Of a stretch of DNA of 64,000 nucleotides, positions 1 through 64,000 are shown piece after piece. The position numbers and the translations under genes were made by a program. The DNA is from a virus. The notes beneath the pieces were generated by a model, which saw only the letters and a list, made by a program, of their open reading frames with translations, ran no database searches and was not told the origin of the DNA. Positions within the stretch are counted from its first letter, which is position 1; each line of letters begins with the position of its first letter. The stretch is taken from the UHGV virus genome UHGV-1356548; one strand, 5' to 3'.

Positions 1-51
1 CAGATGACCCTCGTATTCGGGCTGATTTAGAAGCCTCTGCCAACAAACTGG

Positions 52-82
52 AAAAAAAAAAAATGAGAGCATCCTTGCTCTC
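52..82 (-). terminator. rho-independent terminator downstream of nrdD
   Basis: Inverted repeat GAGAGCA-TCCT-TGCTCTC (65-82) followed on the minus strand by a 12-nt U tract (A run 52-63 on plus strand), immediately 3' of the nrdD stop at 94. Confidence 0.55.
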
Positions 83-93
83 CACCTCTTTCC

Positions 94-2232
94 TTATTTA
101 CTCAACGGACAACAGTCTACATTCCCAACATGTTTAACACGTTCGATAACCTCTGCTTGTTTACCTGTGTTATACGGCCTACTGTTCGGGCTGGAGAGAT
201 AGCCAGACACTCTTCGGATCACTGAGATATATTGTTCATCGTGGCATCCGCACGCAGGGCAGCAGAACCCTTTAGCTGTTGCACTGAACTCACCAGAGAA
301 ACCACACTTGAGACATTTATCCACAGGTTGGTTAATACCAAAATACATAATGTGTTTATACCCGAAGTCAACAAGAGCCTCTAAAGCATCAAGGTTGTTT
401 TTCAGGTTAGGTGTCTCTACGTATCCGATGTTGCCACCGGAGGAGATCATAGCAAAACCTTCCTCATACTCCCACTTATCAAAAGGAGAGCTATTGATCC
501 ATACTGGCTGATGGAAACTGTTGGTGAGATATTCATGCTCGTGCTTTAACACTTCTGGATATTCACGATCCAGACAGGTTGCAGCTTTATAGCATAGACT
601 CTCAGAAGGAGTGCCGTACAAGCTAAATGCTAGTCTACTTTCCTTCTTGTATCGCTCACAAGCATCTCTCATGTGCTGAAGGATTCCAAGAGCTAAAGCC
701 TTGTCACCTTCTCTGCCCAAAATCTGACAGGTTTCATACACACCAATGTACCCAATGCTGATGGAAGCGTACCCGTCATAGAAGAGTTTATCAATACTTT
801 CTTCAGGATCCAGGCGAGCAAGAGCGCCTTCACACCACATGATGGGGTTCTGCCCTGCCTTTGTTCCTTTTAGACGGTTAACCCTTACAAGGTGAGCCTC
901 GTATGCAAGATCTAAGTATTCGTCAAGAACTGCAAAGAAATCAACACCTTCCGTCTTAGCTTTTGCCGCAATCATTGGCAGGTTAAGGCTAACAACGCCT
1001 AAGTTAAATCTGCCAAGGTATTTCTCCTCGCCTGTTTCCAAGTCATTGTATTTGCTAAGAAAACTCCGGCAACCCATGCTCGTTACTTTGCCATCTGTCG
1101 AGCCTGTCACTTTTCTATTTAGTGGTACAGATACGAAGTCAGGATAGATACGTTCTGCACAGCATTCCAGAGCTAATCGTTTCAAATCATAGTTAGGATC
1201 TCTAGGGCTCATGTTGACACCCTCTTCTAGGAAGAACAGCACTTTAGGGAACACAGGTGTGATCCGTTCTTCACCAAGACCCATTTTGTGGACTTTCAAG
1301 TAATTTTTGGTAATCATTCTACCAAAGACCGAGGTATCCAGTCCTAAACTTAATGTGATGAATGGAGTTTGCCCGTTGACAGAGGTTAACGTATTGATTT
1401 GATAGAGCAAAGTCTGCATGCTGTCAAACACGTCTTTATCTGTCATTTGCATTGCAACGGTCTCAGCATCTGGCAACCAATGTTCCTGGCAAAATTTAAG
1501 GTTCTTCTCATAGGTCGCTTCAGCATACTGTGCCAGATAATGATCAATATGGCTCATAGTCTGACCACCATATTGAGCACTAGCTACCGCACTGGAGATT
1601 TGGCTAAGGATTGTTGTTGCAACCCCTATTGACTTCGGCTTACTGACATGGGCGTTACCAATGTTGAATCCGTTTTCCAGCATATCTGGATAATTTACCA
1701 AACAACAGTTTGTTAACGGACTGATCAAGTAGTCAAGATCATGCACATGGATGAAGCCTTTATTGTGCTCTTCGGAGACACGGTCTGGCAGGATCTGTGT
1801 TGATGCAAGGTGTTTGCTAAGGATGCCTGCAAGCAGGTCACGATGAGTGTGTACATGATTAGTGGGCTTATTTGCGTTTTCTTTTGTAAATTCATCACAA
1901 GTTCGATCCAAGAAGCCACTAATATCTGCAAGCAGTTTTCCACCTGCCTCTCTGTTATTATCTCTTGTCTGTCTATACTGGATGTATTCTCTGGCTGCAC
2001 ATTTTAAACCCATATCCATAAGAGCATCTTCAACAAGGATATGGATATTTTTTACAGAGATCGTGCACTGGTCGGTTGGCAGATTGTTAGCAACAACTTC
2101 ATTAACCGCACAAGCGATCCGGTAAGCTTCTTCTTCAGTATGTCCAGACTCAAGTAAGGCGGACTCTGCCGCCTTGATCACCTTAATTCCGTTATAGAAC
2201 TCTTCTCTACCGTCCCGTTTTACAACTTTCAC
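94..2232 (-). CDS. nrdD: anaerobic ribonucleoside-triphosphate reductase (class III RNR)
   Basis: 712-aa ORF; C-terminal Cys cluster (CLKCG...CPACGC) followed by glycyl-radical motif RRVSGYL; sits in an nrd gene block. Confidence 0.85.
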   Translation of the reverse strand: MKVVKRDGREEFYNGIKVIKAAESALLESGHTEEEAYRIACAVNEVVANNLPTDQCTISVKNIHILVEDALMDMGLKCAAREYIQYRQTRDNNREAGGKLLADISGFLDRTCDEFTKENANKPTNHVHTHRDLLAGILSKHLASTQILPDRVSEEHNKGFIHVHDLDYLISPLTNCCLVNYPDMLENGFNIGNAHVSKPKSIGVATTILSQISSAVASAQYGGQTMSHIDHYLAQYAEATYEKNLKFCQEHWLPDAETVAMQMTDKDVFDSMQTLLYQINTLTSVNGQTPFITLSLGLDTSVFGRMITKNYLKVHKMGLGEERITPVFPKVLFFLEEGVNMSPRDPNYDLKRLALECCAERIYPDFVSVPLNRKVTGSTDGKVTSMGCRSFLSKYNDLETGEEKYLGRFNLGVVSLNLPMIAAKAKTEGVDFFAVLDEYLDLAYEAHLVRVNRLKGTKAGQNPIMWCEGALARLDPEESIDKLFYDGYASISIGYIGVYETCQILGREGDKALALGILQHMRDACERYKKESRLAFSLYGTPSESLCYKAATCLDREYPEVLKHEHEYLTNSFHQPVWINSSPFDKWEYEEGFAMISSGGNIGYVETPNLKNNLDALEALVDFGYKHIMYFGINQPVDKCLKCGFSGEFSATAKGFCCPACGCHDEQYISVIRRVSGYLSSPNSRPYNTGKQAEVIERVKHVGNVDCCPLSK

Positions 2233-2507
2233 TTTTTCTCTCCAAAACCATTCTTAACAAAAGAGATGAAATCGTCGGCACCGCCTATATGGATACTGTC
2301 AAGATCGCTTTCTAAGAAGATCTGCGGCAACGTTCGGGGGACGATTGGACTACACTTCTCAATAAGCTCTTCTTTTGTGTAGCCCTCGCCAAGTGTCTTA
2401 TATACAAAAGGCAGACCTTTGCTGATTGCAAATTCTTTTGCTCTGACACAATGTGGGCAGTTATCCTTACCGTAAATGATGATGAAAAAAGATTTTTCGC
2501 AGCTCAT
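2229..2507 (-). CDS. glutaredoxin-like redoxin (NrdH/Grx-type)
   Basis: 92-aa ORF with N-terminal CPHC active-site motif (IYGKDNCPHCVRAKEF); 4-nt overlap with nrdD start, between nrdB and nrdD. Confidence 0.7.
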   Translation of the reverse strand: MSCEKSFFIIIYGKDNCPHCVRAKEFAISKGLPFVYKTLGEGYTKEELIEKCSPIVPRTLPQIFLESDLDSIHIGGADDFISFVKNGFGEKK

Positions 2508-2510
2508 ATA

Positions 2511-3599
2511 TTAAAACTCCCAAATTTCTTCTTCAGCGTCGTTAACAGTTGTGTTGACGCGGTAGTCAGTGTTCGACATTTCTTGGTTCGCCGTCTGTTG
2601 CAATGAAGGTTTCATCCACACCTGCATAAACGGTAGCGGGTCCTTTGTTGGCGGCACAAAGTCTTTGTCGATGTCGTAGTAATCATAAATCGGTGAGCAG
2701 TTATAGTCAACCCATTCTTTAAGCAACGGTGAGTTAAGACCTATAATCGCTCTTCCTTCGCTGAAAATATAGTCACTCCAACCGTACTCTTTGGTTCGTA
2801 CTTCATCAAGAATCTCTTTTAACTCCCCTTTTATCTCCAGGAAGCTTTTCTCCCATGCGGGATCGTTAAGCAAGATATCAATGATGGCAAAATCACCTTT
2901 CGAATGTAGCATTTCGTCAAGCATGATTTTTTGAACAAGCTGCGCCACCTGAACAAAAATACCCTGTTCAGCTACTGCGAAAGTGCATGCAAAACTTGCA
3001 ATAAACTCAATACTTTCCAGGGCTAAAAGTGCAAAAAGCGCTCTAAGAATGCATTTCCGCACAATATCTTCTTCAACACTAGAAGGATCCAGGCGGTATT
3101 TTGCACCAATAACCTCAAGCTCTTGCATGTATTTGACAATAACGCCGGATCTGCTCAGAACGTTTTGGTTTTCCTGAATCTCTTCTATAATCTCACGGGC
3201 ATTGGGGAGGCATTGTCTAACAATCTCTGAGTAAGTTAGTGCGTGAAGAACTTCAATCTCTGACTGTTTCATCAATAGAGTGAAAAGCTCACTATTAGTG
3301 ATGAATGGTGAAAAGAGGCAGATGATCGATCTTGCCGCAACGCTATCAGCCTCCCATTGCCACATCAAGGTCTGTACCATCACGTCATAAGTTGACTTTG
3401 AGCATGTTACAAAATCTGAAATAGATTGCGACAAATCCACTTCATCCTCTGCCCAATCTTGCTCTTTTTGTTTTTTGTATAGTTCAAACAGTTGTGGATA
3501 TTTTTTGTTGATAGAGTCGTACATACCCATTTGCTGTCCCAGAAACAGCGGATAGTCACCAGTTTTATGAGCGGTGTTCTCAGCATTAAATACAGCCAT
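2511..3599 (-). CDS. nrdB: ribonucleotide reductase small subunit (class Ia beta)
   Basis: Ferritin-like di-iron type sequence (ESIEFIASFA region); start trimmed to ATG at 3597-3599 (MAVFNAEN) with GAGGTAG RBS, because the longer ORF start at 3659 would overlap the nrdA 3' end and the intergenic hairpin. Confidence 0.75.
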   Translation of the reverse strand: MAVFNAENTAHKTGDYPLFLGQQMGMYDSINKKYPQLFELYKKQKEQDWAEDEVDLSQSISDFVTCSKSTYDVMVQTLMWQWEADSVAARSIICLFSPFITNSELFTLLMKQSEIEVLHALTYSEIVRQCLPNAREIIEEIQENQNVLSRSGVIVKYMQELEVIGAKYRLDPSSVEEDIVRKCILRALFALLALESIEFIASFACTFAVAEQGIFVQVAQLVQKIMLDEMLHSKGDFAIIDILLNDPAWEKSFLEIKGELKEILDEVRTKEYGWSDYIFSEGRAIIGLNSPLLKEWVDYNCSPIYDYYDIDKDFVPPTKDPLPFMQVWMKPSLQQTANQEMSNTDYRVNTTVNDAEEEIWEF

Positions 3600-3609
3600 T
3601 ATTCTACCT

Positions 3610-3630
3610 CTAAAATGGGGCCGAAGCCCC
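3610..3630 (-). terminator. intergenic stem-loop between nrdA and nrdB (attenuator or weak terminator)
   Basis: Minus-strand GGGGC-TTCG-GCCCC hairpin followed by AUUUUA, in the 38-bp gap between nrdA stop and nrdB start. Confidence 0.35.
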
Positions 3631-3637
3631 TTTAAAA

Positions 3638-5953
3638 TTATAGTGCACAGCTTTCGCAATACGGATCTTCAACTGAACTATCTGCAATCAAAGGATAGTT
3701 CTTTCTGGTTTCATCTTCAGCCTGTTTCTTGGCATGAAGTTCCTCTGCCAAGGAGTCACCAGCACCAACCCTAGAGTTTAAATAATACCATGTCTTCATC
3801 CCGAATTTAGTGGCACGGATAAGGTACCCTAACTGCTCCTTCATTGAAATTTTACCATCTTTCAACTTGGTGTAGTCTATGTATAAATCCGCGCTGATTG
3901 CCTGACCTGTGAATTTTTGAATTACAGCATACATATCGATCATGTCGTTAGTATCAACGTCCCAAGCCGAGGTGTAATACTCTTTCAACTCATCATAGTC
4001 AGGAACGATAAACAGCACCTGCCCTTGTGGCGACTTTTTAAAGATAATGTGCTCACGGACAGGATAAACCCCGTTAGTGGTGTTTGTTGCCAGCGAAGAG
4101 CTTTCATTAGGCATATATGCTTCAAGAACGCTATTACGTAGCCCACCATTTTCAATGATTTCTTTACGTAACCCTTCCCAATCCTGTTTAAGAGAAGGAT
4201 CTTTCACCACGCTATCGACCTCTTTGTTGTAGGTGTCGATTGGTAACCAACCTTCTGGATATTTTGTTTTATGCATCCACTCGCAGACACCACGCTCTTT
4301 TGCCAACCGTAAACTTGCCTTATGCAAGCTGTAGCTGTGAAGTTCTGCAAGATCGTGAACGAGCTGTTTACTTTCAGGAGATCCGTAAGTAACCTTGTGG
4401 CTGGCAATAAAATGTGCAACATTGGTAAGGCCAACCCCGATGGATCTGCGTTTTTTAACTGTGCTTTCCATATTTTCATACGGATATGTCATGATTTCCA
4501 TAACATTGTCAATCATAAGCACCGTGTAGTATGCAACATCCTCATACTCCTCTGGGGTAACCCTTCCAGCTACAAGAGATGACAGGAAGCACAATGCAAC
4601 TTCGCCATCATCAACATCGTGCTTGAAGATATTACGCATATCTGAATAGCCTTTTGTCGGGAGAGCTATTTCTGCACACAGGTTACTTGAATAGATCACA
4701 TCTTTAAAAGGTGTATGTCTATTCATCTCATCTGTCCAGTATACGTACAGTCTTCCCACCTCGGTACGCTGCGTGATCAGCTCAACAGCAAGATCTCTAG
4801 CTCGGATCCATGTTTTAGGAATACTGTCATCTTTAGCGATACGATCAACCTCTGCATCAAACTCCTCCATAGACATGGTGAAGATACCCTCATGCAGTTG
4901 AGGCGCGTGCTTATAAGAAACAAGCATCCAATCCAAATTCTTAGCCACACGGTTGATAAACGACCTATTAATACCGATGGAGTAGTCCATGGTGTTGATT
5001 CTTTTTGAAGCAACAGTCATAGGGTTTCTCAAACGGATTAGCTCATCAATCTGCGGGTCCAGTGCAAGGAATGATACTGTTGCAGAACCGCCACGTGATT
5101 GTTGTCTGTTCTCCTTAACCCCAGCATCAATACCTCGATAATATGGAATCTTACCCATATGTTTAATAGTGTTACCACGAACACCATCGCCTGCAGATCT
5201 TGATGATAAATAGTAGCCGATACCTGCTTGGTTAACCGTCATTGTGTACGCAACTTCACGTGCCACACCAATAGATTTTGCTGTATCGTCAGCTTTTATT
5301 ACACAACAAGATGCATACCCTGTCTTACCTGTGCGCAGCCCGTTTAAGTACGGTGTCGGGGCATTGATCTTTAAGTCGGACAGATAAGTGTACAATTTTA
5401 CAACATCGTTGATACGACGTTCTTTCGGCATATTCTTCATGACAGCCATTGCTATCCCCATAAACATCATCTGGGGAGATTCAAACAGGGTGTCTTTAAG
5501 AGTATCCTTGATCCCGTATTTGTCGCGAAACTGTTTAAGGACTGCATAGCCATAACCGAGATCTTTACTGTGGTCAATAACAGCGTCTAAAGTGTTTAGC
5601 TCGGTAAAGCTATAGCCCATATCCTCCCAATACCCTTTCTCAACCATGGTATTGTAAAATGATGGTAAGGAAGGGATCTTTGTAAACCCTCCAAAAGCCT
5701 CTTTATAAATCTGACCAATAAGAACACGACCAGCCATACGGGAATGTGCTTCGTCTTTACGGCTAACACAGGAGTCTATGATAGCTTGGTTAACTTCTTT
5801 GGTTGTACATCCATCATACAGTCGTTTGTATGCATCCAGTGCAATGTGTGACCAATTGCCGTTACCGTCGTCACCGAAAATAGCTGCCTTATTTAAACGT
5901 TCTGGATCGAATGCCACTTCACATCCGTTGCTTTTAATTACCTTGGTGATCAA
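3638..5953 (-). CDS. nrdA: ribonucleotide reductase large subunit (class Ia alpha)
   Basis: 771-aa ORF; N-terminal ATP-cone-like segment (VIKSNGCEVAFDPERL), C-terminal CESC redox pair; directly upstream of nrdB. Confidence 0.85.
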   Translation of the reverse strand: MITKVIKSNGCEVAFDPERLNKAAIFGDDGNGNWSHIALDAYKRLYDGCTTKEVNQAIIDSCVSRKDEAHSRMAGRVLIGQIYKEAFGGFTKIPSLPSFYNTMVEKGYWEDMGYSFTELNTLDAVIDHSKDLGYGYAVLKQFRDKYGIKDTLKDTLFESPQMMFMGIAMAVMKNMPKERRINDVVKLYTYLSDLKINAPTPYLNGLRTGKTGYASCCVIKADDTAKSIGVAREVAYTMTVNQAGIGYYLSSRSAGDGVRGNTIKHMGKIPYYRGIDAGVKENRQQSRGGSATVSFLALDPQIDELIRLRNPMTVASKRINTMDYSIGINRSFINRVAKNLDWMLVSYKHAPQLHEGIFTMSMEEFDAEVDRIAKDDSIPKTWIRARDLAVELITQRTEVGRLYVYWTDEMNRHTPFKDVIYSSNLCAEIALPTKGYSDMRNIFKHDVDDGEVALCFLSSLVAGRVTPEEYEDVAYYTVLMIDNVMEIMTYPYENMESTVKKRRSIGVGLTNVAHFIASHKVTYGSPESKQLVHDLAELHSYSLHKASLRLAKERGVCEWMHKTKYPEGWLPIDTYNKEVDSVVKDPSLKQDWEGLRKEIIENGGLRNSVLEAYMPNESSSLATNTTNGVYPVREHIIFKKSPQGQVLFIVPDYDELKEYYTSAWDVDTNDMIDMYAVIQKFTGQAISADLYIDYTKLKDGKISMKEQLGYLIRATKFGMKTWYYLNSRVGAGDSLAEELHAKKQAEDETRKNYPLIADSSVEDPYCESCAL

Positions 5954-6258
5954 TTTGCTTCCTCCACTTCACTAACGTATTTATCAAGGCAGGTATCAGT
6001 ATCTTGCTGGATAAAAGTATCCTCTTCTACAGAGATATTTATAATTTTACCTGTATACTCGTCATAATAGACATCATCATACATTTTAATATCGTTTGTC
6101 AGGCCATTGAACCAAAGCCAACCAACATACTCTGCCCGGCTTGCAAAACCAAGATCCTTCCACTTGGAGTTATGACTCATCTTCACCACCTTAGCTTTCA
6201 ATACCGAATAATTTTTCCAGGCGATGCAGATCTTCAAAATTGAAAGGTTCATCAACAA
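5950..6258 (-). CDS. hypothetical protein
   Basis: 102-aa ORF, 4-nt overlap with nrdA start; true start may be an internal Met. Confidence 0.3.
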   Translation of the reverse strand: MLMNLSILKICIAWKNYSVLKAKVVKMSHNSKWKDLGFASRAEYVGWLWFNGLTNDIKMYDDVYYDEYTGKIINISVEEDTFIQQDTDTCLDKYVSEVEEAN

Positions 6259-6691
6259 TATGAATATCTTCAGCCTTTTCAGATTGTTTTGTATACTTTC
6301 TTACATTAACACGATCCTCTACAGGGATATCATACGGAAGATCTTGAACAAGCATTGCCTCACCGGGTGCTTTATCTACATCTAAAATATCTACACCGTT
6401 ATACATTTGCGGATATCTAAAGTCTGCACGCATGACACCAGCAAATACATCTGCCTTTCGATAATGTGTTGGCTTATTTTTGCATCGAACGTTTTTTCCA
6501 CGAAGAACATCAATACTTTTTAAATCGAACCCTACGGCAAAGAGTGCAGCTCGGAGACCGTTTCGTGTGCGAACGTTAAACCCGGGAACGGTAGATAGGA
6601 AATCCAAAGTAACTGAAATAAATGTCTTTTTAGGAATCATAACATTACTCATATCTGTCTCCATTTCTGGCTCACTAACAAAGTGAGCCAT
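6191..6691 (-). CDS. hypothetical protein
   Basis: 166-aa ORF in the same operon orientation; no motif recognised. Confidence 0.35.
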   Translation of the reverse strand: MAHFVSEPEMETDMSNVMIPKKTFISVTLDFLSTVPGFNVRTRNGLRAALFAVGFDLKSIDVLRGKNVRCKNKPTHYRKADVFAGVMRADFRYPQMYNGVDILDVDKAPGEAMLVQDLPYDIPVEDRVNVRKYTKQSEKAEDIHIVDEPFNFEDLHRLEKLFGIES

Positions 6692-6750
6692 TATTATAGA
6701 TTATCTGATACTATTAGTCAACACAAAAGTTACCTATCGCTGTGATAGGA

Positions 6751-7734
6751 TTAACCTTTCACGAAGTGGTTATTAAGCAGTTGTCTGTGCTGAACCCACC
6801 CACAAAAGTTGGCAGACCAGAATTTACCATCACGGTCTTGATGGGTTACACCTTCCTGCCAAGTACTGATGTCTTGTGTGATTTCACATGAAGACAGGTA
6901 GTAGTTTAAACGTTCCATTGCGTTATCGTGATCCATAGGTGTTGCCTGGTGCTCGTAAGGGCTTGCATGAATACGATCCCCACCAATCAATTTTTTAGCC
7001 ACACTGTCTGCCTTTTCAAACGTGCTGTCAATATTTCGATAAGATACTTGTGCACAGCAACTAGCACTGATAGACAGAGCTTCTTTAGTATCGAGAATGC
7101 AGAGCTTTCCTTCTGTGTCACGCACAGCGTAGTTAAACTCTCCGTCCAAATAAACGTGCTCTACATATGGGGTGTGCCATTGACCCGGTTTAAGGATTTC
7201 AGGAGTGCTATTCCCAAGAGCCTCCCACATACAATTAGCCAACATCTGAATCGTAGGATCCGCATCGTGCCAGCAACGGAGGTGGAAAAAATTATTCCAC
7301 TCGGTGCTTGTTACAACTGTTTTCATGCGCTGAAAAGGCTCCACTAAGCGGTTACATACTTGCTTATGGTAACCAGCAAGTGCGAACTTCTCTGCATGCC
7401 AGGCTGCATTTTTGGCAGCTTCTTTCCAGAACTCTTCAGGAGAGAACTCAAGATCAGTATACTCTACACGGATCTTCTGATCGTGATCGCCACCATCCTC
7501 CATACCTCGCTGGTTTACACCAAAACGAACTGGCATTGCAGGATTTTCCACAACCTGCTGCAGCATTTTGTTAACAGGTACTGCACGAGAGGACATGGCG
7601 TTTCTGCTGAAAACTCGGTGTGTCATGAGTTCAGAGTGAATGATTCTAGGATACTCTAGCTCAAAAGTGGTTATACGCTTACCTTTCTCGGAAATGCTGT
7701 CAGCAATAATCTTTGCAGTGCACAGTTTTAGCAT
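6751..7734 (-). CDS. thyX: FAD-dependent thymidylate synthase (ThyX-like)
   Basis: 327-aa ORF with an RHR-x7-S-like segment (ELMTHRVFSRNAMSSR) typical of ThyX; nucleotide-metabolism neighbourhood. Confidence 0.5.
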   Translation of the reverse strand: MLKLCTAKIIADSISEKGKRITTFELEYPRIIHSELMTHRVFSRNAMSSRAVPVNKMLQQVVENPAMPVRFGVNQRGMEDGGDHDQKIRVEYTDLEFSPEEFWKEAAKNAAWHAEKFALAGYHKQVCNRLVEPFQRMKTVVTSTEWNNFFHLRCWHDADPTIQMLANCMWEALGNSTPEILKPGQWHTPYVEHVYLDGEFNYAVRDTEGKLCILDTKEALSISASCCAQVSYRNIDSTFEKADSVAKKLIGGDRIHASPYEHQATPMDHDNAMERLNYYLSSCEITQDISTWQEGVTHQDRDGKFWSANFCGWVQHRQLLNNHFVKG

Positions 7735-7934
7735 TATTTAGCTCTCCTTGTTTTAATTTTGGAAATTTCGTCTGGGTTTATGTTGGCCTTAAATGCAAGG
7801 TACCTGTTAAACATATCAGAGCACATATCCTGGGTGATCCTGGAAGCATACACTAGCTTTCCCTCCAGATTATATACCTCTAGCCAGTCTCCGTATCTGA
7901 CTACAGGATCGCCACCTTTAGAACATCTGCCCAT
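7734..7934 (-). CDS. hypothetical protein
   Basis: 66-aa ORF, start/stop overlap with thyX-like gene. Confidence 0.3.
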   Translation of the reverse strand: MGRCSKGGDPVVRYGDWLEVYNLEGKLVYASRITQDMCSDMFNRYLAFKANINPDEISKIKTRRAK

Positions 7935-7935
7935 T

Positions 7936-8529
7936 TCAAATACCTTCTAAAAACTTTCCTATTTTATACCAGCTATTGGCGGTATAGTCAATACTGACCT
8001 TTAACTCCTCGAATTGCTCATAAGGCGTATCTTTTAGGATTTTAATAACTTCAGGTCGTGAAGCGAATTGGTTCAGGTATTCATGCCTGTCGTCAATTAT
8101 AACATCTACAGCCACATTCCCTTTGAAATGTGTGGCGTAGAATCCGTGGCCCTGGGTGTGATCGTCCAGATCCATAAAATCACTGGTCCAACGCTTTAAG
8201 AACCTTGATTTAGATGCAAGGTGACCTTTCTTGCATACCGAGATAAACGCAAGCTTGTGACCACGAGCCACCAAATCTTTCATAACCTCAATAGCCCCCT
8301 CTTCAGGCTTAAGAAAGTCGTAAAGGAACGGGTCACTCCAGAAATCAAAAGGCCCTATGATGTTTTCTTTGGGGCGATCAGGCCAATACTTTGACAGATC
8401 GTAATACATTAACCCATTAGAAGGTTTAGCGACTGTCTTACTGGCTGGACCATACAAACGCTCCAACCACTCCCACCATGCTGTTCCTGAATCTACCAGT
8501 GTCAGATCTACATCAATTCCGATTAACAT
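7936..8529 (-). CDS. HAD-superfamily phosphatase (possible nucleotidase)
   Basis: N-terminal LIGIDVDLTLVD matches HAD motif I (DxDxT). Confidence 0.45.
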   Translation of the reverse strand: MLIGIDVDLTLVDSGTAWWEWLERLYGPASKTVAKPSNGLMYYDLSKYWPDRPKENIIGPFDFWSDPFLYDFLKPEEGAIEVMKDLVARGHKLAFISVCKKGHLASKSRFLKRWTSDFMDLDDHTQGHGFYATHFKGNVAVDVIIDDRHEYLNQFASRPEVIKILKDTPYEQFEELKVSIDYTANSWYKIGKFLEGI

Positions 8530-9140
8530 TCTTCTTGGGCCTCTTTAGCATCAATATACTTGCACACAATCTCCGATGCACACTCCCAAGGTGCACCTTC
8601 AGGGTTTACAACATCAAACTCAACCCCTTTTATTCCGTTCTTTTCCAGACTTAGGTAGGTTCTGGAATCATTTCCCCAGTCATATCCTACACGGTGAATA
8701 CGGAACAACAACAGATCTCCACCTGTACTGTATGCGTACTCACTAAGGCATGCCAGCTCCTCTTTGAATCCCCCATCGGAGTAAACAATAACCCCTTTAC
8801 CTTCAGGGAAATCTTTCTTCAAAGATGTGACTGCGGCTTTACCGAAAGCATCTTCACCAAAGATAGGTTTAATCAGATTTTCACTACAATGGATCATCCA
8901 TTCTCGCGGAGAAACATGCTTGCCGTCTATCATTAAGAAAGGGCAAGGCTCTTCTTTGTAGTGGCGGTCATAAAGGGCATTCCAGAGTTGAGGAGTTACA
9001 CCAGCTGCCTTAATTGCCACACTGAAGAGCATCTCCTTAACCTCACGGTGGTGTGAGTTAGGAATAGCTTCCAACAAGAGATCTGCAATGTGATCCTTAC
9101 CACTGCTGGGTGGGGCGTTAAGAACAATAATATCCATCAA
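8523..9140 (-). CDS. P-loop kinase-like protein (possible dNMP kinase)
   Basis: N-terminal NAPPSSGKDHIADLL resembles the GxxxxGKD P-loop of T4 gp1-type dNMP kinases. Confidence 0.4.
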   Translation of the reverse strand: MMDIIVLNAPPSSGKDHIADLLLEAIPNSHHREVKEMLFSVAIKAAGVTPQLWNALYDRHYKEEPCPFLMIDGKHVSPREWMIHCSENLIKPIFGEDAFGKAAVTSLKKDFPEGKGVIVYSDGGFKEELACLSEYAYSTGGDLLLFRIHRVGYDWGNDSRTYLSLEKNGIKGVEFDVVNPEGAPWECASEIVCKYIDAKEAQEEC

Positions 9141-9340
9141 AAACCTCCGTGGTATTCTTCAACTGCATCAATAATACTTTTACACTTATCTACCAGCTCG
9201 TTAGCCACTACAGCATCGTCTTCCCAAACAGCCTCCTCAATCTGATCAAGCAATGATCGCATCTTACTCATCATTTCTGGGATAAAGTTTTCTGAAAAGC
9301 TGTCTGGAATTGTTAACTTTAGTGTCATTGTGGTCTCCAA
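9137..9340 (-). CDS. hypothetical protein
   Basis: 67-aa acidic ORF with 4-nt overlap to upstream gene. Confidence 0.3.
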   Translation of the reverse strand: METTMTLKLTIPDSFSENFIPEMMSKMRSLLDQIEEAVWEDDAVVANELVDKCKSIIDAVEEYHGGF

Positions 9341-9355
9341 TCATATTATGCGTTA

Positions 9356-9814
9356 TTAGAAGTTTGTTTTTACACGTCCCTTTTCATCAACCTCGTTGTT
9401 AGCTAAAAGCGTTACAAAGTCTGTGAAACGGACATGAAGAACTCTTTTCTTATCAAGGTATCCTAAAGCCACCCCTGAGAAATTTAGCATCAAAGGGGCT
9501 AAAGAAGCTCTGGCACTGAAATGCTGTTGTTCTACCCTTCCAACACCCTTAGTGTAGGATGGGTTAAGATTGTAAGTTCTGAATCCCAGTTTTGTTGGAG
9601 CTTTAGAATTAAAAACAACTTTATAGCGTTTCTTACTCAACTTATGCTCCAGGATAAGCATTCCCTTATCGCCCTTGATAAGTTGAAAATCTGTAAAGTG
9701 CTCTTTTAAGACGAAAGGTAGTGCCAGTCCCATTGCCTGCCCCCTTTGTACCGCTGTCTCACCAAAAGCTTTCGCATCAGTGAGTTCTTTGGTCAAGTCT
9801 ATGCTTTTGATCAT
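9356..9814 (-). CDS. hypothetical protein
   Basis: 152-aa ORF; overlaps the 3' end of the methyltransferase ORF, so the start may be internal. Confidence 0.3.
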   Translation of the reverse strand: MIKSIDLTKELTDAKAFGETAVQRGQAMGLALPFVLKEHFTDFQLIKGDKGMLILEHKLSKKRYKVVFNSKAPTKLGFRTYNLNPSYTKGVGRVEQQHFSARASLAPLMLNFSGVALGYLDKKRVLHVRFTDFVTLLANNEVDEKGRVKTNF

Positions 9815-10625
9815 ACCTGGTCTCCAAAATGTATTGTAGTTCTTTCTTGCCTATACTCTTCATTCCGGCAGTCTTACCTGCTTCTTCTTGAAAAGAAGAA
9901 TAGCATTCAGAAAACACTCTGTCAACACCGTCAACTAAAGATTTTATGAAATATGTCGATTCTTCAGATTTTGGGTCATCATCCCCCAATACTTTTCCAG
10001 CATTATACCCAACACGTCTTACACAGAAGTCGTAGTCATCTGGAGTGCTAAAAGAAAATAACTTATTCTCTCCAATCTCTACAGGATCCCTATTACACGC
10101 CTTTTTCTCCCAAATTTGGAAAACACACGGCACGTCATAAGGTTTGCCATTAAGTAAAAACGAATTCTTAGGGCACCTTTCGCTGTAGACAAGGTGCATC
10201 GACATGTCCAATTTGTTTGCAAAAAATATTTTTTCAAATGTCCGTGGCAAGATGAAGGCTATGGCCCCTCCAAGCTCTAGCAATGATGCACAATGGTTGA
10301 AGAATTTGCAAGCTAAAGATGAATTCTTGCCAAATGGTGGGTTACCTATGAAGACATCTGCCTTGGGGTGCACCTCCAAGAAGTTTGCCTGAATGCACGG
10401 TGTTGGCCCTTCAAATTCAGGATCTGGTACTAAATCGTACGACAGTATCTCTGAAAATAGTTTTGAAAAAGAACCTCTTCCAGCAGAAGGCTCAACGTAT
10501 GCACAATTTCCATACTTATCTTTTACTTTACCAACAAGATATTCTGCATACTCAGGGTTTGTGTAATATTTGTCGTTGGACTCTTTCTTGCTCAAAGTGC
10601 CTCCAAAAGGAAAAGGGAGGCGCAA
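9777..10625 (-). CDS. DNA N6-adenine (or N4-cytosine) methyltransferase
   Basis: Motif X-like YYTNPEYAEYLV, SAM-binding EPSAGRGSF, catalytic NPPF (GNPPFG). Start uncertain because the annotated ATG lies inside a terminator hairpin; an alternative TTG start exists 9 codons downstream. Confidence 0.75.
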   Translation of the reverse strand: MRLPFPFGGTLSKKESNDKYYTNPEYAEYLVGKVKDKYGNCAYVEPSAGRGSFSKLFSEILSYDLVPDPEFEGPTPCIQANFLEVHPKADVFIGNPPFGKNSSLACKFFNHCASLLELGGAIAFILPRTFEKIFFANKLDMSMHLVYSERCPKNSFLLNGKPYDVPCVFQIWEKKACNRDPVEIGENKLFSFSTPDDYDFCVRRVGYNAGKVLGDDDPKSEESTYFIKSLVDGVDRVFSECYSSFQEEAGKTAGMKSIGKKELQYILETRYDQKHRLDQRTH

Positions 10626-10631
10626 GCCTCC
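10600..10631 (-). terminator. rho-independent terminator after exonuclease gene
   Basis: Minus-strand hairpin GGGAGGC-TTGC-GCCTCCC followed by U-rich CUUUUCCUUUU; 10 bp downstream of the stop at 10641. Confidence 0.5.
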
Positions 10632-10640
10632 CTATAATTG

Positions 10641-11624
10641 TTAGATTATCTGAATCAGGGTGTTTTTCATTTCTTCTCTGGTACGGATGTTGTTACGGTC
10701 ACGAACAACAGATCCACAACCTTCGCAGCGGTATGTTTTAAATGCACTCAGCTGAGTATATGCCAAAGCTTCTTCCTCGTGAAGGTGTTCTCCACCACAG
10801 CGTGGGCAACGAACCTTTGGCTCCTCGTCCTGGTAGTACAATGACATGTTTGGGTGCTGCTTAGCAAACGGGCGAGCCAGCAAATACAGTCCTTCCAGAG
10901 ACAGGATATCACCAACATTATACTCCCGCATCTGTTTAAATGCCTCAAGATCGCCATGGACACACTTGATCCACATTTCAAATGTGTGATCAATCAGTTT
11001 CTGTCTGGCCAGTTGGAAGTATTTGCATGCATACTCCAAAGTGTTTGCATTCAAACGGAATGCCTTCTTGATCATTTTAAGGGTGTCAACCTCTTTGTAG
11101 GGGCTTGTTGGAGGCAACCCGTGAAATGCAAATCGTTGGTTGGCCCACCCGCAGTCAAAACCTGAATTGTGGGCTACTGCGACATCGCATTTATCCAGAT
11201 AATACCACAAATCCTGAATCAATTCGAGATCATTGTGAATATCCTCATCCCACATTTTGTAATCGGGAAGAGCGCAGTCAACCACACTAGGGCTGTCTAA
11301 CCACTTACCTGCGAAAGTTAGCATATAAGGCATAACTTCAATACCACAGGTTTGAATGTTGGTCTTATAGTGCCCAAAGAACCAGCCGTTTGTTGGGGAT
11401 GTCTCTGTATCATACACCCAAACTTTAGCGCCTTTGTGCTCTTCAAGGAAGCGCTCCGTTGCTTCTCCTACAATCTCTGACATATTCTCTTGTGCACGTT
11501 TAAGCTGTAGTCGGATCCAGCTCTCACGTGACTCACGGCCTAAAAATTCACGAGCAATTTGTCTATTAGTGTATCCCTGTTGCTTTAGTGTTAAAATTTG
11601 CTCAAGAGTTAACTTTGTCATCAT
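10641..11624 (-). CDS. DEDD-type 3'-5' exonuclease with N-terminal HTH and C-terminal zinc ribbon
   Basis: Exo I-like VWVYDTETS and Exo II-like AHNSGFD motifs; N-terminal QQGYTNRQIAREF helix-turn-helix; C-terminal CPRCG...CEGCG. Confidence 0.55.
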   Translation of the reverse strand: MMTKLTLEQILTLKQQGYTNRQIAREFLGRESRESWIRLQLKRAQENMSEIVGEATERFLEEHKGAKVWVYDTETSPTNGWFFGHYKTNIQTCGIEVMPYMLTFAGKWLDSPSVVDCALPDYKMWDEDIHNDLELIQDLWYYLDKCDVAVAHNSGFDCGWANQRFAFHGLPPTSPYKEVDTLKMIKKAFRLNANTLEYACKYFQLARQKLIDHTFEMWIKCVHGDLEAFKQMREYNVGDILSLEGLYLLARPFAKQHPNMSLYYQDEEPKVRCPRCGGEHLHEEEALAYTQLSAFKTYRCEGCGSVVRDRNNIRTREEMKNTLIQII

Positions 11625-11636
11625 CGTTAAGATTCC

Positions 11637-11858
11637 TTAGTAAAACTGAAGAATGTCTTTTAAAGCGAAGTCACGATATTCGCCCTTGTCTACATCGAAG
11701 GCACGCATCAACCACTGCTCTTCTTTATGATACTCTGTAGAGCCAAACCATAAATTAGGCTCAGTAACGCAGCGATCTGCAACAACACCTTTCCAGTTAC
11801 GGTATTTCATCCTGATCAGGACTGAGTCGCAAGGATTGAATACCTTTTTCATCCCCAT
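11637..11858 (-). CDS. hypothetical protein
   Basis: 73-aa ORF. Confidence 0.3.
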   Translation of the reverse strand: MGMKKVFNPCDSVLIRMKYRNWKGVVADRCVTEPNLWFGSTEYHKEEQWLMRAFDVDKGEYRDFALKDILQFY

Positions 11859-12402
11859 AGAAATCTCTCTCCTCAGTTTTCTTTATAAACTCCTGCATGT
11901 AGAACTCAATAGCCTCATGCTTGGTGCACTCCGGATTAATGACAAGATTGAGATCTGATTCTGCTCGTGCAATGATCGTAGCTTTAGAGCATCTCCTCAA
12001 GAACTTTGTCATATCATCTCTGTAGTTTTTGTGGAGCGGGAAGTCGCTGTAGTCTTTCTCCAAATAGTCAGCCATCCGGCGCAACGCCTCTGATAAACTG
12101 CAATCTGTATACTCGTTACAGTATTTCATCCAGTATTTAAGCACATACCCCTCAAAGGTATTAGTGCATTGAGACAAAACACCCCTGCAACGACCAGTCA
12201 GATGATCATGATCTAAACAAGGCTTACGAAGTGGCTCGCACAAGATTGGATCAAGACCATCCTGCTCCTCTGACAATTCTTTTCGAAAGTTGGCTATGTC
12301 CTTAGAATCTTTTAACCACCCGTTATGAACGGGAGCTTTGACAGCTTTCTTTCTTATTTTACGCTTTGCGATAATCCCTCCAGATGCGCCCTGCCTATCC
12401 AA
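11797..12402 (-). CDS. endonuclease VII-like (T4 gp49 family) nuclease
   Basis: CLDHDHLTGRCRGVLSQCTN matches the Endo VII C-x-DHDH-x-G-x-RG-x-L-x-CN signature; start ambiguous (ORF overlaps upstream gene by 49 nt). Confidence 0.55.
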   Translation of the reverse strand: MDRQGASGGIIAKRKIRKKAVKAPVHNGWLKDSKDIANFRKELSEEQDGLDPILCEPLRKPCLDHDHLTGRCRGVLSQCTNTFEGYVLKYWMKYCNEYTDCSLSEALRRMADYLEKDYSDFPLHKNYRDDMTKFLRRCSKATIIARAESDLNLVINPECTKHEAIEFYMQEFIKKTEERDFYGDEKGIQSLRLSPDQDEIP

Positions 12403-12983
12403 TAAGCATCTGCAAGATCGGCCTTACCTTGTACCAAATTGATCCCATCTAGGAACCCAGGTTCAGATACTTCGCAGGCCTTAACCATCAACTTTTTATC
12501 CATCGTAACAGGTTTCTTCACAGTATGCTCTTTACCTGTCCTTTTGTCAAGCTTTTTCTTCTCCTCAAAAGCAAGTTCCTCAGGAAGATGACTACGAGCA
12601 AACTTTTTGGCAGTTGTTGGTGTCACTGTGTGAACCTTAAACAGGCCGTCATTTTCACAATCAGCTAAAGCATCCCAAAGCATAACTTCGAGACCGTAAA
12701 ACAACCCAGCCAGTTCACGTGTGGCATCCCCGCGTGATCCAAAGGAAAGCCCTTCCATAACCACGGTGTCAACGTGGTGCGTGTGGATATAATATCTGAC
12801 CTGTTTGCAGATCCAGTCAATACGCTCAGCAGCTGTTGCAAAAGAAACCGTCCCTGGTTTCTTCTCTTTTGCAGATGAGCTTTGAGTTCGTAACACAACC
12901 TTGTGAACAGGCTTTCCATCGTCCCATACAACGCAAGCTGTGTGTGTCAACGACTGGTCTATGGATAATAGACGCTCTCTCAT
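12354..12983 (-). CDS. RuvC-like (RNase H fold) resolvase candidate
   Basis: N-terminal LSIDQSLTHTACVVWDDG and later VVMEGLSFG resemble RuvC-family catalytic segments; weak assignment. Confidence 0.35.
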   Translation of the reverse strand: MRERLLSIDQSLTHTACVVWDDGKPVHKVVLRTQSSSAKEKKPGTVSFATAAERIDWICKQVRYYIHTHHVDTVVMEGLSFGSRGDATRELAGLFYGLEVMLWDALADCENDGLFKVHTVTPTTAKKFARSHLPEELAFEEKKKLDKRTGKEHTVKKPVTMDKKLMVKACEVSEPGFLDGINLVQGKADLADAYWIGRAHLEGLSQSVK

Positions 12984-13315
12984 GCTTCCTCATCCTCCTC
13001 TCCTTCATCAGGAGCATAAGCCTTATCTTTGAACAGGACGAGAGAGCAAAGCTTAACATCTGTTTCCACACTGGTGAACATGCATAACCGCTCGCCCTCA
13101 ATCAGCTCACAATCCTCTTTTAAAACAGCAGACCATACACGGTCATCTGCGTAATCATCCGTGTACAGGATGTATGAAATAGTGTCATCTTCATACAACC
13201 GCCACATACCTGTGGCAACAATAAATGTATTTTTTGTTTTAATGGTCCCTGTTGTATGATCATCCTCAAAAACAGCTTCCATAATTGCATTATCTACAGA
13301 ATTTTTAGTCATCAA
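12980..13315 (-). CDS. hypothetical protein
   Basis: 111-aa acidic ORF with 4-nt overlaps on both sides. Confidence 0.3.
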   Translation of the reverse strand: MMTKNSVDNAIMEAVFEDDHTTGTIKTKNTFIVATGMWRLYEDDTISYILYTDDYADDRVWSAVLKEDCELIEGERLCMFTSVETDVKLCSLVLFKDKAYAPDEGEEDEEA

Positions 13316-14451
13316 ATTGCTCCAACATTTCTAAGAACGTTAACAAGTTTTGTTTGATCATTGAATGTTCGCTTCATATACAAACAGTCAAAAATTATAC
13401 TCATCCATTGACCTACGGAAATTCTACGATCAACACCATTGAAGTCAGTATACTTAACAACACCTTTCGGGAACCACTTCTTGTACTGATCAATAATAGC
13501 CACCCACATCTCCTTTGGAGTGCTGCACTGAGACAGTAGGTAGAATGCTGAGGCATCCCCGAACTTACCCTTACCGATAAGTCCTTGATACGGCTTAATG
13601 TTGTCAGCAGAGTCACCACACAGCATTTGGTATCCGAAGAACAGCATTCCGTAACCACCAACCTCTCCATTAGGCTTCATGAAGATGTTCCCCATACCGT
13701 TATCGATCAGCATAGGGGTTTCCCTTACAAAATCCCCCTTATCGTTTCGCATGGGATCGAACACAAGCCCAGGTAGTGTTCTTTGGTCCTTATCAATAGA
13801 GATAATAAACTTGTTGAACTTACCTGTTTTTTGGTAGTGGTTCCAACCTTCAAATTGCTGAATAGCTAACCAGTCGTCAGCCTCGATACCGTTGATCACT
13901 TGAGCATTATACTGCTTTTGTAGATACTGTCTTGCATCTCCAAGCAGCAGTGGTCGAAGAGTATTGTTACGGTTGGCCTTGTATCTTTCCGGCATTGGAA
14001 GATCTAGTCTGAAGTTACCTGTGCCTCCCAACACCCCGACACATCGCTCTTCCGGAATACCTAGATAGTTAAGAACTGCATTAGCTTTACACTTAATTGT
14101 GTGTAAGCAGTTCTCTACAGGATCAGGGGTTTGGATATCCAAGACATCGAAATCTTCGCGTGTCCACGGAATAAACTCCTTTCCAGCCTTTTTACATGCG
14201 GCTTCACGGTTGGTATTCTCAGCTTTTAACCAACCACCAACGGTGTTCTTCTGCCGCCCCCAGAACTCTGTTCGTGTTTTAAACATCTTCTTGCGTCCGG
14301 AGGCTTTGTGTGTTACCTCAATTGTCCTTTTTTCACAACTTGCCGCAGCTTGATATGCAACCTGGTCGAAGTCATAATAAACTATAGCGTCAGGTTCGAG
14401 AAGATCAGCAAGACAATCTACAGATTCAATAAGTGGATATTCTCTACTCAA
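13312..14451 (-). CDS. 5'-3' exonuclease / flap endonuclease (FEN, T4 RNase H-like)
   Basis: GIEADDWLA (GxEADD) and CGDSADNIKP (GDxxDNIP) motifs characteristic of FEN/5'-exonuclease family. Confidence 0.7.
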   Translation of the reverse strand: MSREYPLIESVDCLADLLEPDAIVYYDFDQVAYQAAASCEKRTIEVTHKASGRKKMFKTRTEFWGRQKNTVGGWLKAENTNREAACKKAGKEFIPWTREDFDVLDIQTPDPVENCLHTIKCKANAVLNYLGIPEERCVGVLGGTGNFRLDLPMPERYKANRNNTLRPLLLGDARQYLQKQYNAQVINGIEADDWLAIQQFEGWNHYQKTGKFNKFIISIDKDQRTLPGLVFDPMRNDKGDFVRETPMLIDNGMGNIFMKPNGEVGGYGMLFFGYQMLCGDSADNIKPYQGLIGKGKFGDASAFYLLSQCSTPKEMWVAIIDQYKKWFPKGVVKYTDFNGVDRRISVGQWMSIIFDCLYMKRTFNDQTKLVNVLRNVGAI

Positions 14452-14752
14452 AGCCCCTCCTGTTAGTTACTCTGCAAGATGGTTGGATGCTGTAATGAAA
14501 TGCATCATCACTTTCTGCAATAAGTGACTCAACATCCCAATACTTTTCAAAAAGGAACGGATTAGACCCCCAGTGGTGGGTTATTTTCATCAAGGAGTCT
14601 GGTATCAGATAGCCACAGATCTTAATTACATCGCCAGGTTGAATTGTGTTTTCATGAAGGTTGCTTGCCTTCTTCAGAATCATACCTTTGTGATTCTCAT
14701 TTGCATACAACTGGACGATATCTTTATCTTCAACAATAAAAATTTTAAGCAT
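14444..14752 (-). CDS. hypothetical protein
   Basis: 102-aa ORF preceded by a minus-strand sigma70-like promoter. Confidence 0.3.
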   Translation of the reverse strand: MLKIFIVEDKDIVQLYANENHKGMILKKASNLHENTIQPGDVIKICGYLIPDSLMKITHHWGSNPFLFEKYWDVESLIAESDDAFHYSIQPSCRVTNRRGFE

Positions 14753-14785
14753 ACCTAGTTCTCCTAGTTAATAAATAGTTAACTG

Positions 14786-14815
14786 ATAATATCAGATCAG
14801 AGACTCATTTGTCAA
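14786..14815 (-). promoter_or_regulatory. sigma70-like promoter (minus strand)
   Basis: Minus-strand TTGACA (14815-14810), 17-18 bp spacer, TATTAT/ATATTA -10, upstream of ORF starting at 14752. Confidence 0.45.
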
Positions 14816-15105
14816 GACTTTTTAGTCTTTCTTGGAGAGCTTTTTGTTGATCTTTTTCTTTTGTGGTAAATTCCAAGTGCAGCATTTTCTTGGGCACACG
14901 TTTTAACGGTTTTTAGATCAGAGCTTTCAGCTTTAGGTAGATTAAGCTCCCACCAACCCAACCAGTAAAGCTCTGATTCCGACAACTGCTCAGATTCAGA
15001 CTTCCGATACAAGGCTTGCATACCTCTGATGATATCGTCCAGAGGTGTATCGAATACAAAAGCTGTCTTATCAAATTTCTCTTTTGCAGGTTTCTTAGCC
15101 ATCAA
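14812..15105 (-). CDS. hypothetical protein
   Basis: 97-aa Lys-rich ORF. Confidence 0.3.
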   Translation of the reverse strand: MMAKKPAKEKFDKTAFVFDTPLDDIIRGMQALYRKSESEQLSESELYWLGWWELNLPKAESSDLKTVKTCAQENAALGIYHKRKRSTKSSPRKTKKS

Positions 15106-15559
15106 GGTAACCTTCTATCCACGAAAAGTCAGTCTTCCATTCTGGAACTTTACTAAGCTCACGCCACTCTGCAAAGCAGTCTCGGTAATAGGCCTCTGCC
15201 ATACCCTTGGTGATCTTATTCACCTTAGCCAACTGATTAACTGCCTGAGCATACTTTCCACGGATATTTGCTAACCCAGGATGCACAGATGTGTGACAAT
15301 CTGGGCACAACGCTATCAGTCCGACAAGCCGGATCACTCCCTCTTCGAAAGTGTAAAGTTCATGACACTCCACTGGATGTTTGCTGCCTTTACCTCCGCA
15401 CACCTCACAAGTGTAGTTGGCTTCTCTGTAGCACTTCTTACGGATCTTATCCCACTCACTCTTCTTCACAGCGTTTCGTAGGTTATTATACCAAGCTGTT
15501 TCTGGGATCAGTTGCACAATAAGCCTGCGTTCAGACTTCATTAAACGTCCGTCTTCCAC
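15095..15559 (-). CDS. HNH-type zinc-finger endonuclease candidate
   Basis: CEVCGGKGSKHPVECHEL ... LCPDCHTSVH arrangement (CxxC...H...CxxCH) typical of HNH nucleases. Confidence 0.4.
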   Translation of the reverse strand: MEDGRLMKSERRLIVQLIPETAWYNNLRNAVKKSEWDKIRKKCYREANYTCEVCGGKGSKHPVECHELYTFEEGVIRLVGLIALCPDCHTSVHPGLANIRGKYAQAVNQLAKVNKITKGMAEAYYRDCFAEWRELSKVPEWKTDFSWIEGYLDG

Positions 15560-15568
15560 GTATTCTCC

Positions 15569-15775
15569 TCATTCAAAGAAATGGGTGCGAGGACAAGATC
15601 CAGCCTCGCCTTGTTTCACAAGCTCGTAGAGCTCACCTTGGCTTGTCTCATAAAGGCAAATACGTTTACCATTGTCCCGATATACATCGACAAGATACGC
15701 TGTTTCACCTGCAAACACGACACCACAGGCCAGACATGCTGCCATGAACAAAATTGCCAACAGAAAATCTTTCAT
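15569..15775 (-). CDS. small secreted/membrane protein (signal peptide)
   Basis: 68-aa ORF with hydrophobic N-terminus (LLAILFMAACLACGVVFA); lies downstream of the endolysin. Confidence 0.35.
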   Translation of the reverse strand: MKDFLLAILFMAACLACGVVFAGETAYLVDVYRDNGKRICLYETSQGELYELVKQGEAGSCPRTHFFE

Positions 15776-15838
15776 GGTTAAACCCTTTCGAACATTCTAT
15801 GAGGCAACAATACCACGTCCGTGTGGTTATGTCAATGA

Positions 15839-16309
15839 TCAATCAAGGACAACACCGCCTGCCTTTTTAAACACCTCGATCAACTTCTCAATCTTCTGTT
15901 CATGCTGACCATATCCAGCACCAGGTAACGAAGCCCAGCGGGAACGGCATTTATGGATAGCCTCGTGGATACGCCCTTCGTCAATGTCGGCGAGAGCCTT
16001 GCACTCACGGATCAGTTGCAACGCAATCTTGTCCTGACTGGCAGGGCCAAAATCTGGCAATCCTAACTGTTCCATGTAGTGTTTAGCAAACTTCTCCAAA
16101 ACCTGGTAACGCCCAGCAGCGGAGGAGGTAAGTTTAGCATTTAGCTTAACGTACACACCTGGATGCTTGCTGTAATCGCTAAACAGCTTGCCACCAACTA
16201 TGACATCATAGCCCCGATCCTTGGTGGGTTGTCTACCATTATCTGTGCCTTCTGAATATGCGATCATATCCAAGAAAGCTTTTCGTTGAACATTTTTATC
16301 AAGTTTCAT
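15839..16309 (-). CDS. endolysin, lambda R-like lytic transglycosylase
   Basis: Near-collinear match by eye to phage lambda R along the whole 156 aa (NVQRKAFLDMIAYSEGTDNGRQ..., GYDVIVGG, AGRYQ, WASLPGAGYGQ). Confidence 0.85.
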   Translation of the reverse strand: MKLDKNVQRKAFLDMIAYSEGTDNGRQPTKDRGYDVIVGGKLFSDYSKHPGVYVKLNAKLTSSAAGRYQVLEKFAKHYMEQLGLPDFGPASQDKIALQLIRECKALADIDEGRIHEAIHKCRSRWASLPGAGYGQHEQKIEKLIEVFKKAGGVVLD

Positions 16310-16433
16310 TTTTCATACTCTCCAGTTTACTCATAACTAACCAGATCAACAACACTACACAGTGTGGTTATGTAGGTGCCAATTGAAAAACCATCATTCG
16401 ATTGGCTACCGTTACCTACTAAACCTTCCTACA

Positions 16434-17717
16434 TCATTCCAGAACCTCCCAAGTGTCTGGGTCAACATTTCGGACGCAGATACCGACAGGGAATTGGTAG
16501 TTGTTGTCTTCTGTCCTTGATTGATATTTGAAGGTGACAAACTTGCCGATCATTTCCTGCATCCTGTCATAGCTACGCTCCTCGTGCGTGCCTTTCATCT
16601 TCATTTTAACAATAACACCTTCCTTGTCAACACAGATAAGAACACCTTCATCATTCTTATCTTTCTCAACGTCAATAACTTTCACCTCTGCGTCGTTGAA
16701 CTTTTTCCATTTCAATGCTTCAGATGTTCGCTGACCGTACTCGTATTTACCGCAGAAATTACGCATGATAGTACCTTCATATCCTTCGGACATGAATATA
16801 CCAACAGATTCTTCGCAATGATCAACTGTGTACGCAAGCTCTGCGTCAACAACCTTGATATGGTCAAGCATCAGAGTGGTAACGGTATCCTCTGCATCCA
16901 TAAGATCCTTGCAGCGTCCAGACTCTGTTTCTGGATCCCACCACACCTTGTCGCTAGGAATATCAAAAATGTGATACTCCAGATCGTAGCTACAGTACCC
17001 ACCGTAACGCAAATCATCACGAACAGGCTCAACATCGACAGGAATATCTACCTTGTTGAAGTTTTTGTATGTTGATAAACCTGCCTTAATTGCTGCATGA
17101 CGGCGTTTTTTATCTGCCTCATAGTCTTTATCGATCTCGGCCTGAATCTCTTCCTGTGTGCGCCACCGTTTAGCAAGAGACACTATTTTCTGCAAAGGAA
17201 GACCATGAATGTATAGTTCCCCATCAAGTTGTTTAATCCCAGTGGTAGAATGGAAAGAACGAAGTTGCTCTAAAAGCTTTCCTTGAATAGGGTAGGACTT
17301 ATTACCACGGGAAATAAATTTAGGCTCACCATTTTGGAAAACAACAAGCAGACGAAGGCCATCTAACTTACGCAAGATCCAGCAAGGTAATTTAAGTGCC
17401 TTGCCACGCTTCAGGTAGTCATGCACCAGCATGGGTAAAAGATCAACACCCTGCTCGCAATCTTCCATGTTTTCAACATACCCCAGACGGACTTGTTTTT
17501 CCCACTTGCTGATAGCCTCAAGCTCGGCCTGTTGCTCAGCTGTAGTCTCGTTGGCACGACCTACGTTCTTAGGTGTGCATACCGTCTCTTTGTACTGCAG
17601 TTTACCATCAAGCTTGCCAAACTCTACGATAACCTTATCACCATCCGTGAATACTTTCCACTGTTGGTAGCTGCCATCTTTATTCAGTGCGTACAGTGTT
17701 GTTTTGATCTGATGCAT
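16434..17717 (-). CDS. ATP-dependent DNA ligase (intact copy)
   Basis: Motif I KLDGLR (KxDGxR), motif III LDGELYIHG, motif IV EGTIMR, motif V LKWKK; 427 aa. Its last 47 codons lie outside the duplicated unit. Confidence 0.7.
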   Translation of the reverse strand: MHQIKTTLYALNKDGSYQQWKVFTDGDKVIVEFGKLDGKLQYKETVCTPKNVGRANETTAEQQAELEAISKWEKQVRLGYVENMEDCEQGVDLLPMLVHDYLKRGKALKLPCWILRKLDGLRLLVVFQNGEPKFISRGNKSYPIQGKLLEQLRSFHSTTGIKQLDGELYIHGLPLQKIVSLAKRWRTQEEIQAEIDKDYEADKKRRHAAIKAGLSTYKNFNKVDIPVDVEPVRDDLRYGGYCSYDLEYHIFDIPSDKVWWDPETESGRCKDLMDAEDTVTTLMLDHIKVVDAELAYTVDHCEESVGIFMSEGYEGTIMRNFCGKYEYGQRTSEALKWKKFNDAEVKVIDVEKDKNDEGVLICVDKEGVIVKMKMKGTHEERSYDRMQEMIGKFVTFKYQSRTEDNNYQFPVGICVRNVDPDTWEVLE

Positions 17718-17986
17718 TACTCGGCCTCTTCCTTAAAAATTTTAAACATCTCTTCTTTACTCATTACCAACCAGTCTCCCATAAAGTCAACTAGCCAATC
17801 TCCCTGGTACAAGACAAGGTTACCAAAAGGCTCGACAAGCTCACACATGCGACGAAGATCTCTGGTCCGAACAGGTGACGATGTAAACACACCTGTATCA
17901 ATCCACCGTTGCAGATCAGATACTGATGAAGAGCTTCCGTCAAACTGATGTGCTTCTACAGGTTTAGCAAGATTAAATAACGGCAT
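17717..17986 (-). CDS. hypothetical protein
   Basis: 89-aa ORF; stop overlaps ligase start (TAATG). Confidence 0.3.
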   Translation of the reverse strand: MPLFNLAKPVEAHQFDGSSSSVSDLQRWIDTGVFTSSPVRTRDLRRMCELVEPFGNLVLYQGDWLVDFMGDWLVMSKEEMFKIFKEEAE

Positions 17987-18281
17987 TGCAGTCCTCCTTC
18001 TGTAGTAGGTCTTTTATAGGATAAACAAGTAAGTGTGGGTCGTAATAACGTATAGTCCTATTCTGCCACACTATGAACTTTATTACAACCAAATTTACAA
18101 TATCTTTATCACCATGTAGCCCAACACACACATTTGTCCATATTTTGTGGTTGAAGACCTTGCTATCGATGTAGATTTTAGTGTCAAACTTATCTTCCAT
18201 TCTACCAATAAGTTTGATCAGCTCCTTCATCTGGTCGCCAAACACAGCATCTTTTTCAAGATCTCTGGAATGCTTGTACAT
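17973..18281 (-). CDS. hypothetical protein
   Basis: 102-aa ORF. Confidence 0.3.
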   Translation of the reverse strand: MYKHSRDLEKDAVFGDQMKELIKLIGRMEDKFDTKIYIDSKVFNHKIWTNVCVGLHGDKDIVNLVVIKFIVWQNRTIRYYDPHLLVYPIKDLLQKEDCNAVI

Positions 18282-18310
18282 AACTGACTACCTCACTGCA
18301 TACTTTCCAT

Positions 18311-18336
18311 AATAAGTAAAGCCGGGTAATCCCGGC
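18311..18336 (-). terminator. rho-independent terminator (copy 1)
   Basis: Minus-strand GCCGGG-ATTA-CCCGGC hairpin followed by UUUACUUAUU, just 3' of the MazG-like gene stop. Confidence 0.5.
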
Positions 18337-18343
18337 TATGTTG

Positions 18344-19057
18344 TTAAATATACTCTGTTACATCCTTGAAGCTCGAAGGCTTCATAATCTTACCTTTACT
18401 GTCAAGGAATATAATAACTTTATTGCCGTTGTAGAACTCCTCTTTAGCAACGAAACCTTCGTAGCGACCACCAAAACGACGCTCAAGATCTTTAATCTCC
18501 AACTCGATGAGTTGTTCAGCAGGCATATCTGCACTGGCACCGTGTGAATGCCGTAGATGGTTGATCCGTGCAAACTTACTGTCATTAGATTTTAGAACCT
18601 TCCGCATCATCCCACACACATCCCCGCTAAGCTGGAACAGCAAAGCTGTTGATAACTCCGCTAGTCGGTAAGCTGACGCTCTTTGCTTGGATGTGTTTTT
18701 CGCAGCGATCAGTGTATCATAGAACTCACCGATCTTGAACTTAAGACCTCGCGGATTATCAAACAGGTTTGACCACTTTTCGTGGTTATCATTAACAAGA
18801 TAAGCTGCATAACTTGTGACAACGTGAAGATCGCAGGCCTCTTTTAGCAGGTGATCTCCACCATCACCTTTCTCCAGCTCTTCCAAAACCTCATTGAACT
18901 CTTCCTCAATGAAGCTAAGCTGTAATTCGAATGGTGTGTATGATTTTTTCACTTTAGCTGCCACACGGTTCCAGTTTTCCACCCAGTTGGCAGACCAAAG
19001 GTAGTTTTCAGGCTGGGACAGTTTTTCCAGGTTGTCGATCAGTTTAGTATTCAGCAT
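18344..19057 (-). CDS. MazG-like nucleotide pyrophosphohydrolase domain protein
   Basis: FIEEEFNEVLEELEKGDGGDHLLKEACDLHVV fits the EExxE...E...D acidic helix pattern of MazG/NTP-PPase family; C-terminal ~100 aa unassigned. Confidence 0.4.
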   Translation of the reverse strand: MLNTKLIDNLEKLSQPENYLWSANWVENWNRVAAKVKKSYTPFELQLSFIEEEFNEVLEELEKGDGGDHLLKEACDLHVVTSYAAYLVNDNHEKWSNLFDNPRGLKFKIGEFYDTLIAAKNTSKQRASAYRLAELSTALLFQLSGDVCGMMRKVLKSNDSKFARINHLRHSHGASADMPAEQLIELEIKDLERRFGGRYEGFVAKEEFYNGNKVIIFLDSKGKIMKPSSFKDVTEYI

Positions 19058-19070
19058 TAAAGGTCTCCTT

Positions 19071-19832
19071 TTAAAGTTCCATAAAGTTTTCTACAGTTTC
19101 AATAAATGCTTTATCAGAGAAAGCGTCAACAGCACCGTTAAACCATACAGGGATCCCGCGATCCTCATATTGATAAAGGTCGCTACGTGAAATGCCACTT
19201 CCATCTGCACTCTGCGAATCATACTTGTTTACAATCAGCAGTTTTGTGCCTTTACAAGTAGCAGGAAACAATTCCCAGTTAAAATTAATAACTGTGTTAG
19301 AACAACCTACCAGGATCACCATATCATTGCTTGTGAGAGATGTCAACAGGTCATACATGTCTGTATACTTAGGAGCAACCTCACCGAAGAACACTACATT
19401 GGGCTTAACCCAGGTATACTTGCCTGTATCTACCTCCGTGTATCCGATATTTTTAATTACATCATTACCTTCAGCATCTTCGTAGGTGATTTCAGGCAAA
19501 TACCCGTGGACATGTAAAATATCTTCATGTTTTACACCAGCACGCTCCAGCAAATCATCTACATTGGTAGTAAGGTTGATCACACGACCAGACCAGCGGG
19601 AATACCACTCAGCGATCCGAAGATGTGCAAGGTTAGGATCAACACTGCCCAGAGCTACACGACGTGCATTGTAAAAGTCATGCACCTTATAGTAGTTCTT
19701 GGCAAAGGTGTGGATGTTGCACACCTCATCGATGCTGAAATTCTCCCACATTGCAGTGCTACCAGATCGGAAAGTGGGAATACCAGATTCAGCGCTCAAA
19801 CCAGCACCGGAGATAATAATCAGTCGTCGCAT
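19071..19832 (-). CDS. Sir2-family (sirtuin-like) NAD-dependent protein, Zn-module absent
   Basis: GAGLSAESGIPTFR (sirtuin GAGxSxxSGIPxFR), DPNLAHL...TTNVDDLLERAG (PNxxH...TQNxDxLhxxAG), HVHG, KPNVVFFGE (RPxVVxFGE); no CxxC...CxxC zinc tetrad. Confidence 0.8.
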   Translation of the reverse strand: MRRLIIISGAGLSAESGIPTFRSGSTAMWENFSIDEVCNIHTFAKNYYKVHDFYNARRVALGSVDPNLAHLRIAEWYSRWSGRVINLTTNVDDLLERAGVKHEDILHVHGYLPEITYEDAEGNDVIKNIGYTEVDTGKYTWVKPNVVFFGEVAPKYTDMYDLLTSLTSNDMVILVGCSNTVINFNWELFPATCKGTKLLIVNKYDSQSADGSGISRSDLYQYEDRGIPVWFNGAVDAFSDKAFIETVENFMEL

Positions 19833-19840
19833 AAGTGTCC

Positions 19841-20191
19841 TCAGTAGATGTTTTGTTTAATCTCTATTCCAAACTTCTTGAATGAGTCAGCAGCAAGCAT
19901 AAATTTACGAGCTGCCGATGGATTAGAAGTATGCACGAAAATAATCACGTTGTCAATAAGTGGTGGCTTTCCGAATACAAGTTTCTCCTCTAGCGCAGAG
20001 AAGCAGTCGTACCCTTCAAGCACTTCACCTAGATCATTGTCAAAATGCCACTCAGAAACGCGCCTGTAGAGCTTTCTATTATCGTTAATAAAATCCATGA
20101 ACTCAGAAGAGTTCTTCAGCCAAAGAGCATCTTGGATTCCGTAATTTGACGGATCTCTCAAGTCATCTAGCCACACAATCAACTTCTTCAT
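19841..20191 (-). CDS. hypothetical protein
   Basis: Start set to ATG forming an ATGA overlap with the RNA ligase stop (MKKLIVWLDD...); 116 aa. Confidence 0.4.
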   Translation of the reverse strand: MKKLIVWLDDLRDPSNYGIQDALWLKNSSEFMDFINDNRKLYRRVSEWHFDNDLGEVLEGYDCFSALEEKLVFGKPPLIDNVIIFVHTSNPSAARKFMLAADSFKKFGIEIKQNIY

Positions 20192-21123
20192 TGCATATAG
20201 TCCTCGTTGTGAAAATAGCAATCAAGTATCTCACGGCGTTCCTGCTCCAGGAGGCAGTTCCACACATCTTCTGTGTAATTGCTACGAATGAAGTTTACCA
20301 TGCCATAAAACTCTTCGTCAATACGTTTAAAGATATCATCATCCCAAATCTTCCAAGCTTTACCCCTCATTACGGCCTTCCGTGCCAAATAGTATGGAGA
20401 CTTGATCTTCAGCTGCAGGTCATAAGGGTAGTAAGGCTTACGGATCATATACCCTTCGCCCCTTGTTTCTGCAGCTAATTCTTTTGCATAGCTGAACGGG
20501 ATTTCACGCACAGTGTGAGGACGTTTTGCACCAAGGTATTTGGCAATCCCATCTAAAGCTGCTTCTGGTAGCATTATTCCAGAATCATTATATCTGCAAC
20601 CTATCAAATATGCGCCATGGTCTTCTTGAACAATATGCGGATCTGAAGGGTGACAAATTTCAAACATGAATGTCATGTTTTCATTGCCCATAACCTTCTT
20701 GATAAGATCTAAATTACCACATTGCTCTTGGATGGTTTCCTTTGCAAGGTTACAATATGGAGAATCAAGAGACCCGGTTGTTGAGAACAATAGGTCACCT
20801 TTATGAGATGATACCACACCAAGGAATCCGTTCTTTTTCTCTACCGCAGTCACAAGCTTATTGTCAGGCAGGTTGGTGGAGTTTTCTCCCAAGTTAAACA
20901 CTTTTGTGAAGGGCCATGCCACAACATTTCCTTCATTACCTACAACAATGCCTCGGCACTCCAGTAAACGAGGGGACAAATGCCATAAATTGTTGTAAAA
21001 TACTTTTCTAGCATATTTATAGATCTTTAACCCGAGATCTGGGTAATACCTACTGGTTACAAGACCTTTGTCAACTAGGTCGTCTGCATTAAAATACTTC
21101 ATCATACGTTCCTCATTTGTCAT
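20188..21123 (-). CDS. RNA ligase-like nucleotidyltransferase
   Basis: Candidate motif I VEKKNGFLG (K-x-N-G), motif IV EGYMIRKPY, motif V LKIKSPYY; 311 aa; adjacent to kinase/phosphoesterase genes. Confidence 0.55.
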   Translation of the reverse strand: MTNEERMMKYFNADDLVDKGLVTSRYYPDLGLKIYKYARKVFYNNLWHLSPRLLECRGIVVGNEGNVVAWPFTKVFNLGENSTNLPDNKLVTAVEKKNGFLGVVSSHKGDLLFSTTGSLDSPYCNLAKETIQEQCGNLDLIKKVMGNENMTFMFEICHPSDPHIVQEDHGAYLIGCRYNDSGIMLPEAALDGIAKYLGAKRPHTVREIPFSYAKELAAETRGEGYMIRKPYYPYDLQLKIKSPYYLARKAVMRGKAWKIWDDDIFKRIDEEFYGMVNFIRSNYTEDVWNCLLEQERREILDCYFHNEDYMQ

Positions 21124-21166
21124 TTTGTCAGTCTATCCTGCCACACAAATAACCTAGTGTCAACAC

Positions 21167-21195
21167 TTGAAATTAACAAAACAGTCAGGTATACT
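21167..21195 (+). promoter_or_regulatory. sigma70-like promoter, duplicated copy at the duplication junction
   Basis: TTGAAA-N17-TATACT identical to the kinase promoter at 25828-25856; here it points into the antisense of the truncated ligase copy. Confidence 0.45.
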
Positions 21196-21235
21196 ACCGT
21201 TGAAATTAAAACGGAGGGTCACTATGTCTAAAATG

Positions 21236-22378
21236 CTATATATCGTGCGTGCCTTTCATCTTCATTTTAACAATAACACCTTCCTTGTCAACACAGATAA
21301 GAACACCTTCATCATTCTTATCTTTCTCAACGTCAATAACTTTCACCTCTGCGTCGTTGAACTTTTTCCATTTCAATGCTTCAGATGTTCGCTGACCGTA
21401 CTCGTATTTACCGCAGAAATTACGCATGATAGTACCTTCATATCCTTCGGACATGAATATACCAACAGATTCTTCGCAATGATCAACTGTGTACGCAAGC
21501 TCTGCGTCAACAACCTTGATATGGTCAAGCATCAGAGTGGTAACGGTATCCTCTGCATCCATAAGATCCTTGCAGCGTCCAGACTCTGTTTCTGGATCCC
21601 ACCACACCTTGTCGCTAGGAATATCAAAAATGTGATACTCCAGATCGTAGCTACAGTACCCACCGTAACGCAAATCATCACGAACAGGCTCAACATCGAC
21701 AGGAATATCTACCTTGTTGAAGTTTTTGTATGTTGATAAACCTGCCTTAATTGCTGCATGACGGCGTTTTTTATCTGCCTCATAGTCTTTATCGATCTCG
21801 GCCTGAATCTCTTCCTGTGTGCGCCACCGTTTAGCAAGAGACACTATTTTCTGCAAAGGAAGACCATGAATGTATAGTTCCCCATCAAGTTGTTTAATCC
21901 CAGTGGTAGAATGGAAAGAACGAAGTTGCTCTAAAAGCTTTCCTTGAATAGGGTAGGACTTATTACCACGGGAAATAAATTTAGGCTCACCATTTTGGAA
22001 AACAACAAGCAGACGAAGGCCATCTAACTTACGCAAGATCCAGCAAGGTAATTTAAGTGCCTTGCCACGCTTCAGGTAGTCATGCACCAGCATGGGTAAA
22101 AGATCAACACCCTGCTCGCAATCTTCCATGTTTTCAACATACCCCAGACGGACTTGTTTTTCCCACTTGCTGATAGCCTCAAGCTCGGCCTGTTGCTCAG
22201 CTGTAGTCTCGTTGGCACGACCTACGTTCTTAGGTGTGCATACCGTCTCTTTGTACTGCAGTTTACCATCAAGCTTGCCAAACTCTACGATAACCTTATC
22301 ACCATCCGTGAATACTTTCCACTGTTGGTAGCTGCCATCTTTATTCAGTGCGTACAGTGTTGTTTTGATCTGATGCAT
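21236..22378 (-). pseudogene. 3'-truncated duplicate of ATP-dependent DNA ligase
   Basis: Identical to residues 1-377 of the 16434-17717 product, then ends ...GTHDI* at the duplication junction, losing the last 47 residues. Confidence 0.6.
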
Positions 22379-22647
22379 TACTCGGCCTCTTCCTTAAAAA
22401 TTTTAAACATCTCTTCTTTACTCATTACCAACCAGTCTCCCATAAAGTCAACTAGCCAATCTCCCTGGTACAAGACAAGGTTACCAAAAGGCTCGACAAG
22501 CTCACACATGCGACGAAGATCTCTGGTCCGAACAGGTGACGATGTAAACACACCTGTATCAATCCACCGTTGCAGATCAGATACTGATGAAGAGCTTCCG
22601 TCAAACTGATGTGCTTCTACAGGTTTAGCAAGATTAAATAACGGCAT
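22378..22647 (-). CDS. hypothetical protein (duplicate of 17717-17986)
   Basis: Identical translation to copy 1. Confidence 0.3.
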   Translation of the reverse strand: MPLFNLAKPVEAHQFDGSSSSVSDLQRWIDTGVFTSSPVRTRDLRRMCELVEPFGNLVLYQGDWLVDFMGDWLVMSKEEMFKIFKEEAE

Positions 22648-22942
22648 TGCAGTCCTCCTTCTGTAGTAGGTCTTTTATAGGATAAACAAGTAAGTGTGGG
22701 TCGTAATAACGTATAGTCCTATTCTGCCACACTATGAACTTTATTACAACCAAATTTACAATATCTTTATCACCATGTAGCCCAACACACACATTTGTCC
22801 ATATTTTGTGGTTGAAGACCTTGCTATCGATGTAGATTTTAGTGTCAAACTTATCTTCCATTCTACCAATAAGTTTGATCAGCTCCTTCATCTGGTCGCC
22901 AAACACAGCATCTTTTTCAAGATCTCTGGAATGCTTGTACAT
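22634..22942 (-). CDS. hypothetical protein (duplicate of 17973-18281)
   Basis: Identical translation to copy 1. Confidence 0.3.
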   Translation of the reverse strand: MYKHSRDLEKDAVFGDQMKELIKLIGRMEDKFDTKIYIDSKVFNHKIWTNVCVGLHGDKDIVNLVVIKFIVWQNRTIRYYDPHLLVYPIKDLLQKEDCNAVI

Positions 22943-22971
22943 AACTGACTACCTCACTGCATACTTTCCAT

Positions 22972-22997
22972 AATAAGTAAAGCCGGGTAATCCCGGC
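22972..22997 (-). terminator. rho-independent terminator (copy 2)
   Basis: Duplicate of the 18311-18336 hairpin. Confidence 0.5.
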
Positions 22998-23004
22998 TAT
23001 GTTG

Positions 23005-23718
23005 TTAAATATACTCTGTTACATCCTTGAAGCTCGAAGGCTTCATAATCTTACCTTTACTGTCAAGGAATATAATAACTTTATTGCCGTTGTAGAACTC
23101 CTCTTTAGCAACGAAACCTTCGTAGCGACCACCAAAACGACGCTCAAGATCTTTAATCTCCAACTCGATGAGTTGTTCAGCAGGCATATCTGCACTGGCA
23201 CCGTGTGAATGCCGTAGATGGTTGATCCGTGCAAACTTACTGTCATTAGATTTTAGAACCTTCCGCATCATCCCACACACATCCCCGCTAAGCTGGAACA
23301 GCAAAGCTGTTGATAACTCCGCTAGTCGGTAAGCTGACGCTCTTTGCTTGGATGTGTTTTTCGCAGCGATCAGTGTATCATAGAACTCACCGATCTTGAA
23401 CTTAAGACCTCGCGGATTATCAAACAGGTTTGACCACTTTTCGTGGTTATCATTAACAAGATAAGCTGCATAACTTGTGACAACGTGAAGATCGCAGGCC
23501 TCTTTTAGCAGGTGATCTCCACCATCACCTTTCTCCAGCTCTTCCAAAACCTCATTGAACTCTTCCTCAATGAAGCTAAGCTGTAATTCGAATGGTGTGT
23601 ATGATTTTTTCACTTTAGCTGCCACACGGTTCCAGTTTTCCACCCAGTTGGCAGACCAAAGGTAGTTTTCAGGCTGGGACAGTTTTTCCAGGTTGTCGAT
23701 CAGTTTAGTATTCAGCAT
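23005..23718 (-). CDS. MazG-like domain protein (duplicate)
   Basis: Identical translation to 18344-19057. Confidence 0.4.
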   Translation of the reverse strand: MLNTKLIDNLEKLSQPENYLWSANWVENWNRVAAKVKKSYTPFELQLSFIEEEFNEVLEELEKGDGGDHLLKEACDLHVVTSYAAYLVNDNHEKWSNLFDNPRGLKFKIGEFYDTLIAAKNTSKQRASAYRLAELSTALLFQLSGDVCGMMRKVLKSNDSKFARINHLRHSHGASADMPAEQLIELEIKDLERRFGGRYEGFVAKEEFYNGNKVIIFLDSKGKIMKPSSFKDVTEYI

Positions 23719-23731
23719 TAAAGGTCTCCTT

Positions 23732-24493
23732 TTAAAGTTCCATAAAGTTTTCTACAGTTTCAATAAATGCTTTATCAGAGAAAGCGTCAACAGCACCGTT
23801 AAACCATACAGGGATCCCGCGATCCTCATATTGATAAAGGTCGCTACGTGAAATGCCACTTCCATCTGCACTCTGCGAATCATACTTGTTTACAATCAGC
23901 AGTTTTGTGCCTTTACAAGTAGCAGGAAACAATTCCCAGTTAAAATTAATAACTGTGTTAGAACAACCTACCAGGATCACCATATCATTGCTTGTGAGAG
24001 ATGTCAACAGGTCATACATGTCTGTATACTTAGGAGCAACCTCACCGAAGAACACTACATTGGGCTTAACCCAGGTATACTTGCCTGTATCTACCTCCGT
24101 GTATCCGATATTTTTAATTACATCATTACCTTCAGCATCTTCGTAGGTGATTTCAGGCAAATACCCGTGGACATGTAAAATATCTTCATGTTTTACACCA
24201 GCACGCTCCAGCAAATCATCTACATTGGTAGTAAGGTTGATCACACGACCAGACCAGCGGGAATACCACTCAGCGATCCGAAGATGTGCAAGGTTAGGAT
24301 CAACACTGCCCAGAGCTACACGACGTGCATTGTAAAAGTCATGCACCTTATAGTAGTTCTTGGCAAAGGTGTGGATGTTGCACACCTCATCGATGCTGAA
24401 ATTCTCCCACATTGCAGTGCTACCAGATCGGAAAGTGGGAATACCAGATTCAGCGCTCAAACCAGCACCGGAGATAATAATCAGTCGTCGCAT
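23732..24493 (-). CDS. Sir2-family protein (duplicate)
   Basis: Identical translation to 19071-19832. Confidence 0.8.
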   Translation of the reverse strand: MRRLIIISGAGLSAESGIPTFRSGSTAMWENFSIDEVCNIHTFAKNYYKVHDFYNARRVALGSVDPNLAHLRIAEWYSRWSGRVINLTTNVDDLLERAGVKHEDILHVHGYLPEITYEDAEGNDVIKNIGYTEVDTGKYTWVKPNVVFFGEVAPKYTDMYDLLTSLTSNDMVILVGCSNTVINFNWELFPATCKGTKLLIVNKYDSQSADGSGISRSDLYQYEDRGIPVWFNGAVDAFSDKAFIETVENFMEL

Positions 24494-24501
24494 AAGTGTC
24501 C

Positions 24502-24852
24502 TCAGTAGATGTTTTGTTTAATCTCTATTCCAAACTTCTTGAATGAGTCAGCAGCAAGCATAAATTTACGAGCTGCCGATGGATTAGAAGTATGCACGAA
24601 AATAATCACGTTGTCAATAAGTGGTGGCTTTCCGAATACAAGTTTCTCCTCTAGCGCAGAGAAGCAGTCGTACCCTTCAAGCACTTCACCTAGATCATTG
24701 TCAAAATGCCACTCAGAAACGCGCCTGTAGAGCTTTCTATTATCGTTAATAAAATCCATGAACTCAGAAGAGTTCTTCAGCCAAAGAGCATCTTGGATTC
24801 CGTAATTTGACGGATCTCTCAAGTCATCTAGCCACACAATCAACTTCTTCAT
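24502..24852 (-). CDS. hypothetical protein (duplicate of 19841-20191)
   Basis: Identical translation to copy 1. Confidence 0.4.
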   Translation of the reverse strand: MKKLIVWLDDLRDPSNYGIQDALWLKNSSEFMDFINDNRKLYRRVSEWHFDNDLGEVLEGYDCFSALEEKLVFGKPPLIDNVIIFVHTSNPSAARKFMLAADSFKKFGIEIKQNIY

Positions 24853-25784
24853 TGCATATAGTCCTCGTTGTGAAAATAGCAATCAAGTATCTCACGGCGT
24901 TCCTGCTCCAGGAGGCAGTTCCACACATCTTCTGTGTAATTGCTACGAATGAAGTTTACCATGCCATAAAACTCTTCGTCAATACGTTTAAAGATATCAT
25001 CATCCCAAATCTTCCAAGCTTTACCCCTCATTACGGCCTTCCGTGCCAAATAGTATGGAGACTTGATCTTCAGCTGCAGGTCATAAGGGTAGTAAGGCTT
25101 ACGGATCATATACCCTTCGCCCCTTGTTTCTGCAGCTAATTCTTTTGCATAGCTGAACGGGATTTCACGCACAGTGTGAGGACGTTTTGCACCAAGGTAT
25201 TTGGCAATCCCATCTAAAGCTGCTTCTGGTAGCATTATTCCAGAATCATTATATCTGCAACCTATCAAATATGCGCCATGGTCTTCTTGAACAATATGCG
25301 GATCTGAAGGGTGACAAATTTCAAACATGAATGTCATGTTTTCATTGCCCATAACCTTCTTGATAAGATCTAAATTACCACATTGCTCTTGGATGGTTTC
25401 CTTTGCAAGGTTACAATATGGAGAATCAAGAGACCCGGTTGTTGAGAACAATAGGTCACCTTTATGAGATGATACCACACCAAGGAATCCGTTCTTTTTC
25501 TCTACCGCAGTCACAAGCTTATTGTCAGGCAGGTTGGTGGAGTTTTCTCCCAAGTTAAACACTTTTGTGAAGGGCCATGCCACAACATTTCCTTCATTAC
25601 CTACAACAATGCCTCGGCACTCCAGTAAACGAGGGGACAAATGCCATAAATTGTTGTAAAATACTTTTCTAGCATATTTATAGATCTTTAACCCGAGATC
25701 TGGGTAATACCTACTGGTTACAAGACCTTTGTCAACTAGGTCGTCTGCATTAAAATACTTCATCATACGTTCCTCATTTGTCAT
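24849..25784 (-). CDS. RNA ligase-like nucleotidyltransferase (duplicate)
   Basis: Identical translation to 20188-21123. Confidence 0.55.
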   Translation of the reverse strand: MTNEERMMKYFNADDLVDKGLVTSRYYPDLGLKIYKYARKVFYNNLWHLSPRLLECRGIVVGNEGNVVAWPFTKVFNLGENSTNLPDNKLVTAVEKKNGFLGVVSSHKGDLLFSTTGSLDSPYCNLAKETIQEQCGNLDLIKKVMGNENMTFMFEICHPSDPHIVQEDHGAYLIGCRYNDSGIMLPEAALDGIAKYLGAKRPHTVREIPFSYAKELAAETRGEGYMIRKPYYPYDLQLKIKSPYYLARKAVMRGKAWKIWDDDIFKRIDEEFYGMVNFIRSNYTEDVWNCLLEQERREILDCYFHNEDYMQ

Positions 25785-25827
25785 TTTGTCAGTCTATCCT
25801 GCCACACAAATAACCTAGTGTCAACAC

Positions 25828-25856
25828 TTGAAATTAACAAAACAGTCAGGTATACT
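25828..25856 (+). promoter_or_regulatory. sigma70-like promoter of kinase/phosphoesterase operon
   Basis: TTGAAA (25828-25833), 17-bp spacer, TATACT (25851-25856); GGAGGG RBS precedes ATG 25885; direct repeat TTGAAATTAA occurs twice in this region. Confidence 0.5.
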
Positions 25857-25884
25857 ACCGTTGAAATTAAAACGGAGGGTCACT

Positions 25885-26295
25885 ATGTCTAAAATGCTAT
25901 ATATCGTGCGTGGTCTACCAGGGTCTGGCAAATCAACACTGGCAAATGCGCTATCTTTAGAGGGTCTGTATCCACATTTTGAGAACGACATGTTCTGGTA
26001 TGACGATGACGGCAATTACAACTGGGATGCAAGTAAAGTAACACTCGCAGCAAAATGGTGCAAAGATAACGTAGAAGATATGATGCGTATGGGATACGAC
26101 CGTATCGTGGTAAGTAATACGTTTACAAAAGAAAAACATGTGCAGGAATATGTTGACATGGCAATCAGTCATGGGTATAGTTATACCGTGATCGTGGTTG
26201 AAAACCGCCACGGTAATAAAAGCATTCATGATGTTCCAGACAAGGTTGTGGATCGTATGGAACGCCAGCTTAAAAACTGCATTAAACTTAAATGA
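25885..26295 (+). CDS. P-loop polynucleotide 5'-kinase-like protein
   Basis: Walker A RGLPGSGKST at residues 9-18 and overall resemblance to the kinase domain of T4 Pnk; start moved to ATG 25885 (the ORF-track TTG start at 25828 lies in the promoter). Confidence 0.55.
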   Translation: MSKMLYIVRGLPGSGKSTLANALSLEGLYPHFENDMFWYDDDGNYNWDASKVTLAAKWCKDNVEDMMRMGYDRIVVSNTFTKEKHVQEYVDMAISHGYSYTVIVVENRHGNKSIHDVPDKVVDRMERQLKNCIKLK

Positions 26296-26302
26296 GGAAT
26301 GT

Positions 26303-26857
26303 ATGAAATACTTTGTAACAAGCGACACACACTTTCTCCACCAGCGGGTCATGGAGTTTGATTCATGTCAAAAACACAGATCTCAGTATGATCACAATCT
26401 TGACAGTATGAATGCGGGAATCATCGCCAAGTGGAACTCTGTTGTGTCACCTGCAGACACTGTGTTCCACTTGGGAGATATTGCGTGCACTAATGATAAG
26501 AATATCAACAACTTACTTCCAGATATTCTAAATATGTTGAACGGACATATTATTCTTGTTCGTGGCAACCATGACACAAGGACGACTGTCAGAATTATGA
26601 AAGAGTTCGGTCATGAGGTTGTAGATTATTACGAGCTTCGCCACAACAAGAATTTGATCTGTATGAGCCATTACCAGTTTGCAAAGTGGAACAGAAAGCC
26701 TCACGGATCAGTCCAACTGTTCGGTCATGCTCACGGAACCACACAACAGTTGTTTGGCAGGCAGCTTGATGTCGGTTGGGATGTGTGGGGGAGACTCTTA
26801 CCATTAGAAGAGGCATACCGTATTGCAATGAGTTTTGATATTGACAGCAGGGAGTAA
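26303..26857 (+). CDS. calcineurin-like metallophosphoesterase
   Basis: Motifs VTSDTHF (DxH), GDIA (GD), GNHD, GHAH in canonical order; start at ATG 26303 (MKYFVTSDTHF). Confidence 0.7.
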   Translation: MKYFVTSDTHFLHQRVMEFDSCQKHRSQYDHNLDSMNAGIIAKWNSVVSPADTVFHLGDIACTNDKNINNLLPDILNMLNGHIILVRGNHDTRTTVRIMKEFGHEVVDYYELRHNKNLICMSHYQFAKWNRKPHGSVQLFGHAHGTTQQLFGRQLDVGWDVWGRLLPLEEAYRIAMSFDIDSRE

Positions 26858-26870
26858 TCCCTGCTATTTT
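26846..26870 (+). terminator. rho-independent terminator
   Basis: AGCAGGGA-GTAA-TCCCTGCT hairpin (stop codon in loop) followed by ATTTT. Confidence 0.5.
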
Positions 26871-26904
26871 AAAGAAAATTGCCACACAAGGAGAATCAGG
26901 AGAT

Positions 26905-27255
26905 ATGAAAGATGGGGATAAGCTGCTATATCTTAAAGTCCCCCTTGAAATACTATCTATGTCAAAAGTTTTGAATGACACAACTGGGGAGGTTGTTGTT
27001 CTTGACTTGTATGACAAGATCGTATACTGCTACCTGCACAACTGGTATAAGCTTGGAGGAAATTCACGCTTCACACCAAGCACAAGGAAAATTGCAGCAG
27101 ATGTTGGGATAAAGAAAACAAAAGCAGCAGCGTGCGTTAAAACTTTAGAATGTGCAGGAGTGGTTGAAACATCCACACAAGGGAGAGGTAAAAGATGCAC
27201 ATTTTCCAAAGTTTTGCCACCAGAAGAAGTTATTCGGATGTCAACAACTGGTTAG
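26905..27255 (+). CDS. small putative DNA-binding protein (possible winged-helix)
   Basis: 116-aa ORF with AGGAGA RBS; segment PSTRKIAADVGIKKTKAAACVKTLECAGVVE resembles an HTH/winged-helix recognition region; sits directly upstream of the iteron array. Confidence 0.3.
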   Translation: MKDGDKLLYLKVPLEILSMSKVLNDTTGEVVVLDLYDKIVYCYLHNWYKLGGNSRFTPSTRKIAADVGIKKTKAAACVKTLECAGVVETSTQGRGKRCTFSKVLPPEEVIRMSTTG

Positions 27256-27329
27256 ACCAGTAAAAACTTAAATATCTGTACTATAAGGATTCGTATGTTT
27301 TATGTTCGCCATGGAACGGATACTATTAA

Positions 27330-27412
27330 CTGTCCGTGATACGGACACTACTGTCCGTCACGCGGACACATCTGCCCGTAATACGGACACTAGCTGTCCG
27401 TGATACGGACAC
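27330..27412. repeat. iteron array: four 19-bp dyad-symmetric repeats
   Basis: CTGTCCGTGATACGGACAC (27330), CTGTCCGTCACGCGGACAC (27351), CTGCCCGTAATACGGACAC (27372), CTGTCCGTGATACGGACAC (27394); spacing 21/21/22 bp; each has inverted half-sites GTCCG...CGGAC; a degenerate half-site ACGGATAC sits at about 27316. Confidence 0.85.
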
Positions 27413-27916
27413 ATAAAGAATATAACTAAAATAACTAAATAATAAAAAAATAAAAGATCTAGTACTTATGGTACTAAGTACATATACTTAACTTATGTAG
27501 AATATACTAGATCCTAAGTACCATGTTTTAAATTTATTACTTACTATGGGCAGTGTCGGCCCTTCATTGGCACTCGCCTACGAGGGGCGAGATGCCGGGC
27601 CTCTTTGGTGCACACAATAACAGAAGTTCATACATACAGGTCTGTTAACATGTGTGGGAGCGAAGCGATAGCGCAGGCCAAAGGCCGAGCACTGATGTGG
27701 ACCACCGACGAAAGCTTGCCAGCGCCGTAAGGAGTCGGTTGAGAGTCTCCCGCGCGAGCTTGGATGAAGTTTATGTGTGGAAACTGACAAGAAGGCCCCT
27801 AAATCGCTCCACAGCTATATAAACTATACCAGGTAATGCAATCGCACCAGTTTGATAGAAAAGCTCGTTACAAAGCGATACAGTTAGTTTTTCTATAACT
27901 TGAAGAGGAGGCAGCT

Positions 27917-28495
27917 ATGGGTTCACGCAAAGATGACCGTGAAAAGATTGCAAAACGTTATCAGAATGAAGAACAGATGGAGAAAACTTTCAAGTGGAAG
28001 CCCGGTTTCCAGCGTAATCATTCTAACGCTCGTGATCGTAAGCATCCGGATAAGTGGCTAACACCGCCAAATGATGGCATGCAGGTTGGGGATGAGAAGG
28101 AGATGTCGCCTGGAAAAGATGGCAACTACATTCGCACTAAGGACGCTGGTCCAAAGGATGACAGCTATCTTGTAGATAAGGTTCTTGATGGTATCAATGT
28201 AGATGTTGACACTGCACGAAACCTTTTTCTTGGGTGGTATCGCACAGGTTTTTTCGACATCAAGGCTATTCGTCGTGTTTGTGATATTAAAAAGTCTGCA
28301 TATGATGACGACTCGTTACATCGCACCCTGAGACAATATTCAGAAAGATATGGTCATCCGGTTATCACTCTTGACGATGTTAACGAAGTGATGTATCATG
28401 CAGAGGTTGTTGCAGGAAGATTTGGTGATGCATATCTTGATATCCTTTCTGCAAAGGATGAGGTAATGTTAAATAAGATTTACTATGAACGCTGA
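27917..28495 (+). CDS. hypothetical protein
   Basis: 192-aa ORF with GAGGAGG RBS. Confidence 0.4.
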   Translation: MGSRKDDREKIAKRYQNEEQMEKTFKWKPGFQRNHSNARDRKHPDKWLTPPNDGMQVGDEKEMSPGKDGNYIRTKDAGPKDDSYLVDKVLDGINVDVDTARNLFLGWYRTGFFDIKAIRRVCDIKKSAYDDDSLHRTLRQYSERYGHPVITLDDVNEVMYHAEVVAGRFGDAYLDILSAKDEVMLNKIYYER

Positions 28496-28505
28496 GGAGC
28501 GCTTA

Positions 28506-28694
28506 ATGAACAACCCGGTAGCAAAGAACTGTAATAAGTTCAACAAGTCTGCAATTCACACTGACAGGAAAAAGAGCTGGTCTCCTGACATTGACGAGGA
28601 GCTTGAGAGTTACTTTGAAGACCTGGTCACTAATGCAGATGAGGTTGCGATTAAAGAATACGCAGACAGGAAGGATAAGGCCGGAATCTGTTGA
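28506..28694 (+). CDS. hypothetical protein
   Basis: Start trimmed to ATG 28506 (RBS GAGGAG) to avoid overlap with the upstream stop; acidic small protein. Confidence 0.3.
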   Translation: MNNPVAKNCNKFNKSAIHTDRKKSWSPDIDEELESYFEDLVTNADEVAIKEYADRKDKAGIC

Positions 28695-28719
28695 CAAAAA
28701 TAGTGTTACCTGATAAGAT
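28691..28719 (+). promoter_or_regulatory. sigma70-like promoter with extended -10
   Basis: TTGACA, 17-bp spacer ending TGA, TAAGAT; upstream of ORF 28771. Confidence 0.5.
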
Positions 28720-28770
28720 CTGCAATATGATGTGATGCAATTTTAACTTACGAGGTCTACAGGTAATGCT

Positions 28771-29013
28771 ATGTTTAAGGTTAAGCTCGTTTTTCGTTCC
28801 ATGAATGAGGATTATTTAGAAGATGAAGGTGAATTTCGTGCACTGGATGATGCAATAGATTTTGCCAACGACTTAGCTTGTATGAATACGGGTTATGGGC
28901 TATGCTGTTGGGATGGTGGTGTTCAGATCGGTGATAGCAAGATCTTCTACTTCTACCCTGAGCCTGATAACAAACAAATTAAGTATGTTTTATTTATTTG
29001 TGCTTTACAATGA
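28771..29013 (+). CDS. hypothetical protein
   Basis: 80-aa ORF downstream of promoter. Confidence 0.35.
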   Translation: MFKVKLVFRSMNEDYLEDEGEFRALDDAIDFANDLACMNTGYGLCCWDGGVQIGDSKIFYFYPEPDNKQIKYVLFICALQ

Positions 29014-29300
29014 GGTTGTTTTCGTGTATCATGATGAATATCCAATTTAAAGATGAATTTGATGGCTTTATCTCCGGATGCTTTGAAACAGGGTTCGGAG
29101 AAGGCTGAGTTCCCCTTAGAGGGCTTGATAGTGCACCACACTTAAAATGGTAGGGGCAGCCAGCACATGACGATGTGACCCCAGCCAACCTGTAATAAGG
29201 TCGAGCCAAAGTGCGGTAATGGGCTCTGGTAACCCACTTGTTGGGTCTTTCTGGTCCAGGACGCTGGACAAGTCGCAGGGAATACCACCCTGCGGCGAAC

Positions 29301-29329
29301 TTGACAATCAGTATTTGCTATGATAAAAT
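29301..29329 (+). promoter_or_regulatory. sigma70-like promoter with extended -10
   Basis: TTGACA (29301-29306), 17-bp spacer ending TGA, TAAAAT (29324-29329); followed by GGAGGA RBS and ATG 29358. Confidence 0.55.
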
Positions 29330-29357
29330 CCACCTATCACGTGATAATGGAGGAAAC

Positions 29358-29696
29358 ATGGCGGATACAACTAAAAAGCGTCGCCGTAGAGGCAGACCTC
29401 TGAAAGAGGAGTCCAACGCCATTCAGCTAGAGAAGAACATCCTTGATATGAAGGAATCTTTTATAGCGATGGTTCCAGAAGCTCACAAAGTTTTAAGAGA
29501 GCTGATGTTGGACCCGAAAACCAAACAAAATATTCGTCAAAGCATTGCAGAGTATGTTCTTGATAAGGCAGACCGAATGCAGGAAGAATATGATGAGATG
29601 TTTGGTGAAGAGGAAGAGGTGGTAGTAGAAGAGGCTGAAAAACCAGCACCTTTTATGCCATTTACCACAGAAATACAACCTGTTAGCAATAGCTAA
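29358..29696 (+). CDS. small basic/acidic protein with AT-hook-like motif
   Basis: Start at ATG 29358 (MADTTKKRRRRGRPLK...); RGRP AT-hook-like N-terminus and acidic C-terminal tail; the longer ORF-track start at 29238 lies upstream of the promoter. Confidence 0.4.
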   Translation: MADTTKKRRRRGRPLKEESNAIQLEKNILDMKESFIAMVPEAHKVLRELMLDPKTKQNIRQSIAEYVLDKADRMQEEYDEMFGEEEEVVVEEAEKPAPFMPFTTEIQPVSNS

Positions 29697-29705
29697 AATA
29701 TTTTC

Positions 29706-29734
29706 TTGACAAACTTTGCTTAACAGTGTAATAT
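29706..29734 (+). promoter_or_regulatory. sigma70-like promoter of tRNA cluster
   Basis: TTGACA (29706-29711), 17-bp spacer, TAATAT (29729-29734), about 60 bp upstream of the first tRNA. Confidence 0.5.
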
Positions 29735-29792
29735 TGTAAACATGGTCTCCCACCTTTTCTGGCGGCTAAGGTGTAAAAGAAAGCCACCCAGT

Positions 29793-29867
29793 GCCCTGTT
29801 AGCTTAGTGGATAAAGCAGCGGCCTTCTAAGCCGTTGACACTGGTTCGAGTCCAGTACGGGGTGCCA
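29793..29867 (+). tRNA. tRNA-Arg (anticodon UCU)
   Basis: Cloverleaf by hand: acceptor GCCCTGT/ACGGGGT, D-arm GCTT...AAGC, anticodon loop CTTCTAA, T-loop TTCGAGT, encoded CCA. Confidence 0.75.
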
Positions 29868-29871
29868 AATT

Positions 29872-29958
29872 GGGGAGTTATCCCGTAGGGGTAGCGGTGT
29901 AGACTGTAAATCTATTGTCATTGCGACTCGGGTGGTTCGACTCCACCACTCCCCACCA
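29872..29958 (+). tRNA. tRNA-Tyr (anticodon GUA), class II
   Basis: Acceptor GGGGAGT/ACTCCCC, anticodon loop CTGTAAA, long variable arm resembling E. coli tRNA-Tyr, T-loop TTCGACT, encoded CCA. Confidence 0.8.
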
Positions 29959-30072
29959 AATTTATAGTTTTAAATGCATAAATCATACAGATAATGGCAT
30001 TGATATTTATCGTCGTTTATACTAGTCACTAACTGCTCGAAAATCAGTGTCATTATCAGTATTGTTTATAAA

Positions 30073-30163
30073 TGAGGGTAGGGAGCAATGGTGCTCAAGC
30101 GGTCTTGAAAACCGTCCCGTTGAGGATGACTTGATGATGGTTCGATTCCATTACCCTCAGCCA
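30073..30163 (+). tRNA. tRNA-Ser (anticodon UGA), class II
   Basis: Acceptor TGAGGGT/ACCCTCA, anticodon arm GCGGT-CTTGAAA-ACCGT, long variable arm, T-loop TTCGATT, encoded CCA; 5' boundary +/-1 nt. Confidence 0.7.
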
Positions 30164-30260
30164 TATTGTTGACCTTGTAATTAAGCGAAAGCCGGAAGCA
30201 GAACCGGATTATCAAATGTTACAGTCGTCATCGCCGACTAGCAACATGGTCAACATACTG

Positions 30261-30359
30261 AGCTAGGTAAGCCCTTTGGCAAGGGCGAGGATTTTTAATC
30301 CTGAAAATAGACGAGGTAGTCGTTGAATACATAGGTGGTTCGATTCCATCACCTAGCAC
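30261..30359 (+). tRNA. atypical tRNA-like gene, Lys-type anticodon loop (UUU), oversized variable region
   Basis: Perfect 7-bp acceptor GCTAGGT/ACCTAGC, D-arm GCCC-TTTGGCAA-GGGC, anticodon arm AGGA-TTTTTAA-TCCT, T-arm GGTGG-TTCGATT-CCATC, but 32 nt (with its own GACGA-GGTAG-TCGTT hairpin) between anticodon and T arms; 3' end is CCT not CCA. Confidence 0.4.
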
Positions 30360-30364
30360 CTTTT

Positions 30365-30440
30365 TGCTGATGTAGCACAATTGGTAGTGCAATTGATTTG
30401 TAATCAATAGGTTGCAGGTTCAAGTCCTGCCATCAGCACC
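30365..30440 (+). tRNA. tRNA-Thr (anticodon UGU)
   Basis: Acceptor GCTGATG/CATCAGC, anticodon arm ATTGA-TTTGTAA-TCAAT, T-loop TTCAAGT, encoded CCA. Confidence 0.85.
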
Positions 30441-30441
30441 A

Positions 30442-30516
30442 TGGCCCTGTAGCTGGAAGGTTCAAGCAAGCGACTCATAATCGCCAGACGGTGGTTCAAT
30501 TCCACCCAGGGCCACC
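30442..30516 (+). tRNA. tRNA-Met (anticodon CAU; elongator or Ile-lysidine type)
   Basis: Acceptor GGCCCTG/CAGGGCC with G1-C72 pair, anticodon arm GCGA-CTCATAA-TCGC, T-loop TTCAATT, encoded CCA. Confidence 0.8.
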
Positions 30517-30527
30517 AAATAATAAAT

Positions 30528-30604
30528 ACTCCGCGTAGCTCAGCTTGGTAGAGCGCCTGATTTGGGATCAGGAGGTCGAGTGTTCGAATCACTCCGTGGA
30601 GACC
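30528..30604 (+). tRNA. tRNA-Pro (anticodon UGG)
   Basis: Acceptor CTCCGCG/CGTGGAG with the C1-G72 pair typical of bacterial tRNA-Pro, D-arm GCTC...GAGC, anticodon arm CCTGA-TTTGGGA-TCAGG, T-loop TTCGAAT, encoded CCA. Confidence 0.85.
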
Positions 30605-30650
30605 ACTTTCAGTTATACTTTAAACATATACAAACAAAAGGAACCTTTAA

Positions 30651-30921
30651 AATGTATACACTTAAAATTGTAGAGCGTGTAAATCCAACCCATACCGTAG
30701 ATTTTCGTGACGATTTCAATCCTCTGGCTGTAAATCTTCGAGAGTCATATCATGAACTCAGCTGCGATGCAGTGGTGGTCTTTTTTGAAGACAACTCTGA
30801 AGGGGCGGTAGCTTGTGTTGTTGATAGTGAGCAGAAGTTTTATATTTACAGAGATGTAGATGCATACTTGATGAATGAAAATGCAGTTACTGTTAGAATC
30901 ATCCACCGAGTGCCTCGATAA
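30651..30921 (+). CDS. hypothetical protein
   Basis: Start trimmed to ATG 30651 (MYTLKIVERV) because the longer ORF overlaps tRNA-Pro. Confidence 0.4.
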
Positions 30922-30972
30922 GTATTAGTCTCCTTTTAGTTAGTTTCGATCTATTTAGGTTACTCAATTTTA

Positions 30973-31010
30973 ACCCGCCCCGTTAGCTGTATAGCTGCGG
31001 GGTTTTTTCG
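30973..31010 (+). terminator. rho-independent terminator
   Basis: CCCCG...AGCTGTATAGCT...CGGGG hairpin followed by TTTTTT. Confidence 0.55.
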
Positions 31011-31026
31011 TTTCTGGAGCCTTAAA

Positions 31027-31425
31027 ATGATTTCAGTTTTAACATGGCTGAGCAGGTATAGAGGGATCATAAAAGGTTTAGTTTTTGCAGCTGCGATAGG
31101 TACAGCTTATCTTGGGGCCGTGTATTGGTTTAACTCTAAGCTTAATGATGCCTACCAAGAAGGTGTGTCAGCAACAGAGTTAAAGTGGGAACGGATCCTT
31201 GATCAGCAACAAAAGCAGGCCGACAAAATTAAAATGGGCCACGCAGAGGAGGTTAAAAACCTTGAAAAATCCCTTTCTGATCTACAGGATAAATTAAATA
31301 TGGCTGAGAAGGCAGGTAAAGAAAAGCAGATTATTTACCTCCAGTCACCTGAGGGTAAGAAGTCAACACTCCCTGATCAGCTTATAGATATTTATAATGA
31401 GAGTATTAATCAGGAGGGTAGATGA
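31027..31425 (+). CDS. i-spanin (Rz-like)
   Basis: N-terminal transmembrane helix (GIIKGLVFAAAIGTAYLGAVYWF) then charged coiled-coil-like periplasmic domain; ATGA overlap with the downstream lipoprotein gene. Confidence 0.6.
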   Translation: MISVLTWLSRYRGIIKGLVFAAAIGTAYLGAVYWFNSKLNDAYQEGVSATELKWERILDQQQKQADKIKMGHAEEVKNLEKSLSDLQDKLNMAEKAGKEKQIIYLQSPEGKKSTLPDQLIDIYNESINQEGR

Positions 31426-31709
31426 GAGTTGCTACACTGTTTATTGTGTGCTTGTTATTATGTGGGTGTGCAACCAGCGTTGAGAGAGAATACAAGATTG
31501 ACCCTCCGGATGTAGGAAGGTTGATTGTTAAACCCCCGGAAGGTGCCATGAAACCACCTGCTAAAGCTATGCCTTTGAAGAAAGGTGCGCCAGATGCAGT
31601 GAATTCTGGCATTATGAGGGATAATAATCTGTCTTGTAGCAATGATAGAGCTAAATTGATCATTTTGCAAGACTATATTAGAACACTGTTTCCAAAGGAG
31701 AGAGGTTAA
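31422..31709 (+). CDS. o-spanin (Rz1-like outer-membrane lipoprotein)
   Basis: Signal peptide with lipobox-like LLLCGCA, proline-rich mature region (PPDVG...KPPEGAMKPPAKAMP). Confidence 0.6.
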   Translation: MRVATLFIVCLLLCGCATSVEREYKIDPPDVGRLIVKPPEGAMKPPAKAMPLKKGAPDAVNSGIMRDNNLSCSNDRAKLIILQDYIRTLFPKERG

Positions 31710-33256
31710 TGTCTAAGATTTACGGACCGTGTTCTGAAAAGCAGAAGATGATCCTAGAAAACGATGCAGATATTTTGGTAATCGGCGGTGCCGCAGGGTC
31801 TGGCAAGTCGTTCCTCTTGCAGTTGATGCCACTTAAAATTATTGATGACCCCCACAGCTCTGTGGTTATGTTCCGAAGAACAACCCCACAGTTGGAAGGT
31901 GAGGGTGGACTATGGCCTAAAGCAGTAGCTATTTACAGTGATCTGCCTGAAAACATTAAGCCAAAGTTCAGAGAGAAGGATCATAAGTTCATTTTTCCAC
32001 GGTTTGATCCGAACACTGGTAAGTGGGATAGAAGCAAAAAGGGAGCTGTTGTAAAATACTGCCATATGGAGTATGTACAAGATAAGCTTAACCATCAGGG
32101 GCTTGAGTACACCATGGTTTGCTTCGATGAGGGCACGCAGTTCGAATGGGAGCAGATAGACTATCTGATGTCTCGTCTGCGATCTCAGTCAAAGTATCCA
32201 TCAAGAATGGTTATCAGCTGTAACCCCGATTCAGAACACATGCTTGCCAAACTGGTTAGATGGTGGTTGGACGATGAAGGGTATCCAGATCCGGAGAAAT
32301 GCGGTAAGAAAAGATATTTTATCCGACGCGACGGTGAATTTATCTGGGGAGACTCTAAAGAAGAGTTGATAGAGAAATACACCACGGTTAACGGACTTGG
32401 CGTAGAGATCAAGCCAAGACCGTTGTCATTCTCGTTCATAGGCGCAACAATATTCGATAATCCTGTCTGTTTGAGAGACAACCCAGAATACCTTGCTTTC
32501 CTCGAAGGTCTACCAGAGCTGGAAAAAGCTCAGCTTCTCCATGGTAACTGGTTTGCAAAGCCTGAGGGTGCAAACTATTTTCAAAGATCTTTCCTTCGTG
32601 ATGCCGATAGAGTACCTCTTGGGTCAGTATCTTGCAGGGCATGGGATAAGGCAGGAACCGAGAGAACTTCCGGTAATAAATTTCCTGACTTTACTGCCAG
32701 TATTAAGGTAAGTAAAGATAGCGACGGCTTTTATTACCTGTCCGGTGATTATTGTCCTGAGAACGTGGATGACGGGAGGTATTCCACAGGTCTGGAAGGC
32801 AAGTTCTGTAAAAAGGCTGGTGAACGAGATGTGATCATCAGGAAACAGGCGCAGTTCGATGGTGATGATTGCATAATCGTCTTCTCTGTGGACCCAGGGC
32901 AGGCAGGTAAGAGTGAGTTCTTAACCTCCTCCAGATCCTTGCTTGCCGAAGGGTTCAGGGTTGAAGAAGACCCAATGCCTTCCAACAAGTCTAAACTGAC
33001 AAGGTTCTCACCTTTTGCCAATCTTGCCCAACAAGGAATGGTGAGGATTGTAAAATCCAGTTTCCATCCTGATACTCTGGAAGCATTTCTGACTGAACTT
33101 GAAAAATTCAACGGGGAAAGATCAACATTTAACAGAAAAGACGACTGGGCCGACTGTGTAGCTTCTGCGATTAATTTCCTAGAGAAAGAGGAGGTAGCAC
33201 TTCCTTGTGTGATTCCATCAATCTCATCACCTTCTATGTTCAAGCGTTTTATCTAA
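31709..33256 (+). CDS. terminase large subunit
   Basis: 515 aa; Walker A ADILVIGGAAGSGKSFLL near N-terminus; acidic nuclease-type C-terminal half; precedes portal-sized ORF. Confidence 0.8.
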   Translation: MSKIYGPCSEKQKMILENDADILVIGGAAGSGKSFLLQLMPLKIIDDPHSSVVMFRRTTPQLEGEGGLWPKAVAIYSDLPENIKPKFREKDHKFIFPRFDPNTGKWDRSKKGAVVKYCHMEYVQDKLNHQGLEYTMVCFDEGTQFEWEQIDYLMSRLRSQSKYPSRMVISCNPDSEHMLAKLVRWWLDDEGYPDPEKCGKKRYFIRRDGEFIWGDSKEELIEKYTTVNGLGVEIKPRPLSFSFIGATIFDNPVCLRDNPEYLAFLEGLPELEKAQLLHGNWFAKPEGANYFQRSFLRDADRVPLGSVSCRAWDKAGTERTSGNKFPDFTASIKVSKDSDGFYYLSGDYCPENVDDGRYSTGLEGKFCKKAGERDVIIRKQAQFDGDDCIIVFSVDPGQAGKSEFLTSSRSLLAEGFRVEEDPMPSNKSKLTRFSPFANLAQQGMVRIVKSSFHPDTLEAFLTELEKFNGERSTFNRKDDWADCVASAINFLEKEEVALPCVIPSISSPSMFKRFI

Positions 33257-33259
33257 GTG

Positions 33260-33288
33260 TTGCCAATCTTAATTAGATGTGGTACAAT
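33260..33288 (+). promoter_or_regulatory. sigma70-like promoter with extended -10
   Basis: TTGCCA, 17-bp spacer ending TGG, TACAAT; followed by a hairpin (33307-33324) in the 5' leader of the portal gene. Confidence 0.4.
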
Positions 33289-33356
33289 AAAGTAATTGGA
33301 GATACTAGCCCTCTGACGAGGGCTATTTTGTTATACTGTTTTGAGGGGTAAAGCTT

Positions 33357-34913
33357 GTGTCCAAAAAGAACCGCAGGAAACACAACGCCACAGCCAAAAC
33401 TGTGAATAAATCTGGGAACGCAGGCGCACCAACTCATAATGTTCGTATGAGTGAGATCGGTTCTGGCGCACTTTCCCAAATTATGGCAGAATCGCAATCT
33501 ATGATGGTTGAGGAATTGCGTTGGCCTCAGCTGATTGCCACAGTGGAGACTATGAAATGTGATTCCACAGTTGCTACTGCCTTAGATACAAAATATGTTT
33601 TCATCACGAAAGCATTCAATGATTTTAAGATCCTTTATAATGTTAAAAGTGAAGACTCTAAGAAAGCTGCCGAGCTTATAGAGTATTCTTTGCGTAATTT
33701 GGCAAACCAACAAACTCTTCGAGATATTGCAAGAAGCGCAGCTACCTTTAACGAGTATGGTTTTTCACTGTTTGAGAAAGTATACCGCAGAGAGAAAGAA
33801 GGTAAATATGCCGGGATGCTTCTTATCGATAAAATTGCATTCCGGCCTCAGGCCAGCCTGTCCAGATCAGAGCCGTTTGTTTTTGATAAGAATAGCAGAA
33901 CACTGACAGGTATTTATCAGTCACCTAATGCATTTCTAAACACTCAGAATGCACGCTGGGCTGGACCTCTTGCTGCAATGCCTTCAAAAGGCTTTAATGA
34001 GCCTGAAATTTTCATCCCTGCTAAAAAGCTTATGCTCATGACCCTGTCAGGAACAGAATCTAACCCTGCAGGTGTGTCACCTATGATAGGTTGCTACAGA
34101 TCTTTCCGTGAGAAAGTTCTGATTGAAAACCTTGAGGTTGTTGGCTGTTCCAAAGACCTTGGTGGTGTGCTTGAGCTGAAAATTCCTTCCAATATTTTGA
34201 ACAAGGCCAGCATTGACCCGAATTCAATGGAAGGGAGAATGGTTGCAGACCTTATGCTTGACGCAGCAAACGCCCATAGTGGTGAGCAAAGTTTCTTTAT
34301 ACTTCCGTCTGATAGAGATAAGTCTGGTAAAGAGCTTTACTCCATGACCCTGAAGGGGGTTGACGGTATGGGTAAGCAGTATTCCACTAAAGATTTGATT
34401 GATGCCCGTAAGAAGGCGATTCTTGACCGTTTCGGTGCTGGCTTTATTAACCTCGGTAACGATAACGTTGGATCCTTCTCTCTGTCTGAGTCAAAACAGT
34501 CTATCCATGGTCATTTTGTTCAGCGTGATATAGATATTATCACTGAAGCCTTCAATAAGGATCTTATTCCACAGCTTCTGGCATTGAATGGTATCATCCT
34601 TGAAGATGATGATATGCCTAAACTGAAACCTGGTCTGATTGAAGAAGTGGATATGGAGAGCTTCTCCAAGTTTGTCCAGAGGATCGGTGCTGTAGGTTAC
34701 TTGCCAAAAACTCCTGCAGTAATTAATAAGATTCTTGAAGTAGGCGGGTTTGATGAAAGATTTGACGAGGACATGGATCAGGAAGAGCTGATGAAGCTCT
34801 TGGGCCAGGACATCAGTAGAGCTGGTGATGGAATGGCTGCAGGATCCACTGGCAACGGCACTTCTAAGATATCATCAACCAGAGATAATTCCATATCCAA
34901 CATGGAAAATTAA
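33357..34913 (+). CDS. portal protein (candidate)
   Basis: 518-aa ORF immediately after terminase, GTG start; assignment by position and size only. Confidence 0.5.
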   Translation: MSKKNRRKHNATAKTVNKSGNAGAPTHNVRMSEIGSGALSQIMAESQSMMVEELRWPQLIATVETMKCDSTVATALDTKYVFITKAFNDFKILYNVKSEDSKKAAELIEYSLRNLANQQTLRDIARSAATFNEYGFSLFEKVYRREKEGKYAGMLLIDKIAFRPQASLSRSEPFVFDKNSRTLTGIYQSPNAFLNTQNARWAGPLAAMPSKGFNEPEIFIPAKKLMLMTLSGTESNPAGVSPMIGCYRSFREKVLIENLEVVGCSKDLGGVLELKIPSNILNKASIDPNSMEGRMVADLMLDAANAHSGEQSFFILPSDRDKSGKELYSMTLKGVDGMGKQYSTKDLIDARKKAILDRFGAGFINLGNDNVGSFSLSESKQSIHGHFVQRDIDIITEAFNKDLIPQLLALNGIILEDDDMPKLKPGLIEEVDMESFSKFVQRIGAVGYLPKTPAVINKILEVGGFDERFDEDMDQEELMKLLGQDISRAGDGMAAGSTGNGTSKISSTRDNSISNMEN

Positions 34914-34980
34914 AAATTATCAACACAGGGGGTTGCAAAACCTCCTTTGGCGTGATAAAATAATCCACATGGGGAATAAG

Positions 34981-35400
34981 ATGCCACAGGAAGAAATGAT
35001 TTCCTACGAAATCATCTACGAGCCTGACACTAAAGATGCTCACGGTGAGTGGATGAGTAAAGACACCATCAAAAAGGCTAAAGATAACTGGGACGCAGCA
35101 TACGCTGCAGGCCTAGTTTCTGAAAACCTTTTCCACTTGACCTCTACAGATGCTTTCACTATTGAAAAGACGTGGATTCAAGAAGAGTTTGATGTTGTAG
35201 TAATTGGCACTGAGCAGGTCATCAAGGCTGGCTCTTGGGTTGCTAAAGTTAAATACAATAATCCTGAACTATGGGAAGCTAAGAAGGCTGGCATTGTCGG
35301 TGGCCTAAGCATTCAGGCAACAGGTAATGTTGATGAAGAAACTGGTGAAATTACCAACGTAAACTTCGGGATCAGTGTTGTAGAAGAGGGCAATGAATAA
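34981..35400 (+). CDS. hypothetical head-morphogenesis protein
   Basis: Start at ATG 34981 with GGGGA RBS; between portal and scaffold. Confidence 0.3.
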   Translation: MPQEEMISYEIIYEPDTKDAHGEWMSKDTIKKAKDNWDAAYAAGLVSENLFHLTSTDAFTIEKTWIQEEFDVVVIGTEQVIKAGSWVAKVKYNNPELWEAKKAGIVGGLSIQATGNVDEETGEITNVNFGISVVEEGNE

Positions 35401-36377
35401 TGTCTGAAAAAACGATTACTATTAAAGAGAAGGGGATCGCCCTGTGCCATAAGGCGCAAGGCTATAGCGCTAACAACAGACCTGTATCTCTTTTGATGAA
35501 GAGTGATCTTAAGCCGGAGCAGTTAACAGACGATATTGTTAAGGCACTTCGCCAAGTTACTGTGGAGCTTAGTTTTGAAGAATACCTGCGTCGTTTCTTC
35601 GATATGTGGTATGATGATGCTAAAGCACTTGCACACATGCTTGGTTTTGAGATTGAAGAAGAGGCTTGGGCTAAAGAGCACCCCGATTGGGAATGGGCGC
35701 AAGCTGACGCAGAGTCTTGTATTGCATGGCTGGAAGAGCGTTGTGATAACGTGACCATTCATAAAGCTGCAAAAGAAGGCAAGCAGCTTAGTGTGGTAGA
35801 TCAGTACAGTCTGTTAAAAACACAACAGATTTTTGAACAAGTAACCGCTGATCTCTTCGATAAAGAAGGGAACCTGATCAAGGCGGTACAGGAACCTGCT
35901 GAGGTGGATAAAACTACCGAGGTGGATGATGTTGCAAAATCCGCAAATACCGAGGAGAATCCGGTGGACGTAACCAAAACTAAAGAGTATCTGGATCTGC
36001 TGAAGCAAGTAGAAGAGCTGAAAGCAACCCAGAGTAAAGCTGAAGAAATTATCAAGGCCCAGGTTGAAGTTGAAAAAGCTAAAATGCTGACTAAGGCTCA
36101 AGCTTTAAGCTTTGTTGGTGAAGAAGATCACGCAACCCTGGTTGACTTCATGCTGGAAAAAGCTAACGAACCTATCGTAGCTATGCTGGAGAAAGCTCAA
36201 GCAAAAATTGAAGAGCTGGAAGCAGAGGTTCATAAAACCAAAGAAGAGTTTGCCACCACTGAACATGGTAATGATGGCGAACCTGTTGTGGATGATATTG
36301 CAAAATCCGCAGAAGAAATTCTTGCTGAAAACGTTGCAAAAGCACTTGCTCGTGCACGTGCAGAATCTAACAAATAA
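35400..36377 (+). CDS. scaffolding protein (candidate)
   Basis: 325-aa highly acidic, helix-rich sequence with repeated DD(V/I)AKSA segments; immediately upstream of capsid genes. Confidence 0.5.
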   Translation: MSEKTITIKEKGIALCHKAQGYSANNRPVSLLMKSDLKPEQLTDDIVKALRQVTVELSFEEYLRRFFDMWYDDAKALAHMLGFEIEEEAWAKEHPDWEWAQADAESCIAWLEERCDNVTIHKAAKEGKQLSVVDQYSLLKTQQIFEQVTADLFDKEGNLIKAVQEPAEVDKTTEVDDVAKSANTEENPVDVTKTKEYLDLLKQVEELKATQSKAEEIIKAQVEVEKAKMLTKAQALSFVGEEDHATLVDFMLEKANEPIVAMLEKAQAKIEELEAEVHKTKEEFATTEHGNDGEPVVDDIAKSAEEILAENVAKALARARAESNK

Positions 36378-36397
36378 GACATTAACGGGGGAAATAA

Positions 36398-36787
36398 ATG
36401 ATTACCGCTCAATATTCTGATATCGTGCTCGGCAAAGTTGATTCTAGCGATGCTGGCTACAATTTTAAAGAGATGGAAATTACACTGACAGAGCACCATC
36501 ATGCTGGCACGGTTGTGACCAAAGATGGCAGCATTGCTAATCAGGACGGTTCAGACGCCTACGGCGTTCTGGTGGATCGTGCTTTAATTCCAGACTCTGC
36601 TGGTAAAGTACATATCGCTGAACCTCTTGGCACAAAGAAATATAAACTGGTTGTTGCTGTGCGTGGTGTTACTTTTGCCAAGGATAAATTGCTGGCAACT
36701 GGTGGCGCTAAAGCAGAACAGGCTGTGTTAGACAAGCTTGAGGCTCTGGGCAACAAGGTTCAGGTCCAGACTCTTGGTGAAGAGTAA
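36398..36787 (+). CDS. hypothetical head protein (possible decoration protein)
   Basis: 129-aa ORF between scaffold and major capsid genes. Confidence 0.3.
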   Translation: MITAQYSDIVLGKVDSSDAGYNFKEMEITLTEHHHAGTVVTKDGSIANQDGSDAYGVLVDRALIPDSAGKVHIAEPLGTKKYKLVVAVRGVTFAKDKLLATGGAKAEQAVLDKLEALGNKVQVQTLGEE

Positions 36788-36835
36788 GCCCTAAATTGTT
36801 CGGGAAAATATTTAAGTTTTATTTTGGAGAAATAA

Positions 36836-37846
36836 ATGATTACTCGTAAAGATGAATTTGGCATTGTTGATTTAGGTGCTACTCTGGACCTTGTTCCGCG
36901 TCAATTCCGCCTGATTACTGGTATGGATCTGTTCGAAACTCGTCTCGGCACCTCAACAATTGCTCAGATCGAACGTGTTGATGAAGTTGTAACCGACATT
37001 CCGGCACGCCGTCGTGGTGGTGAGCGTAACTACGTTGGTAGTGAACGTGCTCAGGTTAAAAACCTGAACATCCCGTTCTTCCCTCTGGACAAAGGCATCA
37101 CTGCCGCAGATGTTCAGAACTTCCGTCGTTACTTCACTCCTGATGCTCCGAAAACTGTTCAGGACGTAGTAACCCGCGTTGTTCGCCGTATCCGTGTTTC
37201 TCATGAAGCACTGCGTGAGAAAGCGCTGTTCCAGGCTATTCTGGGTAAATCCTATGCACCTGGTGACACCACCTGTCAGTATGATTACTACACTCTGTGG
37301 GGTGTGTCTCAGAAATCTGTTGAAATTGACCCTGCAAAAGCAGATCAGGATCCTATGGAGGTTCTGGAAGAAGCTCGTCTGCACATCGCACTGCAAGCTG
37401 GTGATAATGCAGCTGGCTATCGTATTGTAGCCCTGTGCTCACCAGAGTTCTTCAGTGCTATTACCCATCACCCGCTGGTAGAACTGGCATACACCTATTA
37501 CGGCTCTGCTCAGGAACCTCTGCGTCGCCGTCTGGGTGCTGGCGGTCAAGACAGCGTATACCGTGTGTTTGAGCATAAAGGTATCACCTTTATCGAAGAT
37601 ATCTCTGGCAATATTCCTAAGAAAGAAGCTCGCATTCTGCCGATGGGTATTGATCAGATGTTCCAGCTGCACTTTGCTCCGGCAGACGATGTTAACGAAG
37701 CAAATACCCCAGCACAGGAACTGTATATGTGGTATAAACACTCTGCATACCTGCGTGAAGAGAAGATTGAATCTGAAACTTCTATGCTGGCAGTTAACAC
37801 CCGCCCAGAGCTGGTTGTTAAAGTAACTCTGAAAAACGGTGGCTAA
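36836..37846 (+). CDS. major capsid protein (candidate)
   Basis: 336-aa ORF with strongly biased high-expression codon usage (CTG, CGT, GGT), followed by a strong terminator; position after scaffold. Confidence 0.6.
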   Translation: MITRKDEFGIVDLGATLDLVPRQFRLITGMDLFETRLGTSTIAQIERVDEVVTDIPARRRGGERNYVGSERAQVKNLNIPFFPLDKGITAADVQNFRRYFTPDAPKTVQDVVTRVVRRIRVSHEALREKALFQAILGKSYAPGDTTCQYDYYTLWGVSQKSVEIDPAKADQDPMEVLEEARLHIALQAGDNAAGYRIVALCSPEFFSAITHHPLVELAYTYYGSAQEPLRRRLGAGGQDSVYRVFEHKGITFIEDISGNIPKKEARILPMGIDQMFQLHFAPADDVNEANTPAQELYMWYKHSAYLREEKIESETSMLAVNTRPELVVKVTLKNGG

Positions 37847-37870
37847 TCACTAAGGTGATTCATCCCATAT

Positions 37871-37900
37871 GGGGAGGGGGTTCTCCCCTCCCCTTTTTAT
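37871..37900 (+). terminator. rho-independent terminator
   Basis: GGGGAGGGGG-TTCT-CCCCTCCCC hairpin followed by TTTTTATTTATT. Confidence 0.7.
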
Positions 37901-37926
37901 TTATTAGGGTTTAACAGGAGTGTCCC

Positions 37927-38772
37927 GTGAAGAGAGCTGTATATCCAGTTGAGTATGATCCTCTATTAAGAGTTTTCAACAATCAATTAAGTTTTTATCA
38001 ATTTTTAGCACAATACAATCAAGAAATCAATGTTGGTTTATCAGCTCTGCTGCCACCAACAGAATTCGTTATTGGCAGTGTTCACTATCCATGTAGAACG
38101 ATTGTAGACTTCTTCGAGAAGATTGCAAAACATACAGGCCTGCCAATTGATACTGGTATTTCAACTATCCGTATGGGTGTTATTCTTCTGTTCTTCACAG
38201 AGAACCTTGATGAAAGCACTTTAACACTGCAAAGCGGGGATGTCAATATCACCCTCACCCCGTCAGTGTTTAAAGAGGTAGATGCTGCTTTCCAAGTTTC
38301 CGTGGCAGAGGGCCATCTATGGGACCCTGTAGGGATGCCTAAAAAAGTGACCATAAACGATGAGCAATGCAACATTGTTTATGAAGAAGATACCCAAACT
38401 TTCACCATTGAGTGGCCTAAGAAACGTTCTCAGGTTGTAAATCTTGGACTGGTTTCTACGATAGCTCCACCGCCTGAACCAGAACCGGAGCTGCCTGTAG
38501 GTCCTACTGAACCTGGTGGTGACGGTGAAGAATCCCCAGATCCGGCTGCACCGGGAGGTACTGAGCAGGATCCTGAACAGGCACAAGAATCAAGATCTTC
38601 TCGCAGTGATATTGATGCCATACTGCAGCAGGCCGCAGCTCTTAACAACGAAGATGACAAAAGTGGTTCAAAAGATGCACTCCAAACCTTCGCCAAAGAG
38701 CACGGTGTTACCTTAAGTAAGGCAAAAACTTTCCAAAATATGATGAAAGATTTTGAGGCTGCACTGGCATAA
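37927..38772 (+). CDS. hypothetical structural protein
   Basis: 281-aa ORF (GTG start) with Pro/Glu-rich linker PPPEPEPELPVGPTEPGG. Confidence 0.35.
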   Translation: MKRAVYPVEYDPLLRVFNNQLSFYQFLAQYNQEINVGLSALLPPTEFVIGSVHYPCRTIVDFFEKIAKHTGLPIDTGISTIRMGVILLFFTENLDESTLTLQSGDVNITLTPSVFKEVDAAFQVSVAEGHLWDPVGMPKKVTINDEQCNIVYEEDTQTFTIEWPKKRSQVVNLGLVSTIAPPPEPEPELPVGPTEPGGDGEESPDPAAPGGTEQDPEQAQESRSSRSDIDAILQQAAALNNEDDKSGSKDALQTFAKEHGVTLSKAKTFQNMMKDFEAALA

Positions 38773-38782
38773 TTTTGTTAAG

Positions 38783-38816
38783 GCCCCTTCCAAATCAGGA
38801 ATGGGGCTTTATTTTT
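38783..38816 (+). terminator. rho-independent terminator (imperfect stem)
   Basis: GCCCCTTCC...GGAATGGGGC hairpin followed by TTTATTTTT. Confidence 0.45.
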
Positions 38817-38831
38817 ACGAGGTATTTTCAA

Positions 38832-39452
38832 ATGGCATGGTATGAAGATGAAGAGATTATCCCGTCCCCGCCTAACCATGATGGTGTAGTCGATACCCCA
38901 GAAGAACCACCAAAAGAAGATCCTGTACCTCCGGAACCTGATCCAGACCAACCTCTTATTAATATTATGAGGTTGTTGCTTGGCAATGTTGATGAGGAAA
39001 CCCTCCCTGATGAGGTAATTAAAACATTCCTTGACATGGAGAAGTTGAAACTAAATTATCCGGCAGATCCTGATAAGCTGCCCCTGCTTAAGTACAATGT
39101 GCTTGTGCAGCTTGTGCGGTGGCTGATGATGCAGGAAGTGTCCAGCGGTAATGCAAGTATAACTTCCCGTCTGGAAAAAATAGGTGATGAGACCATAGAG
39201 ATTCGTGGTGGATCTTCCTACGCCCAATGGAAAGATTTCCTTGATTGGCTGCTGGCACACCCAGACTATGTAGATTCTGAGCTAGATGCTTACAGCAGAA
39301 TGATTATCATTGGTGGTGTTCGTGTAGATGAAGGAATTCGGGTTAAATTTAATGAAAACAGCAACGGGCCGTTCGATGTCCAGGGTATTACACCTATCAG
39401 TGGTCTAAATAACCAACCTCCCCGCCACCCAAGACGCAAACGCAGTTTTTAA
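38832..39452 (+). CDS. hypothetical structural protein
   Basis: Start at ATG 38832 (MAWYEDEE); acidic, Pro-rich N-terminus. Confidence 0.35.
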   Translation: MAWYEDEEIIPSPPNHDGVVDTPEEPPKEDPVPPEPDPDQPLINIMRLLLGNVDEETLPDEVIKTFLDMEKLKLNYPADPDKLPLLKYNVLVQLVRWLMMQEVSSGNASITSRLEKIGDETIEIRGGSSYAQWKDFLDWLLAHPDYVDSELDAYSRMIIIGGVRVDEGIRVKFNENSNGPFDVQGITPISGLNNQPPRHPRRKRSF

Positions 39453-39458
39453 AAATTG

Positions 39459-39487
39459 TTGCTTTTGATGTATCTTTGTGGTAAAAT
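39459..39487 (+). promoter_or_regulatory. sigma70-like promoter with extended -10 (TGgTAAAAT)
   Basis: TTGCTT, 17-bp spacer ending TGG, TAAAAT; the TGGTAAAATA motif recurs at 43001, 57143 and 62414. Confidence 0.5.
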
Positions 39488-39505
39488 ACATTAGTGAGGG
39501 ATATA

Positions 39506-39964
39506 ATGCTAAAGGTTAAATGTCAAACAAGGTTCAACCTAAAGCGTTTAGATAGCTTCTACAAAGAACTTGTGAGACTTGAAAGTAAAACAATAACCTA
39601 CGGCTTTTATGATGAACCTCACCCGTCAGGCTTAAATATGGCAACATTGGCAGCCATTCACAACTTCGGTTGGAACGGGCTGCCTGTTCGCAATTTCATG
39701 GAGACAGCCTTTGCATTTCACAGCACTCAACTACAGACCTTGACAGAAAAATTGTTGAGAGCTATGGCTAGAGGATCAAGTGCAGAGGCTATTCTTAAGC
39801 AGATGGGGGACACAGGGGCCAAAGCTATCCAGTTTGTTATTGAGGCTGGGCAGTTTAGTAATCCTACTGTTAGCGAGCAGTGGGCACAAGAGAAAGGCTT
39901 CAACGAGGCTATGCGGCATTACGATGTGCTGCTTGAATCTGCAACCTTTAAAATCGGACAGTAA
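39506..39964 (+). CDS. hypothetical protein (head-tail region)
   Basis: Start at ATG 39506 with GAGGG RBS. Confidence 0.35.
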   Translation: MLKVKCQTRFNLKRLDSFYKELVRLESKTITYGFYDEPHPSGLNMATLAAIHNFGWNGLPVRNFMETAFAFHSTQLQTLTEKLLRAMARGSSAEAILKQMGDTGAKAIQFVIEAGQFSNPTVSEQWAQEKGFNEAMRHYDVLLESATFKIGQ

Positions 39965-39980
39965 AAAATAAGGGGGTTGA

Positions 39981-40406
39981 GTGGCAGCAGGTTATAAGCT
40001 GATAGGAAAGAACAGACTAATACCTCGTAAAACATTCAAAGGTCGCCACAGAGTGTATAACAAAACAGTTGGTGGCCCTTTTGCCAACGAGGGGTTAGAA
40101 CTTGAGTATGAAGAGTTTGATGTCTTAGAGTGTGTTGTGCAGCCGTTGACAGGAAGGGCAGCTAAAGATTACTCCTCTCAAATAAACCCTGAAGGTGACA
40201 GACAGTACGAGGCTTTTACAGTTTACTCCTCAACCAAGTTGTATAGTCCGGACGAAGGAACATATGCAATGGCTGACCAAATTCAGCTGCCTGACATCCG
40301 TGGTGACTTGAAATGGTTTACTGTTTTAAAATGCGATGCATATGTTACCTCTGGTGGTGGGAGATATAGATTTTTTGTGGTAGAAGAGCCTGAAGGAGAA
40401 AACTGA
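39981..40406 (+). CDS. hypothetical protein (head-tail region)
   Basis: GTG start after AGGGGG RBS; 141 aa. Confidence 0.35.
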   Translation: MAAGYKLIGKNRLIPRKTFKGRHRVYNKTVGGPFANEGLELEYEEFDVLECVVQPLTGRAAKDYSSQINPEGDRQYEAFTVYSSTKLYSPDEGTYAMADQIQLPDIRGDLKWFTVLKCDAYVTSGGGRYRFFVVEEPEGEN

Positions 40407-40957
40407 TGGAAGCTTTCGAAAAAGTTTTTTCTGATCTTGAAACAACCATTGCTAAGCTTGTCAAGGTTGCCACAGGAAGAACTGTAGTTCTGGCAGAAAG
40501 CTCTACCATACCGAAGCCGGAAGGTGAGTTTGTACTCTTACAAACCTTGGCGATCAATCCCACCACTTGGGAAGATAATGAGTTTCAAGATGCGGAGGGT
40601 AATGCTTACGTCACCCACAGCTACACTGTTACTTATCTGTTAACAGCTTATCGTGGCAGGGCATATGCTGCACTTAGCAGAGTATTGCAAGCAATAAACC
40701 TTCCAATGTTTTATGACAAGTATTTCCCTCTGGGATCGTGCTTTGCCTACTCTAACAATTCAACAATCTCACCTCAAAGAGTGCCGTTGAATAAGCAGAC
40801 GTATGAAAATAGAGCCACTGTGATGCTGACATTTAACGTAAGGTTTGTTGAAACAGACATTGGGGCTTTTGAGGATCTTCAGGGAATTAAGGCTGAAATA
40901 ACCACACACTTCCCTTCACCCAATTCTGGTAAAGCGGTTACAGACAGTGGTCAGTAA
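40406..40957 (+). CDS. hypothetical protein (head-tail region)
   Basis: 183-aa ORF, ATGA overlap with upstream gene. Confidence 0.35.
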   Translation: MEAFEKVFSDLETTIAKLVKVATGRTVVLAESSTIPKPEGEFVLLQTLAINPTTWEDNEFQDAEGNAYVTHSYTVTYLLTAYRGRAYAALSRVLQAINLPMFYDKYFPLGSCFAYSNNSTISPQRVPLNKQTYENRATVMLTFNVRFVETDIGAFEDLQGIKAEITTHFPSPNSGKAVTDSGQ

Positions 40958-41029
40958 TCGTTATAATTGTGTAGTGTAATGATTACACTGCGTGTTTGAT
41001 ATCCGTGCACAGATATTAAGAGGAAACAA

Positions 41030-42406
41030 ATGCCATATTTAGATAAAGTGGTAGATGTTACAGTTAACCTCGGAACCCAGCCTATTGACACTGTAGGTTT
41101 CGAAACTCCCCTGTTCATCGCTATCCACAACAACTTTACTGAGCGAGCTCGCGTATATGCAGAGCTGGATCAGATGGTGGAAGATGGTTTCGCACAAGGC
41201 TCTGCAGCGTATGAGTTTGCAGCAAAAGCTTTTGGTGGTGTATTCCCTCCACAATACGTTATGATCGGCAGACAGGCCAAAGAAAAGACCACTGTAGATT
41301 TTAAAGGTATTGCTGCCGCAGCTGATACCGATGTCGTAATGACTATTGCAAAAGGTAGCTACAATACCTCTTTGATAGTCCCTATCTCTGGTGGAACAGC
41401 TGCAACTCAGATTGCAGAGTCAATGAAGACTAAAATCGAAGCAGATGATAACTTGGACGATATCACTGTAGAGGCTGCTGATGGTGTTATCACCATCACT
41501 GGTGACTGTACTGTTGGTTACCATACTGGTAACTATACAATCAAAAATATCGCCAATGCTGAAAAACCTTCTACAGTAGTTGATAAGATCAATGCTGAGC
41601 GTGACAATTGGTACTTCCTGTGCCATGAAGACCACACCGACATTGAAGCATGTGCTAAGTGGGCTCAGGCTAACTACAAGCTGCATGTCTACTCTACTGC
41701 AGAAGATGTGACTGGTAAAGATAATAACATCGCCACCAAACTGAAATCTGCACAATATGACAGTGTCGGCATGTACGATCCTCGTGCAGATAAGGACTTC
41801 CCGGAGGGTGGTATCATAGGTGCTATGGCATCCAACGATCCGTCTTACGGCGACAGCTTGCACTTAAAACAGATGCCAGGTGTGATTGCACCGTCTCTGA
41901 CTTTAACTCAGCGTATGGCTATTTGGGAAAACCACGTTAACTTCTACAGAATGATTAACGGTGTTGGCGCTTTCTGGGAAGGTAAGTGTGCTTCAGGTCA
42001 GTATGCAGACGCTATTCGTTTTGCACACTGGATCAAGTTCAGATCTGAAGAATCTATGTTTGGGTACATGCATCGTCGCTCCAACATGGGTTTAAGCATG
42101 AAGATGTCTGATGATGATCTTCCGGTTATCAAGTCTGTTCTGATGAACAACCCGATCAATACTGGCATTAAGAATGGCGCGATCCTGACAGGTTTTGACG
42201 AAGACAACAATGTGTTCTACGACCCGATCATCACAGTTCCTAAACGTGCAGAAATCCCAACCAATCAGTTGGCTGCTCGTGTTCTGGAAGGTGTGAAAGT
42301 AGAACTGGTGTATAACAACGCCCTGCACTTCGTTCGTATCCGGATCAACGTCCTTCTGGACAAAGTTGGTTCTAAATCCACCAATGCTGTTGCAATGACT
42401 GAATAA
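41030..42406 (+). CDS. major tail structural protein (sheath-like or large tube-class, undetermined)
   Basis: 458-aa ORF with high-expression codon usage, two genes upstream of the chaperone pair and tape measure; family cannot be decided by eye. Confidence 0.45.
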   Translation: MPYLDKVVDVTVNLGTQPIDTVGFETPLFIAIHNNFTERARVYAELDQMVEDGFAQGSAAYEFAAKAFGGVFPPQYVMIGRQAKEKTTVDFKGIAAAADTDVVMTIAKGSYNTSLIVPISGGTAATQIAESMKTKIEADDNLDDITVEAADGVITITGDCTVGYHTGNYTIKNIANAEKPSTVVDKINAERDNWYFLCHEDHTDIEACAKWAQANYKLHVYSTAEDVTGKDNNIATKLKSAQYDSVGMYDPRADKDFPEGGIIGAMASNDPSYGDSLHLKQMPGVIAPSLTLTQRMAIWENHVNFYRMINGVGAFWEGKCASGQYADAIRFAHWIKFRSEESMFGYMHRRSNMGLSMKMSDDDLPVIKSVLMNNPINTGIKNGAILTGFDEDNNVFYDPIITVPKRAEIPTNQLAARVLEGVKVELVYNNALHFVRIRINVLLDKVGSKSTNAVAMTE

Positions 42407-42416
42407 GGAAGCCTAG

Positions 42417-42890
42417 ATGGAAACTCAAATTTTAACTCCTTATGCGTATGACCCTAAAAAGGTCAAACTGTATCTGATGCAGCAGCGTGTCACTGGCTTC
42501 GCTGCTGACACCAAGATTGTTGTTTCAAGAAACGAAGACAACATTTATCCTCACGTTGGTGTGGATGGTGAAATGTCTGCAGCTCTGTCCCGTAACCAAT
42601 CTGGTGTTATGACTGTGTCTTTGCAGAACACTTCTGTATGGAACGCTTACCTTTCTGACTGGCAGAAACAGGCATCTATTACTGGCCTGGTATTCTTCCC
42701 GGTTCTGCTGGAAGGTAGCCAGGGCCCTGGTATTTCCACAATCGGTTGGATCCAGAAACAGCCTGACCTGACTTACGGAACCGAAGTAGGTCAACTGGAC
42801 TGGGATATCGGTATTCTGGATGCATGGCTCAACCGTGATAACATTACTGGTGCTCTCACTGGCCTCGCAGGTCTTGCAGGTATTATCTAA
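42417..42890 (+). CDS. tail tube-like protein (candidate)
   Basis: 157-aa ORF with high-expression codon usage, followed by a terminator and then the chaperone/tape-measure genes. Confidence 0.4.
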   Translation: METQILTPYAYDPKKVKLYLMQQRVTGFAADTKIVVSRNEDNIYPHVGVDGEMSAALSRNQSGVMTVSLQNTSVWNAYLSDWQKQASITGLVFFPVLLEGSQGPGISTIGWIQKQPDLTYGTEVGQLDWDIGILDAWLNRDNITGALTGLAGLAGII

Positions 42891-42918
42891 GGGCACATTT
42901 TAGCATAAGCCTCACCTT

Positions 42919-42945
42919 AGGGTGGGGCTTTTTGCTTTTATGGTT
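42919..42945 (+). terminator. rho-independent terminator
   Basis: GCCTCACC-TTAG-GGTGGGGC hairpin (one G-U pair) followed by TTTTT. Confidence 0.6.
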
Positions 42946-42980
42946 TTGACACACGTTCTTGAATTGCTTGAAAGGTTAAA

Positions 42981-43009
42981 TTGACAATGCACCATAATCA
43001 TGGTAAAAT
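42981..43009 (+). promoter_or_regulatory. sigma70-like promoter with extended -10
   Basis: TTGACA, 17-bp spacer ending TGG, TAAAAT; upstream of the tail assembly chaperone gene. Confidence 0.55.
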
Positions 43010-43052
43010 ACACAAATATGGTGCACAACATGACTAATAAGGATGCTATAAA

Positions 43053-43526
43053 ATGGCTATAAACTTTAGACCTACAACAGAGATTGATTTAGCAGGGCAC
43101 AACTTTGTGATCACCCACTGGGGACCGATGAAAGCAATGAAAAACATGCCTAAAATCGGTAAGATTGTGGCTGTCCCGCTAGGTGCTATCGGTGGATCTA
43201 TTATCTCTGGTGGTCAGAATATGGCAGAGGTCCTTCCTACTGCTCTGGCTTACCTGTTCCAAGAACTTGATGATAATTCTATTGAAGAGTTATTTAAAAT
43301 CTTGTTCGAAGATATTACCGTAGATGGTGTGGATAAGCTTAACCCGGATGTTGTGTTTGCAGGGCATCTGCTGGAGATGATTAAGCTGGCAGGTAAGGTT
43401 CTGGAGGTTAACTACGGCTGTTTTTTCACACAAGACGGTTTAGGAAGCCTTCTGGAGATGTTACAGCAGATGGGTATGATTCAGCAGGTGAACAACCTGG
43501 ATCAGACTCCGGAAGAGCAGGAATAA
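43053..43526 (+). CDS. tail assembly chaperone (G-like)
   Basis: 157-aa acidic ORF immediately upstream of the tape measure gene; contains an internal slippery heptamer. Confidence 0.55.
   Translation: MAINFRPTTEIDLAGHNFVITHWGPMKAMKNMPKIGKIVAVPLGAIGGSIISGGQNMAEVLPTALAYLFQELDDNSIEELFKILFEDITVDGVDKLNPDVVFAGHLLEMIKLAGKVLEVNYGCFFTQDGLGSLLEMLQQMGMIQQVNNLDQTPEEQE
43421..43427 (+). promoter_or_regulatory. programmed -1 ribosomal frameshift slippery site
   Basis: U UUU UUC heptamer in the zero frame (codons TTT 43422-43424, TTC 43425-43427); the -1 frame is open from here to 43786. Confidence 0.5.
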
Positions 43527-43786
43527 GTAAGGTTGTTGTGAGGGCCAGTGAGTGGGCAGCCAAGAACAGTTCACTCAACTGGTTCGACTTTCTTTGGTGC
43601 AGGGTGCTCAAGAATTTCAAAGGGGAAAATTTTGAATCGCTAAATCTTGCAGATATGGCGTATTTCCTGAAGCTCTGTGAGTATCTTGATATCGAAGAAT
43701 TCCTAGATACCGTCCAAAACAGGGAAATGGAGCGGGAGCAGAAGGCTGCCGCAGCTGCTGCGAAAGCTAAGCGCAGGAGAGGATAA
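43427..43786 (+). CDS. tail assembly chaperone frameshift extension (GT-like)
   Basis: -1 frame open with no stop from 43427 to 43786; would yield a fusion of about 244 aa (43053-43426 plus 43427-43786), as in lambda G/GT. Confidence 0.45.
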   Translation, partial: HTRRFRKPSGDVTADGYDSAGEQPGSDSGRAGISKVVVRASEWAAKNSSLNWFDFLWCRVLKNFKGENFESLNLADMAYFLKLCEYLDIEEFLDTVQNREMEREQKAAAAAAKAKRRRG

Positions 43787-43840
43787 TCTAAGGGCCGGAT
43801 TCCTTTTCTGGGATCTGGCCCTTTTTATTATGAGGAAACC

Positions 43841-46177
43841 ATGGCTACAAACAAAATAGTTGCCACAACAGTCAACAAGATTGGCTTTGAGATAGAGAAC
43901 TCCTCCTACAAAAAAGCTGTAGAGAAAATTCGCAGTATTGGGAGGGAGTTCAGGAAACTGGGCGAAGATTTTAACTCAGCCAACCCCATGAGCAGATGGC
44001 AGGCGGTAGCTGTTAAAACCCAGCAGACAATGCAGCGGGTTGCCAGACAGCAATCTCAGGCAAATGCTAAACTGCACAGAGAGAGCGTAGCACAGGCCAA
44101 GAAAGAGGCTGCAGTAAGGGCTGCAATAGAACGTAGGGAGAATGCGAGACGTAAACAAGCTGTAGGTAATCTTACCGCTAAAAATCCAGAAATGGCTAGG
44201 ATGCGTAAGTTCTACCAGCAGCAAGCTAAAGAGGCCAAAAAGGCTGCCAAATCTGCACCAGTGTCTTACGGTGGTTATAAGGCACCTAAGGCAAGAGTTT
44301 TGGCTAATGCCAAATCTTTCAAATATATCCCCGGTAACCCTAATATGGGTGGTGTGGCTTCCGACCCTAACCTTGTGAAAGCTCAGACAGCCGCTATGAA
44401 TCGTTATCATAGACAGCTAAGAAGAGACAGTAAAGCTGGTATGGATAATAAGCTTATGTCGGATCGTGAGGCAAGGAGAACCCACCTCTACAACTCCGCG
44501 ATAAGACTTTCTGCCAAGTATGGGGCCGGATTCCGTGGAAGCTTACCAGGATACTCAGAGTTAGAGTCCAGGTTTGCTCGCGGGGAGATGAAGAAGTCAA
44601 CCTTTAACGCCCACCTGTCAGCGCTGCAGTCTGGGTTTAAAAGCGCCACCAGCCAAACGCTTACACTAGGCGATGCCATGAGAGACTTACGTAGATCTGT
44701 TATTAATGCAACAGCTGCGTATACGGCTTTTTCTGGATTTGCTGCGGTTAACAGATCCGGTCACATGATGGAGGGGGCAAGTGCTGCTCTTACTGCTGTT
44801 ACTGGAGATCCAAACAAAGCCAACAGTGAGGTTGCGTTTGTCCAGCAAGAGGCTATGCGTCTTGGTTTTGATCTCAAATCTGGTCTTCAAGGTTACGCCC
44901 AGATGTCGGTAAACGCCAAAAACCAGATGACAAATCAGGAAGTGCATGAGCTGTTTTCTGCATACTCACAGTATGCTGCTGCTTATGGTGCCGATGAGGT
45001 AAAATACCAGCGCGGTATTATGGCTATCCAACAGATGCTTGGCAAGGGACAAGTAATGTCCGAAGAACTGAAGCAACAACTTGCTGAAGCATTGCCCGGT
45101 GCATACGAACCTTTTATCAAGGCCACCAAAGAGGCTTTTGGTCTTTCTGAACTCTCCATGGATCAGTTCATGGACATGATGAAGAAAGGTGAGGTTAAAA
45201 CAGCCAAGATCATGAAGTATGTGGCTAAGTACATGAACGAGGCATCTGCAGCTGGTTATGAAAGAATGCAGAAGTCTAACGTGCTGGCAGAAAACAGACT
45301 GAAAACCTTCATCGAACTGACTCGTCAGAAACTGTTCACCCGTTGGTCCGACGAACTAACAGAGTTCTATTATACACTAATCCGCACTGGTGAGACTCTG
45401 CAATTTGTGTGGGATGCCTCTGGTGATTTTGTTAGCGGGTTTGTGAGAGGCCTTAACTGGGTAGTTGGTGAACTAAACAACACCATAGTCAAGATCCGCA
45501 TGTTTTTCCTTGAATGGGGGATTAAATGGGGATTCATAACAGCTAAGACGAAGGAATATTCTGAAGAGCTTCATGACACCTTTAGCTATGCTAAATGGGC
45601 AGGGTTTGCTGCTGCCATCATGCTGGTAGTCAATGCCCTAACAAAAGGTTTTGTCATGGCATCCATGCTTGTAAAAACCTTTAAATTCCTTAACTCTCTA
45701 AGGGGTGCAGCCGGAGCAGCGGGTGCCGCTACTACAGAAGGATCTGGTGGTGGAGCTCCGGCAGGAAAAGGTGGGGGTGGCCTCAAGACACCTGGTGGCA
45801 AAGTTGGTCTGCTCGGTAAGCTGGGCATTATCGGTACAATACTAAGCGCCGGGGAATTATTTAATGACCGTTACAACCCACTAAGTGAAAGAAATCAGCA
45901 GCTGGACACTATCAGCGATATGATTCGCAAAGATATCATATCGGGAGGTAACGGGTTTGTTAATCCTTTGGACACCTTACCGGGCGGGACTCTTCCGTTG
46001 CCGGGTGGCCCTGGTTTTGCTTCTCAATTAAGAACTATGGAAATGCTACCTTTAGAGATCAGTGATGGGAAAATCACGATTTCAATAGATGAGGGTGAGT
46101 TTAACAAAATATTTGATGCAAAACTTGAGTGGGAGAACAATAAAGATATCAACTTCATGTCTACCGACCTTTGGTAA
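43841..46177 (+). CDS. tail tape measure protein
   Basis: 778-aa ORF, extended helical/Ala-Lys-rich N-terminal half, Gly-rich hydrophobic segment (GGGAPAGKGGGGLKTPGGKVGLLGKLGIIGTILSAG); directly follows the chaperone pair. Confidence 0.75.
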   Translation: MATNKIVATTVNKIGFEIENSSYKKAVEKIRSIGREFRKLGEDFNSANPMSRWQAVAVKTQQTMQRVARQQSQANAKLHRESVAQAKKEAAVRAAIERRENARRKQAVGNLTAKNPEMARMRKFYQQQAKEAKKAAKSAPVSYGGYKAPKARVLANAKSFKYIPGNPNMGGVASDPNLVKAQTAAMNRYHRQLRRDSKAGMDNKLMSDREARRTHLYNSAIRLSAKYGAGFRGSLPGYSELESRFARGEMKKSTFNAHLSALQSGFKSATSQTLTLGDAMRDLRRSVINATAAYTAFSGFAAVNRSGHMMEGASAALTAVTGDPNKANSEVAFVQQEAMRLGFDLKSGLQGYAQMSVNAKNQMTNQEVHELFSAYSQYAAAYGADEVKYQRGIMAIQQMLGKGQVMSEELKQQLAEALPGAYEPFIKATKEAFGLSELSMDQFMDMMKKGEVKTAKIMKYVAKYMNEASAAGYERMQKSNVLAENRLKTFIELTRQKLFTRWSDELTEFYYTLIRTGETLQFVWDASGDFVSGFVRGLNWVVGELNNTIVKIRMFFLEWGIKWGFITAKTKEYSEELHDTFSYAKWAGFAAAIMLVVNALTKGFVMASMLVKTFKFLNSLRGAAGAAGAATTEGSGGGAPAGKGGGGLKTPGGKVGLLGKLGIIGTILSAGELFNDRYNPLSERNQQLDTISDMIRKDIISGGNGFVNPLDTLPGGTLPLPGGPGFASQLRTMEMLPLEISDGKITISIDEGEFNKIFDAKLEWENNKDINFMSTDLW

Positions 46178-46188
46178 TAAACTGTGCA

Positions 46189-46213
46189 GGGGGCTCCGGC
46201 CCCCTTTATTTTA
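46189..46213 (+). terminator. rho-independent terminator
   Basis: GGGGGC-TCCG-GCCCCC hairpin followed by TTTATTTTA. Confidence 0.65.
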
Positions 46214-46219
46214 TCGGTG

Positions 46220-46248
46220 TTGTAAAAACGGCTATTTTATGATACAAT
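46220..46248 (+). promoter_or_regulatory. sigma70-like promoter with extended -10
   Basis: TTGTAA, 17-bp spacer ending TGA, TACAAT. Confidence 0.45.
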
Positions 46249-46281
46249 ATCTAGATGGTATAGGAGTGTCCTGGAGAGGTT

Positions 46282-47166
46282 ATGCCAAGCAATATAGTTG
46301 ATGAAAAAGACCTGTACAAGCCTCAAGAGGTTAAATCTCCAAAGGCTGAAAAGGCAGAGCAGCAAACTGAAAGCGATGTAAAGTATACTATGTTTGTCAG
46401 CGGTCTTAACTATGGTGGTCGCAATACGGAGATGAAGGGTAAAAACTTTACTAACGATCTTGCCATTATCTTCGATCAGGTTGAGAATTACTCTTTCAAA
46501 CATTCTGTTGATAAGACTGGGTTTGCGGTGGAAGATAAATCTACCCTGTCAGACCACGCTGTAATTAAAGATGGTGTATTTTCTTTTACTGGCAGGGTAA
46601 ATACATCTCCACATATAATCTATGAGCAAAACTACATTGACAGGAATACTGACTCTAAAAACCCTGCAGCATCTATGCGACCGGGCGCTGCACTGGAGGC
46701 TTTGACTGAGATCATTAATAAGCGCCAGTTGGTTTCTTTGGTTACCGAGGAGAGACTTCTTGAGAACTACATCATAACCAGTCTTTCTGCCAACAAGTCT
46801 GTTGGTGAAGGCGCTGCAATGGTGTTTGATGTAGAACTTACAGAGTTCCGCACATTCTACTTGAATAAGGTTGTTAATGCAACTGTATACAGCAATCCTA
46901 AGAAAGTAGGCAAGACCCAACAAAAAGGCGCTGTCAACGACTGTAAGAATGGTAGTAACGTAGGTAACAAGAGGGACACAGGAGCATTCGCAGACACTGC
47001 ATCCACAAACGCTGCAGAGGAGTGGCAGCCATACAAATCTATGATGTGGACAGATGAAAACGGTGTTACCCAATCGGCTGCGGATTGGTATTATCAGGAA
47101 TATGGAAGACCTTCTACCATAGTCCCATCTGAGCAGGGAAACTACAACAAAGTTAACGGGAAATAA
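46282..47166 (+). CDS. hypothetical tail protein
   Basis: 294-aa ORF first after the tape measure. Confidence 0.35.
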   Translation: MPSNIVDEKDLYKPQEVKSPKAEKAEQQTESDVKYTMFVSGLNYGGRNTEMKGKNFTNDLAIIFDQVENYSFKHSVDKTGFAVEDKSTLSDHAVIKDGVFSFTGRVNTSPHIIYEQNYIDRNTDSKNPAASMRPGAALEALTEIINKRQLVSLVTEERLLENYIITSLSANKSVGEGAAMVFDVELTEFRTFYLNKVVNATVYSNPKKVGKTQQKGAVNDCKNGSNVGNKRDTGAFADTASTNAAEEWQPYKSMMWTDENGVTQSAADWYYQEYGRPSTIVPSEQGNYNKVNGK

Positions 47167-47178
47167 GGGGAGCGTATA

Positions 47179-47559
47179 ATGGAGCTTAAAGATTGGTGCA
47201 TAATCACCTTTGTGTGGGACATTGACGGCTTTCCTGATCAAACCATGCGTGTTGTTTTAGACAATGAAACGTATGAAATGCGTATGCAATGGAATGAGAG
47301 GGATGAGTCCTGGTGGTTATCTCTTGGTCCAGTAGGTGACAGTCCTTTAGTAACCAGAAAAGTAACAGCTTGTCAAGATATTTTAGACGGACTGCATTAC
47401 AGAGATGATTTACCGAAAGGTAGACTGATGGCGCTGTCGTTTAAAGACGATCAATATTGGGGCAGGGTTGGAAGATATAACCTTGGGGCGAGATCTGAGC
47501 TACAACTTGTATACGGCACCCCGGTTGATCTTTACAAGGAACAGCAAGGGTTAGAATAA
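47179..47559 (+). CDS. hypothetical tail protein
   Basis: 126-aa ORF. Confidence 0.3.
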   Translation: MELKDWCIITFVWDIDGFPDQTMRVVLDNETYEMRMQWNERDESWWLSLGPVGDSPLVTRKVTACQDILDGLHYRDDLPKGRLMALSFKDDQYWGRVGRYNLGARSELQLVYGTPVDLYKEQQGLE

Positions 47560-48563
47560 TGGCAGAGTACAGACGTAGAACATGGCGATTATTGTTTGGT
47601 CGTCCTGTAGAACATGGCGGCAAATCAAAAACCAATATCCCAAAATCTGTTGAAAAGAAAGGGGAGAGTGATTCCGGAGTTTATGAAGTTAGCTCGGACA
47701 CTGGTGCTGCCAATATAGAGTTTGACATACAAAAGGACAATACCAAAGAGCCAAACAAAGGTTATGTGACAGTTTACAACCTGTCTGACGATACAGTTAA
47801 CTACTTGGATATGCATCAGGCTGATGCCCTTGCAGTTATGTTTGAAGCTGGCTATGATAATGAGAACCAGTTGATATTCTCCGGAACTGTGGAGTTTGTT
47901 GAAGACAGATGGGAAGGCCCTACCAGAAAAACTAAGTTCATCTTTGGGGATGGCACTGAGAACATCATTAAGTGCCAAAGCACAAGATCTTATCAGAAAG
48001 GCACGCCTCTGAACTCTGTGCTTAATGACCTACTGAAGGATATGAACTTGCCAAAAGGTAGGGTTGTTGGTTTTGGAAACCAGACTTTACAATACTCTAT
48101 GGCTTTCTCTGGAAACACTGCAGAGAACCTCCGCAGGTTTGCAAGGCTGACCAACTCCACATTTAGCGTTCAGGATGGGGCTTTGTATTGGACCAAGGTT
48201 GGAAAAAGGTTCAAAGACTCTGTGTTTGAAATAAGTGCAGAGTCTGGGATGCACGGATCTCCTACCCCTAAAAATCCAGAACCTGCTAAAAAACGAAAAG
48301 CTAAAGCTGCTGCCAAAGGTGGTTCGACATCTAAAAAGAAAAAGAAAAACCCGAGAGAGGATGTTGGCCTTACTGTAACCACATGCCTTAACGGAGCTAT
48401 CCTCCCAGAGTCCACTATTTATCTTAAAAGCAAGCAATATACAGGCTTCTATAAGGTGATCACGGTGCATCATAAAGGAACCATAGAAGGAGGTGATTAC
48501 ATCACAGAGCTTGGCCTTGGGGAAACAGTCGGTGGGGTTGTTGACAAAACTGAGGAGGTATAA
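47559..48563 (+). CDS. hypothetical tail/baseplate protein
   Basis: 334-aa ORF with Lys-rich segment KKRKAKAAAKGGSTSKKKKKNP; function guessed from position only. Confidence 0.3.
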   Translation: MAEYRRRTWRLLFGRPVEHGGKSKTNIPKSVEKKGESDSGVYEVSSDTGAANIEFDIQKDNTKEPNKGYVTVYNLSDDTVNYLDMHQADALAVMFEAGYDNENQLIFSGTVEFVEDRWEGPTRKTKFIFGDGTENIIKCQSTRSYQKGTPLNSVLNDLLKDMNLPKGRVVGFGNQTLQYSMAFSGNTAENLRRFARLTNSTFSVQDGALYWTKVGKRFKDSVFEISAESGMHGSPTPKNPEPAKKRKAKAAAKGGSTSKKKKKNPREDVGLTVTTCLNGAILPESTIYLKSKQYTGFYKVITVHHKGTIEGGDYITELGLGETVGGVVDKTEEV

Positions 48564-49240
48564 TGGCAATAAATAGGAAAGATGCTGCTGTAAGATCCTT
48601 TATAGAAAAAATAATGAGGGACTACCACACCAGTATCAGGGCCAGAGTTGTCAGTGTAGACTACAGTATCCCTTCTGCAGCCGTGCAGCCAATAGCTGAA
48701 ACCACGTTTGATGATGGAGATGTGGAGAGATACCCTCTTATCTATGACGTTCCAATTCAAGTGATGTCTGCAAACAGTGGAAAGGCAAGGTTAACACTTC
48801 CTATTAAAGCTGGTGATGTTGTAGGATTGCAGTTTTCAGAGAGAAATGAAAACAATAACGACGATCAACAAACTCACGGCCTGTTTCCTGGGTGGGCAAT
48901 AACCTCTGTTCATTCAGACTCAAACGCTTTACAGATCGATCCTGATAACGTAGAGTTATGGAATGATAAGGTCTATTTTAAACTGACACCTTCTGGAGAT
49001 TTTGAGCTTCAAACACCGGGTGGGACATTACGGTGCGACAGCAGCGGGGAGTTTTCTTTCACTAACGGTGCTGCCAATTTGCGAGCTGCTGTGGATGGAA
49101 ATATCAGAATGAATGGTGCCACAATAGACCCATCTGGTAGAATTATAACTGCTGCTGGTGTGGATTTGGATTCATTCTATGCAGAATATAAAGGTCATAC
49201 CCACTCTTGCCCTGATGGCGAGACAAGTGGACCGCACTAA
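48563..49240 (+). CDS. hypothetical tail/baseplate protein (possible spike)
   Basis: 225-aa ORF, start overlaps previous stop. Confidence 0.3.
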   Translation: MAINRKDAAVRSFIEKIMRDYHTSIRARVVSVDYSIPSAAVQPIAETTFDDGDVERYPLIYDVPIQVMSANSGKARLTLPIKAGDVVGLQFSERNENNNDDQQTHGLFPGWAITSVHSDSNALQIDPDNVELWNDKVYFKLTPSGDFELQTPGGTLRCDSSGEFSFTNGAANLRAAVDGNIRMNGATIDPSGRIITAAGVDLDSFYAEYKGHTHSCPDGETSGPH

Positions 49241-49252
49241 TAGAGGGCTTTC

Positions 49253-49969
49253 ATGGCTACGCTTTATAGTGATATATTGATGGACCCACAGACAGGCGAT
49301 TTGGCGATAGACAAAGGTCTTGAGTTGATAGATTCAAACCAGGTAAGTCTGCGCCAGCGCTTGTGGATGAGGTTTAATACGTGGAAGGGGAGCTGGTACT
49401 TTGACGAGTTGTTTGGCTTCCCTTATATGGACTTTCTCAGTAAGAAGGTCATGAAGACTGTTCTTGATAACAAGATTATGGAAGTGGCAAGACAAGAGCC
49501 GGATGTGCTAAACATCGTAAACTTCCAGTCTACCATGGATCGAAGATCGAGAACATACCAAGCGTTCTTTGAGGTTGTTACCAAAGAGAACGAGATTGTA
49601 AGGCTGGCTTTCGTAGGTCTTGATCAGTTTACCTACCCACAGCCTGATTCTGGGACAACCTCTCTCTGTGATGATGAAGGTTGGATTAAGTGGGCCAATA
49701 AACTGTACTACCTGATCAACTTCAGATTGCCTAGAACCGGAGATGCCACATGGTGGAACCAGTATGCTGGTCCTGAGATGGAAAACCCTATCCCTGTAGG
49801 CTCTCTGTTGACTCAGGATAAAGATCTGCTGATGACCGAGGCAGAACAAACCATTAACCGCAATACCTGGACTCTTGCTCCAGATGAGCGCGAATACTCT
49901 GGTGTTATTGCTACCTCCAATGATGAGGCTATTGCCAACCAGTCTGGTCGTGCTATTGATGTTAACTAA
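49253..49969 (+). CDS. hypothetical tail/baseplate protein
   Basis: 238-aa ORF. Confidence 0.3.
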   Translation: MATLYSDILMDPQTGDLAIDKGLELIDSNQVSLRQRLWMRFNTWKGSWYFDELFGFPYMDFLSKKVMKTVLDNKIMEVARQEPDVLNIVNFQSTMDRRSRTYQAFFEVVTKENEIVRLAFVGLDQFTYPQPDSGTTSLCDDEGWIKWANKLYYLINFRLPRTGDATWWNQYAGPEMENPIPVGSLLTQDKDLLMTEAEQTINRNTWTLAPDEREYSGVIATSNDEAIANQSGRAIDVN

Positions 49970-49978
49970 GGAGAAATC

Positions 49979-50647
49979 ATGGCTGTAGCTTATCCTACAA
50001 TACCAATTCCAGATCTTGAAGATGCAGAAACAGTCCTGAGTGATGACTTCTTGGTTGTCAACCAGACTGATGGGACAAGAAAGGCTAAGATTGACGATGT
50101 TGTCAACGATCTTAGCATTACTAAGATAGTCTATTTCACAGAGGGTGGTTATCTTAAGAGCAAGAAGGACTTTGCTTATGATCCAGAAACTAAGCGCTAC
50201 TACACGTGGAACGGGGATTATCCTAAAATAATCCTCCCAGACTCCACTGTAGAGGGTGCTGGGGGTGTGTCTGCAAACGCCTGGTCTGTTTTTGGTGAGC
50301 TTGCTGCAACTTCTTCTGGCAGAATAGTTGATTACGGATCTATCGGTGGTCAGCTTGATATGGATCTTGAAGTTGCGGATACCTTTAAGGTTCGACTAAC
50401 TTCAAATACCACAATCTCTTTTGAAAATCAAACAGAAGGTCTTGAAGGGGTGGCGAGAACTATAACCGTATGCATTACTCAGACCTCTGGCGGCAACAAA
50501 GTCTATTGGCCTGGTAATGTTAAATGGTCCTACGGAAGAGATCCTATCCTAACATTTACAGCTGGTGCAACAGACATTTTCAAGTTGGAAACCTACGACA
50601 ACGGGTTAACTTGGTACGGGGCATTGATTATCGCAGGAGCTATCTAA
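49979..50647 (+). CDS. tail fiber-related protein sharing N-terminal anchor motif with the long tail fiber
   Basis: N-terminus (DDFLVVNQTDGTRKAKIDDVVNDL) parallels the N-terminus of the 53283 product (DDYLVVQQPDLTRRVKIGDVVHV). Confidence 0.4.
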   Translation: MAVAYPTIPIPDLEDAETVLSDDFLVVNQTDGTRKAKIDDVVNDLSITKIVYFTEGGYLKSKKDFAYDPETKRYYTWNGDYPKIILPDSTVEGAGGVSANAWSVFGELAATSSGRIVDYGSIGGQLDMDLEVADTFKVRLTSNTTISFENQTEGLEGVARTITVCITQTSGGNKVYWPGNVKWSYGRDPILTFTAGATDIFKLETYDNGLTWYGALIIAGAI

Positions 50648-50648
50648 G

Positions 50649-53246
50649 ATGCGTATTCAACACAACATTGATAACGTATTTCAGATGATTGAGGGGCACA
50701 GGAAGTGCCTCGATAACAACACAGGTATTACCAACACACCTACACAAAATAAGCTAGTAAACCCTGATGGTCTTATAGCTGCAGGGTGGGCAGGTAATAA
50801 GATAAATAACGATTGGGCAATGCATGAGTCCCAAGCTGTGTTGATTCTGGGATACATTGAAGCATACAGGGCATCGAAAAGCGATTTCTATCTGGATAGG
50901 GCAAAAGATGCTTGGGAAGCTTACAATAGTCATCTTCTGGGTGCATATGCCGTAGAAAGTAAAATGCAAAGATTGTCCCACTACCCTCTATCCACAGATG
51001 GGGTTCCATCACACGGTGGGTTTAAAGATGTGGTAGTGTCTTTTACCAACGGTAGAGGAAAAATCCCAGCTGGATCTCCGACATGGGGGGAATACCTGGA
51101 CAAGGCATTCCAAGCGTATAACGGTGTGTTAGGAAGAAACACTGTAGACTCTGATGTTTACGGTGGCACAGATGCTAACCCAGATTGGACAACATCAGGA
51201 TTAAGTTGGTGGGTTGAGTGGTACATAGCATGGGATGGTAACCGCTATTGGGCTAACGGGAGCATAGCCGACAGTGGGCATACGTCTATAGAGTTCGGCA
51301 CAATCCAATTACAAGATAAGGGTGTTACAGGAAGCCACAAGGTGACCTATTGTGTAAGATTACCTCAAGAGCAGGGTGGATCGGTGATACCTGCTGGATC
51401 CCCTGTAATTGTAAATCCTATAAACGTGGTTGCAGATAATCAGGCCCCAGAGTTGGACGGGGAAGAAATGTGGTGTGACGCTTGTTATCAACTCTACACC
51501 TTGACAGGTGAGGAAAAGTATTACACCGCGTTTAAACAGTCTTACAACAAGTTGCTTAATTTCAGTGATATAAACGCCTACGACAAGTTGTTTAGAAAGA
51601 CCACGTTGATTAAGGCACCGTTTACAGACGGTACTTGTCTTGTTGCAGGAACAGTTCCTGTCATGAGCAGAGACAGTGACGGGTATATCAATTTTAGAAT
51701 GAACGCACGCCAGCCTTGCGAAATAATTCAAAAAGGGACTACATACAAAATAGGCAGAGATGCTGAAATTGTTATGAATTTCGGAGGAGAAGGGGTTCTG
51801 TTCCAGCCACATTTCATCCTTAATGATGGCAACAATAACAAAAAACAGTACAGGATAGGGGTTCCTTTTGGAGGGGCAGAGGTAACAGAAATAGTTGCCA
51901 AGGTTACTGATTTCGTAGAGGTAGTTGGTAAAGACGGTAATCCGTACCTCTTACCTAAAGAGGAAAACATTGCCGTGAGCGGTGGTGCCAGTGTTAGTAT
52001 GCAGTACGATACTGACATTTACAACCACTCTGACAACTTCACCCGTTGTAATATAGCAAGAGGCAAAGTAACTTTCAACTTTGGAAGAGAGATTTCTTTA
52101 AACTCAGTAACTTATCGATCAGATGATGAGATGGTAAGGGTCAAATTTCTTGACAAAGACAGGTGGTTATGGTATGCTGATCTATATGCCACTAATGGAC
52201 AATGGATAACAGAAACTCTTACTCTAGGAGATTTCAAACTAGATCCGACACAACCTCATCACACTGAAGAAGAGATTAAACCTTTCTTTGCTAATCCTAA
52301 GGGACTCACCTCTGTAGATTTCAGCCTAAGCGACAGGCAGATAGGTAATGGCTTGTTTGATCTATATTGCGTCAACACACTGCCGCAATTCTATATTGCA
52401 GATAGGGATGCTTATCTAATCTGGTTTAGCGTATGGATGGCAAGCAAGACAGAATCAACCGCCAAGGTTGGTGATTGCTATGTCAGAAACTACAAGCAAG
52501 GTGCATACAGGCACACACCAGGTGTGTTCCCTGCCGGAAAGGTGATAGATAAGGAAAACTATCTCTTAGAGGAAAGGCCAAATTGGCCCTACCCTGGCAT
52601 GCAATACCCAGCAGTCTACTGCATGGGTGCAGAAAACATAGATCGCCATAGATTGTCAAATACAATAGGCTTTCTGTATGACGCTCAAGTCTGGTATAAT
52701 AATACATTTAAGACAGAGGGTCCAGTTGCCTCACGTTATGTATGGCAAAGAGGTAATGAAGGGTTGACTGGTTGGTGGGAGATGGTAGATAACTCTAAGC
52801 TCCAGTCAAGATCTTTTGTTGCTGCGTGCCGCACAATATATGAGCTCAAGAAACATAAAGAACCTGTTGATGAAAGACTATTCCTGTTCTGCCAGAAATG
52901 GGCATGGTTCCTCAACAGATTCCAGTCATCTCATTCAGGAAATCTGCCTACAGACTTTAACACCTCTGGGGGATATTCTTATCAGGACAGAGGAGACAGG
53001 ATGTGGGTGGTAGGTGAATGGCTTGCAGGTTGCTGCTGGCTAGGTCTGTGCGGGTATTCAGAGACAATACCTCAAATAGATATTGTTGTGGAAGCCTGTG
53101 TGAAGCTACTGCAAAAGCACCACTTCATTAATGGGGATAATATTTTAAACGGCTGCTGGGCAGTTTCTGATCCGGTTGGCTATCACTCTGGCGAAATCCT
53201 TCGCGGTCTGGGCCTTTATGCTCAATACCGTGGATTGTACCTTTAA
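50649..53246 (+). CDS. large tail-associated protein (possible tailspike/enzymatic fiber)
   Basis: 865-aa Trp/Tyr/Gly-rich ORF between the two anchor-motif proteins; no motif recognised by eye. Confidence 0.3.
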   Translation: MRIQHNIDNVFQMIEGHRKCLDNNTGITNTPTQNKLVNPDGLIAAGWAGNKINNDWAMHESQAVLILGYIEAYRASKSDFYLDRAKDAWEAYNSHLLGAYAVESKMQRLSHYPLSTDGVPSHGGFKDVVVSFTNGRGKIPAGSPTWGEYLDKAFQAYNGVLGRNTVDSDVYGGTDANPDWTTSGLSWWVEWYIAWDGNRYWANGSIADSGHTSIEFGTIQLQDKGVTGSHKVTYCVRLPQEQGGSVIPAGSPVIVNPINVVADNQAPELDGEEMWCDACYQLYTLTGEEKYYTAFKQSYNKLLNFSDINAYDKLFRKTTLIKAPFTDGTCLVAGTVPVMSRDSDGYINFRMNARQPCEIIQKGTTYKIGRDAEIVMNFGGEGVLFQPHFILNDGNNNKKQYRIGVPFGGAEVTEIVAKVTDFVEVVGKDGNPYLLPKEENIAVSGGASVSMQYDTDIYNHSDNFTRCNIARGKVTFNFGREISLNSVTYRSDDEMVRVKFLDKDRWLWYADLYATNGQWITETLTLGDFKLDPTQPHHTEEEIKPFFANPKGLTSVDFSLSDRQIGNGLFDLYCVNTLPQFYIADRDAYLIWFSVWMASKTESTAKVGDCYVRNYKQGAYRHTPGVFPAGKVIDKENYLLEERPNWPYPGMQYPAVYCMGAENIDRHRLSNTIGFLYDAQVWYNNTFKTEGPVASRYVWQRGNEGLTGWWEMVDNSKLQSRSFVAACRTIYELKKHKEPVDERLFLFCQKWAWFLNRFQSSHSGNLPTDFNTSGGYSYQDRGDRMWVVGEWLAGCCWLGLCGYSETIPQIDIVVEACVKLLQKHHFINGDNILNGCWAVSDPVGYHSGEILRGLGLYAQYRGLYL

Positions 53247-53250
53247 CATA

Positions 53251-53272
53251 GGGGGGCTGTTTGCCCCCTTTC
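53251..53272 (+). terminator. stem-loop / weak terminator
   Basis: GGGGGC-TGTT-TGCCCCC hairpin followed by TTTC, then RBS AGGAGA for the fiber gene. Confidence 0.4.
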
Positions 53273-53282
53273 AGGAGAAAGA

Positions 53283-56200
53283 ATGGCTGATATTAAAGTT
53301 GTCAGAATTGAATCTCTTCCTGCCACTACCGCAGTGACAGAGGATGATTACCTGGTTGTTCAACAACCAGACCTGACCCGTCGTGTAAAAATTGGCGATG
53401 TTGTCCATGTTGATGGGACTGTTTCTCATGTAATCTCCTTTAAGGAAGGTGGTAAGTTAAACGGCCCAATGGATTTTGCCTACTTCGAAGAGGAAGACCT
53501 CTACCTACGTTGGAAAGGCGAATTTCCGCACACTGTTCCTGCACTGTCTTCACCGTACTCCGATGGTGGGATCACTGATGCTGCATGGATGGTATATACT
53601 GACCCGTCCTTAAGGGAGGAGCTGGAATCTACCATTGGCGCATCTATGATCATGACAGCCGAAGGGCAGTCTGTCCAGGATGTAATGGATGTTACTGTTC
53701 AGACAGCTAACGATGCCAAAGCACTTGCACAGCGTGTAGATTTTGGTACAGTGCACACTGTAGGCGATGTTATTCACCTTGATAACTTTGTTGGCCCTGC
53801 AGTTATTGAAGAGGGAAGAACTACCAACTACCCTTCTGTAGCAGCTGGTGAAAAATTTCTGAACGGTGTGGTATCTCGTCGTGATACTACAACTGTTGAT
53901 GGTATTTTCCGTGGCGCTACCACCGGAGCCATGTACACCATTGCAGTAACCAACGGTGTAGCAACAACGAAAAGAATAGCACTTCGTGATGAATTTAAAC
54001 GCCTAGAGGCAAACAACCCAACAAGAACAGTTATCCGTGCTGGAGATGATTTAAATACGGCAGGGTACTTGCAGCTTGATGCAACAGGCCGTTGGGGTAT
54101 GTGGAACCAACAAACAGCTTCGTGGCAACCTCTTGCTATAGAGCAAGGCGGCACAGGGGCTAGAGATGCCGCTGGAGTCCGTATCAATATCGGTGCTTTC
54201 TATAAGCAACGTGCAGCCCTTGAGCCAAATTTCAATATCAATAACTTGACTGGTAATCAGGATGGTGTATACTACCAGCCGATGACTGCTTATGCAACTG
54301 AGGCAAATGGTTACCCTGCAGGTTCTGGTGCTGGTCACTTGATTGTCTGGCAGAACAATGCTAACGGCGGTACAGGTTGTCGTCAGGAATACTATCCATT
54401 CTCTAACGTAGATGTTTGGTATTTGAGAACCTATCAGGCCAACACAAATCAGTGGACTGCATGGCAGCCGATGGTCAGACCTCGTAACGATGATACCTTT
54501 AGATCGCACATCGGTCTCGGGTCTAGAAATACCCCTACCTTCGGGCACCTTTACCTATCTCAAAGCACTTCTGAGGTTAAGTCTCCATCAGGTATTCTCC
54601 ATGGGGATAAATACGGCGCTGACGGTGTCCTTGAGCATGGGTATAGGATCTACTCTGAGGTAAGAAACGACAATAAGGCTTGGTTGACAATCCACCTGCA
54701 CAAAGGCGCAAAAGGATCTGAAACTCATAGCTATTTAGGCTTCCGTGAGGATGGGGTCTTAGATTGTCCTAAATATATGCAGGTTGGTGATCTGAACGGT
54801 CAGCTGGCAAACTGGGGACTTGGAGAGTGGATCCGTAGTTCAGGGGCAGAAAGAGGCTTCTGGGGGTCCAAGAAAGCCGCCAAGATGGTTGTCTGGGATG
54901 GCGGTATGGACGAGCAAGGTGAAGGAACGCTTGAATGGGGTGTTTATAACAACCGGAAGGCCAAGTGGGAACCTCTACCTCAAGCCGCAGGTGGCACTGG
55001 GGCTACAACTTTAGCAGATGCTCAGAATCTGTTCAAAGTTCCTATAGCAGCAGGTGTAAAAGACTTCTTAACACTGCCAAGAACCGCAGGGATGGAAGAT
55101 GGGAAATACTACCCAATCATCGTTAGAACAGATCCGTATTACGCCCCTTCGACAGGTACAGATATTACTATAGTCACCAGGTCTTCATCTGGAAATGACC
55201 CTATGAACTGTGCGACCTTACAGTGTCACTATAGAACTGGTGGTTGGACAGACAGAGGAGACTCTTTCTACGGGGTAGTAAATTTCTACCAGAATGAAAA
55301 AGCACTTCTTGGGATGGTTGCTCCAACAAGGGGTAAACAAGAATATGTTGCTTTCTATGCAGAGGCGCGTGCTTTCCCTGTCAGCATATACGCAAGTAGA
55401 AATGTTGTCGAGGTGTTTACCAGGGAGCAAGATTACCAGGTTGGCTCTGTAACAGACAATCAGGACGGTGTTAAGTTCGTTGCACCTCTCCAGTCAGCAG
55501 ATTTGAATCTTGCTGTTCTTGGAGATAATAATACCAACACCAGACCTATTGTTGACTTCAAAGGGACTTCAGGGTTCTACACTGGTGGCGGCACACAGTG
55601 GCACTATATAGGCACTGCTGAACGCTATGCTGTGATGAGCAAAATGAATATGCCAAAAGTCGAGCTATGGGCAGACGGTCTTAACTATTTGTGCTACGGC
55701 AGTCCTAGAAAGGCGTTATTCTCTAATGCAGGCTTCCAGTGTGCATCAGATGGGACAGAGGATCTGACTAACGGTACGTTTACCTCTAAATGCGGTAATG
55801 GTGCTGGTCTCAAAGGACAGGCAGAGTTCAGATCTACTCCAGAGGCTGGTCAAGTTATTGTTCGTGATGTTGTAGGTTCTGCTCACAAATTCTACAACTT
55901 CAACAAAGATGGCACTTTCTCAGCTCCTGGTGGTTTTGTATGCCACACAGGTGCAGACTGGAACAACCAGTTCGGAAATAACAACCCTTCTAAAATAATG
56001 GCTGGTAACGTCAACGGACCTGAAGGTTCCATGGTTGTAGCAGGGTTGTCGGTTGGTTTTTCTGGAAACTACGCTTTCCAGATGGCAGGTCGTTTAGACC
56101 AGCTGTACACTCGTTCCATAGAGCAGGGAAACCACAGAGCGTGGAACAAAGTTATTCAGCACCGTGGTCAAGGGTTGGGAACTAATGACCTTAACGACTA

Positions 56201-57083
56201 CAAAGGGGATAGAGAGGGTTTTTATCACCAAGAGGCCAATGCTCAGGCCACTCCGGAGAGAAACTACCCTTGTGCTCAGGCAGGTACACTTATTGTGTAC
56301 AGGAATTACGCCAACGTGCCTGAGAGCTGTGTGCAGGAATATGTATCATATCTTGGGGAAAAATTCCTGCGTTATGGAACAACAATAGGTAGTGTTTTCA
56401 CATGGGGACCTTGGCAGCAGCTTGGTGGCAAAGGGATCACTTTGAAAACTCAAGGTTCGAATCTTGACCCAGAGTTTATAATCCACACTGGCGGCGGAGC
56501 TACTGTTGGCAACAGTTCCAACATACCTGCTAATACAGGTAGGTTATATTATTGGGGCAATGGTGCAGACCGGAAGAATGTGCTTGAGTTCCAGATAAGT
56601 GATAACTCAACACTCTCCAACTGGGTATTCCATTGCGGGGCCAAGACAGATGAGGCCAAATCAAGATATTTTGCTGTCAATGGTGCAGTAGAATGCACCA
56701 CTGTTAGTCAAAGTTCTGACCGTGACCTGAAGGATAATATCGAGGTCATACCTAACGCTGTAGAAGCTATCCGGAAGATGAAAGGCTATACCTATACTTT
56801 AAAAGAGAATGGTATGCCTTACGCAGGGGTAATTGCTCAAGAAGTTATGGAAGCATTACCAGAAGCGGTTGGGTCTTTCGTGCAAAGGAAAGAGGTTCCA
56901 GGGCCTACTCAAGACGGCACCCCTCTGATGACTGAGGAAAGATTCTATAACGTTGACTATGCAGCTGTAACAGGCTTGCTTGTCCAGGTTTGCAGGGAAC
57001 AGGACGATAAAATAACCGCCCTTGAGGAGCAGGTTAAAAAATTGACAGAGGTTGTTACTGGGTTGCAAGAGAAACTGAAGTAA
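53283..57083 (+). CDS. long tail fiber with C-terminal S74-type intramolecular chaperone (autoproteolytic) domain
   Basis: 1266 aa; C-terminal SDRDLKDNIEV...GVIAQEV...coiled-coil signature of endosialidase/L-shaped-fiber chaperone domains; internal duplicated module (GHLIVWQNNANGGTGCRQEYYPF / GTLIVYRNYANVPESCVQEYVSY). Confidence 0.75.
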   Translation: MADIKVVRIESLPATTAVTEDDYLVVQQPDLTRRVKIGDVVHVDGTVSHVISFKEGGKLNGPMDFAYFEEEDLYLRWKGEFPHTVPALSSPYSDGGITDAAWMVYTDPSLREELESTIGASMIMTAEGQSVQDVMDVTVQTANDAKALAQRVDFGTVHTVGDVIHLDNFVGPAVIEEGRTTNYPSVAAGEKFLNGVVSRRDTTTVDGIFRGATTGAMYTIAVTNGVATTKRIALRDEFKRLEANNPTRTVIRAGDDLNTAGYLQLDATGRWGMWNQQTASWQPLAIEQGGTGARDAAGVRINIGAFYKQRAALEPNFNINNLTGNQDGVYYQPMTAYATEANGYPAGSGAGHLIVWQNNANGGTGCRQEYYPFSNVDVWYLRTYQANTNQWTAWQPMVRPRNDDTFRSHIGLGSRNTPTFGHLYLSQSTSEVKSPSGILHGDKYGADGVLEHGYRIYSEVRNDNKAWLTIHLHKGAKGSETHSYLGFREDGVLDCPKYMQVGDLNGQLANWGLGEWIRSSGAERGFWGSKKAAKMVVWDGGMDEQGEGTLEWGVYNNRKAKWEPLPQAAGGTGATTLADAQNLFKVPIAAGVKDFLTLPRTAGMEDGKYYPIIVRTDPYYAPSTGTDITIVTRSSSGNDPMNCATLQCHYRTGGWTDRGDSFYGVVNFYQNEKALLGMVAPTRGKQEYVAFYAEARAFPVSIYASRNVVEVFTREQDYQVGSVTDNQDGVKFVAPLQSADLNLAVLGDNNTNTRPIVDFKGTSGFYTGGGTQWHYIGTAERYAVMSKMNMPKVELWADGLNYLCYGSPRKALFSNAGFQCASDGTEDLTNGTFTSKCGNGAGLKGQAEFRSTPEAGQVIVRDVVGSAHKFYNFNKDGTFSAPGGFVCHTGADWNNQFGNNNPSKIMAGNVNGPEGSMVVAGLSVGFSGNYAFQMAGRLDQLYTRSIEQGNHRAWNKVIQHRGQGLGTNDLNDYKGDREGFYHQEANAQATPERNYPCAQAGTLIVYRNYANVPESCVQEYVSYLGEKFLRYGTTIGSVFTWGPWQQLGGKGITLKTQGSNLDPEFIIHTGGGATVGNSSNIPANTGRLYYWGNGADRKNVLEFQISDNSTLSNWVFHCGAKTDEAKSRYFAVNGAVECTTVSQSSDRDLKDNIEVIPNAVEAIRKMKGYTYTLKENGMPYAGVIAQEVMEALPEAVGSFVQRKEVPGPTQDGTPLMTEERFYNVDYAAVTGLLVQVCREQDDKITALEEQVKKLTEVVTGLQEKLK

Positions 57084-57090
57084 CTGTTTT

Positions 57091-57118
57091 GCCCTCGCTT
57101 CGGCGGGGGCTTTTTGTT
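57091..57118 (+). terminator. rho-independent terminator
   Basis: GCCCTCGC-TTCG-GCGGGGGC hairpin followed by TTTTT. Confidence 0.65.
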
Positions 57119-57122
57119 TGTA

Positions 57123-57151
57123 TTGCGTATTAACTCAAAATCTGGTAAAAT
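57123..57151 (+). promoter_or_regulatory. sigma70-like promoter with extended -10 (TGgTAAAAT)
   Basis: TTGCGT, 17-bp spacer ending TGG, TAAAAT. Confidence 0.5.
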
Positions 57152-57182
57152 AACTATCATGATTGTTTAACCTGGAGGCACA

Positions 57183-57773
57183 ATGTTTTTATGGGAAAGG
57201 CCTAGATACCTTCCAGATATTAGATTGGAGCTGCTGGCAGATATTGTTACGTTTAAAAGTCCGTTTACAGGTAAAACGCAAAAAGTAACCTATGCCACAC
57301 CTAACTGGAAAGGCACTTTGACGGTCTCCAATATCAGCGAGTCACAGTTGCTAGAGCTTAAGAGCTTTGTTGATCAGGTGTATAAAGATGGGAACATCTT
57401 TCTTATTAAAACTTACGGTCACTCTGTAACAGCTAACGAGCCAATCGCCCTTGGGCCTACTGGTAACGACGATTTTTTGAAGACGGTCGGGTGGGAGCCA
57501 AACAGAGACATAGCCAGAGCTGGTGATAAAATATCTGTGAACGATGAGTTGAAAGTGGTAACAGCTCCAGTGCGTAGTGATGGTGTTGGGTCTGCTGTTA
57601 TAGGCATATCTCCAAGACTTAGAAAACCTATTGCCGCAGGGGACACCATGAAGATAATAACTCAATCTCCGAAGGGTAGGTTTCATATCAGAGATATTTA
57701 TAAAATTAAGCAAAAAGTCGATGCTATGCAAAAAGGTGATAATATAGTTATCAACTTCTTTGAGGATTTTTAA
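57183..57773 (+). CDS. minor tail protein (candidate)
   Basis: 196-aa ORF opening the operon that ends with the J-like gene. Confidence 0.35.
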   Translation: MFLWERPRYLPDIRLELLADIVTFKSPFTGKTQKVTYATPNWKGTLTVSNISESQLLELKSFVDQVYKDGNIFLIKTYGHSVTANEPIALGPTGNDDFLKTVGWEPNRDIARAGDKISVNDELKVVTAPVRSDGVGSAVIGISPRLRKPIAAGDTMKIITQSPKGRFHIRDIYKIKQKVDAMQKGDNIVINFFEDF

Positions 57774-57774
57774 G

Positions 57775-58326
57775 ATGATCAGAGCGCCATTAGATAATTT
57801 ATTTCTTGAAAAGCTGGAGCTTGATGGTGTTGAGATCTTAATTGCTGCAAAGCTGGAGCTACCGACAGGAACTGTCAGAGTGTGCTCAGGCACTGGTGTT
57901 GTAGTAATTGAGGGGCAACATTTTATAGGGATAGGTGGATCAGCAACATTAACTGCTGTGTCTGAGAAAGATGCCACCAACTTCGGATCTGTGGTAGCAA
58001 CATTAAACGGGTTTGATCCCAAGTATGTGGGTGATCTGCTGAAGACGGAGTATTCTGGTTGTCGTGCCACGTTGTACATTACCGCTATGGAGAATGGTCT
58101 ACCTGTTACAACTAATGGCTTGTTTGACGGACTTATAACAGATATGGCTATTCAGACAGGTGAGAATAGTGCTTTGTCCATATCCATCTCTTCCATCTTC
58201 AACAGCTGGTTAAGAGGTTTTCCTTATCGGTACACGGAGGAAAGCCACAGCTCAAGAAACGATAATGACAGATTTTTTAAATATGTGGATCAGGTGGCGA
58301 GCCGCCCGATCATTTGGGAGGTTTAA
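57775..58326 (+). CDS. minor tail protein (candidate)
   Basis: Start at ATG 57775 right after the previous stop; 183 aa. Confidence 0.35.
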   Translation: MIRAPLDNLFLEKLELDGVEILIAAKLELPTGTVRVCSGTGVVVIEGQHFIGIGGSATLTAVSEKDATNFGSVVATLNGFDPKYVGDLLKTEYSGCRATLYITAMENGLPVTTNGLFDGLITDMAIQTGENSALSISISSIFNSWLRGFPYRYTEESHSSRNDNDRFFKYVDQVASRPIIWEV

Positions 58327-58751
58327 TGAGCACACACCCTCGTTTAGTGGATTGGCAAGAAAGATTGTGGAGAGTGTTTGACGAAGAGGCCACCATACCT
58401 TTTGAATGGGGATTCCACGATTGCTGCACCTTTGCAGCTAAGTGTGTTGATGCCCAATACGGAACAGATTTTCTTTCTAACTTCGAAGGAACGTATAAAA
58501 CAGAGTTGGAAAGCAAAAGATGGTGCATGCTCCGTTTCAAAACCACACACCTGCCTACTATTTTTGATCTCTTTATGACTCGACTAGATACTCCTAAACA
58601 GGTTCAGCGTGGCGATATTGTTATCTTCGAAGGTCTGAACGGGCTCACCGCTGGTGTGTTCTGGAACAACCAGATTTGGGCGAAAGGTGATAAAGGGGTC
58701 TTTATGTTCGACATGAAAGATTCTATCGTTGTTGATGTCTGGAGGTATTAA
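58326..58751 (+). CDS. minor tail protein (candidate, Cys/His-containing)
   Basis: Start ATG overlapping previous stop (TAATG); WGFHDCCTF segment; 141 aa. Confidence 0.35.
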   Translation: MSTHPRLVDWQERLWRVFDEEATIPFEWGFHDCCTFAAKCVDAQYGTDFLSNFEGTYKTELESKRWCMLRFKTTHLPTIFDLFMTRLDTPKQVQRGDIVIFEGLNGLTAGVFWNNQIWAKGDKGVFMFDMKDSIVVDVWRY

Positions 58752-61700
58752 TGCCAATTGCAATGATTGATAACATCGTTGCTTCTGCAAGATCTTCAAG
58801 TTATGACTGGAACGCATCCAAGGCAGCTCTGGCTGACAGCCTGAACACTGTTACCACCAGAACTCTGGATAAGATTTTTGAGGGCAACAAATCTTACAGA
58901 AGTCAGCAAGATAGACAAAAGCTTCTCAGATCTTCTGCTGCACCCTGCTCTGTAGTGTATGGGAAGACACGCACGTCTGGACTGCTTGCGTTTTTGGAGC
59001 AGGACAGAGACAGAACCCTCCATTGTGCCATTGTTCTTGCTAATCATCCTCTGGAAGGTATAGAGGACATACTCATCGACGGTAATCCTATTTCCTCGTA
59101 TGGAGATCTGGTATCGTGGGAGCTACATAACGACAGAAAAACATCTGATCCTTTCATGGGTACACACTGCCCATCATGGTCACCTGACATGATAGGTAGA
59201 GGGATCAGTTGGCTACGTGCCAGCTTCAGGTTTGACCCTAACAAGTTTCCTTTTGGGTTGCCAAACGTTACACTCGTTAAGGTTGGTAAAAAATGCTATG
59301 ATCCTCGCATCAGTAAAGAGGTGTATACCAATAACGCGGCCTTGGTGATTCTAGACTATTTAAGAACGTACCTTAAATGTCCTGACGAAACCATCAACTG
59401 GGAGTCCTTCAAGGAGGCTGCTAACATATGCGACGAGGCGGTAAAAAACGCAGACGGAACCAGTGAGCGCCGATACACCATTAATGGCGAGTTTGACATG
59501 GACGAGGCTCCGGCAAGCATTATGGCAGAGATGCTGAAAGCTTGTGGCGCAGATCTCAGCTATGTAGCTGGTAAGTATGGTTTGCTGGTTGGTGCATACT
59601 ATGGCCCGGCAACAATGACGCTGAGTGAGGATTGTGTCTGTGGTGAGGTCAAGATCTATCCGGAAGCCTCATTTGACAAAAGATCCAACACAATAACTGG
59701 CAGATTCACTAGTCCGACCAAAGGGTATTCTGAAACAGATTTTCCATCAGTGTTTGTCCCAGAGTGGATAGGGAAGGATGGAGAAAGAAAGATAATCGAT
59801 ATAGACTATCGCTTTGTTACCAGTCCTTATCAAGCTCAACGTGTTTCTGCAATCTTCCTAAGACGTGCCAGAGCTGGCAGGATTATTGAAGTCACCTGCA
59901 ATATGCGAGGTTTCAAATTTAAACCTGGTCGTTACGTTACAATGGACCTCCCAAGTATTGGTATAGTAGGCCAAGAAATGAGAGTTCTTGAATGGGAGTT
60001 TACCAAAAAGGGTGGTGTCAAGGTAAAACTTCGTCAAGATGCTAAAGAGTGGAATGATGCCACAGGGCAACTTCCGGATTCTGGCGATGTAGATATTCCG
60101 ATATCTCCATCTGGTGTAGCTCAACCGCAAAACTTCAGATATTCCGTTCTCCAAGCTGGAGAAGTAACTCACGGTGTTTTGGCTTGGGACAACGTTGGGA
60201 CTTATGCTCAAAACATTGTGCAGGTCAGGAAAAACGGAGAGATTGTCTGGACAGCGCAGACAGTTGAGCAGTTTGTCCGTGTTGAAGGTCTGACTAAAGG
60301 TTCCTACACAGCCACTGTTGTTGCAACATCTTATAAAGGTGGTGTATCTCCAGAAGCATACTGTGAGTTTAACATTCAGGCACCTGAGGCTCCGGTTTCT
60401 GTAGAAGTTAAACAGGGATACTTTGCTATTACCCTGATCCCGCATAGCAGAGCCTTGGCCAGTGTAAGCACCCAATATGACTTTTGGACATCTGGGATGA
60501 CAAGATTGCCAGATACCAGTGATGCAACCGTTACTTCAAAAGCCACTCGTATGGGTGTTGGTTCAACTTGGACATCTGAAGGTCTGCAGAACGATAAGAT
60601 TTATTATTGGTATATCAGGACAACAAATGCTTTTGGTTCATCTGCTTTTGTGGAGTGTGCAGCCCACTGTTACACATCCATAGAAGATCTTATGCCGCAG
60701 ATTGATGCTGAGTTCAAAAAGACAGAGACTTATAAAGAGCTTACCGCCAATCTCGATAATGCAGTCAAGGAAATGGATAAAAATGTTGGTGCAGTCAATG
60801 ACCGTGTTACTAGCATTTTTGAAGAGCTTGGAGATACAATAGAGGGTGTTGTCAGAGAGACGACAGAAAAATTTACAGGGGTTAATGGAGAAATTTCTGC
60901 CCTTAACAGTAAGCTGGTAGCAGCTCAGCAATCCTTTGACGATAAACTTGCAGCAGAGTCTGGTAGGCTTGGGTCACTAATCGAGACAACAAATAGATCA
61001 ACCGTTGATCTTGTTAATCGTAAAACTCAAGCATTGAGTGAGCAAATAACTGCAACTCAAGGTACTCTGCGGGAAGAGTTGAAGAACACTGAGAGCAAAC
61101 TTAACTCCTCTATTCAAGAAACCAACAAGGCAACAACCGACCTGCTAAATAAGACAACGGAAGCTATTAAGCAGGATCTGGTGGCAGCTACAGGGAAGAT
61201 CACCAAGCTGGAAGATGATGTGCAGAAAGAGGTTGCCAATCTGCAAGCATCTATTCAAGAAACTAATAGTACAACAGTTGATCTTGTTAATAATACAGCC
61301 ACAGCGATCCGTCAAGAACTTACCTCTGCAAAACAAGAAATTGTTGACGAAATGGGTAATATTGATGAGCTTAGGGCTACAGTATCTAATACCTCTAAAG
61401 CTGTAACAACACTTGAGGGTAAAATAGATGCTCAGTGGGGGGCTAAGATTCAGGTTGACAGCCATGGTAATAAATATGTGGCAGGTATCCAGCTGGGCAT
61501 GGAGGGGTCTGGAGGACAAGTTCAATCATACTTTATGGTTAGTGCAAACAACTTTGCGGTGTACAACCCTGGTAACGGCACAGCAACCCTTGCTTTCGCA
61601 ATCAAGAATAACCAAGCGTTCTTGAAAGACGCTTTTATAGAGAATGGCACGATCTCCTCTGCCAAGATCGCACAAGAAATTTCGTCAAACAACTACGATA

Positions 61701-62350
61701 GCAACGGGTACCATAACTACGGTTGGTATATTAACAAGAACGGGCACGCCCAATTTATGGATGTGTGGGTGAAAGGTAACATCAACGCCAGTTCTGGTAA
61801 CTTCACAGGGGCAGTTAACGCCACCAGTGGTACCTTCCGTGGTGATGTTTATGCCAATAATGGTAGCTTTAGAGGCACCATAGATGCAACCGGAGGTACC
61901 TTCCGTGGTCGTGTAGAAGCTTCTGTTATCCGTGCTAACCAGTTCGAAGGTGCGATTGTTGCACACAGGACTTACGGAGATTGTGCTCCAGTATATAACT
62001 CCCGGCAAAGGGTTTGCCGTTGGAGGTGGAGATACGTAGATAACGTTTCAGGTCAGGGTAAGAACGTAACATTCTTCTTTAAACTGAACGGTACTCTTGC
62101 CAGCTCCCAACTGAATGCATGGATAGCTGGTCATCAGATCCTTGCTGGCAAGAAGTATTTTAACGACAACAACGGCATGTGTGCGGTAGGGATAACAGGT
62201 CTGGGTGAACAAACTATAGACATTGTTATCGAGATTTACACACCGTGGTCAACGTCGAGCGTGACAGGTGTCACAATCTCCTGTCCCACTGTGATCGTTA
62301 GTCGTTCTAACTCAAGCTTCCAGGGACCTTGGAACGAGTCTCACGACTAA
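58751..62350 (+). CDS. host-specificity / central tail fiber protein, lambda J-like
   Basis: 1199 aa; several blocks align by eye to lambda gpJ (GYFAITLIPH vs GYFQITATPH; IRTTNAFGSSAFVE vs IRSVNTVGKSAFVE; KYVAGIQLGMEG vs HYVAGIGLSMED; YFMVSANNFAVYNPGNG vs QFLVAANRIAFIDPANG); C-terminal about 150 aa diverge. Confidence 0.7.
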   Translation: MPIAMIDNIVASARSSSYDWNASKAALADSLNTVTTRTLDKIFEGNKSYRSQQDRQKLLRSSAAPCSVVYGKTRTSGLLAFLEQDRDRTLHCAIVLANHPLEGIEDILIDGNPISSYGDLVSWELHNDRKTSDPFMGTHCPSWSPDMIGRGISWLRASFRFDPNKFPFGLPNVTLVKVGKKCYDPRISKEVYTNNAALVILDYLRTYLKCPDETINWESFKEAANICDEAVKNADGTSERRYTINGEFDMDEAPASIMAEMLKACGADLSYVAGKYGLLVGAYYGPATMTLSEDCVCGEVKIYPEASFDKRSNTITGRFTSPTKGYSETDFPSVFVPEWIGKDGERKIIDIDYRFVTSPYQAQRVSAIFLRRARAGRIIEVTCNMRGFKFKPGRYVTMDLPSIGIVGQEMRVLEWEFTKKGGVKVKLRQDAKEWNDATGQLPDSGDVDIPISPSGVAQPQNFRYSVLQAGEVTHGVLAWDNVGTYAQNIVQVRKNGEIVWTAQTVEQFVRVEGLTKGSYTATVVATSYKGGVSPEAYCEFNIQAPEAPVSVEVKQGYFAITLIPHSRALASVSTQYDFWTSGMTRLPDTSDATVTSKATRMGVGSTWTSEGLQNDKIYYWYIRTTNAFGSSAFVECAAHCYTSIEDLMPQIDAEFKKTETYKELTANLDNAVKEMDKNVGAVNDRVTSIFEELGDTIEGVVRETTEKFTGVNGEISALNSKLVAAQQSFDDKLAAESGRLGSLIETTNRSTVDLVNRKTQALSEQITATQGTLREELKNTESKLNSSIQETNKATTDLLNKTTEAIKQDLVAATGKITKLEDDVQKEVANLQASIQETNSTTVDLVNNTATAIRQELTSAKQEIVDEMGNIDELRATVSNTSKAVTTLEGKIDAQWGAKIQVDSHGNKYVAGIQLGMEGSGGQVQSYFMVSANNFAVYNPGNGTATLAFAIKNNQAFLKDAFIENGTISSAKIAQEISSNNYDSNGYHNYGWYINKNGHAQFMDVWVKGNINASSGNFTGAVNATSGTFRGDVYANNGSFRGTIDATGGTFRGRVEASVIRANQFEGAIVAHRTYGDCAPVYNSRQRVCRWRWRYVDNVSGQGKNVTFFFKLNGTLASSQLNAWIAGHQILAGKKYFNDNNGMCAVGITGLGEQTIDIVIEIYTPWSTSSVTGVTISCPTVIVSRSNSSFQGPWNESHD

Positions 62351-62359
62351 CCTTTAAAG

Positions 62360-62386
62360 CCCCGCTTCGGCGGGGTTTATTTTTAT
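62360..62386 (+). terminator. rho-independent terminator
   Basis: CCCCGC-TTCG-GCGGGG hairpin followed by TTTATTTTTAT. Confidence 0.7.
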
Positions 62387-62393
62387 GCTCAGA

Positions 62394-62422
62394 TTGACTA
62401 TTGTTACAAAATTTGGTAAAAT
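62394..62422 (+). promoter_or_regulatory. sigma70-like promoter with extended -10 (TGgTAAAAT)
   Basis: TTGACT, 17-bp spacer ending TGG, TAAAAT; followed by GGAGGA RBS and a GTG start at 62456. Confidence 0.5.
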
Positions 62423-62455
62423 ACCTTGTAGAGATTTTCATACCGGAGGAGTGAC

Positions 62456-63946
62456 GTGGCTAAGTATGGATTGACAGAGGCTGGTTTCGTTATACCAACC
62501 CTAAATGACCTAATCGTTGAAACTAAGCAAAGCCTGATCCGTGCTTTTGGCGAAAACTTCAACGTACAGAGTAACTCCGTTGCAGATAAGCTGACCACTA
62601 TCTTCAACGAGCGAGAGTATCAACTTATTCTTATGGCAGCATCTGTATACGCATCACAGACGCTGTATGGGGCAGAAGGTATTTACCTAGATGAGCTTCT
62701 TGGAAGACAGGGTATTTACCGAAGAGGCCGTTCTAAATCATCAGGTACCTGCCAGTTGACAATCAACACAACTGTGCCGTACAATATGATTTATGATTCC
62801 AAAACTTATACGCTGGACAGTGGCAACTTTGTTCTTAGCAACGATGTGCAAGTAGCAGGGAATCTTATTGCTCACAGAATAAATGCTCCAGACCTAAGGA
62901 TTGGGAAATACAACTTCCAAATTACCAACCAGACAGATGGAAGTATCAAAACAAAAAGCCTGGTTTTAACAGATAAGTCTCTGGACTCTTCTGATTTGCC
63001 AAGCTTTTACGGAGAGATTAAGCAATTCATTGTCGATAATACAACCCTGTTGAACGACGATTTGATTCAGATCGATATGTTGACAGGAACGTTGTGGATA
63101 GGGTACAATTCGAATCTTGATCAAGTTGGGCTTAACAGCAGGGTAGATTTCAGAGTATCCCCGATTGTAGGGGAAAGAACTATCACACTGGATGTTATCG
63201 CTAACGAGGCTGGTGAGCTGTCAAGAGAAGCAGAAACCGTGACAACAATGTCACCTACTCCTAGTGGATTTATCAAGCTTACCAACCGAGAAAGATTCAA
63301 TGAGGGCAGGGATGTTGAGAAAGACTCAGAGTATCGCTTAAGAGCTTCCAGCACAAAACAGTTAACATCTAAGGCTACCCGTCCTGCAATCCTTAGCGCT
63401 GTAAGCGAGGTGAAAGGTGTTGAGAAAGTGAGAGTGTTCTCCAACAACACCGATAAAACTGATGCTAAAGGTATACCTCCTTACAAGTTCCAAGTGGTTG
63501 TGTTTGGTGGTGCAACGGAAGACATTTGCCAAGCACTTTACCAAACTATAGCCTGTACGAACAGGACTTATGGTAATATTTTCTACGATGTCACTACATC
63601 TGACGGTCAAACTGAAAGAATTTATTACTCCAAGGCAAACACCTACCGCCTGGATATGAGAATTACCTACTCCGGTGCTGCGCTTTCTACAACCGAAAAA
63701 GATGCCATTATAGAGGCTCTTTTGCAGGTTGTTAACGGACTGGATGTTGCAGATACGTTGTATAATATCCAATTGGTAGGTGCTGCATCTGCTGCTGTGT
63801 CAATAGGCAGATTTAATAGACTGGTAATTCAAGTTAAATCCGTAGGAGCTTCTGATGAAGCTTACACTACAAACGATATTGTTGCGAACATGACCGAGGT
63901 GTTTGACCTCGACGAAAGTAATATAACTTTCCAACAAACTATTTAA
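62456..63946 (+). CDS. hypothetical tail protein
   Basis: 496-aa ORF after the J-like gene. Confidence 0.35.
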   Translation: MAKYGLTEAGFVIPTLNDLIVETKQSLIRAFGENFNVQSNSVADKLTTIFNEREYQLILMAASVYASQTLYGAEGIYLDELLGRQGIYRRGRSKSSGTCQLTINTTVPYNMIYDSKTYTLDSGNFVLSNDVQVAGNLIAHRINAPDLRIGKYNFQITNQTDGSIKTKSLVLTDKSLDSSDLPSFYGEIKQFIVDNTTLLNDDLIQIDMLTGTLWIGYNSNLDQVGLNSRVDFRVSPIVGERTITLDVIANEAGELSREAETVTTMSPTPSGFIKLTNRERFNEGRDVEKDSEYRLRASSTKQLTSKATRPAILSAVSEVKGVEKVRVFSNNTDKTDAKGIPPYKFQVVVFGGATEDICQALYQTIACTNRTYGNIFYDVTTSDGQTERIYYSKANTYRLDMRITYSGAALSTTEKDAIIEALLQVVNGLDVADTLYNIQLVGAASAAVSIGRFNRLVIQVKSVGASDEAYTTNDIVANMTEVFDLDESNITFQQTI

Positions 63947-63957
63947 GGCGGCGAGAT

Positions 63958-64000
63958 ATGGCAGAGATTAAGTCGGATGTTAACCACATCCACGCTCTGC
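63958..64000 (+). CDS. hypothetical protein (5' fragment, runs off window)
   Basis: ATG at 63958 (MAEIKSDVNHIHAL...) open to the window end. Confidence 0.25.
   Translation, partial: MAEIKSDVNHIHAL

Follow-up and report, generated by a model that had tools for sequence, protein, structure and literature searches.

The window analysed here, a stretch of 64,000 nucleotides from the viral genome UHGV-1356548, encodes an endolysin of the phage lambda R type whose gene stands by itself beside a DNA ligase gene, at a distance from the spanin genes and with no holin gene at its side. This raises the question of how such an enzyme leaves the cytoplasm, and whether the scattering of the lysis genes reflects a distinct lysis pathway or a layout already familiar from other phages.

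Sequence comparison showed 100% identity between a 4-kb stretch around the endolysin gene and Escherichia phage I29 (ON286975.1); at least 80% of this 4-kb query is matched in each of 112 related records, nearly all of them at 90-99% identity. As judged from its sequence, the window is a Vequintavirus (rV5-like myovirus) genome; it reads in the opposite direction to the I29 record, the annotation of which served as its gene map. Scattered lysis genes without a recognised holin are the published state for Vequintavirus, and the observation from which we start is accurate and already known. In rV5 the lysin was identified as gp89, no holin homologue was found, and a 78-aa protein with two transmembrane domains (TMDs), gp129, distant from the lysin, was proposed as the holin (Kropinski et al. 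2013, PMC3606486), so that the gap in the annotation of the genus has been documented since 2013. The genome announcement of LL12 from the Center for Phage Technology lists an endolysin, an i-spanin and an o-spanin, and the KPP-1 paper likewise found no holin. In CB7, rV5 and PVP-SE1 the spanin pair adjoins the large terminase gene, outside any classic lysis cassette (PMC7344957), and the rv5 spanin family is listed under the "Separated" architecture by Kongari et al. 2018.

The first-pass annotation of this DNA had described the endolysin as almost collinear with lambda R, and the description is accurate: residues 4-154 align without a gap with residues 3-153 of the lambda lysozyme (1AM7/3D3D; E 3.4e-56), with identity at 93 of the 151 positions (61.6%). 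The lambda lysozyme (1AM7, 3D3D) was the sole match in a search of PDB sequences with the endolysin, which also matches the endolysin family phrog_90 (E 3e-56). The surroundings of the catalytic glutamate, which in lambda we take to be E19, in the SEGT motif, read AYSEGTDNG in the window and AWSEGTDNG in lambda, with SEGTDNG kept. By full-length homology and by this catalytic motif the protein is classed as a lambda R-type endolysin, with transglycosylase chemistry predicted. Scans against Pfam and NCBIfam gave nothing significant for the endolysin, the neighbouring 68-aa protein, the spanins or the transmembrane candidates outside the window; the informative searches for these lysis-region proteins were solely those against PHROGs and PDB sequences. 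The position of the gene in a minus-strand block beside the DNA ligase gene (Table 1) was also correctly reported: it lies 124 nt downstream of the ligase gene and is placed in a DNA-metabolism transcription unit.

Table 1. Features of the window that bear on the lysis genes
Feature	Position	Strand	Evidence
68-aa pre-protein gene; predicted Sec signal peptide, residues 1-22 (nt 15710-15775), and 46-aa mature part	15569..15775	-	phrog_4641
Second copy of the ~28-nt block, upstream of the 68-aa gene, overlapping the TTGACA-17-TATTGT promoter	15805-15832	-	
Sigma-70-like promoter of the 68-aa gene, TTGACA-17-TATTGT plus upstream TG	15807..15835	-	promoter scan, 10/12 match
Endolysin, lambda R-type lytic transglycosylase ("lysozyme"), 156 aa, predicted soluble	15839..16309	-	PDB 1AM7/3D3D and phrog_90
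~28-nt block ACATAACCACAC..GT[AG]TTGTTG upstream of the endolysin	16346..16373	-	shared with the upstream region of the 68-aa gene
DNA ligase gene	16434-17717	-	
Perfect tandem duplication (4,661 bp), between endolysin and spanins	16582..25903	.	exact self-match
Chimeric ORF created by the duplication	21167-21736	+	
i-spanin, 132 aa, N-terminal TMD at about residues 14-37	31027..31425	+	phrog_4297, E 1.5e-49; I29 annotation I-spanin
o-spanin, 95 aa, lipobox LLCG/C	31422..31709	+	phrog_1267, E 1.3e-22; I29 annotation O-spanin
Large terminase ORF	31709-33256		

The Rz/Rz1-like spanins, which had been placed just upstream of the terminase, are recovered there by their PHROG matches, and the large terminase ORF starts where the o-spanin ends. 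Hydropathy and the match to an Rz-like spanin PHROG agree on a single N-terminal TMD followed by a periplasmic domain in the i-spanin, while the o-spanin, which has the sequence MRVATLFIVCLLLCGCATS, begins with the lipoprotein signal MRVATLFIVCLLLCG followed by the lipobox cysteine. The start of the o-spanin overlaps the stop of the i-spanin by 4 nt, which corresponds to the "separated" architecture. The two genes are predicted to encode a two-component i-/o-spanin pair of the rV5 family with this architecture. A strong hairpin (30977-31008; -16.9 kcal/mol, z = -3.1) with a U6 tract ends about 18 nt before the start codon of the i-spanin, and neither a sigma-70-like nor a late-motif site was found between the two. 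Because a terminator-like hairpin thus stands just before the i-spanin gene, transcription of the spanins and the terminase would need read-through or an unrecognised promoter. The T4-late-like motif TGGTAAAATA was not found upstream of the endolysin or of the spanins. With at most one mismatch allowed, this motif is enriched (20 matches against 6.1 expected), and the matches are found mostly on the plus strand among the structural genes (33280-62423), which agrees with the late promoters proposed in the rV5 paper (PMC3606486), in which homologues of gp33, gp45 and gp55 were not found.

The separation of endolysin and spanins, given in the first-pass annotation as about 15 kb, holds for the window itself, where it measures ~14.7 kb, but this figure is inflated because a window-specific tandem duplication of 4,661 bp is counted in it; in the I29 record the distance is ~10.06 kb, and the spanin coordinates of that record are offset from those of the window by exactly the length of the duplication. 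The two copies (16582-21242 and 21243-25903) are identical, matching exactly over 4,670 nt at an offset of 4,661, and their junction (21242/21243) shows a 9-bp microhomology, TCGTGCGTG. The halves of a 300-nt probe across the junction were found in 122 related phage records, and in none of them (0/122) is at least 80% of the probe covered as one place. The duplicated segment takes in the greater part of the DNA ligase gene, two small ORFs, a pair of Sir2-like genes, another small ORF, the gene for RNA ligase and a divergent promoter region; the duplicated ORFs first showed up in the scan for transmembrane segments described below. The duplication may be real and mark a duplication mutant, may have arisen in assembly, or may be an edit made to the window; it is no part of the lysis system and sets the reported distance.

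Two further observations were made between the duplication and the spanins. Four copies of the 17-bp palindrome TGTCCGTGATACGGACA (TGTCCG-N5-CGGACA), spaced at 21-22 bp, occupy positions 27327-27412 within a non-coding, unannotated gap of 660 nt (27256-27916), just downstream of a putative transcriptional regulator gene (26905-27255), and resemble an array of operators or iterons. The tRNA cluster contains, at 30262-30360, an unusual tRNA-like gene (97-99 nt) to which ARAGORN assigns a 4-nt anticodon (atcc) and which scores only 35.5 bits with the Rfam tRNA model; it is absent from the I29 annotation, as are the Tyr (29872-29958) and Ser (30073-30163) tRNAs found by ARAGORN.

The product of the gene next to the endolysin, a 68-aa protein with a signal peptide, had been named in the first-pass annotation as the one membrane candidate nearby. 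The signal peptide is well supported; the membrane candidacy is not, as the protein is predicted to be cleaved and secreted. A hydropathy scan finds a single strongly hydrophobic segment of 19 residues at its N-terminus. Across Vequintavirus the protein is 95-100% identical, and in more divergent relatives (63-87% identity) the hydrophobic N-terminus is the variable part, while the sequence from G23 onward is nearly invariant. We aligned 16 members of the family, among them the proteins of Serratia phage Kashira and of Salmonella phage SSBI34 as well as metagenomic sequences recovered by HMM search, and in every one of them (16/16) the n-region is basic, the h-region hydrophobic and the residues at -3/-1 small (here MK-[h-region]-VFA/G). 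The cleavage sites in the family are VFA/G, TFA/G, AWS/G, AWA/G, VRS/G, AHA/S and AHA/G, and further AQA/S, AEA/A, AEA/S and ARA/T. Since the mature part is invariant, whereas the hydrophobic N-terminus before it varies and is followed by a small-x-small site, the product is best understood as a cleaved, Sec-secreted protein. A reading of the ORF as a lipoprotein was considered and rejected: the homologues carry M, F, S or L in place of C14 and C17, and they have no lipobox in common.

The mature domain of ~46 residues has the invariant positions T25, L28, D30, Y32, C40, Y42, C61 and P62 and is net acidic (5 K+R, 8 D+E). An AlphaFold (AF2) model of the protein predicts four beta-strands, with a pLDDT of 85-93 in the mature part. 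Foldseek searches with this model against PDB and BFVD returned the identical protein, generic SH3/OB-like small beta domains at E >= 0.02 and uncharacterised phage proteins, with no PDB match at E <= 0.001 and, the identical protein aside, E > 1e-3 for the best hits in either database. A whole-library HMM search with the family alignment recovered about 8 true small relatives; matches in three long proteins (807, 1368 and 655 aa) were rejected as low-complexity or repeat sequence. The 68-aa product is accordingly predicted to be a small Sec-secreted periplasmic protein capable of forming one disulfide, and neither a membrane protein nor a holin. With T4 RI and Spackle it shares the nature of a small phage protein that carries an N-terminal secretion signal to the periplasm; it differs from them in having no sequence similarity, in its predicted four-stranded beta domain and in a signal that is apparently cleaved and not of the SAR type, and no likeness to either was detected in Pfam, PHROG and NCBIfam or by Foldseek against PDB and BFVD.

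The genomic setting of this mini-protein admits more than one interpretation. Throughout Vequintavirus its gene lies immediately downstream of that of the endolysin, and a ~28-nt block is found ~50 nt upstream of both start codons, with the exact 12-mer ACATAACCACAC occurring in the whole 137-kb I29 genome only at the two places that correspond to 16362-16373(-) and 15821-15832(-) of the window. The shared block hints at co-regulation of the two genes, which would fit a lysis-related role better than the reading that we prefer. According to that reading the mini-protein is most likely an independently transcribed accessory factor that acts in the periplasm rather than a core lysis protein, because the gene is found in other settings with its own signals. 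In Kashira and SSBI34 the homologue lies between the ligase and exonuclease genes, none of its neighbours there is annotated as an endolysin, and it is preceded by its own terminator, to which SSBI34 adds a near-consensus sigma-70 promoter; in phage FV3 a gene for an HNH endonuclease is inserted between the endolysin and the 68-aa gene, and the promoter block has been kept with the latter. The role of such a factor would possibly be in superinfection exclusion or envelope modification, a functional guess that we infer and nothing more.

We consider it very unlikely that the mini-protein is instead a new periplasmic regulator of lysis, whether it senses time in the manner of an antiholin or inhibits the lytic transglycosylase; if it were, it would bind the periplasmic domain of a Vequintavirus holin of non-canonical type. 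The literature yielded nothing relevant on Vequintavirus transcriptomics that would time the expression of the candidates. It is likewise very unlikely that the 68-aa protein is itself the missing holin or antiholin, with a signal-anchor that escapes cleavage and keeps it in the membrane (class III, T4 T-like or RI-like), and that it controls the release of the endolysin. Beyond the adjacency of the genes and the upstream block that the I29 genome holds nowhere else, such a role would draw on a hydrophobic stretch long enough, at 19 residues, to span a membrane, and on the precedent of T4 RI, which is likewise a small secreted periplasmic regulator. The same stretch is, however, the least conserved part of the protein, and with the small-x-small site that follows it in all 16 members it looks cleavable, so that no TMD is predicted to be retained in the mature protein. 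A charged hydrophilic cytoplasmic tail at the C-terminus is also absent, its place being taken by the 46-residue domain with a predicted all-beta fold. The arrangements in Kashira and SSBI34, where no lambda R-type endolysin is annotated beside the gene, and in FV3, where the two genes are separated, likewise speak against a role of this kind.

The scan for transmembrane segments used a simple Kyte-Doolittle window, applied in six frames to each ORF of 35 aa or more, and its results were compared with the I29 annotation. The genes on the annotated strands of the window that have a strong transmembrane segment are limited to those for the tape measure protein, the i- and o-spanins and the 68-aa product; the remaining hydrophobic ORFs are antisense to annotated genes or out of frame inside them, and there is no multi-TM ORF on a coding strand. 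This bears out the earlier statement that no holin-like ORF of this type adjoins either the endolysin or the spanins, and the scan finds no holin among the small ORFs of the window. A canonical holin is also not found immediately outside it, the nearest published candidates being ~7 kb (I29_118) and ~25 kb (I29_167) past its left end. Elsewhere in the I29 record, the annotated CDSs of 86463-136462 were scanned by script and the ORF list of 1900-13600 was read, with no holin-like annotated CDS seen in the latter.

The first of the two candidates, I29_118 (record 93306-93542), is the homologue of gp129, a protein of 78 aa with TMDs at about 3-26 and 37-58 and the tail KNIRKEKKEGRDGDRT; the second, I29_167 (record 111656-112027), has 123 aa, with two N-terminal TMDs and a soluble tail of 74 aa. 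Public sources disagree on which of them is the putative holin: Kropinski 2013 proposed the 78-aa gp129, whereas the 123-aa protein is labelled "putative holin" in five BASEL records (MaxBurger, DrSchubert, MaxTheCat, RudolfGeigy and JeffSchatz), and no record detected by tblastn labels the gp129 homologue a holin. The 123-aa protein is conserved at >=92.7% in 119 records, against 54-100% for the 78-aa protein. The gp129 homologue, which is located in a block of small genes, is regarded as an uncertain holin because the loop between its TMDs is strongly basic (SRRRVK) and a sigma-70-like promoter lies immediately upstream; the loop fits awkwardly with the N-in/C-in topology of class II. Neither candidate matches a holin family in Pfam, PHROG or NCBIfam, and a Pfam scan of six proteins, the transmembrane candidates included, recovered no holin family; a T4 RI-like protein was not recognised either. 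The I29 genome also encodes a SleB-like "cell wall hydrolase" beside rIIA (I29_2, record 1980-2480), with a typical N-terminal signal peptide, MKIKIFAIILSAFLSLPVVAAP; this hydrolase is a second muralytic enzyme, predicted to be secreted.

It could be asked, then, whether these phages have a canonical holin at all. If they did not, the inner membrane would be breached by other means and the dispersed layout would be that of a truly different lysis pathway, one possibility being that the signal-peptide-bearing SleB-like hydrolase acts together with depolarisation by another small membrane protein. The presence of this second muralytic enzyme and of several other small single-TMD proteins, the lack of any match to a holin family and the failure of experts to identify a holin are in keeping with such a pathway. 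Holins are, however, notoriously undetectable by homology, and the lack of a family match is for this reason weak evidence; two plausible candidates with two TMDs and charged C-termini exist; and the soluble lambda R-type endolysin, conserved in more than 100 genomes, has no known exit from the cytoplasm other than a holin. We regard a pathway without a canonical holin as very improbable. The last alternative, for which nothing favourable was found, would make the endolysin one of the SAR or signal-peptide kind, able to leave the cytoplasm without a holin, and is effectively refuted as far as the sequence can tell, since the enzyme's N-terminus MKLDKNVQRKAFLDM is hydrophilic (the top 15-aa Kyte-Doolittle mean in the first 30 residues is -0.04, compared with 2.7 for the real signal peptide of the adjoining 68-aa ORF) and the protein is collinear from residue 4 with the cytoplasmic lambda R. 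Hydropathy thus reveals neither a TM segment in the endolysin nor a SAR or other signal sequence at its N-terminus, the check for which the first-pass annotation had called; with a hydrophilic N-terminus and no secretion signal a holin is needed, and accumulation in the cytoplasm is to be expected, as with lambda R.

The locus is therefore very probably a standard Vequintavirus endolysin gene within a dispersed lysis set of the T4 style, with the holin encoded elsewhere and the mini-protein as an accessory. As far as can be drawn from established lysis biology, the endolysin would accumulate, folded, in the cytoplasm until a holin encoded elsewhere in the genome, putatively the gp129 homologue or the 123-aa protein, permeabilises the inner membrane at a set time. 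Released through the hole, it would degrade the murein, after which the spanins would disrupt the outer membrane. The secreted mini-protein would act in the periplasm as an independently transcribed accessory factor.

The endolysin resembles lambda R in its ungapped similarity and intact SEGTDNG, in its length (156 against 158 aa) and in the want of an export signal, but while R is part of the S-R-Rz/Rz1 cassette in lambda, the endolysin here stands alone in a DNA-metabolism unit, downstream of the DNA ligase gene. In T4 the lysis genes e, t, rI and pseT.3/pseT.2, the last two encoding the spanins, are unlinked, and rIIA/rIIB are present. Vequintavirus shares with T4 the unlinked genes for endolysin, holin and spanins, the "separated" spanins and, in I29, homologues of rIIA and rIIB; it differs in that the T4 endolysin is of the E type and the present one of the lambda R type. 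Dispersed lysis genes being a known layout of the T4 type, that of the window is ordinary and not an anomaly. Against rV5 (lysin gp89, putative holin gp129, spanins beside TerL), the window has the same genes in the same order and belongs to the same genus, and differs in the extra 4,661-bp tandem duplication between endolysin and spanins.

As it stands, the finding has little consequence, because it restates a documented gap in the annotation of Vequintavirus. The small addition made here is that the gene adjoining the endolysin need no longer be counted among the holin candidates, its product being instead a predicted member of a conserved family of secreted mini-proteins across Vequintavirinae. 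Cocktails sold commercially or used in therapy include Vequintavirus phages (LL12 in PreforPro), and knowledge of their holin would be useful for the engineering of lysis timing, a question that the two published candidates make testable.

Follow-up and report, generated by a model that had tools for sequence, protein, structure and literature searches.

Does a perfect tandem repeat in an assembled phage genome record a duplication carried by the phage itself, or is it a product of the library and the assembler? The question is raised by a stretch of 64,000 nucleotides (the whole of the DNA analysed here, hereafter the window), in which a segment of 4,661 nt is written twice and the seam between the two copies cuts through two genes. 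The window comes from a Vequintavirus (rV5-like) E. coli phage of the I29 lineage, for which many related genomes are available for comparison.

Structure and gene content of the repeat

The exact repeat spans 4,670 nt with a period of 4,661 nt (16582-21251 equals 21243-25912, 0 mismatches). Its two units lie head to tail and are identical over all 4,661 nt, and the identity reaches 9 nt further leftward and 0 nt rightward. The 9-mer TCGTGCGTG has exactly three occurrences in the 64-kb window (16582, 21243 and 25904), which places it solely at the two outer edges and the junction. The features of the region are as follows.

16434-17717, minus strand: ATP-dependent DNA ligase, 427 aa, intact and the sole complete copy (Pfam DNA_ligase_A_M and DNA_ligase_OB_2, the latter at residues 356-416)
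16582-16590, no strand: left 9-mer TCGTGCGTG, within the 3' portion of the ligase gene
16591-21251, no strand: duplicated unit, copy 1, 4,661 nt, with the junction 9-mer at its end
17717-19057, minus strand: three complete proteins with no assigned function, 89, 102 and 237 aa; second copies at +4,661
19071-19832, minus strand: Sir2-family protein, 253 aa (Pfam SIR2, E = 6.9e-28); second copy at 23732-24493
19841-20191, minus strand: cREC_REC (cyclic-phosphate processing receiver), 116 aa (PF20274, E = 4.3e-14); second copy at 24502-24852
20188-21123, minus strand: Rnl1-type RNA ligase, 311 aa (RNA_lig_T4_1, E = 1.1e-14); second copy at 24849-25784
21167-21195, plus strand: putative sigma-70-like promoter TTGAAA-17-TATACT, called by consensus match only, upstream of the kinase start; within the unit and hence doubled, second copy at 25828-25856
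21224-21736, plus strand: chimeric ORF, 170 aa, 9 kinase codons followed by ligase antisense
21236-22378, minus strand: truncated ligase copy, 380 aa, residues 1-378 and then D-I-stop
21243-21251, no strand: junction 9-mer, the novel joint, at which the region of kinase codon 9 meets that of ligase codon 378
21252-25912, no strand: duplicated unit, copy 2, same sequence as copy 1
25885-26295, plus strand: intact PNK-like P-loop kinase, 136 aa (Pfam AAA_33, E = 1e-10)
25904-25912, no strand: right 9-mer, kinase gene codons 7-9
26303-26857, plus strand: metallophosphoesterase, 184 aa (Pfam Metallophos_2), outside the unit

The sequence-only reading of the window had described a perfect 4,661-bp tandem repeat, the same 9-mer at both edges and at the junction, and six ORFs with identical translations in the two copies, and each of these holds: there are 0 mismatches between the copies, the 9-mer occurs three times at the positions given, and all six complete ORFs translate identically. 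It had also seen the signature of microhomology-driven recombination. When 2 million junctions were simulated on the single-copy sequence, a microhomology of at least 9 nt arose with P = 5.25e-5, and because the chance probability is this low (~5e-5) the 9-mer is not a matter of chance and the join was guided by homology, which upholds that reading.

The consequences for the two genes at the seam were largely anticipated as well. On the minus strand, the left 9-mer covers the third base of ligase codon G376, codons T377 and H378, and the first two bases of E379. The second ligase copy, said to be 47 codons short, is indeed truncated with a net loss of 47; to be exact, after the 378 residues shared with the 427-aa protein, 49 residues are replaced by 2. 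Without most of its OB domain, this copy would probably be inactive. The predicted fusion of 9 kinase codons to ligase antisense was confirmed as a 170-aa ORF starting at 21224, which breaks just ahead of the kinase P-loop GLPGSGKS and for which a Pfam search gave no match. Of the intact kinase gene, only the first 28 nt fall within the unit. One intact ligase and one intact kinase are kept, as is necessarily so in any tandem duplication, and the by-products of the junction are the ligase without its OB domain and the fusion of kinase leader and antisense sequence.

What is doubled, then, is the Rnl1-type RNA ligase, the cREC_REC protein, the Sir2-family protein, the three proteins of no assigned function and the promoter region. 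The 89-, 102- and 237-aa proteins correspond to I29_80, I29_79 and I29_78, and gave no match in a Pfam search; the ligase has its counterpart in I29_81, annotated as DNA ligase, and the exact 427-aa protein is present on 42 public contigs. By Pfam domains alone, an Rnl1-family ligase (RNA_lig_T4_1), a P-loop kinase (AAA_33) and a phosphoesterase (Metallophos_2) occur together at this locus, along with cREC_REC and SIR2, and the metallophosphoesterase would round out a predicted RNA-repair gene set. An HNH endonuclease gene (I29_84) lies ~1 kb to the left of the unit.

Single-copy relatives and a private junction

The sequence-only reading had proposed a comparison with related phages for a single-copy arrangement, and this arrangement was found in I29, in 114 related phage records and in 30 further public contigs. 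I29 is 100% identical across the region and holds the unit once, with the 9-mer occurring exactly twice, 4,661 bp apart. The unit was likewise single-copy in 30 of the 30 fetched loci that cover it, 23 of which hold the same 9-mer pair. The ancestor of the window was single-copy, and because I29 and these 23 loci carry the pair of 9-mers, the substrate for recombination existed beforehand. The locus therefore shows the marks of a T4-type duplication, namely identical units in head-to-tail order, a short sequence flanking the unit in the single-copy ancestor with one copy kept at the joint, and a single-copy parental arrangement among close relatives.

The junction itself is private to this assembly; no other assembly of the phage or of ~150 relatives shows the duplication. 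As one stretch, it is absent from all 122 phage records matching the junction region; the novel joint is absent from the 37 loci compared, and an exact search with 30 nt of the junction gave 0 matches among viral contigs and metagenome contigs. Exact protein look-ups, the negatives of which are weak evidence, returned neither the truncated 380-aa ligase from the gene index and ~15 billion proteins nor the 170-aa chimera from ~15 billion proteins, and no exact match was found to the partial ligase products of 378 aa and 51 aa expected from a k-mer assembler that cuts at the 9-mer. The form of the tail protein seen in the window was found in four Logan contigs only, with no match among NCBI, ENA and JGI records.

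Outside the repeat, 59.3 kb of single-copy window is collinear with I29, and a compensating deletion looked for in this sequence was not seen. The phage records and contigs of the family range from 131.9 to 143.6 kb in length, and a genome of 137.0 + 4.66 = 141.7 kb falls inside this range. The possibility of a planted or synthetic duplication was set aside, with the breakpoints lying at a natural pair of 9-mers; moreover, the i-spanin residue and the baseplate patch in which the window differs from I29 are the family-wide form, which argues for a natural sibling sequence.

Origin and frequency of the junction molecules

A mis-join by the assembler without supporting reads was rejected, an overlap of 9 nt being far below any k or minimum overlap, and because the assembler alone cannot make such a junction, the question of artefact shifts to the origin and frequency of the molecules that carried it, the realistic candidates being a chimera made in vitro and a minority junction. 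The first bases of the window bear on how such molecules were assembled:

1-55, no strand: foreign 55-mer, an exact k-mer from ~2 kb away on the opposite strand

This 55-mer is joined at a poly-A tract with a 4-nt microhomology, the sequence diverging from base 56, and its junction is absent from the raw-read contig of the same genotype and from 111-121 relatives; bases 1-55 are clearly a second, non-consensus chimeric junction in this assembly. The largest default k of metaSPAdes is 55. An exact, inverted foreign k-mer of 55 nt at the opening of the window suggests that the window is a contig of a k=55 de Bruijn graph, and a k-length signature at the contig end is also what a graph loop would be expected to show. 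Artefacts of k size do occur in assemblies of this phage lineage: the record of I29, a Nextera XT library assembled with MetaSPAdes default settings (PMC9355613), holds a perfect inverted repeat of 56 nt, by which its baseplate gene is garbled, and artefactual repeats of k length (127 bp) have been described at the ends of SPAdes phage contigs (PMC9331655).

Because a graph assembler writes a loop supported by a junction as two identical copies at any frequency of that loop, the presence of exactly two copies and the zero divergence between them follow by construction in a k=55 graph and gauge neither copy number nor age, and the same holds for any perfect multi-kb repeat in a short-read graph assembly. 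Assembly graphs leave the multiplicity of a cycle unfixed, and a perfect repeat of 4.7 kb is beyond the copy counting of short reads at k=55 (PMC9104695). The earlier choice between a recent amplification and an artefact still stands and has been narrowed, but the zero divergence on which it was based is silent on age.

A Logan contig of the same genotype assembled from raw reads bears indirectly on the frequency of the junction. Over matches of 15,250, 20,936 and 20,555 nt (the last two overlap, leaving ~37 kb distinct), SRR18842488_235 agrees with the de-duplicated window at 100.000% identity, and this identity covers every site that separates the window from I29. The contig, whose 132,091 bp come close to the length of the genome less one unit, crosses the left flank, the unit and the right flank unbroken and in one copy, reading from kinase and RNA ligase through to the 427-aa ligase and lysozyme; the ~4.95 kb missing from it would, by coordinates, lie elsewhere than the unit. 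An independent assembly of the same genotype without the second copy is a further mark of a graph loop. A junction at full coverage in the SRR18842488 reads predicted a contig break at the edges of the unit, and this prediction failed. Since no such break is seen, fixation of the duplication is disfavoured, and the unbroken single-copy contig indirectly indicates that the junction is probably sub-consensus.

We put at about an even chance that the window records a recent, probably sub-clonal duplication of the T4 type, formed in vivo. The join would have been guided by the two copies of TCGTGCGTG that the single-copy genome already had at a distance of 4,661 bp, whether by illegitimate recombination, by replication template switching or by minihomology repair, as in T4 and T6. 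The resulting head-to-tail segmental duplication of 4,661 bp would have arisen recently in vivo and would most likely have been carried by part of the sequenced phage population; if the junction edge survived, the k=55 assembler would then have written the loop as two identical copies. The in-vivo origin, the sub-clonal frequency and the threading of the loop by the assembler are what we infer. In graph cleaning of the SPAdes type, a junction edge that stands against two strong genomic edges survives only with appreciable support from reads. Phages proficient in recombination do not stably maintain long perfect repeats, and a high frequency without selection is not expected. Template switching in vitro also yields microhomology junctions, and this, like the chimera at bases 1-55 of the same assembly, speaks against the in-vivo reading.

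The main rival, to which we give a serious chance somewhat short of even, is a chimera formed in vitro, in which template switching during MDA or PCR at the 9-nt microhomology made a junction with sufficient local coverage to pass graph cleaning, the resulting loop was threaded once and the phage itself is single-copy. The same assembly took in at least one chimeric junction, the inverted one at bases 1-55, the 56-nt inverted artefact of I29 is from the same lineage, and the raw-read contig of the same genotype is single-copy and unbroken. The genotype is also present in runs SRR9161xxx, which may belong to a gut-virome study from Cork (10.1101/657528) based on MDA and metaSPAdes, a lead and not evidence. 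MDA chimeras, reportedly described by Lasken and Stockwell in 2007, are said to have typically short overlaps, as here, but to be mostly inverted rather than direct, whereas the present repeat is direct. Furthermore, any given random chimera is rare, and the internal junction edge competes with two full-coverage edges, unlike the 1-55 end, which lies at a homopolymer-broken graph.

A subset of the in-vivo explanation is that the duplication is fixed, essentially all genomes in the stock carrying exactly two copies, which we consider unlikely. This would take the contig as written, its 141.7 kb fits the family range, and escape mutants of T4 and T6 with fixed amplifications are documented. Against it, the sole inspectable raw-read assembly of the same genotype is single-copy and unbroken, which, in a unitig-based assembly, would be incompatible with a full-coverage junction; a short-read k=55 assembler cannot count the copies of a 4.7-kb perfect repeat (PMC9104695); and no compensating deletion accompanies the duplication in the 59.3 kb collinear with I29.

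Quite improbable is an adaptive reading, in which a naturally selected 'accordion' of Rnl1, cREC_REC and Sir2 in a wild gut Vequintavirus would, by its doubled dosage, counter a tRNA-damaging or NAD-depleting host defence; independent recurrence, by which it was tested, was seen in none of the 122 phage records, 30 loci and ~15 billion proteins. Weakest of all, and very improbable, are mis-handled ends, in which a direct terminal repeat or end overlap was made internal by rotation or circularisation: perfect multi-kb repeats in phage records often have such an origin and SPAdes end repeats are a known artefact (PMC9331655), but the edges of this repeat lie inside the ligase and kinase genes and not at genome or contig ends (the contig end is window base 1), the presence of the 9-mer at either edge of the single-copy unit would go unexplained (P = 5e-5), Vequintavirus is reported to be headful/pac and not DTR (PMC13211470), and end overlaps from SPAdes have a length of k nt rather than 4.7 kb, and terminal repeat or rotation was accordingly rejected.

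Significance and comparison with known systems

The locus represents no new kind of feature: it is either a library chimera or a duplication of an ordinary sort, recent or sub-clonal, with a mechanism known from T4 and T6. If virions do carry the junction, this would be a natural, microhomology-driven segmental duplication outside the T-even phages, akin to those by which T4 and T6 gain dosage of counter-defence genes in laboratory experiments; the RNA-repair block would then be a reasonable candidate cargo for dosage selection, which is of modest interest. The accordion, if true, would be the first counter-defence amplification of this kind to be caught without laboratory selection in a phage other than the T-evens. 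Should the junction instead stem from the library or the assembly, the record is unfit to support a gene amplification, a truncated ligase or a novel fusion protein.

The likeness to SPAdes and metaSPAdes graph artefacts lies in the foreign 55-nt k-mer at base 1 and the 56-nt inverted artefact in I29; the difference is that the 9-nt junction needs spanning reads and cannot come from the assembler alone. In poxvirus 'gene accordions', such as the amplification of K3L, a large dsDNA virus transiently gains tandem copies of a gene directed against the host. However, they concern a eukaryotic virus in which recurrent expansion and contraction have been shown experimentally, whereas the present repeat is known from one assembly. 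As to the cargo, the tRNA-repair pathway of T4 Pnkp and Rnl1 is established. The locus resembles this pathway and the cREC_REC (PF20274) module in apparently encoding an Rnl1-family ligase, a PNK-like kinase, a metallophosphoesterase and a cREC_REC protein, but here the kinase and the phosphatase form two small proteins of their own, Sir2 and the three proteins of no assigned function are interleaved, and the ligase side of the module alone is duplicated.

The closest parallels are found in the T-even phages. Under toxIN selection, T4 amplifies dmd-tifA at microhomologies of 6-10 bp, one copy of which is left between units (Srikant et al. 2022, PMC9391042), and the Hp17 and rII duplications are further examples in T4 (cited in PMC9391042). 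The window shares with these a large lytic myovirus reported to be headful-packaged, the head-to-tail order, a microhomology on both sides of the ancestral unit, and the arrangement of one 9-mer copy between units. It differs in having two copies as written, a 4.66-kb unit and a Vequintavirus genome, in that neither a selection is known nor a compensating deletion seen in the window, and in that another read set gives this genotype with one copy, the duplication being known from the assembly alone. In T6, SegB-dependent amplification of tRNA-Tyr defeats Septu (Chihara et al. 2026, PMC13096335). Its unit measures 718 bp, occurs in many copies and depends on a homing endonuclease; near the present unit there is an HNH endonuclease gene (I29_84). 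Counter-defence genes against RNA damage are involved in T6, and a boundary gene is truncated at its C terminus by microhomology recombination (PMC13096335); here, likewise, the boundary gene is a C-terminally truncated ligase and the cargo a predicted RNA-repair cluster.

Structure and gene content of the duplicated unit

Direct comparison within the window confirmed the perfect tandem duplication of 4,661 bp described by the sequence-only reading: positions 16591-21251 and 21252-25912 are identical across 4,661 nt (0 differences). The identity runs 9 nt further leftward and 0 nt rightward, giving an exact repeat of 16582-21251 with 21243-25912. The 9-mer TCGTGCGTG, which had been placed at the left edge, the internal junction, and the right edge, has three occurrences in the entire window, at 16582, 21243, and 25904, i.e., a layout of 9-mer / 4,652 nt / 9-mer / 4,652 nt / 9-mer. 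The claim of a microhomology-mediated join also held: when 2 million tandem junctions were placed at random on the single-copy sequence in a simulation, a total of at least 9 nt of microhomology occurred with P = 5.25e-5, and the join was therefore homology-guided. Substrates for such joins are ample, since about 4,000 direct 9-mer pairs lie 0.1-10 kb apart in the single-copy 59-kb sequence.

Apart from the kinase start, every gene in the unit lies on the minus strand, and the predicted protein families identify the locus as a putative RNA-repair gene cluster.

Features of the duplicated unit and its surroundings
Unit, minus strand: ATP-dependent DNA ligase gene, 5' 1,136 nt
Unit, minus strand: three proteins of 89, 102, and 237 aa without Pfam matches
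Unit, minus strand: Sir2-family protein, 253 aa
Unit, minus strand: cREC_REC protein, 116 aa
Unit, minus strand: Rnl1-type RNA ligase, 311 aa
Unit, plus strand: first 28 nt of the PNK-like P-loop kinase gene, with the divergent intergenic region also in the unit
Just beyond the unit, after the kinase: metallophosphoesterase
16434-17717: intact ligase copy
25885-26295: intact kinase copy
21236-22378: truncated ligase, 380 aa
21224-21736: fusion ORF, 170 aa
Inside the unit, upstream of the kinase start: promoter-like site TTGAAA-17-TATACT (consensus match only)
16603-16630 and 21264-21291, minus strand: promoter-like site TTGACA-16-TG-TAAAAT, extended -10, 11/12 (consensus match only)

After any tandem duplication, each boundary gene still has one intact copy. 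The junction had been said to truncate the second ligase copy and to fuse nine kinase codons to ligase antisense sequence, and both products were recovered. The truncated ligase shares residues 1-378 with the full ligase, ends in D-I-stop, and lacks the greater part of the OB domain (residues 356-416 by Pfam), and in the fusion ORF the kinase is cut just before its P-loop. The TTGACA-16-TG-TAAAAT site sits within the ligase gene, at its 3' end, and is aimed at the lysozyme gene; it lies inside the unit, and its second copy is aimed at the stretch upstream of RNA-ligase copy 1. Were the duplication real, antisense transcription into copy 2 would be plausible, as would the fusion ORF.

Single-copy relatives and an independent raw-read assembly

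The region matches 133 phage records, nearly all of them Vequintavirus (rV5-like) coliphages and some labelled Campylobacter phage. About 20 of the latter (MG0656xx, host Campylobacter jejuni) are 95-97% identical to E. coli rV5-like phages across 14.5 kb, and their host labels look doubtful. The top match is Escherichia phage I29 (ON286975.1), with 100% identity across 9,840 nt, which equals 14,501 - 4,661. This phage came from human faeces in Cork, with E. coli LF82 as the isolation host, and was sequenced with Nextera XT and MiSeq and assembled with default MetaSPAdes to a reported 137,044 bp (PMC9355613).

The comparison with related phages that had been suggested as a check returned the single-copy arrangement in I29 and in all 114 records covering the query, each spanning ~9.8-10.7 kb and therefore single-copy. 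The same arrangement was found in 30/30 fetched loci (regions taken from NCBI, ENA, and Logan, the last being assemblies from raw reads) that cover the unit, 23 of which carry the 9-mer pair 4,661-4,662 nt apart. The 9-mer substrate is thus widespread among relatives, and the duplicated product is seen in the window alone. The junction region did not occur as one stretch in any of the 122 phage records matching it, and a junction 30-mer had no match in IMG/VR contigs, JGI metagenome contigs, or 37 loci. The gene index and ~15 billion proteins contained neither the truncated ligase nor the fusion ORF, nor any of the partial products that a cut at the 9-mer would give.

The window is not simply I29 plus a duplication. 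With one unit removed, window positions 52-21251 are 100% identical to I29, and the remainder differs at three SNPs and one patch. The SNPs (31063, 62004, and 62102), the only point differences, are all non-synonymous, with window versus I29 residues of G13 versus W in the i-spanin and R1085 versus Q and S1118 versus G in the tail protein. They may stem from a phage stock that was polymorphic or adapting, or from errors in the I29 sequence. The i-spanin of the window is the common family form, present on 205 contigs, and its tail-protein variant was found on four Logan contigs only and in 0 NCBI, ENA, or JGI records. Imperfect direct repeats lie within the gene for this 1,199-aa tail protein (60988-61291 and 61787-61914; 31 nt at 87% and 62 nt at 71%), close to both amino-acid differences, and probably reflect repeated structural motifs.

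At the patch of ~40 nt (63648-63688), the window has the family-wide sequence, 100% identical to phage DrSchubert. I29 has in its place a perfect inverted repeat with arms of 56 nt (27341-27396 and 27429-27484), found neither in the window nor in relatives, that garbles the C-terminus of the baseplate protein, which is 437 aa long in the window and 427 aa, with an aberrant tail, in I29. This repeat is probably a metaSPAdes contig-end artefact left within the rotated record, its size being k+1 for k=55.

Two further regions were noted. A seven-tRNA cluster (29793-30605; Arg-TCT, Tyr-GTA, Ser-TGA, Thr-TGT, Met-CAT, Pro-TGG) lies ~3.9 kb right of the duplication, and one of its calls, 99 nt long at 30262-30360, has an anticodon of four bases (atcc); only four tRNAs are annotated for this cluster in the I29 record, and the I29 paper lists seven. 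The large terminase (~31.7-33.3 kb) is one 515-aa gene in the window, I29, and some other relatives, and is split in many relatives into a 142-aa Terminase_6N part, a gap or an HNH/Endonuclease_7 gene, and a Terminase_6C part, which suggests a mobile endonuclease or intron-like insertion variable within the genus.

Through the tail protein of the window we reached a Logan contig of the same genotype, SRR18842488_235 (132,091 bp). It is 100.000% identical to the de-duplicated window over 15,250, 20,936, and 20,555 nt, the last two stretches overlapping so that ~37 kb of distinct sequence was compared, and these stretches include the baseplate patch and each of the three SNP sites. Its gene run (phosphoesterase, kinase, RNA ligase, cREC_REC, Sir2, three unknowns, 427-aa ligase, and lysozyme) is single-copy and unbroken. 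In a unitig-based assembler, a full-coverage junction edge would force a contig break; the predicted break at the unit edges proved wrong, the contig being continuous through the single copy. From how assemblers work, the junction in SRR18842488 would therefore be either absent or cleaned as a low-coverage connection. The contig is ~4.95 kb shorter than I29; by coordinates, the missing stretch corresponds to ~110.4-115.3 kb of I29, which holds small early genes and not the unit.

Assembler signatures and the origin of the junction

A second anomalous joint lies at the start of the window. Bases 1-55 match I29 88358-88412 exactly over all 55 nt, on the strand opposite to the rest of the window and with their source ~2 kb away, and the following base differs (A versus G). 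From base 52 the window tracks I29 86411 downwards, and the two pieces share AAAA where a poly-A tract begins, on the downstream side of the nrdD terminator. The 55 nt are on the strand opposite to the rest in every relative with strands compared, and in 0 of 121 relatives are they joined to base 52 onwards; left of nrdD, SRR18842488_235 has the normal gene order, without this inverted piece. The poly-A tract is 12 A long in the window and 12-14 A across assemblies, and two Logan contigs end there, so contigs naturally break at this site. A contig that begins at a branching vertex in a de Bruijn graph with k=55 shows just such a foreign segment of exactly 55 nt, and metaSPAdes by default goes up to k=55. 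In phage assemblies, SPAdes contigs have been documented to carry k-length artefacts at their ends (PMC9331655). Bases 1-63 thus look like a chimeric contig end, and we infer that a contig ends at base 1, that the assembly came from a k=55 graph, and that it took in at least one non-consensus junction.

A 9-nt overlap is too short for an assembler to create a join by itself, and therefore the joint at 21243-21251 must have been present in molecules, or at any rate in reads. These may have formed in vivo, or in vitro through template switching during MDA or PCR, and microhomology is expected from both routes. Formation in vivo has, in our judgement, a little better than an even chance: the internal junction edge would have had to outlast graph cleaning against two full-coverage edges, and its survival argues for more than a stray chimera. 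That same requirement weighs against an in vitro chimera, which we nevertheless regard as a substantial possibility, if somewhat short of even, as the same assembly ends in an inverted chimeric junction and the genotype also occurs in read runs (SRR9161xxx) that may belong to an MDA-amplified gut-virome study. The methods of that study are described elsewhere (10.1101/657528).

Within the in vivo reading, fixation of the duplication in the phage stock is unlikely. The raw-read contig of identical genotype is single-copy and unbroken, and an assembly graph does not reveal how many times a cycle is traversed (PMC9104695), so that two copies with zero divergence are a product of construction. The sequence-only reading had taken zero divergence to mean a very recent amplification or an artefact; the copies are indeed identical, but this identity is set by graph construction and is uninformative about age or copy number. 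The duplication shows no sign of selection. A selected "accordion" amplification appears improbable, and a terminal-repeat or rotation error hardly deserves credence. The duplication is private to one short-read graph assembly.

Comparison with known phage duplications

Events of this type are already well known. In T4, segmental amplifications have boundaries at 6-10 bp microhomologies flanking the locus, with one copy staying between the repeats (PMC9391042), and the duplication in the window has the same anatomy. Headful packaging in T4 means that larger gains need compensating deletions (PMC9391042). One Vequintavirus has been assigned to headful/pac packaging by PhageTerm (PMC13211470), and family records and contigs range from 131.9 to 143.6 kb in length; for these reasons a 141.7-kb genome should package without deletion, and none was seen in the window. 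The escape of T6 from Septu likewise involved a tandem unit that formed at a microhomology and left a boundary gene C-terminally truncated (PMC13096335). If real, the duplication described here would be a further case of this known, microhomology-driven kind.

Follow-up and report, generated by a model that had tools for sequence, protein, structure and literature searches.

A stretch of 64,000 nucleotides from the viral genome UHGV-1356548 (the window) probably carries the RNA end-healing-and-sealing island of Vequintavirus, duplicated in tandem by recombination at a 9-bp sequence, TCGTGCGTG. By sequence, the genome is that of a Vequintavirus, an rV5-like E. coli myophage, near phage I29, to which it is 100% and 99.94% identical on either side of the duplication junction. 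The open reading frames of the RNA ligase (both copies), kinase, phosphoesterase, Sir2 and MazG-like protein all lie where the original prediction for this DNA had placed them, and a 116-aa cREC gene, which it had overlooked, lies among them. The island and its surroundings comprise the following features.

16434-17717, minus strand: full-length ATP-dependent DNA ligase, 427 aa (PF01068 and PF14743; annotated as DNA ligase in I29)
22378-22647 and 22634-22942, minus strand: two small ORFs of 89 aa and 102 aa (copy 1 at 17717-18281)
23005-23718, minus strand: candidate MazG-like all-alpha NTP pyrophosphohydrolase, 237 aa (phrog_671, 2e-21; copy 1 at 18344-19057)
23732-24493, minus strand: Sir2 sirtuin of the CobB/SIRT5 type, 253 aa (PF02146, 7e-28; copy 1 at 19071-19832)
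24502-24852, minus strand: cREC (cyclic-phosphate-processing receiver-like) protein, 116 aa (PF20274, 4e-14; copy 1 at 19841-20191)
24849-25784, minus strand: Rnl1-family ATP-dependent RNA ligase, 311 aa (PF09511; copy 1 at 20188-21123)
25785-25884, no strand: divergent control region between ligase and kinase, 100 bp (whole second copy at 21124-21223)
25828-25856, plus strand: promoter-like TTGAAA-17-TATACT (10 of 12 matches; a consensus match only)
25885-26295, plus strand: stand-alone Pnk-type (N4BP2-like, AAA_33) 5'-OH polynucleotide kinase, 136 aa (PF13671, 1e-10; single copy)
26303-26857, plus strand: binuclear metallophosphoesterase of the aq_1665 type, 184 aa (PF12850 and PF00149, both over cut-off; single copy)
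29793-30605, plus strand: tRNA cluster (Arg-TCT, Tyr, Ser, one odd tRNA, Thr, Met, Pro), 3 kb downstream, regarded as context outside the RNA-repair cassette

The 311-aa protein is identified by its conserved motifs as an RNA ligase of the Rnl1 family in which no catalytic residue is missing. It scores 55 bits against PF09511 (cut-off 28), its family profile matches T4 Rnl1 (2C5U, 3e-14), and the best Foldseek matches of its AF2 model (pLDDT 90.8) are Rnl3, T4 Rnl1 and Trl1; its score against the NCBIfam equivalog, 38.7, is far under the cut-off of 242. Among 28 homologues, R57, K74, F76, K96xNG, E155, E223-G224, K239 and K241 are invariant, and motifs I, III, IV and V align with T4 Rnl1, including the motif I lysine, K96, on which the original prediction had staked its reading. 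The protein extends about 65 aa past motif V compared with about 130 in T4 Rnl1, so that most of the C-terminal tRNA-specificity domain of the latter is absent.

The profile and motifs of the 136-aa protein identify it as a stand-alone Pnk-type 5'-OH polynucleotide kinase. Its nearest solved relatives, as the proposed family check had anticipated, are polynucleotide kinases of RNA repair or tRNA splicing, namely Pnkp1 (4XRP, 7e-8), T4 Pnk (2e-7), the Mucorales 5'-OH kinase and the CthPnkp kinase (4GP7, 1e-5), and its homologues in phages DrSchubert and HdK5 are annotated as polynucleotide kinases. The RGxxGxGK P-loop and D35, which is aligned to D35 of T4 Pnk, are invariant; T4 Pnk Arg38 has no counterpart in the kinase, whose lid also lacks an invariant arginine. 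The 184-aa protein, encoded 7 nt downstream, is recognized as an intact binuclear metallophosphoesterase, over the PF00149 cut-off as had been expected, with all five metal-binding motifs invariant (DxH, GD, GNH, H and GHxH). Its profile matches aq_1665 (1XM7, 2e-21), the nearest solved relative and a protein without known function; it has no detectable similarity to any solved RNA-repair phosphatase and is not near the CthPnkp or lambda-phosphatase clade.

Further genes accompany that of the ligase. The cREC gene, between the ligase and Sir2 genes, overlaps the ligase stop by 4 nt, and its product scores 53 bits against PF20274 (cut-off 27), with D9, D10, D51, D53, S89 and K96 invariant. The sirtuin matches E. 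coli CobB (1S5P, 3e-21) and conserves the GAGxSxxSGIPxFR motif and the catalytic His; in the alignment to CobB, no Cys occupies the Zn-ribbon cysteine positions. The MazG-like protein has no Pfam match, its phrog_671 annotation being "nucleotide pyrophosphohydrolase"; E52, E53, E56 and D76 are invariant, and its profile matches HisE (1YVW) weakly (E = 0.02). The two small ORFs match phrog_14585 and phrog_7684, both of "unknown function".

From what is observed, namely membership of the families, active-site motifs that are intact, linkage of the genes and fusion of kinase with ligase, we infer the substrates and every catalytic step of a repair pathway. The kinase would phosphorylate the 5'-OH, the cyclic phosphate would be opened or removed by the metallophosphoesterase, cREC or both, and the ligase, adenylylated at Lys96, would seal the break. 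In Vequintavirinae-like phages, the ligase operon additionally carries cREC, a zinc-less sirtuin and the MazG-like hydrolase, which may constitute an NAD+-dependent branch (after Iyer et al., 2022), in which cREC would leave a 2'-phosphate and the sirtuin would take it off in the fashion of Tpt1/KptA.

The distribution of these genes was surveyed in 80 IMG/VR loci seeded with ligase homologues of 35-89% identity. Within 10 kb of the ligase, the kinase is found in 74 loci and the phosphoesterase in 62, while cREC, Sir2 and MazG occur with the ligase in only 11-13, which makes a part in RNA repair less certain for them than for the trio. It is possible, though rather doubtful, that the trio repairs RNA alone and that Sir2, cREC and MazG make up a separate counter-defence unit of the NAD+/ADP-ribose or nucleotide-signal kind, which merely shares the operon and might, for example, degrade immune signalling nucleotides or modify a host protein. 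The counts agree with such a separation, sirtuins and MazG-type enzymes have other roles in conflict, and cREC is predicted to act on cyclic ADPr derivatives as well. However, relatives of about 49% identity have cREC and Sir2 interspersed with the ligase and kinase genes (order ligase-cREC-kinase-Sir2) at gaps of 20-40 nt, the ligase and cREC genes overlap in the window, and Iyer et al. report this clade of sirtuins from three distinct neighbourhoods of RNA-end processing.

The gene combination, which had been called unfamiliar, is not new, as it has already been published as a predicted RNA-repair system. Iyer, Burroughs, Anantharaman and Aravind (2022; Viruses 14:1977; PMC9503650) described a sirtuin-centred neighbourhood of sirtuin, T4-like tRNA ligase, cREC, nucleotide kinase and MazG, with or without a calcineurin-like phosphoesterase. 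Their configuration 2, with Escherichia phage V5 and Proteus phage Mydo as prototypes, has the identical gene set in the same phage genus. That study is computational only and includes neither the trio core beyond sirtuin-bearing phages, nor kinase-ligase fusions, nor any duplication, whereas the present genome has most of the island in duplicate.

Healing by a metallophosphoesterase is also established, since that of CthPnkp has been proven experimentally to heal 2',3'-cyclic-phosphate RNA ends together with T4 Rnl1 (PMC1920235). The Clostridium thermocellum Pnkp system (with Hen1) has the triad of chemistries and a detectably related kinase domain in common with the island, but there they reside in one polypeptide and here in three genes, with a ligase of Rnl1 type and a phosphoesterase of aq_1665 type; domain annotation of the neighbouring ORFs identifies no Hen1. 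T4 Pnkp and Rnl1, which act against PrrC, are alike in the ligase catalytic residues, the Asp general base of the kinase and the logic of healing followed by sealing. They differ in that the kinase here is not fused to a HAD (DxDxT) phosphatase, the binuclear metallophosphoesterase is the candidate for that activity, and cREC, Sir2 and MazG genes are added. With fungal and plant Trl1, the ligase shares PF09511 and the ligase-domain fold; the kinase is related to the Mucorales tRNA-splicing kinase, and a possible NAD+-dependent step would parallel Tpt1 (KptA). In place of a 2H enzyme, cREC or the metallophosphoesterase would act as the cyclic phosphodiesterase, and the NAD+ enzyme is a sirtuin rather than of ART fold, its RNA 2'-phosphotransferase activity being hypothetical.

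What is new is that the RNA-repair island block has recently been copied in tandem in this one genome. Bases 16582-21251 equal 21243-25912 one for one, a 4,670-base run at an offset of 4,661, which makes a perfect head-to-tail 4,661-bp duplication with a 9-bp shared junction. The second ligase, noted earlier as a copy, is indeed identical, but it is one arm of this duplication, which had gone unseen along with the truncated DNA ligase and chimeric ORF that it created.

16582-21242, no strand: copy 1, 4,661 bp, without mismatch to 21243-25903
21243-25903, no strand: copy 2, 4,661 bp
21243-21251, no strand: novel junction with the 9-bp microhomology TCGTGCGTG
21236-22378, minus strand: 3'-truncated second DNA ligase, 380 aa (residues 1-378 common to both, then DI-stop)
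21224-21736, plus strand: chimeric ORF made by the junction

The 9-mer also occurs inside the DNA ligase gene (16582-16590) and at codons 7-9 of the kinase gene (25904-25912), and a recent recombination between these two sites probably generated the tandem array. Within the block lie the control region, the ligase-cREC-Sir2-MazG operon, both small ORFs and, from the DNA ligase gene, the 5' 1,136 bp. The ligase operon thereby reaches double dosage, and the kinase and phosphoesterase remain single copy. With the left breakpoint inside the full-length DNA ligase gene, the second DNA ligase diverges after residue 378, which destroys the OB domain (residues 356-416 of the full-length protein). In the chimeric ORF, the first nine kinase codons are fused to DNA ligase antisense, preceded by the duplicate of the kinase's promoter-like site (21167-21195).

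The duplication is known from a single assembled sequence. It is absent from all 121 related phage records, I29 and 120 others carrying the block once, and from 10 contigs with an identical ligase; the junction at 21243 was not found in phage, IMG/VR, genome, metagenome or E. coli collections, and no compensating deletion is visible within the 64-kb window. The unique junction, the 100% identity of the copies and a deduced genome of about 141.7 kb (should it otherwise match I29), larger than the largest listed relative (140.5 kb), would suit an artefact of assembly, chimeric reads or record editing, the real phage having a single island. This is unlikely, as breakpoints from assembler overlap or circularisation are arbitrary, whereas here they share a 9-bp microhomology (P = 5e-5 for at least 9 bp at random breakpoints in the window sequence), of which exactly one copy is kept, the signature of T4-type illegitimate recombination. 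Moreover, short-read assemblers collapse rather than create perfect 4.7-kb repeats, and the block is not the terminal repeat, which measures 459 bp in phage Gotham of the same genus.

Taken as a genuine duplication, the array has a junction whose anatomy is that of defence-driven T4 segmental amplifications, and selection may have been its cause. Amplification of T4 dmd-tifA against toxIN (eLife, 2022) likewise gives head-to-tail repeats, with 6-10 bp of microhomology and one copy left, and that of T6 tRNA-Tyr-segB against Septu (Nat Commun, 2026) gives head-to-tail repeats with reported junction microhomology. In these cases the amplified cargo counters an RNA-targeting defence, as the island would; here, by contrast, there are only two copies, seen in one assembled sequence.

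Across distant phages, a conserved cassette unites the ligase, kinase and phosphoesterase. In the 80 loci, kinase and ligase are separated by a median of 77 nt, the co-directional order phosphoesterase, ligase, kinase occurs in 41, and a single ORF fuses kinase and ligase in 12. A reciprocal kinase-seeded set (n=79) contains the phosphoesterase in 57 loci and an Rnl1-like ligase in 29. These data also bear on a rival reading, in which the kinase and phosphoesterase do not partner the RNA ligase but process DNA ends or free nucleotides, for example alongside the nearby DNA ligase or in dNMP metabolism. In its favour, the AAA_33 and Metallophos_2 families cover diverse functions, a DNA ligase gene shares the gene block and is found no more than 10 kb from the RNA ligase in 44 of the 80 loci, and relatives on viral contigs number at least 572 for the kinase and at least 542 for the phosphoesterase against 96 for the ligase. 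This is nevertheless quite improbable, since the kinase abuts or is fused to the RNA ligase while the DNA ligase is typically 2-4 kb off, the best solved relatives of the kinase act on RNA, and, in 29 longer (at least 14 kb) kinase loci lacking an Rnl1-like ligase, the top neighbour is another RNA ligase family, Rnl2-type PF09414 (11 of 29). That the ligase is mainly a tail-fibre attachment factor, like the second activity of T4 gp63, is most improbable, because the label "RNA ligase and tail fiber protein attachment catalyst" of phrog_562 and many GenBank records is inherited from gp63, and the gene lies among early nucleic-acid-metabolism genes rather than tail genes, strictly conserves all ligase catalytic residues and is linked or fused to a polynucleotide kinase.

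With RNA repair by the trio as the preferred reading, the original assignment of an RNA ligase, a separate kinase and a metallophosphoesterase holds in families, motifs and linkage across distant phages; its functional reading passes the in-silico tests proposed for it, and its interpretation as a whole is partly supported. The divergent pairing of ligase and kinase that it described is true of this genome, with a 100-bp spacer, but it is not general: one of the 80 loci has it, the genes being co-directional elsewhere, and the arrangement is peculiar to Vequintavirus.

The window derives from a Vequintavirus, an rV5-like myophage of E. coli. Bases 18000-27500 are 100% identical to Escherichia phage I29 (ON286975.1), and 122 other records match this stretch at 80% or more, all but one of them above 90%. 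Outside a tandem duplication, the window and I29 are colinear, with 100% identity over 52-21251 and 99.94% identity over 21243-64000, where three isolated SNPs and a variable patch of 40 bp account for the differences. The possibility that the window is the I29 record itself was rejected: the SNPs, the patch and an unrelated first 51 bases identify the source as a very close relative of I29. The patch (63648-63688) is almost wholly unlike I29 in genomes that are elsewhere 99.99% identical, and it lies at the boundary between a small ORF and a baseplate gene, bordered by an imperfect inverted repeat (63640-63657 / 63765-63782). Bases 1-51, upstream of a run of 12-14 adenines, match nothing in the part of I29 that was checked (11 kb, 77000-88000). 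Since I29 carries a gene with a T5orf172 domain beyond the corresponding point, this edge is probably a mosaic or mobile-gene boundary.

The genes with which this analysis is concerned are arranged on both strands as follows.

23005-23718, minus strand, MazG-like gene
23732-24493, minus strand, Sir2 sirtuin gene
24502-24852, minus strand, ORF for a 116-residue cREC protein, overlapping the RNA ligase stop by 4 nt
24849-25784, minus strand, RNA ligase gene
25885-26295, plus strand, kinase gene, separated from the divergent RNA ligase gene by a 100-bp spacer
26303-26857, plus strand, metallophosphoesterase gene, 7 nt after the kinase gene

All ORFs named in the original prediction are present at the positions given there, including the Sir2 and MazG-like genes; the cREC ORF had been overlooked. 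The four minus-strand genes are tightly packed, with gaps of no more than 13 nt; beyond them come a hairpin rich in GC, a pair of small ORFs and the gene for a DNA ligase. The hairpin AGCCGGGTAATCCCGGCT is perfect, occurs at 22981-22998 and 18320-18337 between the MazG-like gene and a 102-aa ORF, and may end the ligase-cREC-Sir2-MazG transcription unit, although its T tail is weak. At the other end of this unit, no sigma-70-like promoter for the ligase operon was found in the 100-bp spacer.

The RNA ligase scores 55.3 bits against PF09511 (gathering score 28.3) and only 38.7 against the NCBIfam equivalog model TIGR02308, which has a cut-off of 242; the protein is best classified as a member of the Rnl1 family and not as an ortholog or equivalog of T4 RnlA. 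ATP-dependent joining of 3'-OH and 5'-PO4 RNA ends is its predicted activity. Searching solved structures with the ligase or the kinase sequence by itself returned nothing useful, and family profiles were needed for both. A profile of 28 ligase homologues aligns with T4 Rnl1 (2C5U) at 3e-14 across the nucleotidyltransferase domain. In the Rnl1 family, the lysine of the motif I KxxG is the residue that becomes adenylylated; a catalytic lysine at this position, on which the original prediction hinged, is present as K96 of a K-K-N-G motif that is invariant in the 28 homologues and pairs with T4 K99EDG. Motifs III, IV and V (E155, E223-G224, K239, K241) and the Rnl1-specific N-terminal residues R57, K74 and F76 are likewise invariant and aligned to 2C5U, so that each T4 Rnl1 residue with a known essential role is matched by an invariant one in the profile. 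The pairs, window ligase first, are R57/R54, K74/K75, F76/F77, K96xNG/K99EDG, E155/E159, E223-G224/E227-G228, K239/K240 and K241/K242. An AlphaFold model of the ligase (pLDDT 90.8) matches archaeal Rnl3, T4 Rnl1 and the ligase domain of fungal Trl1 with E values of about 1e-11. T4 Rnl1 owes its tRNA specificity to an all-helical C-terminal domain (about residues 255-374), whereas the profile alignment of the window ligase to 2C5U stops at residue 249 without reaching such a domain, and past motif V the model shows no more than a helical tail of some 65 residues (243-310).

The kinase, an AAA_33 match, was predicted from the outset to be a P-loop protein resembling polynucleotide kinase, and its family profile agrees with this. 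The P-loop (GxxGxGK[ST]) is present as R9-G10-x-x-G13-x-G15-K16-S17, with R9, G10, G15 and K16 invariant and G13 almost invariant. The invariant D35 pairs with the Asp of 'NRDDY' in T4 Pnk, also D35, which there is the general-base aspartate contacting the 5'-OH. An equivalent of the T4 phosphoacceptor residue R38 is not conserved, the residue three past D35 being aromatic (F/Y/W), and, as regards the T4 lid arginine R126, the arginine of the 'ENRHG' lid is not invariant. Among solved structures, a profile of 29 kinase sequences gives extended matches to Pnkp1 (7e-8), a member of the Pnkp1-Rnl-Hen1 repair complex, T4 Pnk (2e-7), PSTK (6e-7), mammalian PNKP (9e-6) and the kinase of CthPnkp (1e-5), and the Mucorales tRNA-splicing 5'-OH kinase is also among the best of these. 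Adenylate, shikimate and gluconate kinases align at the P-loop only. As judged by profile, the closest solved relatives of the kinase are polynucleotide or tRNA-linked kinases and not nucleotide kinases. With 136 residues, it is a single-domain protein that lacks the fused HAD (DxDxT) 3'-phosphatase of T4-type Pnkp; the proposed division of the end-healing activities between two proteins would involve the separate PF12850/PF00149 metallophosphoesterase next to it.

This calcineurin-type neighbour scores above the cut-offs of both PF12850 and PF00149, as had been anticipated, and its five binuclear-metal motifs (D8xH10, G58D59, G88N89H90, H123 and G141H142xH144) are invariant in 30 homologues. 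Among solved structures, the nearest to it is aq_1665 (1XM7; 2e-21), a protein without known function. The profile found no RNA-repair phosphatase among solved chains, and the search says little on kinship to CthPnkp, since the only CthPnkp chains encountered are 171-residue kinase-domain entries. A role in RNA-end healing, as a 2',3'-cyclic phosphodiesterase and 2'/3'-phosphomonoesterase, is putative and draws its support from gene linkage.

Three further proteins are encoded in the ligase operon. The cREC protein matches PF20274 (4e-14; 53.4 bits against a cut-off of 27), and D9, D10, D51, D53, S89 and K96 are invariant, which include the acidic pair and central Asp of a receiver-like fold; its neighbours are RNA-repair genes, with no histidine-kinase partner. 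The Sir2 protein (PF02146) aligns to E. coli CobB (1S5P) at 3e-21 and has the GAGxSxxSGIPxFR NAD+-binding motif and the catalytic His. The segment aligned to the Cys-containing region of CobB contains no cysteine, the four-cysteine zinc ribbon being absent; the protein is a CobB/SIRT5-like sirtuin of a zinc-less clade. The MazG assignment, based on PHROG 671, an EExxE...D motif and a HisE match with E = 0.02, is the weakest of the protein calls.

Conservation of the gene set was surveyed in 80 IMG/VR loci that encode homologues of the ligase at 35-89% identity, using iterated HMMs built from the window proteins. The kinase lies within 10 kb of the ligase in 74 of the 80 loci, with a median gap of 77 nt, and the phosphoesterase in 62. 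Co-directional layouts are usual: 41 loci read phosphoesterase > ligase > kinase, 13 have kinase > ligase > phosphoesterase and another 15 have kinase > ligase. The divergent pairing of ligase and kinase put forward in the original prediction is real in the window, but among the 80 loci it is represented by the single rV5-like one. In 12 loci (uncultivated viral contigs L036, L037, L041-L043, L046, L049-L052, L054 and L055), kinase and ligase are fused in a single ORF that runs without interruption for about 420 aa, the kinase being N-terminal to the Rnl1-like ligase. No aq_1665-type phosphoesterase is found within 10 kb of these fusions, so that 3'-end healing there must be the task of a different enzyme. 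Reciprocally, 79 kinase-seeded loci contain the phosphoesterase in 57 cases and an Rnl1-like ligase in 29, and 80 phosphoesterase-seeded loci contain the ligase in 44 and the kinase in 48. Among neighbours on the same strand in 29 longer kinase-seeded loci without an Rnl1-like ligase, an Rnl2-type ligase (PF09414) is the most frequent, with 11 loci. That the kinase partners RNA ligases of two unrelated families speaks for a role in RNA-end chemistry and against one in nucleotide or DNA metabolism. Ligase, kinase and phosphoesterase thus form a broadly conserved phage core cassette, in which kinase and ligase are sometimes fused. The cREC, Sir2 and MazG genes stand beside the ligase in only 11-13 of the 80 loci, from phages of about 140-150 kb, and in several of these loci the genes alternate as ligase-cREC-kinase-Sir2. 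The three genes thus form an add-on that is specific to a clade and lies within the operon.

Although the combination had been called unfamiliar, the exact neighbourhood was described, with phage V5 named, by Iyer, Burroughs, Anantharaman and Aravind (Viruses 2022, PMC9503650, section 3.7.3), who proposed RNA-end clean-up and ligation; the cREC concept comes from the same Aravind group's jumbo-phage paper. Their type 2 sirtuin-centred neighbourhood comprises a sirtuin, a T4-like ligase, cREC, a nucleotide kinase, MazG and, in some cases, a calcineurin-like phosphoesterase, and all six lie within 23005-26857 of the window. As PMC9503650 already describes it, the module is known as a prediction and does not represent a new type of system. 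Experimental studies of the Vequintavirus module were not found in a literature search. The RNA-repair reading itself is supported in silico by families, motifs, linkage and fusions, while its novelty falls away. For the trio, T4 Pnkp/Rnl1 and CthPnkp are the healing-and-sealing precedents. In the NAD+ branch hypothesised by Iyer et al., cREC would make a 2'-phosphate, the sirtuin would then remove it in the manner of Tpt1/KptA, and other enzymes would clear the ADP-ribose products. Two elements are new in comparison with the published module: the core-cassette linkage and the duplication. The linkage data sharpen the published prediction, in that the three-gene cassette is widespread and its core separable from the sirtuin/cREC/MazG add-on, and the orphan structural-genomics family aq_1665 gains a functional context.

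The second ligase gene noted in the original prediction (20188-21123) exists, not as a mere gene copy but as one arm of a tandem duplication. Bases 16582-21251 equal 21243-25912 base for base, which defines a 4,661-bp head-to-tail duplication. Both parental breakpoints, one inside the DNA ligase gene and the other at kinase codons 7-9, carry the 9 bp TCGTGCGTG, of which one copy is left at the junction (21243-21251); when 2 million breakpoint pairs were sampled at random from this sequence, microhomology of at least 9 bp had P = 5e-5. Besides the ligase-cREC-Sir2-MazG operon and the two small ORFs, the duplicated unit includes the complete divergent control region and, from the DNA ligase gene, the 5' 1,136 bp. 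The ligase operon is consequently present in two expressible copies, the kinase and phosphoesterase genes in one each, and two ORFs arise at the junction.

21236-22378, second DNA ligase ORF of 380 aa, without the OB domain
21224-21736, plus strand, chimeric ORF with the duplicated kinase promoter-like site, the first nine kinase codons and then the antisense of the DNA ligase gene

Segmental amplifications that arise in T4 under selection by toxIN match this arrangement, being head-to-tail with a microhomology of typically 6-10 bp, one copy of which is left between adjacent repeats (PMC9391042), and T6, confronted with Septu, builds tandem repeats of a comparable kind whose junction also shows microhomology (PMC13096335). 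We consider it likely that the duplication is a real and recent recombination event. The junction is private to this sequence among the collections searched: it is spanned by none of 120 related phage records and was not found in IMG/VR, GTDB genomes, JGI metagenomes or complete E. coli genomes. The 2.8-kb block from MazG to ligase occurs exactly once in 121 of 121 records, with no second copy of the island in any relative, and the 10 public contigs that encode an identical ligase have one copy each. An artefact, with the island single-copy in the real phage, would share this private distribution; set beside the 9-bp microhomology, it seems the less likely source of the repeat. A direct terminal repeat or circularisation overlap was rejected, because each breakpoint falls within a gene, the two sharing a 9-bp microhomology, and the terminal repeat of the Vequintavirus phage Gotham measures 459 bp (PMC7471380).

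If the recombination event is real, the duplication is a naturally occurring variant in the dosage of a counter-defence island. It is conceivable, though we give it little credence, that it is an adaptive 'gene accordion' in a natural isolate, in which an RNA-cleaving or NAD+-depleting host defence selected a doubled dosage of the ligase-cREC-Sir2-MazG operon together with its control region. Were this so, that operon would be the rate-limiting counter-defence arm, and an I29-like single-copy phage and this genome would form an isogenic pair for the question of whether a zinc-less sirtuin is a Tpt1-like RNA 2'-phosphotransferase. A real and selected duplication would also mean that escape by segmental amplification, known from T4 and T6 evolved in the laboratory, extends to a Vequintavirus in the wild, and would point to the defence that the module answers. 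A homologue of an I29 HNH endonuclease gene lies at about 15095-15559 on the minus strand (coordinates from the I29 annotation), roughly 1 kb left of the left breakpoint; as a homing endonuclease drives segmental amplification in T6 (PMC13096335), this gene is a lead to the origin of the duplication.

A tRNA cluster is located 3 kb downstream of the cassette, so that genes for tRNA supply and tRNA repair neighbour each other. Within this cluster, the tRNA-like gene at 30262-30360 is unusually long (97-99 nt) and scores only 35.5 bits as a tRNA in Rfam; ARAGORN assigns it no amino acid and an 'anticodon' of four bases (atcc). Two further ARAGORN calls, tRNA-Tyr (29872-29958) and tRNA-Ser (30073-30163), are unannotated in I29 and fall under the Rfam threshold. 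Closer to the cassette, 27327-27412 holds four direct repeats of 21-22 bp, each with the palindrome TGTCCGTGATACGGACA, just downstream of an HTH ORF resembling a replication initiation protein (26905-27255; phrog_12838/HTH_36). These repeats adjoin a switch in GC skew and transcription direction (at about 26 kb), lie 1.4 kb from the right duplication breakpoint, and are a candidate replication origin or iteron array.
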